Source: Azolla caroliniana
Lineage: Eukaryota; Plantae; Polypodiophyta
Length of the DNA: 64,000 nucleotides
Direction of reading: 5' to 3'
NCBI GenBank assembly: GCA_043228905.1
Contig: JBHGNT010000015.1
Span: 3,844,001-3,908,000 of the forward strand
Part shown: one piece after another, positions 1 through 64,000 of the stretch
How positions within the stretch are numbered: position 1 is the first letter of the stretch
Layout of the letters: each line of letters begins with the position of its first letter
Notes under the pieces: generated by a model
Databases searched by the model: none
Seen by the model: only the letters and a program-made list of their open reading frames with translations
Told to the model about the DNA's origin: nothing
Translations under genes and position numbers: made by a program

Positions 1-80
1 TAAAAGACATGATGACGTAATTGCTTCTTGTTTCGTTATTTTTCTTAGAGAAGATGGAAATATTTTAACATGCCATACCT

Positions 81-151
81 GCATTGGTGGTCTAGTCGTA
101 GAATAGTACCTTGCCACTGTACAAACCCGTGTTCGATTCTCGGCCAATGTA
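81..151 (+). pseudogene. tRNA-Gly(GCC) degenerate copy
   Basis: Differs from the intact copy in the D-loop (TAGTCGT), anticodon stem and T-stem (CCGTG/CTCGG). Confidence 0.75.
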
Positions 152-495
152 TTGCGTATGAATCCTAAACCTTTAACTTACTATATACATAGCAAACAAT
201 ATTCCACATCTAGCGTAGAATGTCAAGCACATGGAGAGCACTAAAGATTTCAATAGATGGGCATTGTACGAATCAGATGTAGAGAATGTTAGCCGCAACG
301 AGGGTACGAAATAGTTTTATAATGAACCAATCTAACAATGAACATGTGAGTTTGTTGATGCGAAAAGAATTTCCCTCAGACAACTTTCGGCAAGTATCTC
401 CAAAAGTTAAACATCATAAAGACGTGATGATGTAATCGGTTCTTGTTTAATTATTTTTCGTAGAGAAGATCAAAATATTTTAACATGTCATACTT

Positions 496-566
496 GCATC
501 GGTGGTCTAGTCATAGGATAGTATGTTGCCACGGTTCAAACCCAGGTTCGATTCTCGACCAATGTA
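496..566 (+). pseudogene. tRNA-Gly(GCC) degenerate copy
   Basis: Many substitutions in the acceptor, D, anticodon and T stems; GCC anticodon retained. Confidence 0.8.
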
Positions 567-899
567 ATCCATATGAAACCTGAAACTTACTATATTTAGC
601 ACTCAATATTCCATATCTAGCGTTGAATGTCAAGCACATGGAGTGCACTAAAGATTTTCAATACATGGGCATTGTACGAATCAGATGTAGAGAATGTTGG
701 CCGCAACGAGGGTACGAAATAGTTTTAGCGCGAGCCAATCTAGCAATGAACATGTGAGTTTGTTGATGTATAAAGAATTTCCTTAAGAGAACCTTAGACA
801 AGTATGGCCACAAGTTGTTAAACGTCATAAAGACTTGATGACGTAATTTGTTCTTGTTTCATCATTTCTGTTATAGTACACGAAAATATTTTAACACTT

Positions 900-970
900 G
901 CATTGGTGGTCTAGTGGTAGAATAGTACCCTGCCACGGTACAGACCCGGGTTCGATTCCCGGCCAATGCA
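900..970 (+). tRNA. tRNA-Gly(GCC), intact
   Basis: GCATTGGTGGTCTAGTGGTAGAATAGTACCCTGCCACGGTACAGACCCGGGTTCGATTCCCGGCCAATGCA: paired acceptor, anticodon and T stems, A and B boxes, GCC anticodon. Confidence 0.97.
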
Positions 971-1193
971 ATTTGTATGAATCCTAAAACGAAACTTACT
1001 ATATAAAGCACTCAAAGTTCCACATCTAGCGTGAGAATGTTGGCCGCAGTAAGGGTACGAAGCAGTTTTCTAACGAGCCGATCTAACGATGAACATGTGA
1101 CTTTGTTGATGCGTAAAAGACATGATGACGTAATTGCTTCTTGTTTCGTTATTTTTCTTAGAGAAGATGGAAATATTTTAACATGCCATACTT

Positions 1194-1264
1194 GCATTGG
1201 TGGTCTAGTGGTAGAATAGTACATTGCCACGGTACAAACCCGTGTTCGATTCTCGGCCAATGTA
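1194..1264 (+). pseudogene. tRNA-Gly(GCC) degenerate copy
   Basis: Anticodon-stem (GTACA/GGTAC) and T-stem mismatches; A and B boxes intact. Confidence 0.7.
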
Positions 1265-1607
1265 ATGCGCATGAATCTTAACCTTTAACTTACTATATAC
1301 ATAGCAAACAATATTCCACATCTAGCGTAGAATGTCAAGCACATGGAGAGCACTAAAGATTTCAATAGATGGGCATTGTACGAATCAGATGTAGAGAATG
1401 TTAGCCGCAACGAGGGTACGAAATAGTTTTATAGTGAGCCAATCTAACAATGAACATGTGAGTTTTATGATGCGAAAAGAATTTCCCTCAGACAACTTTA
1501 GGCAAGTATCGCCACAAGTTAAACATCATAAAGACATGATGATGTAATCGGTTCTTGTTTAATTATTTTTCGTATAGAAGATTAAAATATTTTAACATGT
1601 CATACTT

Positions 1608-1678
1608 GCATCGGTGGTCTAGTGGTAGGATAGTACGTTGCCATGGTTCAAACCCAAGTTCGATTCTCGACCAATGTA
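1608..1678 (+). pseudogene. tRNA-Gly(GCC) degenerate copy
   Basis: Multiple stem mismatches; counterpart of 496-566. Confidence 0.8.
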
Positions 1679-2011
1679 ATCCGTATGAAACTTGAAACTT
1701 ACTATATTTAGCACTCAATATTCCATATCTAGCGTTGAATGTCAAGCACATGGAGTGCACTAAAGATTTTCAATACATGGGCATTGTACGAATCAGATGT
1801 AGAGAATGTTGGCCGCAATGAGGGTACGAAATAGTTTTAGCGCGAGCCAATCTAGCAATGAACATGTGAGTTTGTTGATGTAGAAAGAATTTCCTTAAGA
1901 GAACCTTAGACAAGTATGGCCACAAGTTGTTAAACATCATAAAGACTTGATGACATAATTGGTGCTTGTTTCATCATTTCTATTATAGTACACGAAAATA
2001 TTTTAACACTT

Positions 2012-2082
2012 GCATTGGTGGTCTAGTGGTAGAATAGTACCCTGCCACGGTACAGACCCGGGTTCGATTCCCGGCCAATGCA
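2012..2082 (+). tRNA. tRNA-Gly(GCC), intact
   Basis: Identical to 900-970. Confidence 0.97.
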
Positions 2083-2300
2083 ATTCGTATGAATCCTAAA
2101 ACGAAAATGCTTACTATATATAGCACTCAAAATTCCACATCTAGCGTGAGAATGTTGGCCGCAGTAAGGTTATGAAGCAGTTTTCTAACTAGCCAATCTA
2201 ACAATGAAGTTCGATGATGCATAAAAGACACGATGACGCAATTTCTTCTTGTTTGTTATTTCTCTTAGAGAAGATGAAAATATTTTAACATGCCATACTT

Positions 2301-2371
2301 GCATTGGTGGTCTAGTTGTAGAATAGTACCCTGCCACAGTACAAACCCGTGTTCGATTCTCGGCCAATGTA
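2301..2371 (+). pseudogene. tRNA-Gly(GCC) degenerate copy (last in the array)
   Basis: D-loop TAGTTGT, anticodon-stem and T-stem mismatches. Confidence 0.75.
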
Positions 2372-3686
2372 ATGCGTATGAACCGTAAACGTACTATAGT
2401 ATTTTATACACGTGGATAAAGTGTGAGGGTTAAACGAGAGTGTAAAGAAGGGAAGGATTACTTTTCATCCTTGGGATTGAGACAACCCATTAAAGGCCAA
2501 CTGTGAACTTGCCTGGGGGGGCCTTAGGTCTGGCTATAAATATGAGGCCTAGCTACCCTCATTTGGCACATGATCGACTACGTCGAGACTCTGTCCTTGT
2601 GGTGATTAACTCTTGAAGCGAGTGCCAGAATACCAAGTACGATTCGACACCACAATGGTGGTATGGAACGCCAATCAAGGTTCAAGTCCATCTCGATCCC
2701 TTCACTCAAGGGTGGTCAGATTGATCGACACCCTTCTTTCTCTCTTTCCTCTCTTTTTTTTAATAATATATTCCCTTATCTCATGCCTACATTAGGATCT
2801 AGCTCTAACAAAAAAACATCATGAAAATTGTCATGAAACCTTCTTAAGTTGTCCACCATAATATTATTTGGCTACACATTAACTAATTTCACCCATCACC
2901 TAACACATAAAGCCATTTGGTCTTGGTGGATGGTTATATCAAGGATATATTATGACATGATGGTCACATGTTATAATTGTCTTCTTGACATCACTCCTCT
3001 ATAAAAGAAGTGTTTTTCTCATATAAAGAAATATGGCAACCCTCGACAAGTACCACTTACATCATGCTTACTTCTCAAAATTACATTGTTGCACCTCTCC
3101 AATGGAAGATGCATTGTTTGTCCTAATTCAACTTGTCTTTGATATGCACTTGTGCATTTTGCACAAATTACACATGAAATTGTTGCAAGTAATACACAAC
3201 GAGGATCAAGGTACTACTACAATGACAATATTTTGAATATTGGTTAGAACAAGTCACAAGTGAATAGCATGTGTTGTATATCGGAAACATATGCGACCAT
3301 GAGAAGGTGGAGGTATTGTATACAATGACGCAAGAAGAAGAAGAGACGCACAAGGATAGTTATCTTATTATGTAACTCTAAAACCCCTATGAATGGAAGT
3401 ATGGACAATGTCAGGTGAAGACCATACCTATATGGGGGCAAGAGGTGGGTCATAATGAGCTCCCTAGTTGTAACACATCCGATGTGTTGAGGGGTTCTGT
3501 GATCGGAACCGCAACACGCCACCTCGATGGATTGAGGTAAGGGTCTTTCTCGACGGATAGAGAAGGCGCCCATGACTCGGAGTAAGAGTCGTGGGCTCCT
3601 AAGTCTACTCGATAGATGGAGAAGACACCCATGACTCAAGGTGTGAGTCATGGGTTTGTGGCATGTGTACCATTGCCTAAGTGCAA

Positions 3687-3855
3687 TGTGAGGGATGGAA
3701 TCTCTCTGAAGTGCACTCAATAAGCTAATAACTATGTGAGGGATGGAATCTCTCTAGAGTGCACTCAATAATCTAATACATATGTGACGGGTGGAATCTC
3801 TCTAGAGTGCACTCAATAATCTAATAAGGGATGGAACCCCCTAGAGTGCACTCAC
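3687..3855. repeat. ~48-bp tandem repeat x3.5, probably within an LTR-retroelement remnant
   Basis: TGTGAGGGATGGAATCTCTCTAGAGTGCACTCAATAATCTAATA units, followed by a G-run (PPT-like) and TGACAAG at ~3882-3904. Confidence 0.6.
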
Positions 3856-5175
3856 TTCCATAAGGTACTCATGTACCATATGGGGGGGGGGGGGGACTGA
3901 CAAGAGAATGAAGAAGTATATTCTATTTTAAGCTGGATAGAGGGTGGTTGGGCGGATCCAAATAATTTCTCTCTTGTAGTCATTGATTCCCGTAAACGAA
4001 GAGCATCGACACGCGAGTCCGAACCAATCGGCGATTCACCCTTATCTCAGAAATTTCAGTGGTGTTACACTAGTAGCCCCCCTAAGACATATTTGATTGT
4101 CATTAATCGACAATCTCGCTTTAACGACTCTTCTAAGTATTAAAAAAATCTATCATCAAAATCTTTGAGTTTTAAATATATAAAACTTCCACCATTAAAA
4201 TTAAAACACATATAAATCTTCTTCCCAATATAAAACAATAAGTAAGAGATCATTCCAAGCACTGTTTCGTCTCTGATTTCATCAAAGCATTAAAATTTTA
4301 GCCACCACAAATATTTTAACCACTAAAAAACACAAAATGTGTTTTGAACATACTTAAAACATCAAGTTACACAAATTTCCAGCCACAAAATGTTTCTAAG
4401 ATCATAAGTTATGTAGTCTTGACTTCGGAGACCCAAATTGTCCAAAATCCAAGACCAAACCTAGAAATGAAAATTGAATCCATACAAAACAGAGATTATG
4501 GCCTATGTGGAGAGGATGGCAAATAGATTCAAAAGTTGAAGAGAGTACTAGTGTGACAATTTTCTTCAACAGAGCGAGTGGGAATTCTTTCTTCAATGGA
4601 GTGTTCATCTTGCTTATTTGCAATTCAACATGTTCCATTACATTACACACGTAGTTAGTTAGTGGGTGACCATACTCCATTGTGACCCCCGTTGTAAGTA
4701 GCAATGGCCACGGTTCAGTTCAGTTTCTTTGCCTTAAAACCAAACCAAACCAAACCATTTATATAGAACAAAAACCAAACGAAGCCGTGTATGAACACTC
4801 AAGCCATTTAAACCAAACCATTTAAGAGAAAAGGTAAACCAAATCATTTAAACCCAAACCGTTTAGGGAAAAGTTGAAACCAAACCAAACCATTTAGTAC
4901 AAAATTTAAACATAACCATTTAAGTAAAACTAATTAAAAATCTAAATAATCAAATATACATTAAATTAAATAAGCGTTTAAGTAAAATTCATCAAATCAA
5001 TAAAAGAAACTTTAATTAAACTAGTAAATTAAATACGCATTTAAGTTAAATTAATTAAATTAATAAAAAACCATTAAATTAATAAATAATTAAGGCAAAA
5101 AAAAAGTCAACTAGGAATACGAACAACGAACAGCAGGAGGAGCTCGTCGGGAGGCTGCACGAACAGCAGCTCGCA

Positions 5176-7064
5176 GTGATGGCGGTGATGACAACAGTGA
5201 TGACAACAGAGGGGGCATCAACCAGCGTCTCAGAACCTGTGGAGGCTGCACGAACTGCAACTCGAAATCCTCTTGCCACCAAGGGGACGCAGGTATGTGA
5301 GGATCAAACCTCTAATGATTATGATGATGATCTAGAACAGGGGACAGAGGGGATGAATAGGTTAGGTGATAACTCAATGCAAGCTATGGGAGCCTTCGTT
5401 CTCTCCCCGGAAGAAGAATGCATCATGGAGAGTGAAATCGCAAGACTTAGACAGGAATCATTTGTGGTGAAAGTGGTGGGTAGTCGACCAAATCGCCCGT
5501 TGTTGCGTGATTGGTTGCAAAGTTGCCTGCAAGAAAACCTTGGAAGAGTGATGGACATCACATTTATGGGAAAGGGGTTCTACCATGTTACTGTGATGCC
5601 TGATACGAATATATGTAAAATTATCGAGAACAATCCATTGACATGGCACAATGCAAGAGCGTATGTATTCAAATGGAATGTGGATTTTGACATGTGTAAA
5701 GCAAATGCTTGTATAGGAAATCCAGCAGTAATAACGGCCTTTTTCCCTGGTTTACCTAAGAAATGGGAGTCCTTTCTCCCAGCCATTGGGAAGAGTATGG
5801 GAGGGCAATGTTTGGAAAAAACATTTGCAGAGAGAGTAAGTGAAATGCCGAGGATGAAATTAATTGTCTCTGATGTAAAGACCTTACCACAAACAATGGT
5901 GTTAAGCAGCAAACTCATGCCTGACCATGTACATCCAATGGAATATGCCGGACTTCCAGGGCAATGCTTTGTTTGTAGACAAATGGGGCATATGGCCCGA
6001 GAATGCCCTAGAGGTAAGGAGATCATGCATCGTAGAAATGGGAAGCATGGATGGAAAAGCCCAACAAGTTTGACACAACAGAAAAATATGAGAACAAACC
6101 ATGCAATGTGGATGAATGAAGATGGATGGAAGTATATGAATAATAAAGGAAAACAAAAAATTATGCTCAGACAAGAATGGCATCAACTTAGCAACAAATA
6201 TGAACTCTTAGCCATAGAGGACAATGAAAACATAGCTAATGACAAGGAAGCAAGATCAAAGGCACATTCGGAGAGCAACTTTGTGAATGTTATTAATGAT
6301 ATGCAGACATGGCAGTAGGAAGACAATGTTGATGCATCAAGAATGTATGGATGAGGAAGGAGAAATAAGAAATCAAAAGGATGTAAGCCCCTTGAAAGAG
6401 CAAGATAAGTCGCTAGTGACAACCCAACATATTAAGGGGATAGCAAAAATGAAAAGGCACATGCGTGCTAGAAAAGAGGAAGAGAATGGGATGGAGAAAC
6501 ATAAAGGTATGCGTAAACGGTCAAGAGTGAAATGGAATCCTCAATACAAAGTGACCCCCCCTATCGACTACTGGGCAACAAATCAAATTGAAACTGACAG
6601 GCAAAAAGTGGTTCAAGGAAATGTGTGGGGTTGAGATGAAGAAGGACAACATGTGTAGAATCAATATCTATAGTCATTGTGAGGACGAAGATCAAATCGT
6701 TGGACTGTCCTATATGCTGGTCGTGGGAAATAAGGAGCCCCACAACAGAGAAGAAGCACTCGGATGGTTGGAACAACAAATGGGTGCTCATGTAGATTCA
6801 ACATATGGTACCGCAATAAGTGTGAAAATGAAAAGACAATGGAAAGATGCCATGCTATGGAGCTCGGGCAAGGTGAATGAGCAAGGCATATGCTATATAA
6901 ATGTGAAATTTAGGAAGCTACCTCGAATGATCACGGAATTCATGGTATACCACCTTGAAATGGTGACATTAGAAGAGGATAATCTCCAAGATATGATCTT
7001 TGCGAACCTAGTGGAAGCTGAAAATGCATTGGTTGGGCCACTAAAGAGGCACGGTATATGCTAA
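5176..7064 (+). pseudogene. LINE ORF1 (DUF4283-like region + CCHC zinc knuckle + C-terminal extension), broken by a stop and frameshifts
   Basis: GQCFVCRQMGHMARECP knuckle; overlapping ORF pieces 5176-6318, 6287-6634, 6588-7064. Confidence 0.8.
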
Positions 7065-7065
7065 A

Positions 7066-10000
7066 ATGAATCTTAGCTTGCTAACATGGAATATACAAGG
7101 AATTGGTGGTAGCCAATTCCACATGAAGAACAATGTATTAGCTGCTGAAATTCAGCGATGCACGGAGGCAATAGTGCTTGATGTTATCATGGTGCAAGAG
7201 CATCACCTAGATGGGGATAAGATCGACAAAATTGGAAACATCTGCCCTGGCAGTTGGACCAATACATGGTCGGCAGCTACGGGGGACAGACAGATTCACG
7301 GGGGAGTACTCATAGCAATGAAAGCTAAGTATAATGCAACATTCACAGGCAGAGGATGTTTAGTAGAGGGTCGGGCTGTCTATATAAGGATCAAACATAG
7401 ATATGGGCACTTGGGCATACTGAACATATATGCCCCAAATTCTACTACTGAAATAAAGGAATTCTGGTTGCAACTAGTGGACAAGAAACCAGATGCAGAT
7501 ATGTGGATCATTGGAGGAGATTTTAATATGGTGGAGCAACAAGAAGATATAAGCGGAAATGCAAATGGCACGGTGCAAGGGGCGGAAAAAGATGCATGGG
7601 ATAAGTTTTGTTTAGCATATAACGTGATAGATTGTTGGAATGCATCTAACTTTCAGATGCAAAAAGAAAAATCTCTTCTATACTCTAGAGTAGGAGGAAG
7701 CGTTCATGGGAGGAGAATGTCCATGTTGGACAGATGGTATTTGGACCCTCGGCTCATAGATATGAAAGGCAAATGCATAATTTGTCCTGGAACGATGTTC
7801 TCAGACCATGCACCTATCCTGTTACATATAAAAAAAAACAGTCGATGCAATCCACATAATGTGAAGGGGAGCAAGGAGTTGGTCATGGACAATAAATGGA
7901 CTAATGATATAAGAAGACTATGGTCTAATGTCAAATGGATGTATCATGATCCCGCTCATAGGCTGGCTGGGAAAATTGAGGAATGTGCATGTTTCTTTCG
8001 GAAGAAAGCAACTGAAATTAGAAAGGAGATGAAGGAGAAACTACAAAGAATGCAATGGACACTCGCTTCTATGCAGCGACTAAGAGAACAATACCTGAAT
8101 AATGTATGGATTGAGGCCCAACTAGAGGAGGCAAAATGCAAACTGGATATGTATTAGAAACTAAGGACTACTAATGCCTATCGTAGTAAAGCAGTAAATT
8201 GGATGAGGGTAGGAGACCGTGTTATGAAAGGTTTTTTTGAAGCTGTAAAATGCAAAGGCTCTGGGACCCAACCTTCATGTTTGAAAAAGACAGATGGCAC
8301 AATGACCACGTGCGCGAAGGAAATGCTTGGAATGGCCACGAGCTATTATATGCAACTACTGAATGTATGCAACGAGGATCATATTGAGCAGGATGCCTTT
8401 AGAAATATAATAAATAGGATACCGAAGAGAGTTTCGGCTCAGATGATGGACCGTCTAAATACCCCTATTTGTATACAAGAATTGTGGGATGCAATTTCAG
8501 ATATGAACAAACAAAGTTGTGCAGGCATAGATGGACTCCCTATATATTTTTACATCAAATATTGGGATTTAATTAAGGATGACATGTTGGAAGGGATGCA
8601 ATACATTATGGCTGAAGGTTTAATGCCTCCGACATTGTATCAAGGAATGATTTATTTAATTCCCAAGGATGGGAAAGATCTAACTATGCTTGATAATTGG
8701 CGACCTTTGACGATTCTCACTAATGGCTATAAGATCATGGCTAAAGTTGTAAGTAGTCAATTGAAAACGGTCCTAGGGGACATAATACATACAACGCAAA
8801 CTGGCTTCCTCGAAAACCGGAGCATTGTTGACAATGTGATAACTTTTTGGGAGTATTCAGCATGGGCAGAGGAGCAAGAAGTGGACCTAGCAGTAATGTT
8901 ACTCGATTTTGAAAAAACATATGATAGGATCTCATGGGAATTCCTAGAAGCAGTGATGGCTGCCCTAAGCTTCGAGCAGCAATGGATCCTTGGATTGGCT
9001 GCCTTTTATAGGGATGCTTCCAGCCAGGTTTTAATGGCTGGAAGCTTGGGGAAGAGCTTTAGGATGACACGATCGGTACGCCAGGGATGCCCATTGGCCT
9101 CGTACCTATTCATTATTGCAGCGGAAGTGTTGCATTATCAGATTAGTGATAGATATTGGCAAATACAAGGCCTTCCCCTACCCGAGGATGCAGGAATGAT
9201 GCTTGATACAGAATATGATGATGATACAACAATTTATGTTAAGGGGGATGCAAACAACTTGGACAGACTACAAAGTGCAATAAATGAGTTTTGTAGGGGG
9301 TCATGTGCGAATATAATTTGGAATAAATCAGTGGGCATTTGGATTAGCAATAAGCCTGTGGTCAATTGGGCTCCAGACCCTAATTTCAGATGGTTGAGGA
9401 GAGGAGAAGCTACTAGATACTTGGGTTTCAAAATCGGGATGGACATTGATCGCTCAGAACACTACACTCTACTTGTGGACAAAATAAAAGTGAAGTTAAT
9501 ATGGTGGAATGCAAGAAAATTATCCTTTGCAGCCAAGATTGTGATTGCAAATCAGGTGCTAATGGCCACAATATGGCATACTGTGGCATGTTGGATAATC
9601 GCACCCAAGTCGATGAAATTGATAAAAAGGTTGATCAGAAATTTCTTATGGGGGGGCACCGAGGAAAAACATGCTTGTGCAAAGGTTGCATGGACTACAC
9701 TCATAAAAGATAAACGTGAAGGTGGGGTGGGACTAATAGATCCTGTGGTGCAAACGAAGGCTTTGCTCGGCAAATTGGTGGTCAGGAGCTTGCAACCACC
9801 CGAGGCACCTTGGAAAATTCTCTGGCGACGCAGATGGAATATGTGGTTGCCAAGACATGGTGGGAGTTGGCCAAGTAGCCCTTTTTGGGGGTTTGTGCCT
9901 GAAATGCGACCCAAATACCGGGGATGTACACAGAGTATATGTGTTGTTGGAATTATGAAGGCATGGAATGGAATAAGAAAGGGAATCGTTTGTAGGTGGA

Positions 10001-11415
10001 GAAATGATGCATATGCTCGAATGTACATGCCTATTGTTTGGAACCCATTAATTAGAGATGTGGATGGGCTGATGATAGGACAAAAAACAGGTTTCAAATG
10101 GGCCAATTTAATCAATGCCCAAGGGAATACATTGGCAAATTGGAAGAGATTTCTACGTAATGATGTGGGCACTCAAAAGGCTAGAATATGGAGGATAAAC
10201 AGGGGTAAATGCATGCTAATGAGGATTACAGATGCCTTTGCACGCAGCGGGCAAATCTTGGAAGAAGCAGCCATAAGCCCCTCTGAAATGGAATGGACAG
10301 GACTCATCGATGCTGAAAATTATGTAATTGGAATTAAGGGAATGAAAGCCAACTCTAATGAGGCATGCTACTACAAAATAGATCATAGAAGGGTAATATG
10401 TGAGCAACCAGCCTATCAAAGTGAAAGGCCAATTAGGTTGCTTGCAAAAAATGGAAAGGCTATGATAGTTGACCCCAAACCAAGTGAGCTCAAACCAACG
10501 ACGGTGTGTTGGCCGATAGAAGGGAATTCAAATCAGCTATCATGGGACCCTGCGATGTATTTCTGGAAAACTCAAGGTCCAAGTGATGGTGCCAAGTTGG
10601 TGCAATTTTTCAAGTACAACACGAAAATCGAGAGGCAAATTATCCTAAAACAAGAACACCAAGATATTGCAGCTCGTAAATTTTGGATACAAGAGGGCAT
10701 TAGTGAAAGGAGATTAGCTAAATTCTGGAAAATGATATGGCATGACAGCGGTGACCGCAAGATAATGATGTGCTTATGGCTTATTGTGCATAGAGCCTTG
10801 CCAGTAGGGGCATGGGCTAAAGGCCCCAATGTAGACCCAAGATGTAGTGCATGTGGACAACTAGAAAGCATTTCCCATTGTCTTTGGGAATGTCATGAGG
10901 CTATGGTAGTATGGAGAAGGGCATTACGATTGCTTTGCCATGCCTCTAGCTCATTTACCCTCAATTGGGGACATGCTTGTTGGAATTGTCTTGATGATGA
11001 CGTAGAGAATTTTGATAGCACATGTACAACTATGTACAAAGGGGAGAATGGGACTATTCGAGTGATCGTTGGTAAAAGTGCACCTAGAAGTAATGCCCAG
11101 AAGCAGAAAATTGTAGATCTATGGATGTTGTTAGCACCCATTATCATATGGAACATTTGGACCGCAAGATGTACCAGGGTATTTTCAGCAAACAAACGGC
11201 CTCCAACAGAATCTATTAAGCTAATATGGCACATGCTAATAACTACATTGAGGGCCCAATATGAGCGGATTGATGGAATAGATGATGCTTCAGATTTAAT
11301 GAGACTGAAATTCAGAAAACGATGGTGTACTACACCGATGGCTACAGAAATTGGAGTGGAGATACGATGGCAATACGTAGTACCGAGATGGTTGTTCCCC
11401 CCTCCCATTAGATGA
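7066..11415 (+). pseudogene. LINE ORF2: APE endonuclease - reverse transcriptase - zf-RVT; in-frame TAG at 8155-8157
   Basis: LLTWNIQG, NIYAPN, GGDFN, SDHAPI (APE); NWRPLT, DFEKTYD, RQGCPLA, YDDD (RT); CSACGQLESISHCLWEC. Confidence 0.93.
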
Positions 11416-11834
11416 TAGAGGGGCGTGAATGACACAACAAACATGGAGAACAAACATATGGGCTATTTAGTGTAAGATAAATATGTGATGTAGTCCATAC
11501 GGAAGTAGGTAATGTCTAAAGTTGTGTATTGTATGTCATTTTAACTAATGGAGTATATTCTTCTTTTGGAAAAAAAAACAAAAAGTCAACCAAAAACCAA
11601 TAAACCTTTAAACCAAACCATTGAAACCGATAAACCCGAGTTTTAGAACCGAACCGAACCGTTTATTAAAAATCGAAACCAAACCATTAATTTATTGTGG
11701 AACCAATAAACCGTTAAAAGCATGACTTACGGTTTGGTTCGGTTCGGTTCGGTTGGAGCCGAAACCGTGCCCATTGCTAATAATTTGTAAGTAGTGTTTT
11801 TCGCACAGATATACTAATTGTATGTTTTCACCAG

Positions 11835-11992
11835 AAGAAGAAGAAGAAGAAGAAGACGAAGAAGAAGAAGAAGGAGAGAGAGAGAGAGAGAGAGAGAAAG
11901 GCCTTTCTCTCTGAAAGGCTTGACCCCTGTTCTGTGACTCCTTCCTTCTGCCACCGTCGCCATCACCACATCCATCCATCCATCCATCCATC
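11835..11992 (+). repeat. (GAA)n, (GA)n and (CATC)n microsatellites in the TYW1 5' leader
   Basis: Read directly from the sequence. Confidence 0.85.
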
Positions 11993-11993
11993 C

Positions 11994-14900
11994 ATGGAGC
12001 GTCGACACATCGTCGCATTGCAGTGTGCTTCCATTGCTCTGCTCTCTGTCTCTCTCCTGCATTTCTACCGAACCCGGCGTAGAAACCTTCGCAGGGCTTC
12101 TCTAGAACGTGTCAAAGATCTTCTCAATTGGAACAGAGAGCTAGAAGGCCTGGAAGAAGGAGACGAAGACGAAGACAATGAAGCAGATGCAATAGCAGAA
12201 GAAAAAAATGTGAGGGGTCGGACTTCTCATATCTGTACTTCTAATAGCAATAAGGAGACGAAATCATGTGGTAGTTGTAAACCTAAATTACCATCTTCTC
12301 GTCGTAAAAGGAAAGAGGAAGGTTCAGTTAAGCATCAAAATCGGGCAAATCGAGTCTTGAATTTGCCCGAGAAGCGAACATTAGCTGAAAATCCTATTGT
12401 CTTGGATGTCAAGTCTCTTAATTCTATCCAAGGTAAAGTTATTTATGCTTCTCAAACCGGTCGTAGTAAGGCCTTAGCTGAAAAACTTGTTCGAGATCTC
12501 TTAGTTGAGAATGCTCAAGTTGAGCTATTGGACCCTTTGTCTTATGAACCCGAAGACTTAGCTCAAGAGAAGTTTGTTGTCTTTGTTGTCTCGACATGGG
12601 AGAATGGCTTAGCGCCAGATCATGCTTCTTTTCTTGGAAGATGGTTAGAAGAAAGTTCTGCCGATTTTAGGGTCAGTTCTTGGCTCCTAAATCAGTGCAA
12701 ATATGCCATTTTTGGAATAGGTAGTAGTGCTTATGGCTCTTCATATAATATGGTTGCTAGATCCTGGGATCAGCATATGTCAGAACTTGGGGCAAGTAGG
12801 ATACTTGATAGAGAAGAAGGAGACGAAGATGAAGGTTTGGTGGATGAAAAATTCAAGGAATGGACGGAAAAGCTCATTAGAAAGCTGAAGTCTCTCAATG
12901 GGTCTCCATTACAAGTGGTTCATGAAGAAGGAAATATCGATGATGCTATCGATAGTGACGATGAAGATGAAGATGAAGATGATTATGATAAAGATGAAGA
13001 TGAAGATGACAAAGAGAATATGGAAGAAGAGTTGGTTGATGTAGAAGATATTGGAGGGAAGTTTGATGTATCGGGGAAAAAAGATAACGTGCTTCTAGAA
13101 AATGGTAAACAAAAAATATATAGAAGGAAGAATCAAAGCAAAGTAGTTCCAAGTTTGGACAATGGAAATCAAGGACCAAAGGAAATGGTGACCCCAACCA
13201 TTCGTGCAAATTTAGAAAAGCAGGTTTGACATCATGCCACTATCTATTACTAGGAAATTTCATGGTCTATATATGGATGCTTGTTTCCAATATTTGGTTA
13301 TGGTGGCTATGCAGGGATATAAAATCATTGGTTCACATAGTGGTGTGAAGCTTTGTAGATGGACTAAGTCACAGCTCCGAGGACGTGGTGGATGTTATAA
13401 GCATTCATTTTATGGCATTGAAAGTCATAGGTAAGAATTTTATGCTTGGCATTCGAGAATGTTTTGTTACTAATCAGCAGTCTCCTTTTCATGTGTTAAA
13501 AATTGGAAAGCATGAAAAAAGACTGCGAATCGGATATTTGTATATTTTATAGGATTTGTAGTTTTCAAATATTTCCAGCCCATGCTCCTTTATAGTTCTA
13601 TTTTTTCTGATAATTCGATTTACCTAATTTTGTGCTACTTGACATGGTAAAGATTAAAATGTTTGTAAAAGAAACCCTGTTTGGCTAAGCTAGTTTGTAT
13701 ATTTGACCACAGGTGTATGGAGACGACACCAAGCCTAGCATGTGCTAACAAATGTGTGTTTTGTTGGAGACATCACACGAATCCTGTTGGCAAGACGTGG
13801 AAGTGGAAAATGGACGACCCTATCGAGATTGTTGAAGCTGCATTAGACAAACATATTAAAATGGTCAAACAGATGAAAGGTGTTCCTGGTGAGACTTGAA
13901 AGTGAAGTTTTCATATCTATATATGATCTTTGCAAAAATGGAAACACTTTGTTCATTTATGGAGTGTCTGTGCATGTGTTGCATCACAGGCGTTAGTCAA
14001 GACCGCTTGATCGAAGGAATTAACCCCAGACATTGTGCCTTATCTCTGGTTGGGGAACCTATCATGTACCCTGAAATTAATAAGCTAGTAAGAGAGTTGC
14101 ACAAACGCAGGATTTCAACATTTCTCGTTACCAATGCACAATTTCCAGATTGCATCGAAAATCTGGATCCGATCACACAGGCATGAATATTGAGAGTTTT
14201 GTTTGTTATAGAAGTTGTTCTACATTGTGAATCTTGATATTATCTCTAGAAAAGCTCACAGGAGGACATGTATACCCATCTTAAATTGGCACTTTTGGCA
14301 TTATCAGCTCTATGTCAGTGTTGATGCAGCTACCAAGGAACGGCTTAAGGCTATCGATCGACCACTTTTTGCAGATTTCTGGGAGCGCTTTGTAGTAAGC
14401 AGTTTGCTGTTATTGTTTTGAGCATGAAAATTTCTTGGTGCTATGCATAACATGAAATCACTTTTGTTGTATTTTTCTCTGAAATTTGAATAGTTTTTTA
14501 CTATCAAAATGATTATTAGGGTAATATACTAAGCTTAAAACTTATTTCATTTTTTTGTATTTTGTTTCCTGTGATGAAATATCTGGATCTTTTAGAATCG
14601 TAATGTCATAAGCATAGATGAAAATATGTTAGTCTGAAACATGGAATTGAATTTGAAGATTATGAGCACATGCTAGTCTGAACCGTACAATCTATAATAT
14701 CAGATTCCACCCCATATGGGATCTGTCGACAAACTAATTCATCAGAAAACATACATGGCATCTGGTCAGGTCGACAAGAAGTCCTTACCCTCTTTTCTTC
14801 AGCTCGATTGTCTCTGTTCTTTGCTAGGATCCAGTCATAGGGTTCTTTAGGTGGATTTCTTGATCGCAACCTGCTGCCTAGTAACGTGAATCTGGAATCC

Positions 14901-16124
14901 CTGTAATTGCTTTCTTAAGTCTCATGAAGAAACCTATGCTAATGAGACAACATGGCCCATTTCACTATATCTCTCCCTCAAAGTTGATCATTTATCTGTA
15001 AAATTTGTAAGCAATTTACATGTCATGTTTCCGGAAAATGGTGGATGATCTATGATTTTCATCTTGTACTCACTCCATTACAATATTTCATCACTGAGGG
15101 GAATAGTGATTGCTGAATTCCCTTGTATTGTGCTAACAGGATTCATTGAAGGCCCTTAAAAACAAACATCAGAGAACTGTTTACAGACTAACCTTGGTTA
15201 AAGGATGGAACACTGAAGAAATTGAAGGATATGCAAGTCTTCTAGAAATTGGGGAACCAGACTTCTTAGAGATCAAAGGAGTGACCTACTGTGGGTCGTA
15301 AGTTATCTTCACATCTATATGCTTTGTGTAGATTGGTATGCATAAGAAATGAGAATCCTTTGTTTCAGATCAACCACATCAACCTTGACAATGGAGAACG
15401 TTCCGTGGCATGAAGATGTCAAGAATTTTGCAGAGGCTATTGCATCAAAGAGCAATGGTAAATATGAGCTGGCATGTGAGCATGCACATTCCTGTTGTGT
15501 GCTCCTAGCAAATGCTAAGAAGTTTAAATTGAATGGCTCCTGGTATACATGGATAGACTATGAAAAATTCCATGATTTGGTACTCTCTCTCTCTCTCTAT
15601 CTATCTATCTTTACAGCATTTTAGTGTTACATTTATATACTTAATGTATTCAGATGCTCTAAGTGGGACTTAAATGGAGCTACTGATATTCACTGCATAG
15701 CTTGCCTATTTCTCCTTTCGAAATAATTTTATATCATTCATATAAGTTTTACATTAATATACTTCGACATGTTGAGGTGCACTAAGTGGAATTCAATTGA
15801 GAGGCTAGAGCTACCGATATCCACTGAGTCTTTCTTTTGGACATTATTATACATCATGCCATTCAAGTGTTGAATTGACATACTTGCCATGTTTAGTTGC
15901 TCACATAGCTTGTCTAATGTTCCGTTGGAAATTTTAGTAAAAACTTTCTATGTTCTTGGCAGGTTGCTGGTGGCTCTCAGTTCTCTAGCGAAGATTATAT
16001 GGCTCAAACTCCAGCATGGGCTGTTTATGGTTCTGCTGAGGGTGGGTTTGATCCAAATGAAGTTCGTGTGAAAAAGGAACGCCGACATGGCGTTTCGAAA
16101 CCTGTTTCTGGAGGCTGTACTTAA
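11994..16124 (+). CDS. TYW1: S-adenosyl-L-methionine-dependent tRNA 4-demethylwyosine synthase (flavodoxin + radical SAM); exons 11994-13223, 13315-13430, 13713-13888, 13990-14180, 14308-14394, 15140-15297, 15369-15579, 15963-16124
   Basis: IYASQTGRSK flavodoxin motif; GYKIIGSHSGVKLCRWTK; CANKCVFC radical-SAM triad; HCALSLVGEP; ends GFDPNEVRVKKERRHGVSKPVSGGCT*; exons join in frame. Confidence 0.95.
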
Positions 16125-18116
16125 AACACAATTTTGTGGTATAGGTAAAAAATTAACATTATAGTGGTCTCAGGGCGTTTTCCATTTGAGGTAGACATTT
16201 AGTAACTACAATTTTTTTGTGCTAAGTTTCGAGGTGCATGTAAGATTCGATTTGATAACAAATTTTGTGGCCGTTGATTGAAGATTTGAAGGCTCAAGTT
16301 GTTTTAGAAAGGTTCTTCGAACAGTGTTGTGTTCCCAGCTGTGAATAAGGACCTAAGTTCAAGGTGAAAGAAATAATCTGCATCTGTGGATCAGACTGTA
16401 CGTGAGCTGTATATATTGAATGAGAATAAATTGTTATTTTTAGTTGACCTCCATCTGGCATATTTAGATGCAAGTATGTTAATGACATTAAAGCATATGG
16501 ATGTCTGAATCAGATGATTTTGATTCAGAAACCATTTCTCAATTTCTTCAATATAATGTGGTTTGCTTTGTACCATGCCCTCTACTTTGAAAAACCATGT
16601 GAGATACTTTCGATGTAAAAAATTATGTACCTACCTACATGCATAAAGGAGGATCAGTGGAATTCAGTCATAAACAGGGTAAGCGTGATTATGTACCAGC
16701 ACAAGGGAAGGGGAGGAAGATGAATATAGAGAAGATTCTAATATCAGAGAGAGAATATTTAGAAATTTTTGTTTGTGCTCCAGAGGAAAGTGGATTAAGA
16801 AATGAGATAGTTTTGTGGCTATAACTGTATTATTTTATTGGATGTAGGTGGATGGATATAAATTGAATTGAAAGATGTGTGCATATTGTGATTTTTTGAG
16901 AGGGCAATATTTTGTTGGTAAGGGCTTGCTTGACAAATCTGTTTGTCGTCCTGTGAAAGACATACTAGCTAGACGTTGTACATATCGAACAAGAGATTCA
17001 TAATCTTACAGTTTACTGAAGGAGGAATCTCTTTTTGGTGCAATGGTGATTGTGGAAAAACGTTATGTGCTACATTTATTGTCAAAACATCATATTAAAG
17101 GAATGGTTTTTATACGAACTTTTCCTATACATTTGGAGTTTTTCCTTGATGGAAGTCTAGAGCATCAACTAACTATTATGTATTTGCTCATACCTTCAGT
17201 TGTACTGGCAGATTCATTGCCATTAAACAATTGTATACAAATTTGAGAATATGATGCAAGTGTAGTTGCAATATAACGACCTTATCTTGTAAACTTTTCA
17301 CTTAAACAATGATCATCAATCATGGATTCATCATGGCAATGAGTGATGATAATTAGATTCCTCCATTTATAGTGCCTCTTAATAATGATATGGAGAGTAA
17401 AACGCAAAATCATGTGTCTTAAATTTGGAATGTTGCGTTGCTGAATAGCTACATCAAATCACGAACACATGAAGAAGTTCTCATGTGAGAATTAGTAATT
17501 CAAATCAGGAGGGGAACTAAAAATTTGAACTAGTTGGAGATATTATGGTGTCATATGGCAGATTCACGTTATACACTTGCTAGAAGGAGGTATGAAAGGT
17601 ATGGCTCTAACACTAGAGGGGGGGGATATGGATGGTGCGTGAGTCACACCGTAAGAGGTGTTGCCAAAAGGAAGGGTTAACTGGTGAATGAAATTGTAAA
17701 GAAACAGGTATGATTCTTGTGTAGCGGAATAGGTGTGAACTGTGTGTGTGTATGAGAGAGAGAGAGAGAGAGTGAGTGAGAGAGAGAGACAAGGAGTAAG
17801 ACACAGAGTATATGCAAGGTAGATTATATTAACAAAGGAGAAAGACTCAACATTGTACAAGGTGGGAGGAGGGTGCTTTATATAGTCACCCTCTCTCTTC
17901 ATTAACTGCAAGACTCATGGAGCATGGGGAATGTGAAAGCTAATAAGTTATGTGTCATAGAATATGATTCTATGACTCATAATAAATGATAGAATACAAC
18001 GTGGTGACATAATGGTGACTCTTGACCGTTGGAGTGTCTATTCACTCTCAAGGTGAGTTCACACACTAGACCAAGTTGAGCTTGATTCTCAACAAAAAAG
18101 AATAACCATGAAAGGG

Positions 18117-18254
18117 CGAGAAACAAAGAAATATTAATAGTCTTTTAAGAGGCCCAAAATGGCCTATAAGACCAAAAACAAGAGATTCCATTCGTAAGTG
18201 TTGTCTCATCTTTGAGAACAACAAACCACAATAAATGTTCGTCAATACAAACTT

Positions 18255-18305
<51 letters not shown>

Positions 18306-18420
18306 AGATAAAAAGATACTAAAGAATCTTGTTATTGGCACATGTAAGATTCCCAAGCTAGATAGCTTGTAATTTTCGTCTTCGAAAGAACTCTAGCATA
18401 GGTCAATCGAGAATGCCGAG
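18117..18420 (-). mobile_element. 3' end of the RTE/RTEX-like LINE family with an internal (GA)n
   Basis: GTCTTTTAAGAGGCCCAAAATGGCCTATAAGACC... shared with the intronic copies at 32-56 kb. Confidence 0.8.
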
Positions 18421-19087
18421 GCTAGAGATAGATTCACACACACACACATGCACGCGCACGCACACACATTGATTGAAGGAGATGAGAACAAAAACAACAC
18501 ATGCACGTGCACACACGCACATTGGCAGATAGAGATACAAACATAATCAACACTTTGGTGGTGATGGAGATGGAGATGAAGATGATGGAGATGGTGTGAA
18601 TGAAGAAGAAGATGAAGAGTCCATTCCACTTTTGGCACCCCTCTTTCCGTTTTTTGGTCTATAATTCCTTTTATCTTTTTGCTTTAACTGATTTGTTAGA
18701 CTCTTAACACTTTACATTCCATTACATTTCCATTTCGTTTTTGTTTTTGTTTTTTGTTTGGGAAGCTCTAAGGTTCTCTCTAACAAACTCAAACTCTTTA
18801 TGAAATAAGTATAATAAGATTTGTATATAAATTATTACAGAAATAAAATAACAGCGAATTTAGGGCTTCTTTGCATCGCCCGCACGTTTTGTGACGTTCG
18901 GGAATTGAATAGAAGATCTAAATGATTAAAATTTGTAAAAAAGGAATTTAAAAATAAATAAATAAATAGATTATATATATATATCGTCGAAAAAAATTCT
19001 GAGCAGACAGAAATCACAGAAAAAACTGTTGAGGAAATTATTGCTGTTTTTTGTTTTCGGATTGCTTCTGTTTTGGTGTTTGTATGT

Positions 19088-20911
19088 ATGGATCTGATGA
19101 TTGGCTCTGATGATCACGATCGTCCTCCTCCTGCTTCGGTTGATGATGATCGTATTTATATTAATTTCGCCAATGGCAATATCATTCCAGCAATCCCTAA
19201 TCCCTCTCCTCCTCATAACAATGTCCTCCTCCTCTCCGATTCTCAGCTCCTCGATGCCATGGAAGCTGAATTGCGCTTAGCTTACAAGATGGTACTGCTA
19301 CAGCGATTCCCATCCATTCCTTACTGTTAAATTTTTATTTTTTGTCCATTGATTCGCTCAACTTTGCGTGCTTAAATCTGAATGAGAACCTTCTTTCTGC
19401 ATCCGTGGAATTATTAACTAAAAGTTTGACATAATGAACCAACGAATGGAATTGAAACTGTTAAATTTTATTTTATTCTTTTATCCATTGATTCACTCAA
19501 CTTTGCGTGCTTAAATCTGAATGAGAACCTTCTGCATCCGTGGAATTATTAACTAAAATTTTGACCTAATGAACAAACGAATGGAAATGGAATTGAAACT
19601 GTTAAATTTTATTTTATTTTTTTATCCATTGATTCACTCAACTTTGCGTGCTTAAATCTGAATGAGAACCTTCTGCATCCGTGGAATTATTAACTAAAAG
19701 TTTGACCTAATGAACCAACGAATGGAATTGAAACTGAACTGAGATGAGAACGGATGGATCATGGCAGGTGGAAGAGCTGAAGCAGGCGCCACGGCATAAT
19801 AAGAGCTACAATTCTAGGTCACGGAGGGGAATGAATGGAAATGGTAGAAGGAGTGGTAGTAGCAGTGAGGCTATGGCGCTGAATATAGCGAAGCCATGCT
19901 GTTTCTGCAGCGGCAGCACTACAACCGCCGCCGCCATGGCAAGTCATGAAATGATGGTTCAGACGATGAGCAGGAGCGGCTCGGATCAATTCCCGTCGCC
20001 AGATTCGACGGCGCAGATGCGCAGCAGCGCCACCACTACGCCGCCGCGACGATCTTCCTCCACTTCTTCTTCTTCTCCCTCGTCTTCCCGCCTCCTCCTC
20101 CTCAGTAATAGTAGTAATCTGACGGTGCGCCATTTTTGTAATTTCAGCATATATTTTCTTTTCCCTCCATTTTTTCGTTACTACTTATAATGTGATAGAT
20201 GGTTGGTAGTTATATTGGAAATTCATCCCTACTTACTGACATGATTTAGATTGTACTTCCTGTATGATTTGAACACGTTTTGAGTTCCTTATGTGTGTAC
20301 GCATATTATGCATCTGAGAGTGCGCGCACGGAGCAATACTCCACACATATTATTCGTAAATGGATCATTTGCAATGGAGGGATTAAGTATCTAGCTCATA
20401 TTAAGGGTTCATTAACAGAAGTAATGGATTGAACTAATCCAGAATGCATAAATTTGCTATTGTTTTCGTTGCATATTGTGTAATCCCAAAATTAGGGCGG
20501 CGTAGGAGATGGGACGGTTTTTAGGGTTTCAATAGAGGAAGTGTGTTTAGTAGTATCATCCATGGAGGCTTTTAAAAACAGTCTGGTGAATTTTTAAAAT
20601 AGTATAAGGCCTTAAATGAATGTGAGCGATGAATTCTTGGAGCACTTTTATAGAGTAATGCACTTATAGTCTTGAGATATTCCATGGTTTCAGAAAATTG
20701 GATTTGTTTAATTACCATTCAATGTCAAGTCCATGTAATTAGCGAGCACTTTTAATGTATTGGTTGCCTCAAACTAATCTAAACTTTACCATAACTCCAG
20801 GTTGCTCAGAAGCTTTTCGACACGCGAATGGAGACTGTTTCCACAGGGTTGAACCCAGATGGTTTGATGCTAGCAGTAGACAAGTTCCTCTCTTCCCCTA
20901 ATTACAGTTGA
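19088..20911 (+). CDS. Putative orphan Ser-rich protein (~223 aa); exons 19088-19291, 19768-20124, 20801-20911
   Basis: Three GC-richer open blocks joined by phase-0 GT-AG introns: MDLMIG...LAYKM | VEELKQ...SNLT | VAQKLF...SPNYS*; (TA)n upstream at ~18972; no recognised domain; intron-1 acceptor lacks a pyrimidine tract. Confidence 0.55.
19324..19737. repeat. ~135-140-bp tandem repeat x3 filling intron 1 of the orphan gene
   Basis: CTGTTAAATTTT...TCAACTTTGCGTGCTTAAATCTGAATGAGAACC...GGAATTGAAA three times. Confidence 0.92.
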
Positions 20912-21321
20912 TGTGCAAATTAAGGAGATTACAGGTCCAATTAGGATCTAATTGTGATGTGCTTATAAATATCTACCCATCTAAGCCAAATGATGCCTTT
21001 AATCCTCCCAGAATGTCGAAAGTAGAGAGAAATAATGGCAAGGCTAAGTTTCTTTAAATCTAATCCAAGTTCTGATAATTATATATTACAATGTATCTGT
21101 CGACACTGTATTTCAAGTAAATTAAACAATGGCCACCCGATTAGTAACAGAAAATGCTCTTTACATTGTGAAGAAGACAATCAGTTAACACATTGAATAA
21201 GGTTGTGCTGTTATCCCTCTCCCTAAACGAATAGAAATCTTAATTATGTATACACGAACATGTTGCATATGGCCTCGCATATAGCAGCTTGGATATGGCC
21301 GGGCTATGGTTTTAGATAGGG

Positions 21322-21700
21322 TTTAGAGATTTATACCAAAGAATATTGAGTAATGTTTGAACATAATTAGATGCATTTCTAATTAGATCGGATATAGAAA
21401 GTTATACCAAAGACTCAAGAGTATTGAGTAAATTAATGTTTGAACATACTTAGATGCATCTAATTGGATCGGATTTAGAGATTTATACCAACGAGTATTG
21501 AGTAATGTTTGAACATAATTAGATGCATCAATTTAGATCGGATTTACAGACATTAATACACAAGAGTATTGAGTAATGTTTCAACATAATTAGATGCATC
21601 AGATTAAATCAGATTGAGAGATTTATACCAAAGAGTATGAGTAGTGTCTGAACATATTTAGGTGCATCAAGTTAGATCGAATTTAGAGATTAATACCGAA
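21322..21700. repeat. ~70-bp minisatellite x5-6
   Basis: GATTTAGAGATTTATACCAAAGAGTATTGAGTAATGTTTGAACATAATTAGATGCATC units. Confidence 0.9.
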
Positions 21701-21991
21701 TATTATGATCACCACTCAACAAGATTTAGGAATTGACAAAGGGAATTTATAAATATGAGTAAATGGAGTCGGAATTATAACAAAATTAGGGAATGGACGA
21801 AGTTTTGGCATGGTGCAGAGAGCCTTAAATCGTAATTGGTGAATCTTAAGATCTGGATTAATTAATTCAGTGTCTCTTCAACAATGTATTAAGTGACAGA
21901 ATTAGAAGTAAGAATTACTTTACAGGATTAAGAAAAGGGAGGTTTCAGCAACAGAAGTATGCCACCGATTTTTACTGCCGGTGCGTGAAAA

Positions 21992-22197
21992 TTAATACTC
22001 AAACCATTAAACAATCGAAAGCAAAAGACTTAAATACTCGAACCATTAAACAATCGAAATCGAACCATTAAACAATCGAAAGAAAAACACTTAATACTCG
22101 ATCCATTAAACAATGGAAAGAAAAAAAACGTCATACTCGAGCCATTAAACAATCGAAAGAAAAAAACTTAATACTCAAGCCATTAAACAATCGAAAG
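21992..22197. repeat. ~38-bp minisatellite x~6
   Basis: TTAATACTCGAACCATTAAACAATCGAAAG units. Confidence 0.9.
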
Positions 22198-22394
22198 TAT
22201 ATGTATATATTTATTTATTTTTAGATTTAATGTTTAACGATTGACGAAGATGTTAATGTGATATGCTGTCATTACACAGACTAAGATTAGGCATATATGG
22301 TTGACACTAATTATGGATCAATGGCGGCTATAATTGGGGGGTATGTACTACAGGCAATGGATTTTGGATTCGATTGGATTGGATTGATTTGTAT

Positions 22395-23381
22395 TTACTC
22401 CTGGTGGTGTCCACTGTGATGGTCATGGCCTGATGCATTTGGGGAGGTATGATGATGATGATGGTCATGGTGGCTAGATTGATGGCCATCATGCTGAGGC
22501 TTGGACGCCTGATGCTTCTTCGATTTCCTCTTGTGGCCTGCACGGGCAGAGGCAGGGCGTTTCTTCGAAGCAGCAGCAGAAGAAGAAGAAGCAGACCTGG
22601 ATGAGGCCTTCTTCTTCCCTTTCTGTGCTGCTACTTTCCGCTTCTTCGTGCCGCCCGCCTGATAATTTCCCACAGACATCATCATCATCATCATCATGAA
22701 AAGCCATAGATATGGAGTCAATTCTTCTTTATGATCCCATGGGAAATGCTTAATTTTTAGTCCATTTCTCAGAGAATGAATTAAGACCAAAGAATCAACC
22801 AAATTTAAAACAAACAGGTTAATTTTTAGTCCATTTCTCAGAGAATTAAGACGAAAGAATCAACGAAATTCAAAACAAACAGGAACTTAAATTTTTGGTC
22901 CATTTCTCATAGAATTACGACGAAAGAATCAACGAATTCAAAAAACACATGTAAATTTTAAAGAATTATGACGAAAGAATCAACCAAATTCAAAACAAAC
23001 AGATCAATTTTAGTCCATTTCTCAGAGAATGAATTAAGACGAAAGAATCAACAAAATTTAAAACAAACAGGTTAATTTTCTGTCCATTTCTCAGAGAATT
23101 ACGACAAAAGAATCAACAAATTTAAAACAAACAGGTTAATTTTATTCCATTTCTCAGCGAATTAACACGAAAGAATCAACAAATTTTAAAACAAAAAACA
23201 GGCACGCAAACACAAACGATCCCCGAAGGCACATTCAAGATGGTTTTTCTGTAAGAAGGAAAGGGATCATTAGAAATATGTATTGGGAGTTTTTTTTTAC
23301 CTTGACTTTGTGGGGTTTGGAGGCGAGTTTCTTCTTGGCAGAAGGAGAAGCAGAAGCCTTCATCTTTCGAGCAGGAGCCAT
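22395..23381 (-). CDS. 114-aa highly basic, His-tailed protein (protamine-like / sperm nuclear basic protein candidate); exons 23381-23301, 22658-22395
   Basis: ATG at 23381 (TCCATGGCT context); MAPARKMKASASPSAKKKLASKPHKVK, donor AAG|GTAAA, acceptor TATCAG|GCG, then AGGTKKRKVAAQKGKKKASSRS...HDHHSGHHQE*; phase-0 intron; both exons share K/A/S composition. The gene model is fairly firm; the function is inferred. Confidence 0.75.
22748..23203. repeat. ~65-70-bp minisatellite x~7 filling the intron of the basic-protein gene
   Basis: TTAATTTTTAGTCCATTTCTCAGAGAATTAAGACGAAAGAATCAACGAAATTCAAAACAAACAGG units. Confidence 0.92.
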
Positions 23382-23542
23382 GGATACTAACTAATGCGTA
23401 TCTTCTTCCTGTATATGAGAGGTACTTTGGCAACGAATCAGAGCAAAATTAGGGCAAAGCTTTAAATTATGTTAATCTCAGAACACTCAGGGATTAATCA
23501 ACTAAACTCCTGATGAAATTCGGATGGGAAGGATTGAGAGAT

Positions 23543-23692
23543 TATATATATATATATGTATATATATATGTATGTATAGCTGATTCTTCTTCTGAAGGAT
23601 CGAAAGGGTTGGAAGGAGCCAACCGTCACGTGACCCCTCGCCAATAACCGTCACGTGATTAATTTAATTCCTCCATAACCGTCAACCCACGT
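23543..23692 (-). promoter_or_regulatory. Promoter of the basic-protein gene: (TA)n TATA-like tract plus 3x AACCGTCA (DUO1-type MYB site), two overlapping a CACGTG G-box
   Basis: AACCGTC at 23621-23627, 23646-23652 and 23677-23683, i.e. 240-300 bp upstream of the ATG. Confidence 0.6.
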
Positions 23693-23724
23693 CCCTTGAC
23701 TCCTCCTCTTTTGCATGCCTCTTA

Positions 23725-23726
<2 letters not shown>

Positions 23727-23768
<42 letters not shown>
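23727..23768. repeat. (ATT)n microsatellite
   Basis: Read directly from the sequence. Confidence 0.95.
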
Positions 23769-24173
23769 GATCATGCCTTTACATAATTTTCTCATTTTTT
23801 TCTCTTTTCTAAAGGGCATTTTGGTAATAAAAAAAACTTCTCTTATATTATCCTAAAACCCTATATGTTAATCCTAGTACCACCCCCATGTCACGCGACA
23901 ACTTCTATCTCTTGGTGTTATAGGACAGTTTCATTATTCAGTTATCCGATCGTTGCATCCCACTAGAGAGCGGGTATATAGATAGATTGATAGATCTATC
24001 AGTTGATGGATTGATTTATACATAAACCTCCCGAATTTGAATTCGTTGATCCTCGCCCATCAAGTGTAGTCCCTTATATGGAGCGAATCATCCTACTTGG
24101 TAGATTAAATTACAAACCTTTCATATTGTGGCATGCTAGACTCTTTCCCGAACATTAGTGCCTATCTTCGACT

Positions 24174-24470
24174 GTATCTAGTCATCTTGGGTCATGAGCT
24201 TTCGTTATGCATTCTATCCGCGAGTGAAATGGTCGTCTTTATGCATTTGACATGTCAGTACGACACGTCGTCAATTTTATGCATCTCTCGATCTAGATAT
24301 TGGCATCAATGGGTTGTATCTAGTCATCTTGGGTCATGAGCTTTCGTTATGCATTCTATCCGCGGTTGAAATGGTCGTCTTTATGCATTTGACTCTCACT
24401 TTTGACATGTCGCTCCGACACATCGTCAAATTTATGCATCTCTCGATCTAGATATTGGCATCAATGGGTT
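24174..24470. repeat. ~143-bp tandem duplication
   Basis: TGTATCTAGTCATCTTGGGTCATGAGCTTTCG...GGCATCAATGGGTT twice. Confidence 0.9.
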
Positions 24471-27400
24471 TCCCTATCCGCAACATCCAAGCGCATGAAT
24501 AGTCAAGCTTTTTTTTTTAGAGTTATCGTTGCAAAACTATAAGGTTGCCATTTCAACGTTTCTACCTTGGTTATCTTAGCTTCACCTTAAAGAACCATTA
24601 AAGCGTAACATGTCGACCACATATTTAATGATTCATAGGGAATCTTGCTTCTATATTAGAGTGATTGCATGCTTTTTAACAATCATGTTTGAAAATTTAT
24701 ATAGTTTTGATGAGCTACTAATTATATGGTAGAAATCAATAGATTCAATCTGAATCTGTCATCAATGTCACGTTTATAATAATAAATATAAAAGTAGCTA
24801 AGAGAAGATGAGATGAGCCAAAATTGAATCGGCACTAATGCAATATAAGTGGCTAAGTTGAAGCTAAGCATAGAAGTGTATACCGCTACAATTGAACATG
24901 TGGTTTTATCCACGATCATGTGATAACTTTCAATCTAAAAACAAACAAAGATGTCAACTAGGGAAAGGGTACTTATCACCCATATTGACGTTTCTTGACT
25001 ATTTATGCAGGTGTGGTGATATTCATGATGCGGACGTGGTTGAAGTCATGCACGCTAATAATAAATATATTGTATGAGTTTCTTGACTTGATCCTTGCAA
25101 CCTAGATGTAAGGTTTGAAGGTTTAATGATCTCAACTAGAAACATTCATGTTATATTGGATTTATGTTGAGGTGATTGATTATATACACATGAAATAAGG
25201 GTACACAACTTTATTGATGGATGCATAATGATAGGGATAGGTTAACACCTTAGTTTCTTAAAACAAGGTTAGTGTTGTCAATAAACAATATGTTTGATAA
25301 TAAACACTCATGCACTCACATTACCAAGATTAAAAGTGTGTCAATGTAATTGAATATCCTTTCATGTGACCTAATTAAAGGAAATGCCTAAATTTCTAAC
25401 TTGAAAGTTACATTATAGTAGAATTGTATTGCATGTTTTGTCTTTTGTGTTCATATTTTGGACCACTTAAGGACCACCTCTTTGATGTACTACACAATCA
25501 TCACAACCTATTATAATAATGGGAAGGGTATCTACCATTGGCATACATGTGAATCTTGAAAAGTGCAAATTTGATAGTTACGACTTCATTGTGAAGTGAT
25601 TCTATAAATGTAACTTGTAAAAACATAAGGGAATGGTTGTATCTCAAATAATGCAATAAAATTTTGAATTATTGGAGCCCATGATATAAACTCTCCAAGT
25701 TGACATGAAGATTCTATATTATTTTCACATTTTGTATGTTAATTGCATTGCAAAGATTCGATAATATTAATGCACACCATATTGTTGAGTATTTACCATA
25801 GTTAATCAAGACCCCATACTGATAACTTGCAATTGGGCATCTCCAAGAGTACCCTAAAGTTTTAAAAAATGACAATGGCCCAAACTTATGCCTATAACAT
25901 CTTGAAGTTTCCAAGAATTGCGATAAAAGACCTCCCTTAGTAGTCGTTGACATATATCAATACCCAACAACAAGCTCGCTAAGAGAGTAAATACTCTTGC
26001 ATTTCCCCGAAATGGTATGATCACAAATTATTACATGATGTTATAATAACATAAGAAGAGGTGTCTCACATAGAGAGAATCGTATATGTAAGGGCAAAAA
26101 ATCATCAAAAACATTGACAGAGTTGGTTTTTATTATTAAAGTAGTATAACGTGAAATAGAAAAATAAATACATAAAGGAAAATATCATCGAAGGCATTGA
26201 TGTATATCATTCTACCATTGTGTCGTGATATATGTGTATCTGTTAGAAGATCCTTGGCATGACATGTATGAGGATCATTGCATTTGAAGTGCAACACACT
26301 TCAACCAAGTTCCCCACCCTAAAAAACTAAGGAAAACAATCAACATTGCACCAATAGCACGCCATTCTCTCTCGCAAATATCTTTGTATTATATCATGTT
26401 TATGAATTGTATTCATATAGCGTTTATTTTTAGAGTCAATATTTGATCTTTTAACTCTTCTAACTTAGGCAAACATTTGGAAATAACCTACATTTCATTC
26501 CTCTTGCACACGCACACATGTATGCGAGTGAAGCAAACCCCACACTTTCCTACACCTATATATGCACATACTTGTATTCTTCCCCTTGTTCTTTGAATAG
26601 TTGCCCATCATCCACTCTCACTTTGCATGGTGAGCACCATTTCCCTCTACCATTTAATCACTTTCTCTTATATTTGTTGTTTCCCATGCTTTTAAAATAA
26701 CTACGTGTTGATCTTCCTGTCCCAACTTCTTAGTTAGAACTGTCGCCAAACAAATTTACAATACACCATATGATAGCTCCTATCTTCAAAGTGTTGATAT
26801 CACTAAAGACATAGTTTCCCAATACTCTTGGTTGTTTCTTCTTGCCATCAACACGCTCAAATGTTTTCTCTTAGTAATCATTGTTATTTTTAGGAAGATA
26901 GAGTGTCGTGAGTTTCTAACATAATAGATTATCTCCCACAATGAAATTTGATTTTTCTCCCCTTACTGAGTTTAGTGTCTTTCACCCTTTCCATGGCCTT
27001 TTCCCAAGTTTATAGCTATTAAGTATTTTTTTCACGTTTTATAATTTGTTATTGATTGCTCAAAGCAAGTTGTAGCTATGGCACCTCACATTATGGCAAA
27101 AAAAAAAAAGCTTCATAATGCAACATAGCTAGGTTTCTTGCATAAATTTGTGCCCATGTTGGAACGTTTAGAATCCATGCTTCTATTCTTACACAATTCA
27201 TTATTGTTTCTAAAGTTTGTCTCATGAGTGAGCAAATCTTTATATAATAAAAGTAGATAGTCAAATGGTTAGTAAACCTCTACAATGTACATTGTAATTA
27301 AGTAAGGGTGTCATATAATGTGTTTGAGCTTATTCGGTGTATAATGCAACAAAAAAAGTATATATAATTTTTATTAACACATGGATTCATTCAAACTAGT

Positions 27401-30108
27401 TGTTAAAATCAAGTGCACGCCAACATCATGCAACATGACAAAGGGAATACTTCGGAAATTCAAGAAATTGACATCACAGTAAGTATTCATTAAATTATTT
27501 CCGTTTGGAACTTGGAGGTTAAAATTCGTGCATGTTATTATCAAGATTATATGACATTTAAAATTTAGACACATGATAATACTAGAGTGTATCACGATCT
27601 ACACAATAAAATAAAATGCGTATATTATTTCCATATGACCTTTATGATTTTGTGATGTGCACTTGCAATATTCTGTATATGCATCATTTGAGTCTGACAT
27701 TGTATTTGGCTACTAACCAAGTATAGGCTACATTGTTGTACATGGAACAAACCAAGTATACGCTTTATGGGTTTATCCGAGGCTTCTGATGTACAACATA
27801 TTTTAGGGGTTGTATAATGTTGGTGAGGAATATGTAGCCTTAGATACAAGCAATATCAATGTTCCCTATGCCCATTGTGACTTTTGTAAAAGCTCGTCGT
27901 GACTTTTCCAAATGTGTATTTACGGTTACAAGCAACTTCAAAATATTCCTATAGCTCAATTTAAGAAAATGTTCCCCAAGAAAATATTTACAGAAGTTTT
28001 GTAATGATGAGAAGTACCGTCAACATCGTATTTAACGTTATTCCTTAGGAAACACAAGAGCCTTATAAGTTTACATATCTATGAAGTGATTTGAGATCTC
28101 CAACTTTTTCTTTCTAAAAGCTTGATGCCTCGTGATGTGAACAAGAAAGAGAATCCTTAGATGATATCTTGTATGGAACATAGATAATGCCTTAATTTGC
28201 GAAGGAGTTTAGTCAACATAGTCCCAATTAGTTTTTAAAGCTTACAAAATAACTAGTTATCGTCTATCAGTAGAAAGAAAAACAAATGAACAAATAAATG
28301 AATGCATGTGTGGGCATTCCCACTACCTGTAAATATTATCCATGGTCATTCTATGTCAAAGGAAACACTTACCAAAATCTCAAAACGTTTAGTGCATCAC
28401 ATCTTATTCATGGTACCATTTATTGTGAGTCAAATGTAGTATGTAACCATAGGATAAATAACAAATTTGATGAAGAATTCCTATCATTCATAATACATTG
28501 CCATATGAAGGAGATTTCACATTTAGCTTTTGATGCAAATGGTTGTCTGATTAGTATGCAACCAGAATAGTTTGGTTGTTGGACTAAGAAACATATAGGG
28601 ACATGAATAACAATAAGATATTACATCTCCACTGATTATTGACATGCATATGGTAATGTCCCCTCGATATCTCATTTATCTTTACAACTCTTGTTTGGAA
28701 TGTATTTAGGTTTGTTTGAACATCGCAAACATATAATAATTTTTTATATCGATGTGGATATCATAAGAATGAGAGAATAAAAATTATTTAACTAAATTTA
28801 CTTCAAAGTGTACACATCAGAAAAAAAGTTTACAATTCCGTGGCTCTTTGACTTGCATTTGATAAGTTATGTGTTTATCATACATCATGTCTATGGACCA
28901 TAACTAAGTAACCCTATGCAATATGATATTTAGGCACGCTTAATTCGAAGCGGAATAATATTGTTTTACCAATTGTAATGAAGATGTGTGCAACCTTTAC
29001 AAAGACCCATGGGCCCCAATAGTACAACAATATTGTAAAGGTTAGGAAAATCTTATAACTAAGACCATTAAAAGCATCGAAAAAAAACACTTGGACAACT
29101 AGACATGACATCAAAAGTTGGTAGTGAGAAAGGATAATCAAAGCTTAGTACAAAAGAAAATGCATGTCAGAAAAGGAAGCATGATCCACCATCCTAAGTA
29201 ACACCACACGCGCGCAAATGAATAAGAACTCTTTCTATTAATACTTCATATTATTGATGGGACACCTCCCATATTACACAAACAAATGTTCTTATTAAGA
29301 ATAATCTAGATTGTGTTCAAATGCCCAATATTAGACTATGCAAAAGAAATGGCAAAGGGGTCTAGGTTGTGCAAGAACCTAAGAGACAAAGAACTTTGAG
29401 AATTGACGAGCATGAAATCATAATTATAGATTGCATGCAAATATTGCAAAAAGAATTGTGTGGGAACAAGTCCAAATTCGATGGAGGGTTTCCGTTGCTA
29501 GCTCAGACCACCTGCAAATAATAAAAGCAATTTTCCTTCATCTTAGAAACACATCAACATGCAAGATCCCAAGTACACATTGCCAAAGAAACAATCGTGT
29601 TATCTATCCATACTTCACACTACAATCCTATTCATACTTTTTGCTAGGTATGTAATGGCCGACAAAACATACGTCACTCCTTAAGCCATGTTTGTCCACT
29701 AAAGGAGGCATAAGATATGCTACAAATTGAGTCATTGAATCTCACTCCATATGGGCAAGGTGACACATATCACTCACTAGATTACTAGCCCTAGGTCTTG
29801 GGTTCAAGACCCAATTTTCTCTATGACTCCAGACATATACTCATTGAGTGAGTCGTTAACTTACGAGTCCTAGGTCTTGGGCCAACACATGATTTGAATA
29901 TGGTGCTAGACCAAAACACATATTTGAACCTCCTTGTGCAACAAAGTGCCCAATGCAAATGACACTACAAGCTTTCAATTGCCTAGTCTATCATTTGCAA
30001 TCGTGCTTGTGTGTCAAAATATGAAGACATTCTACATCCTCTAAACAGGCCATGAGGTCCAATAACTCACGAACTAAAACAATATTTCAAAACATGGTAG
30101 AACCTACA

Positions 30109-30406
30109 CAAATTAAAAATATATACTTGCTTTCAATAACGACACAATATCGATGTTACGTGTATGTACATGGGTACTAGGGTAATTAAAAAGCGCTCAT
30201 AGTTAGTCAAATTAAAAATATATACTTGCTTTCAATAACGACACAATATCGATGTTACGTGTATGTACATGGGTACTAGGGTAATTAAAAAGCGCTCATA
30301 GTTAGTCAAATTAAAAATATATACTTGCTTTCAATAACGACACAATATCGATGTTACGTGTATGTACATGGGTACTAGGGTAATTAAAAAGCGCTCATAG
30401 TTAGTC
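30109..30406. repeat. Perfect 99-bp tandem repeat x3
   Basis: Units start at 30109, 30208 and 30307 and appear identical. Confidence 0.95.
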
Positions 30407-30669
30407 GTCTGAGAGACGAGAGACGCACAAATGGCATGCACATGTCATCATGACATGCGACAGATACAATAGATCCAATGTATGGGCATTTGTGCTATAA
30501 ACTTAGTGGAGCTAAAGGACGTGATGAGGCGTGAGAACACAAACATAACATGCATGTGGTGATACGTACGGTGTGGGACTTGAAAAGACCATCACCATTT
30601 AAACAACAACTTGCGAAATCATGAGAAAATGTCATTGAATTAACAAACAAACAAATGTCAATTCCATCC

Positions 30670-30715
30670 CATACATGCATACATACATACATACATACAT
30701 ACATACATACATACA

Positions 30716-30747
<32 letters not shown>

Positions 30748-30893
30748 CATATACATATACATACATTGATTGTACATACATACATAAATACATACACACA
30801 CACACATATTATACATATACATACATACATCATACATATACATACATTGATTGTACATACATACATACATCATACATATACATACATTGATTG

Positions 30894-30925
<32 letters not shown>

Positions 30926-31135
30926 TTATACATATACATACATACATCATACATATACATCATACATACATTGATTGTACATACATACATACATACATAC
31001 ACACACACACATATTATACATATACATATACTGTTATACATATACATACATACATACATACATACATCGTACATATACATATACATATACATATACGGTT
31101 ATACATACATACATACATACATACATTGTACATAT
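30670..31135. repeat. Compound (TACA)n/(CA)n microsatellite with higher-order units
   Basis: ATAC runs punctuated by CATTGATTGTA and CACACATATTA. Confidence 0.95.
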
Positions 31136-31215
31136 ATGTATTTGTTGTTTTGAGTAATTTTGCTGCAAAATTTAGTGCACCCATAATTTATACATATGTC
31201 GATGATTTGTTGCAG

Positions 31216-34200
31216 AATGTGAACAGACAGGGCCTCACTTCTGAAGAAGCTGCTCGATTACTCAGCAAATATGGACCCAACAAACTTGAAGAGAAACCTG
31301 TAAGACCTTCAATCTGTGTATTTTGCCTGATTCATGACGCTTATTCATTTAGCAGAAATCATTATTTGGCACCAGTCAACCCTTCATGTCCTCTACGCGT
31401 GTATGGGTTGAGAGAAACAACAAGCTCATCAAATGCCTATTAAAAATCTGGAAACTTGTTGAGGGGAGTGTGGCCAGCTTAATTTCTTTTTCGTAAATAA
31501 ATTCTCATCCGATAGCAGGTCCCGCCAGGTTCTAGGAATTGGATTATAACGAATCAATCACGTTTCCATTAACATGTATGATAGTGGCTTTGCGTATATG
31601 AATGTGTTTAAAGAGGAATGTAGAAGAACCCGAAAGAATATTTGAGTGCAAAAATGAAGAAAGAAATGACTGGCTCACAAAGATTGGAATGAAAAACAGG
31701 TGAGTATCACATTAGGAAGGCTGATGAAACATGGCTATGTTTCAGGCACTCTGTAGAGATTCTTGGCAAAATTTGTTATAGTTTTTCATAATACATTATA
31801 ATAATGGATATCATCTGACAAGTAATATTCAAGGAAGAATGCATGGATATACTCTTCCTTTTTTGGTAACGCATTATCTAAATGGACATTGTCTCTTTTA
31901 ATGACCAATGAAGGTGAACAAGAGATTATATCTGAAAATGTTGTGCTATCTAAGCAACAACAAGATAAGCCACATAGCCATTTGATGGAATTATATGGGC
32001 CCTTGAGCTTCTTTAAAATCATAACTCATAGACATGGACTTCCACTCCAGCACACAAGTAAGAGTTTGGATACATACAACCTGGTGAAGTTACTGGTGGA
32101 CAAATGCTCACATAAAAATTGATATCATGATGACTGCCATCATGATCATTTACAAGCACACTTCCAAAAGCTGGAGGTATTAGGATATTCACTCATGCTA
32201 TTGAGATTTGCAAACAGAAACCTAATGGATTTTTCAAACCTTAAAAAAGAAAATAATATATGAGCTCTTCTTGGGACATACTGTAAGAAAGACTGACATA
32301 ATCTGAGAGAGAAAGATGAAAGAAAGAAAGAAAAGTATATTAACATCTTTTAAGAGACCAAAATGGCCTATACGACCAAACAAGAGATTACAGCTTAAGT
32401 GTTGTCTCATCATTGAGAACAACAAACCAAAATAAATGTCACTAAGTAAAAAAAGTAAATACAATAAAAGGTGAGTAAAGTACCTTGTTATCGGTCCATG
32501 TAAGATTCTCTAGTCAGATAATTTGTAATTTTTGTTTTTGAAAGTTCGGTAGCAGAGGATAGATTAATGTCCATATATGAGGTCCTGATGATGAATTCAT
32601 CCTCCTATGATTGCAAAAAGTGTCTTATAGTGGGCTATTTTCCTATCAAGTGATGTTTTGGGGCTGATACTTGTTATCTTGTTTTGCATTGGAGTGTGTG
32701 TATGCCACCTTTTCCTTTCCCAAGAAGAATTTTGGTTTTGATCTTGTTACCCATGCTTAAGTAGTGTTAAACATCATCTCTCGAGTTTTATTGATGTTTA
32801 TCAACAAATCTTTGACTGTACAAAATACCTTGAAGGTGTTTAGATGTCTTTGTAGTTCCTCTGTGGAGTCGGAGATCAGCACAATGTTATCAGCATATAA
32901 GAATATCTGTATCTATACGTGCTAAGCATGCTCCCAAACTGCCATATCTGTCTGCAATGCCATATCTCATCTAAACAGATATCACAGAGAATGGGTGATA
33001 ATGGGCATACTTGTACTCCAATTGCACTAACCAGTCTCTAACAACCCATTGGGATATTGCACTTTTCATGACAGGGATTCATACAGTGCATATATTCCCC
33101 TTTGCATATTTACGGGGACACTAAGGACTTTTAACTGCTGCATGAGCCGAGCGCGTATGTTGGAGGCTTTTCAGAAATCCACAAAGCACAATCCTTGTTT
33201 TATGGGATATGCCCTCCTCAATAAGGTCTCGGAGGGTCAATATGTGGTCCAATGTTGTGAACCCTTTTGAAAGTCTGCATGTCCACCTGATCAACAGCTT
33301 TTTCTCTTTGGTCATACACTCAAGTCTGACTCTGAGATCAAGCCATTAAAATAGCTAAGTAATGGCCATTGCAAATTTGAAAGAACAATATATACTGTTT
33401 CACGATAATTATGAACTCCTCATTCACAAGAATATACCCTGGTGGTAGAAAGTGTTTTATTCTCTGGGTGGCATTGAACAGCCTAAAGTAATGGAGTAAC
33501 AACAATGATGGAATGTTGGATGAAGGTTTTTCATATCCACGTGATACATTATTGCACTGTCATATATTTTTAACTAAAATTTTGTAAGAGTTTTTAAATT
33601 ACCTGGACAGAGTATTCCATTACCATTATGTTACCTTCTAAGAGAAAGAAAGAAAGAGATTACATCTTAAGTGTTGTCTTGTCTTTGAGAACAACAAATC
33701 AAAATAAAATAAATATTACTCTGTAAACATAAAAGTAAGTAAGATAAAAAGAGACGAGGAAAACTGGTTTTCGGCACATGTGAGATTCTCAAGCTAGATG
33801 TATTGTAACTTTTTTCTTTGAAAGATCTCTAGCATAGGTTGATCCAGAATGGAAAGTTCTCCAGAGCGAGGGAAGCACCTGCGATGGCGGGAGATAATGG
33901 CTTCTATCTGTCGATGACAAGGGTGTTGAGGTCGTGGTCCACGGGGCTGGGGCCTACGTGCACGACAAATTGCTATTGCCCGATCAATTGTAACCCCTTT
34001 GTTATGTCCTGCTCAGGAGCCCATTTGTGTATCCCTTGATTGACTTGTAGCATTGGTAGGAGTGATGGGGTTAAAGAAAGTTGTGATTGTTCTTTGTGGA
34101 TGAGCTTGTGCGGCTGTATTTTTTAACAATATTTGCCGATGTCTCTTGAGCTCTAACAAGAAAAGGCAGACTCGATGGTACCTAGAACAATGGAAGTTAG

Positions 34201-37200
34201 AGAAATGGTCGATTGCCCTCAGTAAGCTCAATCCCCATCCAAACCATGTCTAAAAATGATTTCACGATTTACCAGTATTTGCTGAGAAAGAATAAGGAAT
34301 ATGATTCTTCACTTGTTTCTGATGTTGACTTCTTGTTCCTCTTTGGTCTGCTTAAGAGCATATATCAAGAAATTCTATGTCAAAGATGAAAGCATTGAGT
34401 ATTTGTGATTAGTGAATTTAGTGATGAATATCTTCTGTTTTGATTTGAGCAGGAAAGCCAGATTCTCAAATTTCTTGGATTTATGTGGAATCCTCTTTCT
34501 TGGGTCATGGAATTTGCAGCCATCATGGCAATTGCTCTTGCAAATGGAAACGTGAGTGGATTTTATATCTTGCTGAAGCTTTTAGAGTTTATTGATAAAT
34601 ATCTCTCATGTAGACACTATATTACAACTCTTCATGGAACAGAACAAACCTCCAGATTGGCAAGACTTCGTAGGTATCATTGTGTTACTCTTATTAAACT
34701 CTACAATCAGTTTCTGGGAAGAAAGTAATGCAAGCAGTGCAGCGGCCTCTCTTATGTCTCGCCTTGCTCTCAAAACCAAGGTGCTCATATTCCAAATAAT
34801 CACCAACTAAGTGAGATCTACATATCCATGCTAAGCTGACTTAATAAGGTATAGGTTTTGCGTGATGGAGAATGGACAGAACAGGATGCTTCTGTGCTGG
34901 TACCTGGTGATATTGTGAGTATCAAACTTGGTGACATTATACCTGCAGATGTTATACTTTTAGAGGGGGATCCTCTTCAGATTGATCAGGTAAATTCAGT
35001 ATACCAACTTGAAATGAGGGAATGAATTTATGGTTGTTAACTGATTCATTCACTAGAACCTTGAGATAAGGTGATTGGTTTTGAATTTAGCATATTTTTA
35101 CATCCATGCATCTGTGTGTTTCTTTTGCAGTCTGCACTCACAGGGGAATCTTTGGCAGTTATAAAGAGAACAGGGGAAAAGGTCCTTTCAGGGTCCATAT
35201 GCAAACAGGGGGAGATTGAAGCTGCTGTATTTGCAACTGGTGTGCATACATTTCTTGGAAAAGCTGCCCATCTGGTTCATTCCACGCATCAAGTTGGGCA
35301 TTTTCAAAAGGTCAGCCTTGAGAATTCATTGTATGGATGTAGGACGCTGGCATTCATGCATTGTTTGAAGCTAACTTTGTGGTCAAAACTTCAATGATGG
35401 ATAGCATACCAATTATATTGATTGAGATTTCTTTTCCATGTTATTGGATAAGCACAAAAGAATCATTCAAGAAAATGAAGACGAGAAGTGAGTGGTAAAT
35501 CCAAAATACAATGTGCATTATTGTTGCCTGTAGATTTTTGCGTTTGATACTGGGCTTCTAATTTCAGTACAACTATCTCCACAATACTTATGGAGAATGT
35601 GAATTTATGGTCCTCTCAATGTGCTAGTGGGTGAAGATAAGTTGCAGCTGAATATCAGCTGCATGTCATACTTTCACTTTGGATTGTTGAATCATGCACT
35701 TTCCTTTATTTCCAAGACCTAGATTTTCATTTGTGGCAGTTCTTAGTTAAATATCCTTTTTCATGAAAATAATAACCATTTTTGTAGAATACGTATGCTA
35801 AGTATTCTACAATATTCTAACGTTTTTTTAAGAATACGTATTTTATAGATAAAATACGTTAAATACTTCTTAAAATTAAAAAATATAAATTTCAAAAAAA
35901 ATAAATTAAAAAATTAAAAAAATGTTAAACTTTTTTGAAATGATAAATACTTGGTAAATACATAGAATATGACAAATTTTTAGAATACGTAGAATGCGTC
36001 AAATTTTGAAAAACTGCAGTTCTAAAACGTAGAATACGTGTAGAATACTTCGGCACATTCTAAAATGTATTCTAAACATAGAATACATGTTTTTTAACAA
36101 CTATGATAATAACCCAATTTGGTGGATCTGATGCAATGATATTTGTGTGTTTAATATAGAACAATTTCTTTCTGTAATAACAAAGATCTGCAGGATCTAT
36201 GTTTCATTTAATGTTGTTTCCTACTTGTTAATTTTCATTTTAAGTCTTGTATAATGCTCTTTTCAACTAGTTACAGTTTTTGAAATCGTTGAATTTCAGG
36301 TTCTAAAATCCATTGGAAATTTTTGTATCTGTTCCATAGCAGTTGGAATGCTCATTGAGATTGTTGTCATGTATCCTGTTCAACATAGGCTCTACAGGGA
36401 TGGGATTAATAACCTTTTGGTCCTCCTTATTGGAGGGATTCCCATTGCTATGCCAACTGTTTTATCTGTCACAATGGCCATTGGGTCACATCGCCTTGCT
36501 CAACAGGTAAAAGCAAAAGGATTAGAAATCTGTTGAAAATCATAATCCGGTTAAGAGGAGTTTGCATCTTTTTATATCTGGGTTGAACCGATGCTTTATG
36601 GATTGTTTGCTAGGGGGCTATAACAAAACGAATGACCGCTATAGAAGAATTGGCAGCTATGGATGTTCTGTGCAGTGATAAAACAGGAACTCTTACATTG
36701 AATAGGCTTACTGTTGAAAAACAACTTATAGAGGTAATCTTGGCTTGAACTGATAACCTTACTGCAACATACTTTTGAATGGGGAAATACAATACTCCAA
36801 TTTCATACCTGCATTAATCAGTGCATGTATATATGATTTTCAGAGAAGAGAATGTTGTATGGCACATGTTTTGTATAGGTCATTTTCATTTGAAGTTTTC
36901 ATAGAGGAATCCTCATGAAAGAATAGTTGAATATTCAATAAACTCACTTCCATTTCTGCTTCCAAGGTTCCAACTCAAAGAAATGGATAGCGTTATATGA
37001 TGACAAAGCATTCATGTTACGACAGCCAAAGGATGTATAAGCTGTATGAATTAAGACAACATGTCTTTTTAAGTAACAAAACAGTGTGTTGGAGCATTTC
37101 TTATCGTGAGGGAACAATTTCTCACTTGCCACTATTTAGGATCCCTTTGTTATGAAGATAAACACATTACGTGTATATGATTAATTGGGTAGTTCAAATC

Positions 37201-38461
37201 GAATTGATCTCTCAAGACCCGTTGACCTATCCAGGAAATTGTTTCAAGAGGATCATCATTTGTACATTCTTTTAATTAAAATAATTTCGTGTTTGACTCA
37301 CAGGTCTTTGAAAAAGGTGCAACTAAGGATAAAGTAATCATGCTAGCAGCTAGGGCATCTAGAACTGAAAACCAAGATGCCATTGACTCTGCTATCATCA
37401 GTTTGCTTCCTAACCCCAAAGAGGTGATATAGAAAAGAAAGAAAGAAAGAAAACTACATTACAGTGTTTTAAGAGGTCAAAATGGCCTGTAGGAACAAAC
37501 AAAAGATTACATACATCTTAACATGTTTTCTTGTCTTTGACAATAGCCAACCAAAATAAATAAATGTAATTAAATATAAAGTAAATAATAATAAAAGTGG
37601 CTAAAGAAGTTTGTTATCGTTAAATGTAAGAGTCTCAAGTCAGATTATATACCTCCAGCTTTTCCATTAGGATGCTGTTTTGTCTTCTAGGTAACTTTCC
37701 TCACCTAAGGATGTGGAAGTACCCATTATTTTCTGCCCCAAATTATATCTAATTCTAAAAGCATATTTGAATGATGCGTCACACGGTTCACAAACATTTT
37801 AGTCAGCCTATTACGCCAACGGATCAAAACAGAAAATCCTTACGGTTCAGTTTAGCCTAAGAAAATACTTGTTACCATTTAAATTGGTCCTTCCATTGCA
37901 ATAATGCCACAATTCTAATTTCAAGTGTTTCATCTGTACAATGTTTATTATTGCTTGAAGATAATGGCCACATACTTATTCACTGTTTGGTTGCCTCTTG
38001 TATGTGGATATTTGTTTGTCATCTAGACCTTCAAGACCAGAGGTATTTGATCTCCTTTTTGTTGAGTACTTTCTCAACAAATTTTATTGTTCCCTTGTAA
38101 GCACTTCTAGTTTGTTGTTTATTTTCTTAGCTTCAGTAGTTGTTGGAATAATTCTTGTCACACAATGCCTTTCGTTTTTATGCTCAGCATGCATTGTGTC
38201 CACTGCCTGAAAGTTCTTGTATTGTTTCACTTCTCTATATTGCACACAGAGAGAAAGAGAAAGAGAAAGAAAGACAAATGTAACGTCTTTTAAGAGGCCA
38301 AAATGGCCTATAAGACCAAACAAGAGATTACACCATAAGTGTTGTCTCGTCTTTGAGAACAAGAAATCAAAATAAAATAAATATTGCTAAGTAAATATAA
38401 AAGTAAATAAGATGAAAGGAACTAAAGAATCTGGTTTTCAGCACATGTAAGATTCTCAGGT

Positions 38462-38512
<51 letters not shown>

Positions 38513-41500
38513 AATATTAACGTCTTTTAAGAGGCCAAAATGGCCTATAAGACCAAATAAGAGATTACATCTTAAGTGGTGTCTTGTCTTTGAGAATAAA
38601 TCAAAATAAAATAAATATTACACAGTAAATATAAAAGTAAATAACATGAAAAGAAAAGAAATGAGGGAATCTGGTTTTTGGCACATGTGAGATCCTCAGG
38701 AGAGAGAGAGAGAGAGCTTTGAATAAACAGGCTCGTGAAAATATCAAAGAAGTTCACTTTCTGCCTTTCAATCCTATGATCAAACGCACGGCATTAACAT
38801 ACATAGATGAAAATGGATGCTGGTATAGAGCAAGTAAAGGTGCACCTGAACAGGTAGCTATGTATACTGAATTTTGTGCAATCATTGACCTTGTATTTAT
38901 TGGGTTATTGACCCTATCATGGGCAATTTAGGTACAACATTTGATGATGTGAATGTTACATTTCTGAACAGATTCTAAGTTTATGCCAAAACAGAGGAGA
39001 ACTGGCTCAGCATTTCCATTCAGTAATCCAAACTTATGCTGATCGTGGTTTCCGCTCACTTGCTGTTGCATGGCAGGTCAATTATATATTAACATGCATA
39101 TATTTAAAATGGATCCTTTTTCATGTTATATACATCTTAGTTGCAACTTGTTTTATTTTAGGAAGTTCCTGAGAAAAGGCTGGATGGTGAGGGATCACCT
39201 TGGCAGCTTTCTGGCATACTCCCACTTTTCGATCCTCCTCGTCATGATAGTGCTGAGACTATATCTCGAGCTCTTAAGCTTGGGATTACTGTGAAGATGC
39301 TAACTGGTAAAAACTAAAACACGCATTAGAATTCATGTTGATATTTTTCAGCTTCGGAATACCAGTGGGTGGTTATAATATGCTAGGGACTGTACTGTGC
39401 CTGGAGTTTTTTAGGTCATCTGAAATCTTTATAATGATACTTCCTTTTTTCAGAAAAAATGGTGAACTTGAAGTTTTTGGGAAGGGGGTATTTTATGTAC
39501 TTTCTCGAAGATTAAATAAACAAGTGTCCCTAGAAAAGAAACTCATTTATCTACCTTTGCAATATCATTATGACTAATAAGGAATCTTTGGTAAAGGGAC
39601 TAACTAGGAAGGAAGAAAAACAATGACTGGCCTTAAAATGATTGAGGTTGAGTTTGTGGTACCAATATGTAAGGAAAATAAACAAGGTAATGCAATCAAA
39701 GAGCTATGGTCTAGTAGAGCATCTGATGGGTGACCATGAAGATGCCTCTACCAAAAATCTGGATGTCAAATATAGCAATGGTAGCCAACGAGTCAAGACT
39801 GATAAGAGTTGGATCAATTGCATGATCCAAAAATTCTTTGTGACTAAGGTCTATCATGATTGCTTTGATAAAGTTAGCATCTGAAAAAATAAAATAAAAC
39901 TGCCGAGGAGTCTGAACAGATGCTTAGAACCAGCTGTTAATAGCTATTATGAAACAATAACAGAGAACTATAGCAACTCAAGGACAATTGAGAAAACATA
40001 GAAGAAGCGCAAACTTGTTACTTACAGAGTATTGTATTACACAACAGTATAGTTATAAAGTCAGAAGAACGCCTTCAAACATCAAAGGCACTTGATGCAA
40101 ATGCCATACCACTACCAGGGGACATACGTGACTACAAAGTCAGAAGAACATCTTCAAACATCAAAGGCACTTGATGCAAATGACATACTAGGGGACATGC
40201 ACGACAGATTGCTGAAGCGTTAAATGATAAAAATGCACTTCTTCTGGTTGCAATAGTGTAGAAGATTGCAATTATTTTAAGAGAGGACCTGTTCTAATCC
40301 AACTTCTACATGCAAGTTAAGATTTCTCGAGTGAGGGAGATGTATATCTTCAATAAAAATCTCATCTTTTTTTTTTCTTTATTTGTTCTTGTATTGTCTT
40401 ATGCTTAGGTGATCAATTGGCAATAGCAAAAGAGACAGGCCGAATGCTTGGGATGGGCAGCAACATGTATCCTTCGTCACTGTTAAATAAAGAACACATC
40501 AATGGCGTTCCTCTGGATGATCTGATTGAAAATGCAGATGGGTTTGCTGGTGTATTCCCAGGTGATTATTTTATAATTTTCTGGTGATAAATCTAACAGC
40601 ATCACAAAAGTTAAATATAAGAAGACACTGGTATAGGAAACAACTGTATTATAAACTGAGAACAAAGAAGTAACATTTTATTTAAATAAACTTATGATGC
40701 TTGAATAAACAAAAAAAGACATATCCACATCTTTTAAGAGGCCAAAATGGCCAATAAGACCAAACAAGAGATTACATCTTCAAATGTTGTCTTGTCTTTG
40801 AGAAGAACAAACCAAAATAAATGTAATTATGTAAATAAGTTTACTAAAATTAAAAGTGATGAAAGAACCCCATTATCTATAAATGTAAGATTTTCAAGTC
40901 AGATAGGTTGTAATTTTTGTTTTCAAAAGATATCTAACGTAGGTAAATCCAGAATGGCCTTTATTTGTCAATGACAAGGGTGGTGAAATCATGGTCCACA
41001 AGGCTGGGGCCTATGTGCACAAAAAATTGCCATTACCTGATCTATTATAACCCCTTTGCAATGTCCTTGGCAGGAGCCTATTCCCACTCATGTAGCCCTG
41101 ATTGACTTTTAACATGAATAGGAATGATCGGGCTAAAGAAAGTTGTGATTGTTGATGAGCTTGTGTGGTTGTATTGTTGTGTTTCAGTTATTTCTCTCTA
41201 AATCTCTCCAGTTATTTGCCTTGTGAGGACTTTGTCCCTAGGTTTCTACTCCATAGAGAAGAGTATCAAGTAGCCACAATCTAGTTAATAGTTCTTGAAC
41301 CTGTATATGTGTACATTCTTTATCAAGAGCACCAAAGGCTGCATACCCACGAGAAAGTCAAGCACATGCAACTTTCCGTAAGGAGAACTGAGGAGTTGTG
41401 AATGTTACTCCTAGGTATGTGTTGGATCATGTATATGCCACCTTTCTCCCAAGAAGAATACTGGTTCTGATCTCATTACCATGCATGAGTGCTGTTAAAC

Positions 41501-44500
41501 ATTATCATCTTAGTTTTATCTAAGTTTACCAACAAACCATTGTTTGTACAATTATTTTAAAGTGTTTAGATGCCTTTGTAGTCACTCCAGACATTTGGAG
41601 ATCGGCACAATGTTATGAGCATATCATAATAATTGTATGACCCCTGAACTGCCAAATCTCGCTATACAATGCGATGCTGCATCTATATAGAGACTAAAGA
41701 GAGTGGGTGACAGTGGACATCCTAGTTTTACTCCAACAGTGCTAGCCACACCTTCTGACAACCCATTGGGAGATCACATTTTTCTTGACAGGGATTTATA
41801 CTGTGCATAGATTCCCGAGTCCATATCTACAGGGACCCTTGTCTACAGGGACACCAAGGGTTTCAACTGACTGCATGCGTGAGAATGGGCTATGAGATGA
41901 ACGGGAGATTGCATCTACAATGTTGGCTCATCTTTGAGAGCATCAACAAAAATAATTATAACTTAATTAATAAAACTGCTCATTAGCTAAGCACAAAATA
42001 TGCCGCATAGATGAAACGTTTCCCGTTAAAAGATCTCTCACATGGGTTGATCTGAGGTGGAGAGGTGGTATCAGGTGATAATGACCTTGATTTGTCAATA
42101 ACGGTGGCAGGGCTGTGGAAAGTTCTTGAGCTGCCCCATCATACAATGGAGCATACGAGATAGAGGTGTATCCATGCAAGAGGACTTGATAAATTGGGCA
42201 ATGTTCCTATAAAGAGACATTGCGGGGTTGCATGTTCTTTCATTATCCAATTTAATGATATCAGTTTGGATCATTGTATTCGTTTTCATGCAGGCAATCA
42301 CTGAGACTAAAGATCTCTTCTGGTTTTGAGTTCTACGAAGGCGTGATCCCCAAGTTTCTACTCTGTACAGAAGAGTTGGTGCTACAAGTGTATTCGACAA
42401 CTACAATTGTGTTTGTGGTTGTTGGAATTGCATGTGTACATTGCTGTTCAAAGGCAGTTAGGGCTGCATACCCATGAGAAAGTCAATCACAGGAAGCATC
42501 CTGTAGGAAGAACCAAGGCCCTTTGAATTTAGGGTCATGTGCATGCCACAATTTCCTCGGCATGTACCCTATCCTTGTTCTGAAAATCTCGGCATCGTCT
42601 TTTGAGCTTTCCTATAGCGCACACAACTTGTATGTGTAGTGCATGCACGTTCCTTTTGGCCGCTTTGTCCAATGTTGCAGTCGTTATGTGCAACTTATTT
42701 ATGGGTGCTCTTTTTGCTTCTTGAATACCTGTTCGAAAGTGCATATTCTATTATTTCGTACTGAGTTTTTGCATTTTTAACTACCTCTACCCATGTTTAC
42801 ATTTTCTTCTCTATATTTTCTTTTACAATGGAGGTGCATGTTTCAATTGTCTCTTGACCTTTCTTAAGTTCAACATTAATAGCTTCGTTCATCAAGACTA
42901 GTTTGGCCCAACTTAATTTAATTTCTGCTGTTAGATATTTTGCCGCAGTTTAACCTCTATAGTTGATTCCCTTACTAAGCTTTTAGTTCCATTTCTTAGA
43001 GTTTCTTGTAATTCCGAAAAGGGCATATTGTTCCTTTTTCTGCTTTGTGTGCTGCATTTCTCCTTTCAAGGCATTTCCTTTGCTTCTAGACAGTTTGCTA
43101 TTTCATCTTTAACTTCTACTGTTGATTGTCTTACTAGGCTTGCAATGCCATTTCTTAGAGCTTCTTGTAATTCTTTCTTCCGTAAGGACATATAATTCTT
43201 TTTTCTTCTTTTTTGATTCCCCTTGCATTGTGTTGCATTCTCTCTTTCAAGGCATTTCCTATCTATCTATCCTATGCCAGATCACGTTTGATTGAGCAAG
43301 TTTCAACTTGTAATCATCCTAGGTTGGTGCTGGCCCAGTCCCTCGAGCATTGGCATTGTCTATAATCATGCATGTGTGATCACCTTTTGTGGAGAGCTCT
43401 ATGTCGTTTATTATACCTGGTGCTTTTTCAGTTTTCTATTGTACATAATTTAATACGATATTTCTTAAAAGAGATCATATCCATGCAGAACATAAATTTG
43501 AGATTGTAAAACGGCTACAAGAAAAGAAACATGTTTGTGGCATGACTGGAGATGGAGTTAATGATGCTCCTGCTCTGAAGAAGGCAGATATAGGTATTGC
43601 TGTTGCAGGAGCTACAGATGCTGCGAGGAGTGCCTCAGATATTGTTCTTACAGAACCTGGATTAAGTGTGATCATAAGTGCAGTGCTCACAAGCCGAGCA
43701 ATTTTCCAAAGGATGAAGAACTATACAGTATGTCAGGGTGGTTCTTTGAACATTTATTAGTATTATCTGAAGTTCAATGCCAGGAGATAACAGTTATTTA
43801 CCACTGTCTTATTGTAGATATATGCTGTTTCGATCACAATACGCATAGTGGTTGGTTTCATTTGAAGCTTGCTCTTTTACAAAGTTATCATTAATAAAGT
43901 TAAGAGTATGGTTCAGACTAAGTAAATTCTTGATGTGTAGGTTGGATTTCTGCTCTTGGCCTTGGTTTGGAAGTTTGATTTTTCCCCTTTTATGATTCTC
44001 ATCATTGCAATATTAAATGATGGTAAGGCATTTGTAATAATGTCTGTTTCTCATGTTGCCATGTTGTTTACCATGTGAAAATGACCTGTAACAAAGGTCA
44101 ATTTTTTCGGTGTTCTTGGAGATGTTATAATATTTTCTGTTGGAGATGGTAAATTCTCATAGGCCTTTTTGGCCTTGCTGCAATCTTTGCACGCAATTTT
44201 CCTGGAATCCCAACTACATACCAAAGTGTCTCTTTGCCAACTTTCACGTCTCTACCCATTGGAGCTCTCTGCTCATCCATTTTATCTAAAGCATACTATT
44301 CTTTTATCAGCAAACTTGTTGCCATTGAGCACTACCTGTCGTATTTTCTTGACGATCTCAACATTAATTCCTTAACCTAGCCATCACATCTCTGGTAATT
44401 CATGATCTCCCGTTTTCTACTATTTCGCAAGAAGCTTAAGCTCGTAAGCATTTTGTGAAATCCAAGGGTGGGGAATAGTTACTGTCAATTTCAGAAGAGA

Positions 44501-46550
44501 GAGAAACTGCTGCTACATAGAACATGTTCAATAAACCAATCTATGTTCAATCCTCATTAATAGCCAAATCAGACACATGCTACAGTGCTAAGGTTCATAC
44601 ATACATCATGTGAACATTTCAAATACATGACTGTTCAATTTTGTGGTGATCAATGATGGCTGAAGAGAGTTGGCCTAGTAGTTGGGATTCCTACACAGGT
44701 GGGAAGCTTAACGCCCATCTGCCACAAATCTACCTAGGCAAGTGGGAAAATAAGACTTGTCTATGAAACAAAATGTCTGGTTCTTACAGGGTGCAGCCAT
44801 TCCCAAATTATGTGGTGTTTATAAATTGGCGAAATTTCACAAGGGACAAAATTGAGAACAGAGATGTGTACAGCCTACAGTAAAATGATTACACATATTA
44901 CTATTATTTCTGTTCTCTTCATTAATACAAATTAATATGTTGTTTGAAAATAAATTATGCATGTGTTTCATTCTTGAAGCTTTAAATGTACAATGACTAA
45001 CAGGTAAGATCTAAGTTTCTCCTTGTAGGTACAATAATGACTATAGCAAAGGATCGTGTAAAACCTTCACCCCTTCCTGATAGTTGGAAGCTCAAAGAAA
45101 TATTTGCAACTGGAATTGTCTTGGGTGTCTATCTTGCTCTTATGACAGTTCTGTTCTTTTGGGCTGTTCATAAAACTGACTTCTTTGAGGTAGGTTGCAA
45201 GAAGACTTTCGGCATATTTCAGCATGTTATTCCATCCTCATGGAATTTTATTTATTGGTTGTGTACATCTTATAGAGGCAATTCCATGTTAGAAGCATCC
45301 AGTCAAGTCAGAGCCAATTGACAAGTGCTGTTTACCTGCAAGTGAGCATTGTCAGCCAGGCCCTAATATTTGTTACACGTTCTAATGGTTGGTCATTCAT
45401 GGAAAGGCCTGGGATGCTTCTTTTTATTGCTTTTATAATAGCCCAATTGGTAAGTGTGTATTTAAATTTTCATATCCACAAATTCAAATGATTGGTATGG
45501 TAGAGTGGTGATATGATAAATTTCTATTGTTTCTTGAACTTTGTTTTATTTTCATTGTGTTGTTTCGGTTTCAAACAGATCGCAACATTTTTAGCAGTAT
45601 ATGCTAAGTGGGGCTTTGCAAATATCAAGGGAATCGGTTGGAAATGGGCAGGGATCATTTGGCTCTACAGTCTCATAACTTATATACCACTCGACATTTT
45701 GAAGTTCACCATACGCTACATCTTGATGGAAAATCCTTGGAATCTCATATTTGCAAGGAAGGTCGCATTCACCACCAAAAGAGAACATGGAAAGGAAGAA
45801 ATAGAAGCAATTTGGGATCCGAAAGATGCAGTGTTGCTCCGTTCCAACACTAAATCCATCTTCGACAAGAGTCAGTCAAAAAGAACTTCTCAAATGGTTG
45901 AACAAGCAAAATGGCGAGCAGAAATGGCAAAGTAAGATTCAATTTATTGACATGCAAAATCTTTGAGATAAGGGTTTAGACCTTTTGATTAACTCGTTCT
46001 TGGCTCAAATTGAAGTCTATTAATTCATTCATGGTTCATAATGGAAACAAAGGGGCAATGCTTCCTTTCATACCCAGGTGTGTCACCTTGCAGAGATGGA
46101 ACCATATTATTTCATATACTAAAGAATGATTGAGCTGTACAAATGATTGTTAAGAGGTTATCTTGTTGGCCTCTAAGATTAAAATATATAAACTTGAAGA
46201 TGTGTTTAGTGATGGTGGACTCTAGGTAGTTGCCTACGAGTCACTCAAATCCTGAAGCTTAGTCACAAGAGAATATCCCTCTCAAGATGGAAGGCTTCTG
46301 GGGTGTGCGAGTTGGTACATACACTACAGATGCCCCCTGAACCCAGCTGAAAAACAAAACATAAACGCTGCTATAGAGTAGGCCGTGCCCTTAGGTTTAT
46401 TATATATTTATCATCTATATTGTCCATAGATTTAATTTCTCACTACAAGTTTGAATAATCGTCATGATCAGGTTACATGGATCACAGGGTTCAGCTGATT
46501 CAATCATATGGAAGGATCCAGGAATGTCTAGTTCTGTGGCAATTGTTTGA
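31216..46550 (+). CDS. AHA: Plasma-membrane P3A H+-ATPase (AHA family), divergent; start exon not resolved. Exons 31216-31299, 34453-34551, 34643-34780, 34855-34989, 35131-35310, 36300-36506, 36614-36733, 37304-37423, 38731-38853, 38972-39076, 39162-39306, 40409-40561, 43489-43727, 43818-43850, 43941-44022, 45029-45189, 45276-45449, 45579-45931, 46472-46550
   Basis: [35 protein letters not shown] (phosphorylated Asp), [43 protein letters not shown]; GT-AG boundaries join in frame. Confidence 0.93.
31700..33320 (-). mobile_element. RTE/RTEX-like LINE fragments (3' tail at ~32320, RT remnants) in an AHA intron
   Basis: Family 3' end at 32320-32560; minus-strand [20 protein letters not shown] remnant; boundaries approximate. 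Confidence 0.75.
33640..34240 (-). mobile_element. RTE/RTEX-like LINE 3' fragment
   Basis: GAAAGAAAGAAA-GAGATTACATCTTAAGTGTTGTC... homologous to 40710-41160 and, in reverse, 53450-53985. Confidence 0.8.
35780..36105. mobile_element. AT-rich MITE-like remnant with repeated AGAATACGT motifs
   Basis: AGAATACGT and TATTCT recur in both orientations; termini not resolved. Confidence 0.4.
37430..37650 (-). mobile_element. RTE/RTEX-like LINE 3' end beside a splice donor
   Basis: (GAAA)n followed by TTTTAAGAGGTCAAAATGGCCTG..., within ~10 bp of the donor at 37424. Confidence 0.8.
38245..38716 (-). mobile_element. Two tandem RTE/RTEX-like LINE 3' ends separated by (GAAA)n and ending at (GA)n
   Basis: Copies at ~38245-38460 and ~38462-38700; both truncated at the same ...CTCAGG point. 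Confidence 0.85.
40710..42600 (-). mobile_element. RTE/RTEX-like LINE fragments with RT remnant
   Basis: Family 3' end at 40710; reverse complement of ~41680-41750 reads [22 protein letters not shown]; [11 protein letters not shown] at ~42350. Confidence 0.8.
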
Positions 46551-47270
46551 GTGAGTACACTTAGAAGCAAAGAAGATATTGTATACCAGGAAAGTACATA
46601 AACCATCACCATGGAACCAAATTATGAAACAAAAAAAATAAATCCTTTAAATGCTTTGATGGATTGAAGTCTATTATTTTCTAGCTCCTTTTCTTTAAAT
46701 TTTTCAGGTGATTCCTGCTGTGTACCAATCTGTCTGTCGATATATCTTAATGCAATTAATACTCCCCCAGCATTAGAGAATCTGACAGCTTATGTGGTTC
46801 TATATGATATTCCATTATAAATTTATTTAGTGGCACCCTCTTAGCAATACTTTTTAGTGACACACCTAACAGCTTTTGTATTTCATATATTTACTTGATC
46901 TTATTGATCTGCATTTGGTATTCAAGGTGGCCTGATATTTGAGAGGGATATTATAAAGATTGGATTTTTTCATTTTTAATGAATGTGAAGGTATACCAGT
47001 TTGTGGGTGCAATAACATTCATTAAATGCATCAAACTAGTAGTAAGATGGGTGGTAATGAAATTGATTGTGCTCTACAGCTTCATTAGTAAGATTGGTGT
47101 TCATGAAATTGGTTGTGTGATCAACTCCTTTTGCACAGAAATCAGTTCAATCCTCTTGTGCTTACATAATAATTACCACTAAATGAGGATTCAAAGTGAA
47201 GATTTATGCCTGGTATGATCAAAAGCTTACATTCGCTGACTGACCAAATCCAAGAATTATATATTGTACA

Positions 47271-47721
47271 CTAAAAGCAGAGGTTCGAATAAATATTTCA
47301 GAATGATTTACCAATCCTATATACATGATAAGGTGTGGCAGGATGCAGAAATTTGACAGTATAATTTTACAAAAAAATGCTCTCAATTTTATGGTACAAA
47401 AAATAGCGCAGCCAACTCAAAGCAGAGGAAACTTGACGGTATAATTTTACAAGAAAAATGCTCTCAATTTTAAGGTACAAAAAATAGCACACCCAACTAA
47501 AAGCAGAGGAAACTTGACAGTATAATTTTACAAAAAAATGCTCTCAATTTTATGGTACAAAAAGTAGCACAGCCAACTAAAAGCAGAGGTTCGAATAAAT
47601 ATTTCAGAATTATTTACCAATCCTATATCCATGATAAGGTGCAGCAGGGTGCAGAAACTTGACGGTATAATTTTACAAAAAAATAGCCTCAATTTTATGG
47701 TACAAAAAATAGCACAGCCAA
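47271..47721. repeat. Compound ~80-bp tandem repeat between the convergent AHA and TBC 3' ends
   Basis: AAACTTGACAGTATAATTTTACAAAAAAATGCTCTCAATTTTATGGTACAAAAAATAGC x4, plus a duplicated GGTTCGAATAAATATTTCAG block. Confidence 0.9.
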
Positions 47722-47812
47722 ATCTTTGCAGAGGTGTCTGGCAACATCTTGTAACTGTACACATTCTGAGAACTGACCACCTTTCACCTTTAAAGATATT
47801 CTAGCGCTCATG

Positions 47813-50800
47813 CTAGGATCTGCCACTGACAGACCAGTGTTTTCTCTGATTTGTTACCTGTGCATAATAAACATAATCTGTAATCCAATGCAGTGTCTAC
47901 ATCAAAAATATGAGCCCCACATAAATATAAATTATATATATACCTTGAGCAGATACTTTTTATGGATCTTCAATGCCTCCTTACACGCTTTCCTTGCATC
48001 AAGTTTGCCAGTCACATCATTCAGGATCTGAAAAGCTCTTTCAAGATCAAAACCCATCACCACGTATCCCATATCTATTTGTAAAAAAAAACTATAGAAC
48101 TGTAATAAAGAGCTCATAGCTAGAGTATCCACAAAAGACTTTGTTTAAAATATACAAACTTGGCCACTTGTGGAAACATACCCTCAGAACTTCATCGAGC
48201 CCAGGTGATTCTTGAAGCCTTGATTTCTGTGACTCAAATATGCTCGCAGCACAAAAAACCACAAAAGGAATTTCGTGTGGATTATTATCTTGACCATACT
48301 TATTTTTCTGGCGCTCAAACTTGCCCCATTTATACACAGATTTTCCCTTTCTTGTGATCCAGCCATTTCCCATACTGCTCTTTGAGAACGGGTCAGCCTT
48401 TTGCGGCTGAAGACCAGTCTCAGGAAGAATCATGTCAGGATAGTATTCTAAAGACCACATAATCTGAACAAACAAGACAACATGTACCAAGAGAGAAAGA
48501 TAAATCAATATCTTCAAGCTGGCCAAAATGACCTATGAGACGAAACACAAGATTACATCTTAAAATGTTGTCTCATATTTAACCACCACCACCAAAATAA
48601 TTATAATTAAATTAGTAAAATAGTGTAAGGTACTAAATAATCTTGCTAGCTATGCATTTACTATTTTGAGCTTAAATTGATCGAAAGATCTCTAACATGG
48701 GCCAACCCAAAATGAAGAGGCGTCCAAAGCAGCAAAAGCACATTTGGTGTCAGGTTATAATGGCTTGATTTATCAATAATAAATGTAGTGGCCTGTGGTC
48801 AAAATAGGTTGCATTACCTGCACAAATTTCTATTGCCCAACTATTGTAAACCCTTTTGAATGTTGTGGTTGAGACCCTAGCCTTGTGGCCCTTTATTGAC
48901 TTGTAGAATAAGAAGGGATAGCGATACTAAAAGTTACAATGATTCTTATTGATGAGCTTTTGTTGTCTATCGGCTCTTTTCCATAAATGTGTTATATCTG
49001 CCTGACTCATCTGTAACTGATGTAACGAGGTCCTGAGCTACCCTATCACATTATGAAGTGCATGAGAACAACATGTATTCATATAAAAGGGTCTCATCAT
49101 AAATTCATCTTCCCATGTGTAAAAAGAGGGGCATGTAGTGGGCCAACTTCCTATCAAGAGGCATAGTTGGGCATGTTCTTCCATTTCAAATTTCATGATA
49201 ACAGTTTGGATCAATCAATTCTTTGCCTCTTTGGTCATGTTCAAGGGTGCGCAATCAAAGATATACTGGAACAAGGGTAGTGCATTTATATTTATGCAAT
49301 GTGATCAGAAACATTCTTGCATTTCAGCAGACAAACAATAATTGTTTCCATATTCTGTCAAGTGTATTGATGACCCAAGGGCCAATTTTGAGTACCTTTT
49401 CTTTGATCCATTGGATACCAGTCAATGATCAGAGTAGTGAGTCAATCAAAGATCACTCCAAATCTCGCCAGTTATGTGATCTATGGAGGCTCAATCCCTA
49501 AGTTTCTACCCCATAGAAAGAGTTAGGTGATGCAAGTGTATGAAACCTACCATAATTTTGTTCATGGTTCTTGCAACTGTATATATATGCATTGTCTTTT
49601 ACGGCAAGCAAGTGCTGCATATCTAAGAGAAAGTTGCGCAAATACAGCCTCCGCATAATAAGAACCAAAGCCGTGCTACGCATGCTTGAATGGTGTTAAT
49701 ACCATCACTTTGAGTTTATCAAGTTTTACCAACAAAACTGTCTGTACAAGATGACTTCAAAACGTCCCTCTATGCAATTAGATACCTCATCAATGAAAAG
49801 ACCATGAAGAGTCAAGGATAGTTCCATTATTGTTTTGTTCCAATCGTGCTAAGCCATAATCACTGACAACCCATTAGGGGCATATATTTTTCTAGCACAT
49901 TCAAATAGTGAATGGATTCCACATGACATTCATCTACCAGGACTTGCAGAAGCCTCCAGTTTCTGCATGACACAAACATGAGGTATTATGTCGAAAGTTT
50001 GCTGGAAATCCACAAGGCAAAAATAGCTTCCCCTTTTATGGGCTTTTTCTTCCTCAGTAAGGGCTGAACGCATAAATTTATGCTCCTCAGCTCTCTTGGA
50101 AATAAATTGTCTTCATTTCACACAAAATGGAGCTAGCTCCCCCACAAGGAGGTTGTCCTAGTTGCATAAGCGCAGCGCAGTCTTGACTACAGGTATGTGA
50201 GGATTATTCACTCAACTGCAGTTGAGAAAGAATCTCAATACTCTCTGAACAGGGTAAGGTGCACAGCAATAGGAAAGATCATGGCAAGCTTGCTAGTACT
50301 TAGTATAAGTGAATGAAGTGGTGAACCTGGAGAAGAATCATACCCCTAGTGGCTATTCTCGGTATGGTTCTGATACTATCAATATCCACAAATTCATATG
50401 CTTACACAAGAACATCAAGCTATAAAATGAAAGGATCCCTTGCAAGCTAACCTCCCATAGATATAACGAATCAGAAAAAGAGAACTCCCGCCGAAATAAA
50501 ACCATCAGCATTCGAAATGCAAAAATAAAGCTGCCACCCCCAAGGTCATCTGCAACATTAAAAATGTAATCATAAATTGGAAACCATATCTAGGATACTA
50601 ACAAGATAAATGAACAAATTGTGATTTGGCAACCAAACATATGTCGAAGCTTTATCGGACTAGAATATTTTGAAATTACAAATTCAGTATCTGGGTGAGT
50701 ATGTAAGTTAAGGAAAACTCGAGTGCATATTATATTATATCATAATCTATTCATAACAAAGAATTAACCAGCACATGAAAAGCTCTGGAGTTACTTGGCA

Positions 50801-53800
50801 TACCAGATGATATAAATATAAACTTAAGCAAATCCACCTACTTCTAACAAGTTGAGCGATAGCATTTGGTCCATTCGCCATTTTATGTAATTCAAAGTAT
50901 ATTGCTTGTATTGTATTTGTTCTCATTTACACTTAATAAGATAAACTAAAAATGCACATGGATACGTTTCAATTTCTTCTCAATAACCAAGTTTACTGAA
51001 ATCTACTTCAAACATAAGATGTATACAAAAGAATTGAAATGCACATGGATACGTTTCAATTTCTTCTCAATAACCAAGTTTACTGAAATCTACTTCAAAC
51101 ATAAGATGTATACAAAAGAATTGAAATGCACATGGATACATTTCAAGTTCTTGACAATAACTAAGTTTTATTGAAATCTACATAAATCATAAGATATAGA
51201 CAAAAGAATTGAAAAGTGCTGACCTAAATGCGTATGCAGCTTTGGATCAACAACCTTTAGAACTAAGCCTAGATTTGCAAGTTGCTTCTGCACTCCAATA
51301 GCTTGTGCTGTACATTTGAAGTTGTCCCGCTACATTTACAAACAAATAACCAGTTTAAGCAATCAGTATTTGGATGTCAACCTTGCATGCAATGATGAAA
51401 ACACAAATTTGTTTACACATTAAAAACTTTATTTCTGTCTCTTAAATCAATTAATCCTCCTATCACTTGAATTAATTATATTAACTAGCCTACATTGTAA
51501 ACCAGTTCTATGTCATATTGTCTGCTCAAAACGACCATTCAATTCTTGTAAAATAGATCTCAAATATGTATATCATATCTCAGATTTATTCAATTTTGTC
51601 ACCTGCATGTATATCAATTCTTTAAACATAGTGTGCATGAGGGCAACCTGACTTAATTTTTTGCACAGAAGGCTTTTAGCACTTAAAGGTGCTCGAAGTG
51701 TGGAAGGTTCATCTTAGTCAAAAATCTTGGCTTTACCCATTCTTCTAAATACCTCAATTGGTACGTTAACAGAAATTATGATGAACCATACGCTTCTTAC
51801 TTTTTGATGGTGGAATAATCTAATTTTATTTAGAATGCTGGCACCACTGATAGATAAGTGAGCCCATTGCCATTCTGATCTGGTGATGTGACTCTTTTGC
51901 AGTTATAAAAAAGCAAGTCAGCAATTGCAAATAAATACGTCAGCAGCTATAAAAAAATTGAAACTTGCCCTAATGTCATTGAATTTTGTGCAAATACTAA
52001 TCTTTGGACAGATGTCCCATGGAGCCTAACAGCCTATTGATGTTTGCTGTTGAATTTCTTGAACCTGTCCTCATATAAAATGAGCTGAATGGGCTCAGTT
52101 TTCATACTAGCAATGAAATAAATTGGAGTTGTTGCTGAATACTTTGCATAGAGATAGCTGCATTGTCAAATATATTTGTGGAGGGTTCCAAACACTGACT
52201 TTAGAATTCTTAATATCCTCTTCCTTAACCTCATGTACCTAGTACGAAAAGAGGTCTTGGACTATAAGCCCCTTCATCTTTACAACGTGAATTGTGAAGC
52301 TCATGAGAGGGAATTCCTCTCATGTAAGTTCTTCTGTAACCCAAAGTTGCCATGCAGCATCCTGTATCAAGTATTACCTTATCATTTATGGACTCTTGTA
52401 TTAGGCTCTGCCATGTTATAATCCCAAGGAGATGCAGTACATACAGTCAGTTGCTTGATGTGATCTCCATCCCTTTTACCTGTGATAACAGAATTCGCGA
52501 ATTCGCTGTCCCTACATACTTTACCAATACGAGTAGTAATGCTCGTAGAGCCCTCACACTACTTCGCACTCGATCTCACAAGTTAGGTATTGAAGTTGCA
52601 TCATGGTATCAAATAGTAACGAATTTAAGGGCATGTAAAGTATGCAATGAAGGCATGGTAGAGGATGAATGTCACTTGCTCTTCACATGCTCGGCATATA
52701 GTGCAATTCATTCAAGATATGATGACATATTAAGAGTTAGTAAAAACTTAAGTGCCATACTTCAAACACCGCCTAGAAGGTTGAGCTCATATGTGCATGC
52801 CTTATTCACACATAGAGACATTGTGCTTCAATGTACAAATACCCCTTTTTAGGAAGGAGACACATATCAAGAACACATGTATACTCTGGTTCCATAGGTC
52901 AAAATTGGCCTCTTTATGGACAATAAAAATTCTAATTCTAATGCATTGGCTTGCCACAGATCATGCAACCCTATGCTTTAAGACACATGATGGATGCCAA
53001 AAAGATGTATATGCTAAGAATAGGACTGGGGAATTTACTTGGAAAATAATTTATGTGTCTAGTTGTAAGGGTATGGAATGGCATGCTTTATTTGGGTTCT
53101 TTCCCACCCAGAGAGTGTTGGAGGGAAACCGCTCCGGCCCCATGGACTACGATCTCACCACCCTTGTCATTATCTCCCATTGTCAAAGGGGCTTCCCTCA
53201 CTTCAAAGACCTCTCCATTCTAGATCGAACTATGCTCAAGATCTTTCGAAGACAAAAGTTACTATATTTCTGACTTGAGAATCTTATATGTGTCGATAAC
53301 AAGACTCTTTAAGTCTCTAGTAATCTTATTTACTTTTATGTTTACTTAGTAACATTTATTTTATTTTGATTTATTGTTCTCAAAGACAAGACAACACGTT
53401 AGATGTAATCTCTTGTTTGGTCTTAAAAGACGTTAATATATCTCTTTCTTTCTGCATATTTGCTCTCTAGATATACTTTATTCCACAAAGAACCACAATT
53501 TTCTTTAGCCTTATCACTCCTACTAATGCTATAAGTCAATCAAGGGCTACACAAACGGGCTCCCAACCAAGACATAACAAAGAGGTTATAGAAGATAGGG
53601 CAATAGCAATTTGTCACGGCATTGGCTCATTGACTGCGACCTCACCACCCTTGTCATTGACAGATAAAGGCCCTTATCTCCCACCATCGCAGGCACTTCC
53701 CTCGCTTCAGAGACCTCTCCACTTTGGATCGACCTATGCTAGAGATCATTCGAAGTCAAACGTTATAATATATCTAACTTGAGAATCTTATGTGTGTGGA

Positions 53801-56800
53801 AAACCAGATTCTTTAGTCTCTTTTTATCTTATATACTTTCATATTTACTTAGTAAAATTTATTTTATTTTGATTTGTTGTTCTCAAAGATGAGACAACAC
53901 TTAAGATGTAATCTCTTATTTGGTCTTGTAGACCATTTTGGCCTCTCTTAAAAGACGTTAATATATCTTTCTTTCTTTCTTTCTCCATTCTCCACCACTT
54001 TAACTCATTAAATACCTGGGAATATTTTATCTCCTTTCATAATTGCAATAGGTTATAAAACCCACTCTCATTTTTTTATCTAAAGGCTTTGAGCCTCATG
54101 AAGAAATATAGTTCTTGTTTTAACTTATTGTTAAGCTCCTGCTAGCCTCTTTGGCATCTTACAAGTATTCATAACAGTTTTCTTGCATGGTATCAGAGCT
54201 GTGAGGTCTCCATAACCTCCACTAATATTTTTCTCCTATTCAACTCAATTTTCTTCCAGTAGCCAACCATTTGTTTCTTTTCTTTCCATTTCATCCCTCC
54301 CACCCTACAAAGAACACTCTCCAAACAGCCATATATTTTCTCACTTGAACTATCATTCAGGGAGTAGGCAGCCTTGAGCACCTGATTCTGTTTATAGCTC
54401 TAGAGGAGAGATTCATGGTTTCCGATGCCACTATAAACTCTTCCACCATTCAGAAACTTCCCAAAGAGTCTATTCTAGATGGAACTTCTATCTAGATTGG
54501 GAATTGCACAGGATGACCTTGTTGCAATACCATTGTTTGTGGAGTATTGTAAAAGGACCAGAGCCCAATCCTGAGGCTACATCTATTATTTCATCTTCCA
54601 CACCCACACAAGATGCAATTGACTCTTGGCGAGACAAAGATGGCAATGCTCAAGCTTTCATGTTCTTCAACATGAAACTTCAAGTTCTTGGCAAAGATAG
54701 CAAGATAGCAGAAGAGTTGTGGGATGCAGTCCAATAAAAAAGTATCCTAGAGCCAGAATAAGGCTCAAATGATAGCATTGGAGAACCAACTAGCCAATTT
54801 TCGAGTTTTTTATTGCCATAAGATTGTGGAACAGATCACAGATTTTATCTCTCTCCAAAAACAGCTTGTTTCCTTAAGAAGCAAGGCCACTAAAGAAGAG
54901 TTTGTGCATCACTTGATGACCAAGCTCCTAGAATCTTTCACGGAATTTTGTGATACTATTTCCCTTCTTCCCACTACTCCCTCTTTGAATACCTTTGTAG
55001 GGATGTTAAAGATTGGGTTGCAAGGCGAACTAGCACTTCAAGTTCTAAAGGAGACTTCTCTCCATGTTAAAGGCAAAGGCAAATGCAATGCTCTCCTAAT
55101 AACGGTACATCTTCATCGAAATCAGCCAACAATCCAGCCCATAAAGAGCTTACTTGCCACAATTGTGGCTATAACGGCCACATCCAGCCCAATTGCCAGA
55201 AAAGAAAAGGGACAATACCACAAAACCAGCCTCAACAACCCCAAAATCACACCTAGATCTAACAGCAATCAGTTCAGACACCCTATTCTTTTCCACTTCG
55301 GTCATGTTTAGATTGGGCATGGTCCAAGCTATCTTGGAACAGGGGTAGTGCATCTATGCTTATGCCCACGTGACTCGAACCATTCCTGCATTTCAGCATA
55401 CCCATAATGAATGTCTCCATGTTCAGCCATTTGTCTTGATGACGTAAGTGCCAACCTTGAGTACCTTCCTTTAGGGAGCTCCCAAAGACATTGGATACAA
55501 CTCACTATTTGGAATAATGCCTCAGTGATTATAGGGGCTACCTCCATCTCTGCCCGAATTATAAAGAGAAGTTGCTGAAGAACCAGAATACAACTACAAC
55601 ATCTCATCACCAGAGAGCAAGCAAAACCTTCAGTCTATCTAGGTTCAGAATCTTAAGTGCGTAGATAATTAGATTCTTTGGTAACCTATATTGAGATATA
55701 TTTATTTTGGCACAGAATACGAAGACAAACAACGCTTGACATTACCCTTGATAGAGCTCAAGAGCAATAAAGAAAAATTGTTGGACAACAGAGCAAAACT
55801 TTTCGTCTATCAAAGTTGAGAATCTTAAGTGCTTAGATAACTAGATTCTTTGGTAACCTATGTTTAGTTATATTTATTTTGGCTTCTTGTTCTCAAATAT
55901 GAGCAAATGTTTGAACACATGATCTCTTGTTTGGTTTTAAAGACAAAACTTTCGGTCTATCTCAGTTCAGAATCTGAAGTGCTTATATAACTAGATCCTT
56001 TGGTAACCTGTAATTAGATATATTTATTTTGGCTTCTTGTTCTCAAATATGAGAAAATGTTTGAACACATGATCTCTTGTTTGGTTTTATAGGCCATGTT
56101 GGCCTCTTAATAGATGTTAATATAGCTTTTTTATTTCTTGATGTCACATGATCTCTGGCTAAAAAACACATATATTTCTGTCTTCATATTTCATTATTCT
56201 GATGTGTCATAAACACTCCTTCATAGAGTAATGGTATTTTTCCCAATCTCACTGTAGACCATAGTACAATGGCAAACATGATGTTCATGCTTCTGCTTTG
56301 TTCCTTTAAAGAAGTTCACATGAATAGAGAGTCTCTTTCTATCCATAAATTATGTGAAGAGATCTCAATCTGTCCTATCACACTGTGAACAGAATGATGG
56401 TGAGAGAGATGAACACACATATAAGAGATTGGATAATAAAGCAATCTGGTGATAGCTGTAAAAAGGGGAGCCAACTCTAAATAATGATATATTCTTGTAT
56501 CCAGTGGACCAGTGGCACCTAGGGGGTTTATCCAAGTTTTGACACTTTGACTCCTTTTTGTATTTAAATTGATATTATTTGGTGTTATCATTCAGCTATT
56601 TGGGGTTTTTGACAGCAAGTATAATTATTATTATTCAGTTACAATACATATAGATAAACTGAACAAAGTAGTAATAAACTACAAAAATGAAAAATATCCA
56701 TATAGCAAAACCCAAATTCAGGACCATTGACACAAACGTGATAGTTTTAATACTTTCTTTTGCAATTCCTAGAAGACAGATACACTTCACACTAGTGAAT

Positions 56801-59800
56801 CATCTAGAATCCTTAACTGGCCAATCAAATGATCAAGACTACAACCAGATGTCACATGTATAGGGGACTGAAATATCTTTTGTCAAGTTACTTACCAATC
56901 TGTACATTAATCGCTCAAAACACCAAAAGGCATCTGCTTCATTCTCTAGTAAGATAACCATTGGAGAACAGAGATCGCTCATGCCTGTTCAATAAAAAAT
57001 AAACAAGAAATTGGATTTTTCCCATTGCATTAAGACTGAAGAAAGAAAGACGTTTTAACTTCCTTTAAGAAGCTGAAATGGCTTATCAGACTCAAGAAAT
57101 ATCAAATAATCATGAGGCATTGCACATATTTTCCACCTACATACATAATGTGACAAGAGTGGCATAAGAAACTACAAAGACACACATTTCAATTGCTTTT
57201 TCAAGGATTTTCAATTTCAACATTTATGAATGCCTAGAAAACTAATACCTTCTGAACCAATTGATAGGTGCCAATTTCGAAGGCAAAAGCATTAGGCTCC
57301 ATCAGGCAAATATTCTCATAATTTAACAGAAACTGAACTAACAGTACTAGTATCTGAAACATATCCTATCTTTTGACTGCCCTACAAATATGAAAAGAAT
57401 TAATGTAGACTCACGTTATGCAACTGAAGCTCCTCTATTATGACTAAATTTAATTCCTTATTACCGTTATCATTTAGCAAGTAATTCTACTTAAGAAAGT
57501 TATGAAACTGAAGCTCCTCTATTGTGACTAACTTTTTTTTCCATGTTACCAATATCATTCAGCCTATAACATTCCAAATTGTCTACAATGCCTAAATGGA
57601 CAATGGAAATTACTAGTGTATTAAGTGTGTTCAGATTTGTTAGAAATATTCTATTGATACTTGAACTTAAAATAGAAATAATCCCATGCCATCATTCTGT
57701 TATGCACATGAATAATCAATCATATACACCCACAACAATACTATGGATGAAGATTAACTAGCCCTAAAGCATTGATCGGGCACAAAAAAGGGAGACAGAA
57801 TGTGGCAATTTCTGACTTTCCAATTAGCCCACAATACCCAACATGATACCAATTGAACCAATGTACCATACCTGGTCATTATAACAGGTGCAATAACTAG
57901 AGGTTCAAATTACTTTCTACTTTTTAATGGTGTATAATGTGTGCTAGTATTTGCAATAACTCTTTCTTTGATAATTGGAGACTTGATAAATATATTCTAA
58001 ACCCACATCAAAATGACATTTACTTATTGTATATCCAGAGGCTTCTAAAGTGATTGCAAGAATAGAAAATTGATAACCTTGGCAATAGCCAACTTCAGGA
58101 TCCAACCAGGAATATACTGCCAGAATGTCCCAAAGTTTTGCAAGATTTGAGGGTTTCTCATAGAATTCCAGTGTACGATCAGTTCTAAGAACATCTAGTC
58201 CTGTAACAGAAAACAAGAATAAAAGGACAACAATCACAATAGAAAAACTCACTTAAGTTGGTAATCAAAAAATTAGCAATAATCATGGGGAGGTATATGC
58301 TTCAAAAACTTTAAAGAAAAGCTTAGAGATAATGAGCATATGCATGACATATATCAAAAATGAAAAACACCATTCAACTTAAAAAGAAACAACAATGACG
58401 TGCTATTTTTTGCAGGCTGATTACAAATTTCAAGATGAAGCCTCAACTACTTTGAAAGATACAACCTAGGACAATAATGTCAATGATCAATTTGCAAACT
58501 GTTTTTGATATTTCACGTATGTTTATATGAATGTTCAATGCACATATATGTAAGTGCAAGCTCTTGCTTTGACTATTAGAATATATATGGATCAAGTCAG
58601 AGATAGAGAGGACAATAATTACATAAAAAAACATCTGAAAACCTATTGTCAATAATTCCTGAAGTTAAAGATAGGAACTATAACTAGATACATGCGATGC
58701 ATGCTGAACATAACATAATGACAACATATATCCACGAAACAAAATTGAAAAGCATACCAATCTGATGTAAAGTAAGTCTCCACTGAGTGACCTGCTTCTC
58801 TTGCATGGATTTTGCAGGGCCTCTATTACCTTCCTGGCCACTTCCAGGGAATCCAATTTTAATGGCTGAGCTGCGTTGCAGCTGGGCTATCCGTGCTTTC
58901 TCAGTGTGATTGCCATTACCTTCCCCAGCCTGCTCTGTAGCACTTTTATCTACATTTACATCATCCTGGCGCAGGAGAGACATCAATGATCTTGGTAATC
59001 TCTCACTTTTATATGAGTCTGTATTGATGTTTGCATCATCAATTGTGTTATGTTTCTGGTTTTCAATAGCAATCCCATCTTCAGTTATTCGAGGCAACGT
59101 TATAACAACTCCACTGCCCACAGCAGGATCCATAACATGGCATTGAGCTTTTACCTGAAAATACTTCTCTCTGGCAAAAAGATCATACTTTGCTGATTAT
59201 ACTTTTAAACGAAAAGGATAATATCTACGATATGACAAATAGCTCCAAGCATCCAAAACTTAGCCATATTAGCATGTTACTATCACAGCTCCACAAACGA
59301 AGGTCATGTAGACTTTGCATAAAATACGAGAGATTAGGTAAGGTTAGGAGATTGACACCTGCGAGCCTTTCGAATCGCAGCACGCTCTGAGTGTGTGCTA
59401 TCTGCCGCATAGCAGCCAAGAAGAAATTCCCAAACTTCTGCCCTTATTGATGGATCCACACCCTGAGTAATAAGATTTGAATTTCATACAGAATAATGTG
59501 GGTTAATCCTTTGTTAGAGGTTTTATACTTACTTTAACAGCTTTTAAATTCTTTCACGAGTTGTCATAAAAAGTACACCCCAAATGATCATTGCATCATG
59601 AAGACAATAGAGAGATAAATGAAAGGCTCACACTGTGCTACATTGTGTACTTACTGTGGCTTAATGGACTCCTCCAGTCCTAAACTGAATCTTTCATGGG
59701 TAGCATCATCACGAAAACTTAGTTTTTAAAGAATAGTCTTCCAACATAAAGCATGTCAAAAGAGAATAAATATAACAAAATATTCCTAGATTTCCATTGG

Positions 59801-60814
59801 GACAAGAAAATATTGTTGCTGGGAACGGGATCATCAGCTCATTTTAGCTAAAATTCCTTGGATGCCAAATTTTGGATCCAAATGAGTTTACTACATCCCA
59901 GACCTTCATCAATTCATTTGATCTTGATAATGTTTGCATAAATTAATGGGACAAAAAACAATCGAAATTTTCCAAAACTAACAATGCTCCATTTTATTGG
60001 CAATCAAAATTTTATTTACAAATTTAACAACCGATATAAGAAAGTGTCCCAAAACCAAAATGAGTTATTTAATTAGAAAAACAATGCAATACATATTGGA
60101 CTCCCAGGAGTGCCTTCCATAACTAGTTCTTCAAAAAGTTCTGCAAGCATAGCATGCAAATTTGAGATTGTCCTGGAAGGTACCAGCTTCCGAGATAATG
60201 GTGCAAAATTAATGGAAAAGAAGAGTAAAAAATGAGTACCCCTCCTTGAATCCGCATAAGCACTTTTGATATGTCTACTCGCCCTTGTCTATCAATGGCA
60301 GCTCTCCATTTTCTTTCTGTTAAAGTCTTTCCCACCTGGATCATCGCAAACCTTGTAAATATCTCATCGAATTTGTAGAATTTTATAAACGAAGCAAAAA
60401 ATCAGATAGAAATATACAGCACTGTAAAAGTGTGGTATTTTCTCATAATTTCCTATTATTTCATGCACAAAACTGAAACTCGGTTTCAACTAGTAAAAAG
60501 GAAATGTTTCCTGAACACTAAATACTATCATTCAATGTATCTTATCATTTCATGTTGTTCTTGAGAGGAATCACATACTCTCGTAAACCAAAGCCTCATT
60601 GCATATGCCAATGCATCACATCATAAAACAATGTTCCAAATTATAAACTGTATGCTTCTAGTTTCTAGTATGGATAAAAGCAGCATTACTGTCGGACGAG
60701 ACCCGGGAATCAAAGTGACAAACAAATAAGCATTATTACCTTAGGATGGAGTCGAGAAGCAATGGCTTCGACACTATCACTCTTGATCTTATAGTGAGTA
60801 TCTTCATGAGACAT
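47813..60814 (-). CDS. TBC-domain Rab GTPase-activating protein (TBC1D15/GYP7-like); exons 60814-60740, 60335-60240, 59462-59359, 59170-58758, 58200-58078, 56984-56896, 51329-51224, 50549-50452, 48463-48182, 48027-47944, 47857-47813
   Basis: GKTLTERKW, GVDPSIRAEVWEFLLGCY, IGLDVLRTDR (IxxDxxR Arg finger), GYCQGMSDL (YxQ Gln finger), DAFWCFERLM, FAFRMLMVLFRREF; GT-AG boundaries join in frame. Confidence 0.93.
48490..50100 (-). mobile_element. RTE/RTEX-like LINE fragment, sense to TBC
   Basis: Family 3' end at 48490-48700; reverse complement of ~49990-50023 reads FCLVDFQQTFD (RT motif). Confidence 0.75.
50950..51215. repeat. 87-bp tandem repeat x~3
   Basis: AAATGCACATGGATACGTTTCAATTTCTTCTCAATAACCAAG... 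units. Confidence 0.9.
52150..53985 (+). mobile_element. RTE/RTEX-like LINE 3' portion with ORF2 C-terminus, duplicated 3' UTR and (CTTT)n tail
   Basis: ORF 52352-52852 LRTRSHKLGIEV...RACKVC...VEDECHLLFTCSAY; 3' UTR repeated at ~53080-53450 and ~53460-53985; ends ATATATCTTTCTTTCTTTCTTT. Confidence 0.85.
53986..55320 (+). mobile_element. Ty1/copia 5' fragment: partial LTR, PBS, decayed gag
   Basis: LTR end ...GCA followed by the tRNA-iMet PBS TGGTATCAGAGC (54188-54199); LWSIVKG...AEELWDAVQ gag remnant; CHNCGYNGHIQPNC zinc knuckle at ~55155-55197. Confidence 0.85.
55605..56135 (+). mobile_element. Three partial tandem copies of the RTE/RTEX-like 3' UTR
   Basis: AGAATCTTAAGTGC...GATTCTTTGGTAACC repeated three times, ending GGCCATGTTGGCCTCTTAATAGATGTTAATAT. 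Confidence 0.75.
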
Positions 60815-61203
60815 GGTAACTGACAAACGCCTCTAGTGGAAGAAAAGAGCATCAACACGCTGGAGAGGGTCTAAAACATAGACCAGATCTCTCTCTCTCT
60901 CTATCTTATCAAATGAAACCGAGAGAATCAGACCGGCCTTTAATAACACTAGCAGACATCCAGTAGCTAAGGCAGGGGTTGGATTAGGGTGTGGAAGAAG
61001 AAGTAGCAGGGATTTCCATGAGCCTGGTGCTGCTTCTTCAGATTGTGAGAGTGATTTTTAATCAAGAAAGAAAGAAGGAAAGAGCAGAGCAGGGGTTGTT
61101 TGTTGTCAGGTCATACATACATGTATTCCTTTTTTACAAATATGGCCTCCTTTACTTGGAATGAGTCCAAATTTATCATAATTCTCTACTTTTGCCTGCT
61201 AAA

Positions 61204-61242
<39 letters not shown>

Positions 61243-61510
61243 CATCCATTTGTCTAAATCTATCTCTCTCCTGAAACCCTTCCTTTTTTCCTCTTCTTTT
61301 CTACTCTTCTATGTTCTTTGTCGGAACTCGTTTCTCGAGTGCATCTATTTAGGGATCTAAAGACTACTACGACTCCAAACTCAATGTCACCCTACAAGCC
61401 AATTCAAATGGTGAATATGATGATATGTGACCTTGCAGAGTTTTCTCTCTTTATGGTTGAGATTTCATAACTTATCTAGCACTGCCAATTGCCACAAAAG
61501 AAATCCTTTT

Positions 61511-61512
<2 letters not shown>

Positions 61513-61563
<51 letters not shown>

Positions 61564-62453
61564 GAAAACACACTTATTATATTCATAAAAGTGTGTGAAA
61601 AACATTACTTACAATGGGTGCCACAATGGAGTATGGTCGCTCACTAACTACACTGCACTACATGGGTAGTGGAACATGTTGAATTGCCAATAGGCAAGAC
61701 GAACACTACACTGAGGATAGAATTTCCGCTTGCCCCAATAAAGAAATTTGCCACATTAGCACTCCCTTCAACTTTCACATATATGCTTTCACTCCATGTC
61801 TACCATCAAATACAAAAGCATTGTGCATATCCCAATTATGACGCAATCCCTTATATCAAAGAATTAGGAAAACGACCTCCATCTCTGATTTTGGGTCAAC
61901 CTGTGTAAATTGTGCAAACACCCACTGTCTAGGCGTGATAAAACTTGCCAATTTTAAGAAATGTAACTCCAAATATGATAAGCAATCAAATATTGTATAA
62001 AATGATGAGAAATATCTTCCATTTGAACAATGCAAAAGAAGCAATTACCTGTTGCTAGTTCATGACTCTTTAGAGCTAATTCTAGAGGCAACCCTCCAAT
62101 CAAAACTATCCAAATGAAGACCTTTGCTACAAGTGGCAATTTAGAATGTCAAGTACGTTTTAAATTTTGCCACTACCCATGATCAAATTTGTGTATTTTC
62201 CATTCTTTTTCAGTCTCAGATGATATCCATCCAAGAGACTCAACGAAGCAATGATACAAAAGATTAGTAGTCACTTGTAACAACAACATCTGACCATGTA
62301 AACACCAATCAATCCATGGTTGTTCTCCTATTTGTAGATGTAAAGGACCTTGCATCAATGCAATATTTTATAGTTGTTGCTAGATAAACTCATAATTAGG
62401 TGAGATGTGTAATAATTGTCGTGCTTTGACAAACCTCTCTCTCTCTCTCTCTC
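61513..62453 (-). mobile_element. L1-type LINE 3' fragment (zf-RVT) bounded by (CT)n tracts
   Basis: Minus-strand KVFIWIVLIGGLPL...CFFCIVQMEDISHHF; (CT)n at 61513-61560 and 62435-62453. Confidence 0.7.
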
Positions 62454-63254
62454 TTCACGCGTCGAGATGGTATTTACACTAATCGACGTCATCACAAAAT
62501 GCATTTGATTAAAATTTACCTGGAAAACTCTTTATCTTTTCATTGATGATTTATTCATTCTTGCTTGTCGTCCCACGCTTTGCAAGTCAGTTGATTATTA
62601 GTCATGTCGAGTATAGTGTGTAAGGATCCCTTATTTGATGATGGTGAATTTAACATTGACTATTTTGTCTAAATATAGACCATTTGAACATATTAAAAAT
62701 GTTATTATTTGAGAGTTGGGCCAAGGCCCTAGTCACATGGAGGAAGTAGGAAGTGGTACAGATACACCTTTTGCGTGTGAAACCTTGACCAAAGAATGCG
62801 GGAAGGTATCATTGATTCTATCATGGTTTTTGTTTATGAGTGCTTAAAGGGGGTAAATATGTTAGCATCCTTGTCCTACCATGGGATTTGATGTTTACAT
62901 TCATGTATTTTTATAGCTTGTCAAAGTGTCAATTTATACATATTTGTCAATATTAATATGAACATGTTTTCATGACATTTTGTACCTTTACTATATGATC
63001 TCTTTACCATTGTTCTTCATTCCTTCCAAATCTCATGTGTTATAAGGCATTTTATGTTGGTTGCGTGATGTAGAATTTAGTTACGCATTCCTTGCTATAA
63101 AAAAATGTTATGAGGCAAGCCCTCAACTTACTTGTGGTTCCCATTGAGTCAATTACCTCATACAAGAAATAAGTGTAACTTTGATGAACCCATTTGTTTT
63201 ATTTGACAAATACCCTTTCTCGTACAATATTTTTGACAAAATAGAGGTGGTGGA

Positions 63255-63909
63255 TAACAATCGGCAACGGTTTGGTTTGAACCGAACTGAACCGCGAAAC
63301 AATGGTTTAACGGCTTAACGGTTTATTATTTTTAATTTTTAATTTTTTTAAAAAAAATCTAAAAAATTTTAAAATTTGTTTTTAAAGAATCTTTTCATTT
63401 TTAGATCTTATTCTCACATTTTAGGAACATCTTAAAAATTTTAAAAATTATAAAAAAGGAAATATTAAAATTTTTAAAAATTTAAAAATTTGACCTATGT
63501 TGAAAACCGAAACTGAACCACAAAACACCATGAAACCGTGGTTTAACAGCTTAACAATTTATTATTTTTAATTTTTAATTTTTTTTAAAAAAATCTAAAA
63601 AATTTTAAAAATAGTTTTTAAAGAATCTTTTCATTTTTAGACCTTATTCTCGCATTTTAGGAACATCTTAAAATCTTTAAAGATTATAAAAAAGGAAATA
63701 TTAAAATTTGTAAAAATTTGAAAATTTGAACTATGTTGAAAACCGAAACTGAACCACAAAACCGTGGTTTTTACGGTTTAATGGTTTACCGGTTTGAAAA
63801 TTGTTTACCGGTTCGGTTTAACAGTTTCACGGTTTGGTTCAGGTTTCAAATATTTTAAACGGTTCGGTTTGGACCCTCTCAAACCGAACTGAACCGTTGC
63901 CGATTGTTA
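63255..63909. mobile_element. hAT-type MITE, 655 bp, with an internal ~237-bp tandem duplication
   Basis: Perfect TIR TAACAATCGGCAACGGTT / AACCGTTGCCGATTGTTA; 8-bp TSD GTGGTGGA at 63247-63254 and 63910-63917; AAACCG subterminal repeats. Confidence 0.92.
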
Positions 63910-64000
63910 GTGGTGGACACCTTACCCTTGTGTGTTCATGACCATCAACTTTTTAAAATTTCAATGACCATCAACTAGCGCGACATTTCAGTGACAGAGA

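What the first reader, a model, noticed from the sequence alone, without database searches (positions are those of the whole stretch)
22395..23381. Unannotated two-exon gene for a protamine-like, Lys/Arg-rich protein with a His-rich tail
Seen: the spliced ORF encodes 114 aa. The first 82 residues contain 28 K/R and no D/E (rest mostly A/S/P/G) with no globular domain; the last 32 residues contain 14 His. The ORF track misses exon 1. Established: plants with motile sperm compact chromatin with basic proteins (e.g. the H1-related protamine-like MpPRM of Marchantia), and mammalian protamine 2 and TP2 bind Zn via His/Cys. Inference: a new Lys-rich sperm nuclear basic or transition protein with a metal-binding tail.
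Basis: partly seen in the sequence, partly recalled or inferred. Interest (0 to 1): 0.85.

Follow-up and report, generated by a model that had tools for sequence, protein, structure and literature searches.

The report
Fern histone-tail-like protein with histidine tail
This is a real, spliced fern gene with no detectable relatives; it encodes a small, strongly basic protein that is predicted to be unfolded and likely coats or compacts DNA, with a histidine tail that likely binds zinc, but whether it works in sperm is untested.

Summary
The spliced ORF (23381-23301 + 22658-22395, minus strand) gives 114 aa; residues 1-82 hold 28 K/R and no D/E, and the last 32 hold 14 His. Contigs from three RNA runs of two related organisms skip the intron in frame, with indels only in the UTRs. 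The host is a fern with flagellar genes. No homologue was found; the only second copy is a fragment inside an inverted-repeat element.

It is not a protamine (5% Arg), a classical protamine-like protein (no winged helix) or a dehydrin (no K-segment). Residues 1-82 match the H1 C-terminal tail in composition; the His tail resembles a dehydrin metal-binding motif.

New here: three DUO1-type RRCSGTT sites lie in the proximal promoter. They overlap G-box/ABRE elements, and control sperm-type genes lack such clusters, so they are not diagnostic.

Best reading: a free H1-tail-like DNA-coating protein with a metal-binding tail (0.4). Sperm nuclear protein remains open (0.27).

The parts
23301..23381 (-). 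Exon 1 CDS (27 codons, ATG at 23381), Lys/Ala/Ser-rich
   Evidence: covered by contigs of X1 and X3 (whole) and X4 (23301-23343)
22659..23300 (-). 642-nt phase-0 GT..AG intron, mostly a 68-69-nt minisatellite (22750-23195)
   Evidence: skipped in three contigs; exact acceptor inferred
22494..22658 (-). Exon 2, basic part (codons 28-82): Lys runs, Ser/Ala tract, one KKRK NLS-like motif
22395..22493 (-). Exon 2, His-rich tail (codons 83-114, 14 His) and stop
   Evidence: covered by contigs of all 4 runs laid
22231..22394 (-). 3'UTR as far as contigs reach; all five indel rows listed against relatives lie here
   Evidence: tables 4 and 8
23382..23480 (-). Approximate 5'UTR; relatives' contigs run on for 87-97 letters whose first 30 resemble this stretch with an indel
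   Evidence: table 7 compared by eye; far end approximate
23543..23578 (-). (TA)n tract in the position of a TATA box
   Evidence: role inferred
23621..23632 (-). Composite promoter element: G-box CACGTG overlapping GACGGTT (matches the DUO1 consensus RRCSGTT), -246 from ATG
23646..23657 (-). Second identical composite element, -271 from ATG
23677..23692 (-). Third GACGGTT (-302), with an ABRE-like ACGTG just upstream (-311)

Best explanation
The gene encodes a small, strongly basic protein, predicted to be unfolded, that likely works as a free-standing histone-H1 tail: it would enter the nucleus, coat linker DNA or RNA and compact it by neutralising charge, while its histidine tail would bind zinc or copper and tune that binding. 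Shown: the gene, its splicing in relatives, its composition and the absence of a globular domain. Inferred: (1) nuclear import through the Lys clusters; (2) sequence-independent nucleic-acid binding and bridging by residues 1-82, as the H1 C-terminal domain does; (3) metal or pH-dependent cross-linking through the His tail, as reported for the poly-Lys plus His-rich parts of the citrus dehydrin CuCOR15; (4) phosphorylation of the 20 Ser residues as an off-switch; (5) a possible origin from the tail of an H1 gene that lost its winged helix; (6) expression wider than sperm alone, under bZIP/MYB control.
For: Composition of residues 1-82 (K27 R7 A22 S18 %, no acids) falls in or near the range of the four H1 tails of this genome (K24-33, R0-3, A17-23, S7-19 %). 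Residues 1-82 align end to end with the last 75 residues of one H1 (L041): score 106 against block shuffles of 79-82 +/- 7, reached by 1-6 of 1000 shuffles. No fold: Pfam 0 hits for both exons; AlphaFold2 of exon 2 alone, without alignment, pTM 0.14. Coding constraint: the intron is skipped in frame, listed indels lie only in the 3'UTR, and 0 of 6 distinct listed amino-acid changes hit a K/R/H codon (chance 0.027, post hoc). Precedent: CuCOR15 binds DNA and RNA in a Zn-dependent way through two His-rich parts and a Lys-rich part, and its strongest metal site HKGEHHSGDHH resembles the C-terminal HDHHSGHH here (PMC4215689 passages). A His-rich motif directs a dehydrin to the nucleus (PMC4561349 abstract). 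The mRNA was listed in five samples of two studies (4 laid). From recall, public fern RNA sets are mostly sporophyte, which leans against a sperm-only gene.
Against: No binding, localisation or tissue data. H1 descent is weak: only 1 of 4 H1s beats its shuffles, the reversed sequence still scores 92, and the best DNA match is 34 nt at 79%. No S/T-P-x-K/R motif is present (the motif is recalled as typical of H1 tails). Purifying selection is slight: dN/dS about 0.65 on 5 and 2 listed changes per organism. The runs were picked for holding this gene and carry no tissue label, so they say little on breadth of expression. The triple DUO1-type cluster fits the sperm rival better than this reading.
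Confidence: 0.4

Rival explanations
1. It is a DUO1-driven sperm nuclear basic or transition protein. It would be switched on in spermatids, displace histones or H1, and condense the sperm nucleus, with the His tail binding zinc or being cleaved off.
For: Three GACGGTT sites, all in sense orientation, lie within 63 nt at -302, -271 and -246 and match the DUO1 consensus RRCSGTT. Three or more sites arose in 15 of 5000 dinucleotide shuffles of the 500-nt promoter; background is 0.34 sites per kb in 81 kb of other fetched DNA. The 12-mer CACGTGACGGTT occurs 6 times in 523 Mb, twice here. MpPRM depends on MpDUO1. The host has LC7, PACRG and Tctex-1 genes. Protamine-type proteins were reported biochemically in sperm of the fern Marsilea (cited in PMC10858212). 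None of the 4 H1 genes found has an Arg-rich tail (Arg 0-3%), so a liverwort-type precursor was not seen and the role may be filled by another gene.
Against: Arg is 5%, K+R 25% overall, Cys 0, no winged helix. The motif could not be calibrated: LC7 has one site about 95 nt before its likely ATG; PACRG has none within 2 kb of its ATG; 0 of 7 DAZ1-like genes have a site within 800 nt; neither Tctex-1 locus has a proximal cluster (start codons not fixed); 2 of 4 H1 genes have a single site in the 130-940 nt examined. Generic triple RRCSGTT occurs 1292 times, below its reversed control (2974), and the listed places are mostly AACCG-rich repeats. Each site also contains TGACG and sits next to ACGTG, so bZIP factors fit too. 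The H1 count is a lower bound.
Confidence: 0.27
2. It is a stress-induced hydrophilin that works like the His-rich KS-type dehydrins. ABA-responsive bZIP and MYB factors would induce it, and it would buffer Cu/Zn, limit radical damage and coat RNA or DNA.
For: Five ACGTG matches (both strands) lie in the 500-nt promoter, reached by 0 of 5000 shuffles; ABRE/G-box meaning is recalled. Seven His-His dipeptides and poly-Lys runs are present, the two parts that give CuCOR15 its metal and nucleic-acid binding. HIRD11 binds metals and lowers radical generation (PMC8669000 passages). Ferns have HKnS dehydrins (PMC11763121 passages).
Against: No K-segment, no H-segment (0 Ile, 1 Leu), longest Ser run 4, and no Pfam Dehydrin hit. 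Net charge about +25 with only 4 acidic residues, unlike dehydrins as I recall them. No stress expression data.
Confidence: 0.22
3. It is a young, lineage-restricted ORF built from simple repeats that is transcribed but has little or no selected protein function.
For: No homologue in 5.8 billion clustered proteins or 1.84 billion representatives; dN/dS about 0.65 on few changes; low-complexity codons.
Against: Frame, start and stop are kept in two related organisms while both UTRs take indels. K/R/H codons are spared. A copy only 77% identical at C19 shows the exon-2 sequence is old. The exons are 51-54% GC against 30% in the intron.
Confidence: 0.1

Closest known systems
Linker histone H1 C-terminal domain (four H1 genes of this genome, L041-L044)
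   Same: Lys/Ala/Ser-rich, acid-free, disordered; weak order-dependent alignment to the L041 tail; short first exon ending in a phase-0 intron
   Different: No winged-helix domain; half the length; adds a 32-aa His tail (H1 tails here have 0% His); descent not shown
Protamine-like (PL) SNBPs, including Marchantia MpPRM and mussel PL-III/PL-IV
   Same: Small and basic with a Lys/Arg-rich stretch; mussel PL-III is 11.8 kDa against 12.2 kDa here; DUO1-type sites upstream
   Different: PLs are defined by a winged-helix head and an Arg/Lys-rich cleavable stretch, and MpPRM is Arg-rich; here no head, 5% Arg and no evidence of sperm specificity. That mussel PL-III lacks a head is recalled, not checked.
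His-rich dehydrins (citrus CuCOR15, Arabidopsis HIRD11, KS/H group)
   Same: About 100 aa, disordered, poly-Lys plus His-His motifs; similar C-terminal His motif; ACGTG-rich promoter
   Different: No K-, H- or S-segment; strongly basic rather than charge-balanced
Mammalian transition protein 2 / protamine 2 (recalled)
   Same: Basic region joined to a His-containing part that may bind zinc
   Different: No Cys, low Arg, no Pfam match; resemblance is by analogy only

Membership tests
Protamine (P-type SNBP) | Short (50-110 aa) | tested here: met
   114 aa, at the upper edge (range from PMC13148410)
Protamine (P-type SNBP) | Arginine-rich (up to 80%) | tested here: not met
   5.3% Arg
Protamine-like (PL) SNBP | Winged-helix globular domain of H1 type | tested here: not met
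   No Pfam hit at E<=1 for either exon; pTM 0.14 for exon 2; 5 hydrophobic residues in 114
Protamine-like (PL) SNBP | Disordered 30-50 aa stretch rich in Arg and Lys | tested here: met
   K+R 34% over residues 1-82, Lys-dominated
Protamine-like (PL) SNBP | Descent from histone H1 | tested here: inconclusive
   1 of 4 H1 tails aligns above shuffles (106 vs about 80); reversed control 92
Sperm nuclear basic proteins (any type) | Expression confined to the sperm lineage and presence in sperm chromatin | not testable with these tools
   Runs have no tissue on record and are contigs only
DUO1 regulon | RRCSGTT sites in the proximal promoter | tested here: met
   3 sites at -302 to -246; 15 of 5000 shuffles
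DUO1 regulon | The motif marks sperm genes in this genome | tested here: inconclusive
   LC7 one proximal site; PACRG, 2 Tctex-1 loci and 7 DAZ1-like genes no proximal cluster; start sites uncertain
Dehydrin (LEA2) | At least one K-segment | tested here: not met
   No PF00257 hit; no match to a recalled K-segment pattern; definition from PMC4215689. PF00257 is reported to miss KS types.
KS/H-type dehydrin | N-terminal Ile/Leu-rich H-segment and C-terminal S-segment | tested here: not met
   0 Ile, 1 Leu; longest Ser run 4, internal (definition)
KS/H-type dehydrin | Lys-rich stretch and His-rich metal-binding motifs | tested here: met
   Poly-Lys runs and 7 His-His dipeptides, by sequence only
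Mammalian TP2 / protamine 2 | Zinc sites built from Cys and His (recalled) | tested here: not met
   0 Cys; no Pfam hit

The most novel reading that the evidence does not exclude
This is the missing fern sperm-chromatin protein: a DUO1-driven, head-less H1 tail fused to a zinc-binding His tail. It would be a third plant route to sperm compaction, beside liverwort H1-derived Arg-rich protamines and angiosperm H2B.8, and would parallel the zinc-binding transition proteins of mammals.
Probability: 0.22. Interest if true: 0.78.

Novelty: new variant of a known kind. Interest (0 to 1): 0.45.

Why it matters
Fern sperm are reported to use protamine-type proteins, but no listing or passage from my nine literature searches named a fern gene for them. 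A single-copy, expressed candidate with DUO1-type sites makes that question testable with one expression data set and one acid-extract proteome. If it is not a sperm protein, it is still an orphan that joins an H1-tail-like polycation to a dehydrin-like metal site, a simple model for metal-switched nucleic-acid condensation. That outcome would be of moderate interest.

Tried and rejected
Homology (exon 2 only, 87 aa): word-indexed search at near lengths, 0 of 21 candidates at E<=1; longer proteins, 0 of 628; phmmer on 1.84 billion representatives, 0 at E<=0.001; ESM Atlas, no usable hit twice; Pfam, 0 for both exons. Low complexity weakens all of these, and the joined protein was never searched.

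Run search: no holder on record as RNA; GT..AG joints in the neighbouring control gene show the four laid runs contain spliced RNA.

PACRG test: in the same four runs the RPA-interacting gene is spliced in 4 of 4, while PACRG coding exons have only two short 3' pieces (X1, X5) and one low-depth upstream joint (X5). This points away from sperm-rich samples, but lack of contig cover proves nothing, so it is not counted as evidence. Contig depths were not used to rank genes.

Promoter pattern searches: generic triple RRCSGTT swamped by repeats; GACGGTTR pairs, 28 matches against 20 control, and those I read (13 loci, output partly cut) were mostly coding, transposon or repeat DNA with no sperm gene recognised; the other 4 CACGTGACGGTT sites are single, two in coding sequence, none by a recognised sperm gene. 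MSA (AACGG) core rejected: absent from the three sites (consensus recalled).

Dehydrin family search of the genome: 0 matches and no control rang, so uninformative. Window gene as a transposon capture: rejected, no long inverted repeats around it. Tail of a longer protein: rejected. Second exon-1 copy: none found by DNA search or within 20 kb of the C19 fragment.

D'Ippolito 2019 (liverwort protamines) was not held; only its title and citing passages were seen. The supplement of PMC6290024 (motif counts per promoter, weight matrices) was not read and could sharpen the motif test. No complex prediction was run.

Full report
1. Observation. Exon 1 (23381-23301, 27 codons) and exon 2 (22658-22395) on the minus strand, joined over a 642-nt phase-0 GT..AG intron, give 114 aa: 22 Lys, 20 Ser, 19 Ala, 17 His, 6 Arg, 4 acidic residues, pI 11.6, 12.2 kDa. 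Residues 1-82 hold 28 K/R and no D/E; residues 83-114 hold 14 His. The exons are 51-54% GC and the intron 30%. The intron is mostly a 68-69-nt minisatellite. No other place in the six frames of the window has a comparable acid-free basic stretch.

2. The gene is transcribed and spliced in relatives. Five of six listed runs hold a small share of the region's words; they come from two organism labels and two studies, with no library or tissue on record. I laid four of them. In X1, X3 and X4 one contig carries exon 2 and exon 1 with 89 letters between the mapped parts, against 98 for the spliced and 740 for the unspliced genome form; X5 covers exon 2 and the 3'UTR. The intron is therefore skipped in frame, with a net loss of 9 nt that probably lies in the Ser/Ala tract. 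The tool skipped 22560-22706, so the acceptor itself is inferred. The same runs show GT..AG joints in a control gene, so they contain spliced RNA. All five indel rows listed lie in the 3'UTR, and the 5'UTR also breaks alignment. Listed coding changes are 5 non-synonymous and 2 synonymous per organism (dN/dS about 0.65; changes near contig ends are not listed). None of the 6 distinct amino-acid changes hits a K, R or H codon, and one adds a His (chance 0.027, post hoc). So the frame and the charge pattern look kept while the spacers drift.

3. Host and copies. The neighbouring TYW1 gene has its best named hits in Adiantum and Ceratopteris at 50-56% identity, so the host is a fern. It has LC7, PACRG and Tctex-1 genes, as expected for motile sperm. 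The gene is single-copy. The only other match is a 130-nt piece of exon 2 on contig C19, 77% identical, with no exon 1 within the 20 kb fetched. That piece lies between long inverted repeats beside copia-like fragments, and its differences show no clear coding constraint (12/4/14 by codon position). I read it as an old transposon capture. The window copy has no such repeats. No protein homologue was found (exon 2 as query, exon 1 in Pfam only).

4. What the protein resembles. It has no fold: 5 hydrophobic residues, no Pfam hit, and pTM 0.14 for exon 2 folded without an alignment. Four H1 genes were found in the genome (a lower bound); all have a winged helix and a Lys-rich tail with 0-3% Arg. 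Residues 1-82 (K27 R7 A22 S18 %) match those tails in composition. They align to the end of one of them (L041) at score 106 against 79-82 +/- 7 for block shuffles (1-6 of 1000). The reversed sequence scores 92, and the other three H1s do not beat their shuffles. Descent from H1 is possible but not shown. The His tail has a different parallel: the strongest metal site of the citrus dehydrin CuCOR15 (HKGEHHSGDHH) resembles the C-terminal HDHHSGHH here, and CuCOR15 binds DNA and RNA in a Zn-dependent way through His-rich and Lys-rich parts (PMC4215689 passages).

5. Promoter. Three GACGGTT sites lie at -302, -271 and -246 from the ATG, upstream of a (TA)n tract. They match the DUO1 consensus RRCSGTT given in the methods of PMC6290024, where MpPRM is shown to depend on MpDUO1 (passages). 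Three or more sites arose in 15 of 5000 shuffles, and the 12-mer CACGTGACGGTT occurs 6 times in the genome, twice here. The cluster is therefore unusual, but it is ambiguous. Each site contains TGACG and sits beside ACGTG (5 matches on both strands, 0 of 5000 shuffles), which points to bZIP/ABA control as easily. The three units may also be duplicates of one element, which would inflate both shuffle tests. Controls did not calibrate the motif: LC7 has one site about 95 nt before its likely ATG; PACRG has none within 2 kb of its ATG (one lies about 400 nt before a possible upstream exon); 0 of 7 DAZ1-like genes (signature recalled) have one within 800 nt; two Tctex-1 loci have no proximal cluster; 2 of 4 H1 genes have one site.

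6. Mechanism. Shown: a spliced, frame-conserved gene for a basic, fold-less protein with a His tail. Inferred: Lys clusters bring it to the nucleus; residues 1-82 neutralise and bridge DNA or RNA as an H1 tail does; the His tail binds Zn or Cu, or gains charge at lower pH, and so tightens or cross-links the complex; Ser phosphorylation loosens it. This biochemistry is common to the three functional readings, which differ in where the gene is used. I put a broadly expressed chromatin or nucleic-acid coating protein at 0.4, a DUO1-driven sperm nuclear protein at 0.27, a dehydrin-like stress protectant at 0.22, and a non-functional ORF at 0.1. The lean away from sperm-only rests on low Arg, the failed calibration, and the mRNA turning up in five samples of two studies; the last point is weak, because the runs were chosen for holding the gene and have no tissue label. 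The PACRG comparison in the same runs is recorded under Tried and rejected and not counted.

7. Membership. It is not a protamine (5% Arg), not a PL protein in the strict sense (no winged helix; definition from PMC13148410 passages), and not a dehydrin (no K-, H- or S-segment; definitions). It may still work like a PL peptide or like the nucleic-acid-binding parts of CuCOR15.

8. Novelty. Ferns are said to condense sperm with protamines (PMC9668745 and PMC10858212 passages), but no listing or passage from nine searches named a fern gene. The library lacks most subscription papers. Papers seen as passages: PMC6290024, PMC11873679, PMC12069490, PMC10858212, PMC9668745, PMC13251019, PMC13113032, PMC4215689, PMC13148410, PMC8669000, PMC11763121, PMC8566409; as abstract and outline: PMC4561349. 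D'Ippolito 2019 was not held. No supplements were read.

9. Verdict. A real orphan gene and a new variant of a known kind (H1-tail-like polycation plus metal-binding His tail). It is a fair, easily tested candidate for the fern sperm-chromatin protein, but that is not established. Interest 0.45; 0.78 if the sperm reading proves true (probability 0.22 for the full novel case).

Noticed in passing
L002:130-2776 (G000:C19, about 13013600-13016250): A TIR-bounded element (arms of 90-124 nt, 73-79% complementary) carries a 130-nt piece of this gene's exon 2, copia-like fragments and a second AG-rich segment; it looks like a Pack-type gene capture.
   Followed up: partly
window 18962-19330 and 19738-20190 (+); 19819-20133 (-): Two low-complexity plus-strand ORFs without Pfam hits, separated by tandem repeats, may be an orphan two-exon gene. 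The opposite strand holds a 104-aa ORF with 20 Arg, 2.3 kb downstream of the studied gene and on its strand; probably an antisense shadow, but worth an expression check.
   Followed up: partly
window 11784-13229 (+): First exon of TYW1 (flavodoxin domain; tRNA wybutosine synthesis), used to place the host among ferns.
   Followed up: yes
window 5086-11415 (+): A LINE retrotransposon with ORF1, an endonuclease-like ORF and a reverse transcriptase ORF separated by a stop at about 8157.
   Followed up: partly
window about 30600-46000 (+): Exons of a P-type ATPase (E1-E2 ATPase hit at 35065-35397), probably a plasma-membrane H+-ATPase.
   Followed up: partly
L082-L105 (G000 C5, C7, C13, C18, C20, C22): Seven long multi-finger C2H2 genes, six with a DAZ1-like finger (signature recalled): an expanded family in this fern.
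   Followed up: partly
genome-wide; similar palindromic sites at window 11657-11715 and 63266-63898: An abundant AACCG/CGGTT-rich repeat family supplies most listed RRCSGTT clusters, which will confound any DUO1 or MSA motif scan in this genome.
   Followed up: no
L079:705-2670 (-) and 3954-8165 (+): The flagellar LC7 gene lies head to head with an ER retention receptor-like gene (named by eye), about 1.3 kb apart; LC7 has an N-terminal Ala/Ser/Pro extension.
   Followed up: no
G000:C12:18028056 and C70:85986: Two Tctex-1 matches with equal scores, one on an unplaced contig; possibly an uncollapsed haplotype.
   Followed up: no

What the first reader, a model, noticed from the sequence alone, without database searches (positions are those of the whole stretch)
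23615..23692. Triple DUO1-type MYB motif (AACCGTC) overlapping G-boxes upstream of the basic-protein gene
Seen: AACCGTCA occurs three times within 63 bp, twice as AACCGTCACGTGA, just upstream of a (TA)n tract and 240-300 bp before the ATG. Established: the male-germline R2R3-MYB DUO1 binds AACCG-core sites (RRCSGTT consensus; GACGGTT fits) and drives sperm genes in Arabidopsis and Marchantia. Inference: a DUO1 plus bZIP/bHLH composite module, giving independent support for a sperm-chromatin role.
Basis: partly seen in the sequence, partly recalled or inferred. Interest (0 to 1): 0.75.

Follow-up and report, generated by a model that had tools for sequence, protein, structure and literature searches.

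The report
Tripled MYB/G-box promoter, fern basic gene
In a fern genome, three copies of a short DNA signal matching the binding site of the plant sperm regulator DUO1 sit just ahead of a small, very basic, histone-tail-like gene, which would likely make it a sperm DNA-packing gene, but the same signal also occurs in ordinary histone promoters and is not enriched at this fern's sperm-tail genes, so the signal alone does not prove that role.

Summary
AACCGTC lies at 23621, 23646 and 23677; two copies carry TCACGTGA. They sit 240-302 bp before the ATG of a minus-strand, two-exon gene for a 114-aa Lys/Ser/Ala/His-rich protein (pI 11.6). The cluster beats chance (0 of 5000 shuffles), is single-copy and CpG-rich, and looks like an old triplication with diverged spacers. 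The genome is a fern's, with flagellar genes and a DUO1 orthologue, and one probably spliced contig supports the gene. The claim of 'independent support for a sperm role' is overstated. The consensus occurs singly in only 3 of 7 flagellar promoters (P=0.14), 0-1 times per 2 kb at four DAZ1-like genes, and in 9 of 19 histone promoters. The MYB+G-box composite recurs at no other promoter I could recognise. The histone rival is weakened but alive: the fern's histone element CCGTYNGAT (17 of 19) is absent, but GCCAAT and an H2B-like GACGGT...TCGATCC order are present. The protein has no detectable homologues and is not an arginine-rich protamine. Best reading: a DUO1-plus-bHLH male-germline promoter (about 0.4), untested for binding and tissue.

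The parts
23621..23633 (-). Copy 1 (proximal): DUO1-consensus MYB site abutting a TCACGTGA G-box; extended palindrome GTCACGTGAC at 23625-23634
23646..23658 (-). Copy 2: identical 13-mer
23677..23692 (-). Copy 3 (distal): MYB site with an ACGTG core displaced outward (no full G-box)
23640..23645 (+). GCCAAT, identical to the CAT element of plant histone promoters; CCAAT is common by chance (P 0.87 per 700 bp)
23597..23603 (-). TCGATCC, degenerate octamer-like word that follows GACGGT in 5 of 6 H2B promoters of this genome
23543..23578 (-). (TA)n tract ending in TATATAA (23548-23542); predicted TATA box, predicted start near 23510-23515 (not mapped)
   Evidence: the start site is inference
23301..23381 (-). 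Exon 1 coding part (27 codons, phase-0 GT donor)
   Evidence: contig piece 23300-23343 in run X1
22659..23300 (-). 642-bp intron filled with about 68-bp tandem repeats (83-86% matches)
22395..22658 (-). Exon 2 coding part (87 codons plus stop): Lys/Ala/Ser-rich basic segment and His-rich C-terminal 39 residues
   Evidence: contig piece 22318-22559 in X1

Best explanation
The three sites lie in the CpG-rich proximal upstream region of a two-exon fern gene for a 114-residue basic, histone-H1-tail-like protein; they likely arose by an old tandem triplication and are predicted to bind DUO1 together with a G-box bHLH or bZIP factor, which would switch the gene on in the male germ line, where the protein would help compact sperm DNA. 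Shown: the motifs, their rarity, the ORF and its composition, a DUO1 orthologue and flagellar genes in the genome, and a contig that fits a spliced transcript. Inferred: duplication origin, selective retention, the identity of the factors, the tissue and the protein's role. In copies 1 and 2 the MYB site and the G-box overlap, so the two factors would bind either as a tight complex or in alternation.
For: All three sites match RRCSGTT. All three have AA before CCGTC, against 5 of 47 CCGTY cores in histone promoters, and none has the NGAT tail, which 28 of 47 histone cores have. The cores are kept while the spacers have diverged, unlike neighbouring tandem arrays that match 81-90% throughout. 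There are 8 CpG in 130 bp, o/e 1.04 against 0.48 for the window, and 9 of 492 tiles reach 8. The sites lie about 110-170 bp above the predicted start. Of 13 genome loci with three AACCGYC, the 10 others read were retroelement, tandem or coding repeats or GC-rich stretches, the remaining 2 are copies of one of them, and none has a G-box in the match. The DUO1 orthologue is intact in its MYB domain. In Marchantia DUO1 controls the protamine-like MpPRM (PMC6290024 passages), and pteridophyte sperm use histone- and protamine-type basic proteins (PMC12849711 passages). The protein is K 19%, S 17.5%, A 17%, net charge +24, and aligns weakly to the C-terminal tail of one H1 of this genome (score 106; 2-3 of 2000 local shuffles).
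Against: DUO1 sites are not enriched at this fern's flagellar genes (3 of 7, P=0.14) or DAZ1-like genes (0, 1, 1, 0 in 2 kb). The heptamer is in 4 of 19 histone promoters and in the Arabidopsis H4 CG-element probe printed in PMC3603003. No other promoter-like locus with the composite was recognised among the 22 other 11-mer hits and 4 other spaced hits (judged from ORFs, without gene models). The sites also fit the general MYB core CNGTTR. The protein has only 5% Arg and no homologue. The H1 alignment is largely compositional: the reversed protein scores 92, and this was the best of 12 comparisons. Four of the 5 listed coding differences in the X1 contig change the residue, so no purifying selection is visible (10 of 13 differences were listed). 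The contig comes from a run of unrecorded tissue.
Confidence: 0.4

Rival explanations
1. Histone-type, proliferation-linked promoter: the three CCGTC are plant histone CG elements (with a CAT box and a degenerate octamer), inherited from a histone ancestor, and drive S-phase or meristem expression of an H1-tail-like chromatin protein.
For: CCGTC and GCCAAT are defined histone elements (PMC3603003 passages). GACGGT on the coding strand at -200 to -300 followed by TCGATCC is found in 5 of 6 H2B promoters and here. AACCGTC is in 4 of 19 histone promoters. The protein resembles histone tails.
Against: The genome's own histone element CCGTYNGAT is in 17 of 19 histone promoters (15 of 15 core histones) and in none of the three copies. 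The E2F-like GGCGGGAA is in 12 of 19 and absent here. A G-box is in 1 of 19 but twice here. There is no full octamer or ACGTCA hexamer. Local DNA alignment scores against the 15 core-histone promoters are low (18-29, no shuffle control).
Confidence: 0.22
2. A different MYB + bHLH/bZIP module (GAMYB-type, ABA/drought MYB with MYC or ABF factors, or an MBW complex) drives stress, desiccation or spore-maturation expression of a hydrophilic, His-rich, possibly metal-binding disordered protein.
For: All three sites fit CNGTTR. ACGTG cores accompany all three. The C-terminal 39 residues hold 15 His. MYB-plus-G-box logic is general in plants (search listing only; the rd22 and BAN examples are recalled). 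One contig appears at low depth in a run of unrecorded tissue.
Against: There is no dehydrin, LEA, ASR or other Pfam match. The first 75 residues have 27 K/R and no acidic residue, which suits DNA binding. [quoted passage not shown]
Confidence: 0.25
3. Neutral relic: a short promoter segment was tandemly duplicated, as often happens around this gene, and the repeated motif has no special regulatory meaning.
For: Similarity between copies 2 and 3 runs about 10 bp beyond the motif. Tandem arrays of 22-141 bp surround the gene. The composite is not reused elsewhere.
Against: Spacers are diverged while the 13-mer is exact in two copies, including two CpG each, in a CpG-depleted genome. The position is typical of proximal elements. 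No outgroup was available to test selection.
Confidence: 0.13

Closest known systems
DUO1-responsive promoters (Arabidopsis HTR10, DAZ1; Marchantia MpDAZ1, MpPRM)
   Same: RRCSGTT consensus; a target that may be a sperm chromatin protein; DUO1 MYB domain conserved in this genome. Clustered MYB sites in the HTR10 promoter are recalled from Borg et al. 2011, which was not held.
   Different: Sites overlap TCACGTGA G-boxes, which I did not find described for DUO1 targets. Binding, dependence and tissue are untested. Seedless-plant DAZ1 promoters carry only 0-4 sites per 2 kb (supplement of PMC6290024).
Replication-dependent plant histone promoters (CG element CCGTC, nonamer, octamer, CAT box)
   Same: CCGTC core three times, GCCAAT, a TCGATCC word in the same order and orientation as in H2B promoters.
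   Different: Lacks CCGTYNGAT, the E2F-like site and a full octamer; has G-boxes.
H1-derived sperm nuclear basic proteins (Marchantia protamine-like proteins; fern SNBPs)
   Same: Small, strongly basic, Lys/Ala/Ser-rich, H1-tail-like; lineage with flagellated sperm.
   Different: Lys-rich, not Arg-rich (R 5%); no H1 globular domain; His-rich tail; own gene rather than a cleavage product of H1 (D'Ippolito 2019: title only, from a reference list); no sequence homologue found.
MYB-core + G-box composites (MBW, ABA MYB/MYC promoters)
   Same: CNGTTR sites next to CACGTG.
   Different: The sites overlap rather than being spaced; the downstream gene is not a flavonoid enzyme or a known stress protein.

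Membership tests
Direct DUO1 target promoter | RRCSGTT site(s) in the proximal promoter | tested here: met
   three sites at -246, -271, -302 (motif starts on the coding strand)
Direct DUO1 target promoter | DUO1 orthologue with conserved DNA-binding domain in the genome | tested here: met
   G000:C4:24.797 Mb; 106/113 to MpDUO1 record P0026, 111/112 to Ceratopteris P0004
Direct DUO1 target promoter | The motif marks sperm genes in this genome (diagnostic value) | tested here: inconclusive
   3 of 7 flagellar genes with one site, P=0.14; DAZ1-like 0,1,1,0 per 2 kb; ATGs assigned by eye and these genes may be indirect targets
Direct DUO1 target promoter | Male-germline expression and DUO1 dependence | not testable with these tools
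   no RNA holder listed; X1 tissue not on record, contigs only
Direct DUO1 target promoter | Sites conserved in orthologous promoters | not testable with these tools
   no relatives held; metagenome scan gave two unrelated GC-rich bacterial-like hits
Replication-dependent histone promoter | CG element CCGTC | tested here: met
   three copies
Replication-dependent histone promoter | Nonamer-type element (CCGTYNGAT in this genome) | tested here: not met
   0 here, 17 of 19 histone promoters
Replication-dependent histone promoter | Octamer CGCGGATC or type I-III composite | tested here: not met
   no octamer, no ACGTCA; only a TCGATCC word
Protamine (P-type SNBP) | Arginine-rich composition | tested here: not met
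   Arg 5.3%, Lys 19.3%
Linker histone H1 | Winged-helix globular domain | tested here: not met
   no Pfam match for either exon; the locus is not among the 4 PF00538 matches
Linker histone H1 | Lys/Ala/Ser-rich tail homologous to H1 tails | tested here: inconclusive
   score 106 vs L104, 2-3 of 2000 local shuffles, reversed protein 92, best of 12

The most novel reading that the evidence does not exclude
A histone gene lost its globular domain and became a stand-alone, Lys/His-rich sperm DNA-packing protein. Its cell-cycle CG element was tripled and turned into DUO1 sites fused to G-boxes, so that DUO1 and a desiccation or germline G-box factor load the mRNA during microspore maturation, as stored transcripts are in Marsilea. 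This would be a traceable case of a histone promoter rewired into the sperm programme, and a named fern sperm basic protein gene.
Probability: 0.12. Interest if true: 0.72.

Novelty: new member of a known kind. Interest (0 to 1): 0.36.

Why it matters
Fern sperm nuclear basic proteins are known biochemically, but I found no gene or promoter assigned to them in my searches (the 2024 sword-fern paper was not held). If DUO1 drives this gene, the DUO1-to-chromatin-protein link known from liverwort (MpPRM) and Arabidopsis (HTR10) would extend to ferns through a third, unrelated protein, and a bHLH partner would be implicated at the DNA level. The 70-bp cluster is a compact, directly testable element. 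If not, it is an ordinary promoter cluster of an orphan gene. The general lesson from the controls is that RRCSGTT overlaps the plant histone CG element and a MITE-like repeat in this genome, so it is weakly diagnostic.

Tried and rejected
Transposon origin of the cluster: rejected, single match in the genome. Paralogue with a comparable promoter: the only other match to exon 2 (L006, C19) is a degenerate fragment in repeat-like DNA without exon 1. Protein relatives: none in the 5.8-billion set at near length, among 1.84 billion representatives, in the Atlas or Pfam; only exon 2 was searched in the first three, and low complexity limits these searches. Metagenome scan: 2 loci, both low-complexity matches in 73-74% GC DNA. 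Expression: no RNA holder listed, which is no evidence either way; exon 1 above 23343, the UTR and the promoter had no cover. Pairs of GACGGTT: 94 matches, 49 distinct loci fetched and read by eye (part of the output was cut), mostly retroelements and repeats. Triples of RRCSGTT: 1292 matches, first 100 listed, dominated by a MITE-like repeat. The reversed-pattern controls have fewer CpG and are not fair baselines. A first DUO1 pattern found nothing because the fern protein differs at one residue. RIB43A was not found. Tubulin promoters: only scattered single sites, no cluster with G-box among the alpha, beta and gamma tubulin starts located. No structure or complex prediction was run: the protein is low-complexity and the question is protein-DNA. 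Earlier findings were not open. Papers not held: D'Ippolito 2019, Ausio 2024, Borg 2011.

Full report
Observation. AACCGTC occurs at window 23621, 23646 and 23677; the first two extend to AACCGTCACGTGA. The third keeps an ACGTG core at 23688-23692. Four matches in 64 kb are unremarkable (17 of 100 shuffles), but the cluster is not: 0 of 5000 shuffles of the upstream 700 bp give three GACGGTT, and 0 of 300 give any tripled 8-mer. The 13-mer occurs three times in the 523-Mb genome, twice here; the third place (L002) shows no recognisable gene start. The 151-bp stretch had one match in the genome.

The gene. On the minus strand an ATG at 23381 opens 27 codons, then a GT-AG intron of 642 bp, then 87 codons ending at 22395. 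The product is 114 aa: Lys 19%, Ser 17.5%, Ala 17%, His 15%, Arg 5%, pI 11.6. The first 75 residues carry 27 K/R and no acidic residue; the last 39 carry 15 His. One 403-base contig of run X1 (RNA by guess, depth 4.1, tissue not on record, about 94% alike) lies on 22318-22559 and on 23300-23343 with only 89 letters between. That fits removal of the intron; the tool listed no formal joint because it skipped the low-complexity part, so splicing is my inference. Of the five listed coding differences four change the residue. No relative of exon 2 was found, and neither exon has a Pfam match. A decayed piece of exon 2 sits in repeat-like DNA on C19. The best of 12 histone comparisons is the C-terminal tail of one H1 (score 106, 2-3 of 2000 local shuffles, but 92 for the reversed protein), so H1 ancestry is possible, not shown. 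A TATATAA ends the (TA)n tract at 23548-23542, which would put the start near 23510-23515 and the sites about 110-170 bp above it (not mapped).

The organism. The genome has PACRG, Tctex-1, LC7, TPH-domain and RSP3 genes, so it makes flagellated sperm. It has a DUO1 gene whose spliced MYB domain is 111/112 identical to a Ceratopteris protein and 106/113 to the MpDUO1 record. This places it among ferns. That 22 chromosome-scale contigs and this size fit a water fern is recalled, not tested.

For the DUO1 reading. The published consensus is RRCSGTT, and MpDUO1 controls the protamine-like MpPRM (PMC6290024: passages, section 7 and supplement searches). Pteridophyte sperm use histone- and protamine-type basic proteins (PMC12849711 passages; PMC10858212 passages). 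All three sites keep the full 7 bases. The units align as diverged duplicates: the cores are exact and the spacers are not, whereas the arrays around the gene match 81-90% throughout. The cluster holds 8 CpG in 130 bp (o/e 1.04 against 0.48; 9 of 492 tiles reach 8), as expected of an unmethylated promoter. Triples of AACCGYC occur at 13 loci; the 10 others read are retroelements, tandem or coding repeats or GC-rich stretches, and 2 more are copies of one of them.

Against its diagnostic value. I fixed motif and window in a note, when PACRG and the two Tctex-1 genes had already been seen, and then added four genes. Of 7 flagellar genes, 3 have one RRCSGTT in the 700 bp before the best ATG, none has two, and none has a G-box; background is 0.197 per 700 bp, P=0.14. 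ATGs were chosen by eye and these genes may be indirect targets. Four DAZ1-like genes have 0, 1, 1 and 0 sites in 2 kb and DUO1 has one; published seedless-plant DAZ1 promoters have 0-4. Tubulin promoters show scattered single sites. The composite is not reused: spaced and fused forms give 4 and 22 other hits, in retroelements, introns, coding or anonymous DNA as far as ORFs show. Triples of the loose consensus number 1292, and the first 100 listed are mostly a MITE-like repeat.

The histone rival. In 19 histone promoters (15 core, 4 H1; several are close paralogues, one had only 129 bp) the element CCGTYNGAT is in 17, an E2F-like site in 12, RRCSGTT in 9, AACCGTC in 4 and a G-box in 1. The basic gene has 0, 0, 3, 3 and 2. 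So it lacks the fern's histone signature. It does share GCCAAT and the order GACGGT then TCGATCC with 5 of 6 H2B promoters, and the Arabidopsis H4 CG-element probe contains AACCGTC (PMC3603003 passages). A histone-derived promoter remains open.

Other rivals. The sites also fit the general MYB core, so GAMYB-type, ABA-type or MBW modules with a G-box factor are possible (search listing only; examples recalled). In Marsilea, transcripts for spermatogenesis are stored as microspores dry (PMC3205038 abstract), which would reconcile a desiccation-type G-box with a sperm gene; whether this applies here is unknown. A neutral duplication cannot be excluded without an outgroup, and none was held.

Verdict. 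The feature is real and probably regulatory. DUO1 with a G-box partner is the most likely single mechanism (0.4), ahead of another MYB/G-box module (0.25), a histone-type promoter (0.22) and a neutral relic (0.13). It is consistent with a sperm-chromatin role but is weak independent support for it. I found no paper on this gene or on a DUO1/G-box composite; three relevant papers were not held. Figure 4c of PMC6290024 (the motif logos) could not be seen and may bear on how well GACGGTT fits DUO1 against its sister MYB.

Noticed in passing
L059-L079, L104-L106 (histone promoters of G000): A shared element CCGTYNGAT in 17 of 19 histone promoters, merging the nonamer and CG elements, with an E2F-like GGCGGGAA in 12 of 19.
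   Followed up: partly
L006:1500-1680 (G000:C19:13014971): Decayed copy of exon 2 of the basic gene inside retroelement-like DNA, possibly a captured fragment.
   Followed up: partly
window 5086-11415 (+): LINE-like element with long open frames (410, 370 and 1085 aa); named by eye from recalled motifs, no family search run.
   Followed up: no
window 18962-20190 (+): Probable two-exon gene with a 141-bp tandem array in its intron and a Ser-rich second exon; no Pfam match. The window's fourth AACCGTC (20513) lies downstream of it.
   Followed up: partly
window 23800-25000: CpG-rich stretch (o/e 0.94) upstream of the cluster with an internal duplication near 24170-24470; possibly a young or unmethylated insertion.
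   Followed up: no
G000 genome-wide: An abundant AACCG-rich, inverted-repeat, MITE-like family that carries many RRCSGTT matches; one copy lies within the stretch fetched beside a CENH3-like match (L210).
   Followed up: no
L167:2954 (Tctex-1 gene, C5): GTGACGGTT about 330 bp before the ATG of a flagellar dynein light chain, the same 9-mer as in copies 1 and 2; single site.
   Followed up: partly
L206:1532-1570 (H3.3-type gene, C5): Two RRCSGTT matches 32 bp apart in an intron-bearing H3 gene promoter, in histone-like contexts.
   Followed up: partly
window 11784-13229 (+) and about 31400-45935: Flavodoxin-domain exon (Pfam) of a TYW1-like gene, and exons of a plasma-membrane H+-ATPase-like gene (names recalled); useful synteny anchors.
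   Followed up: no
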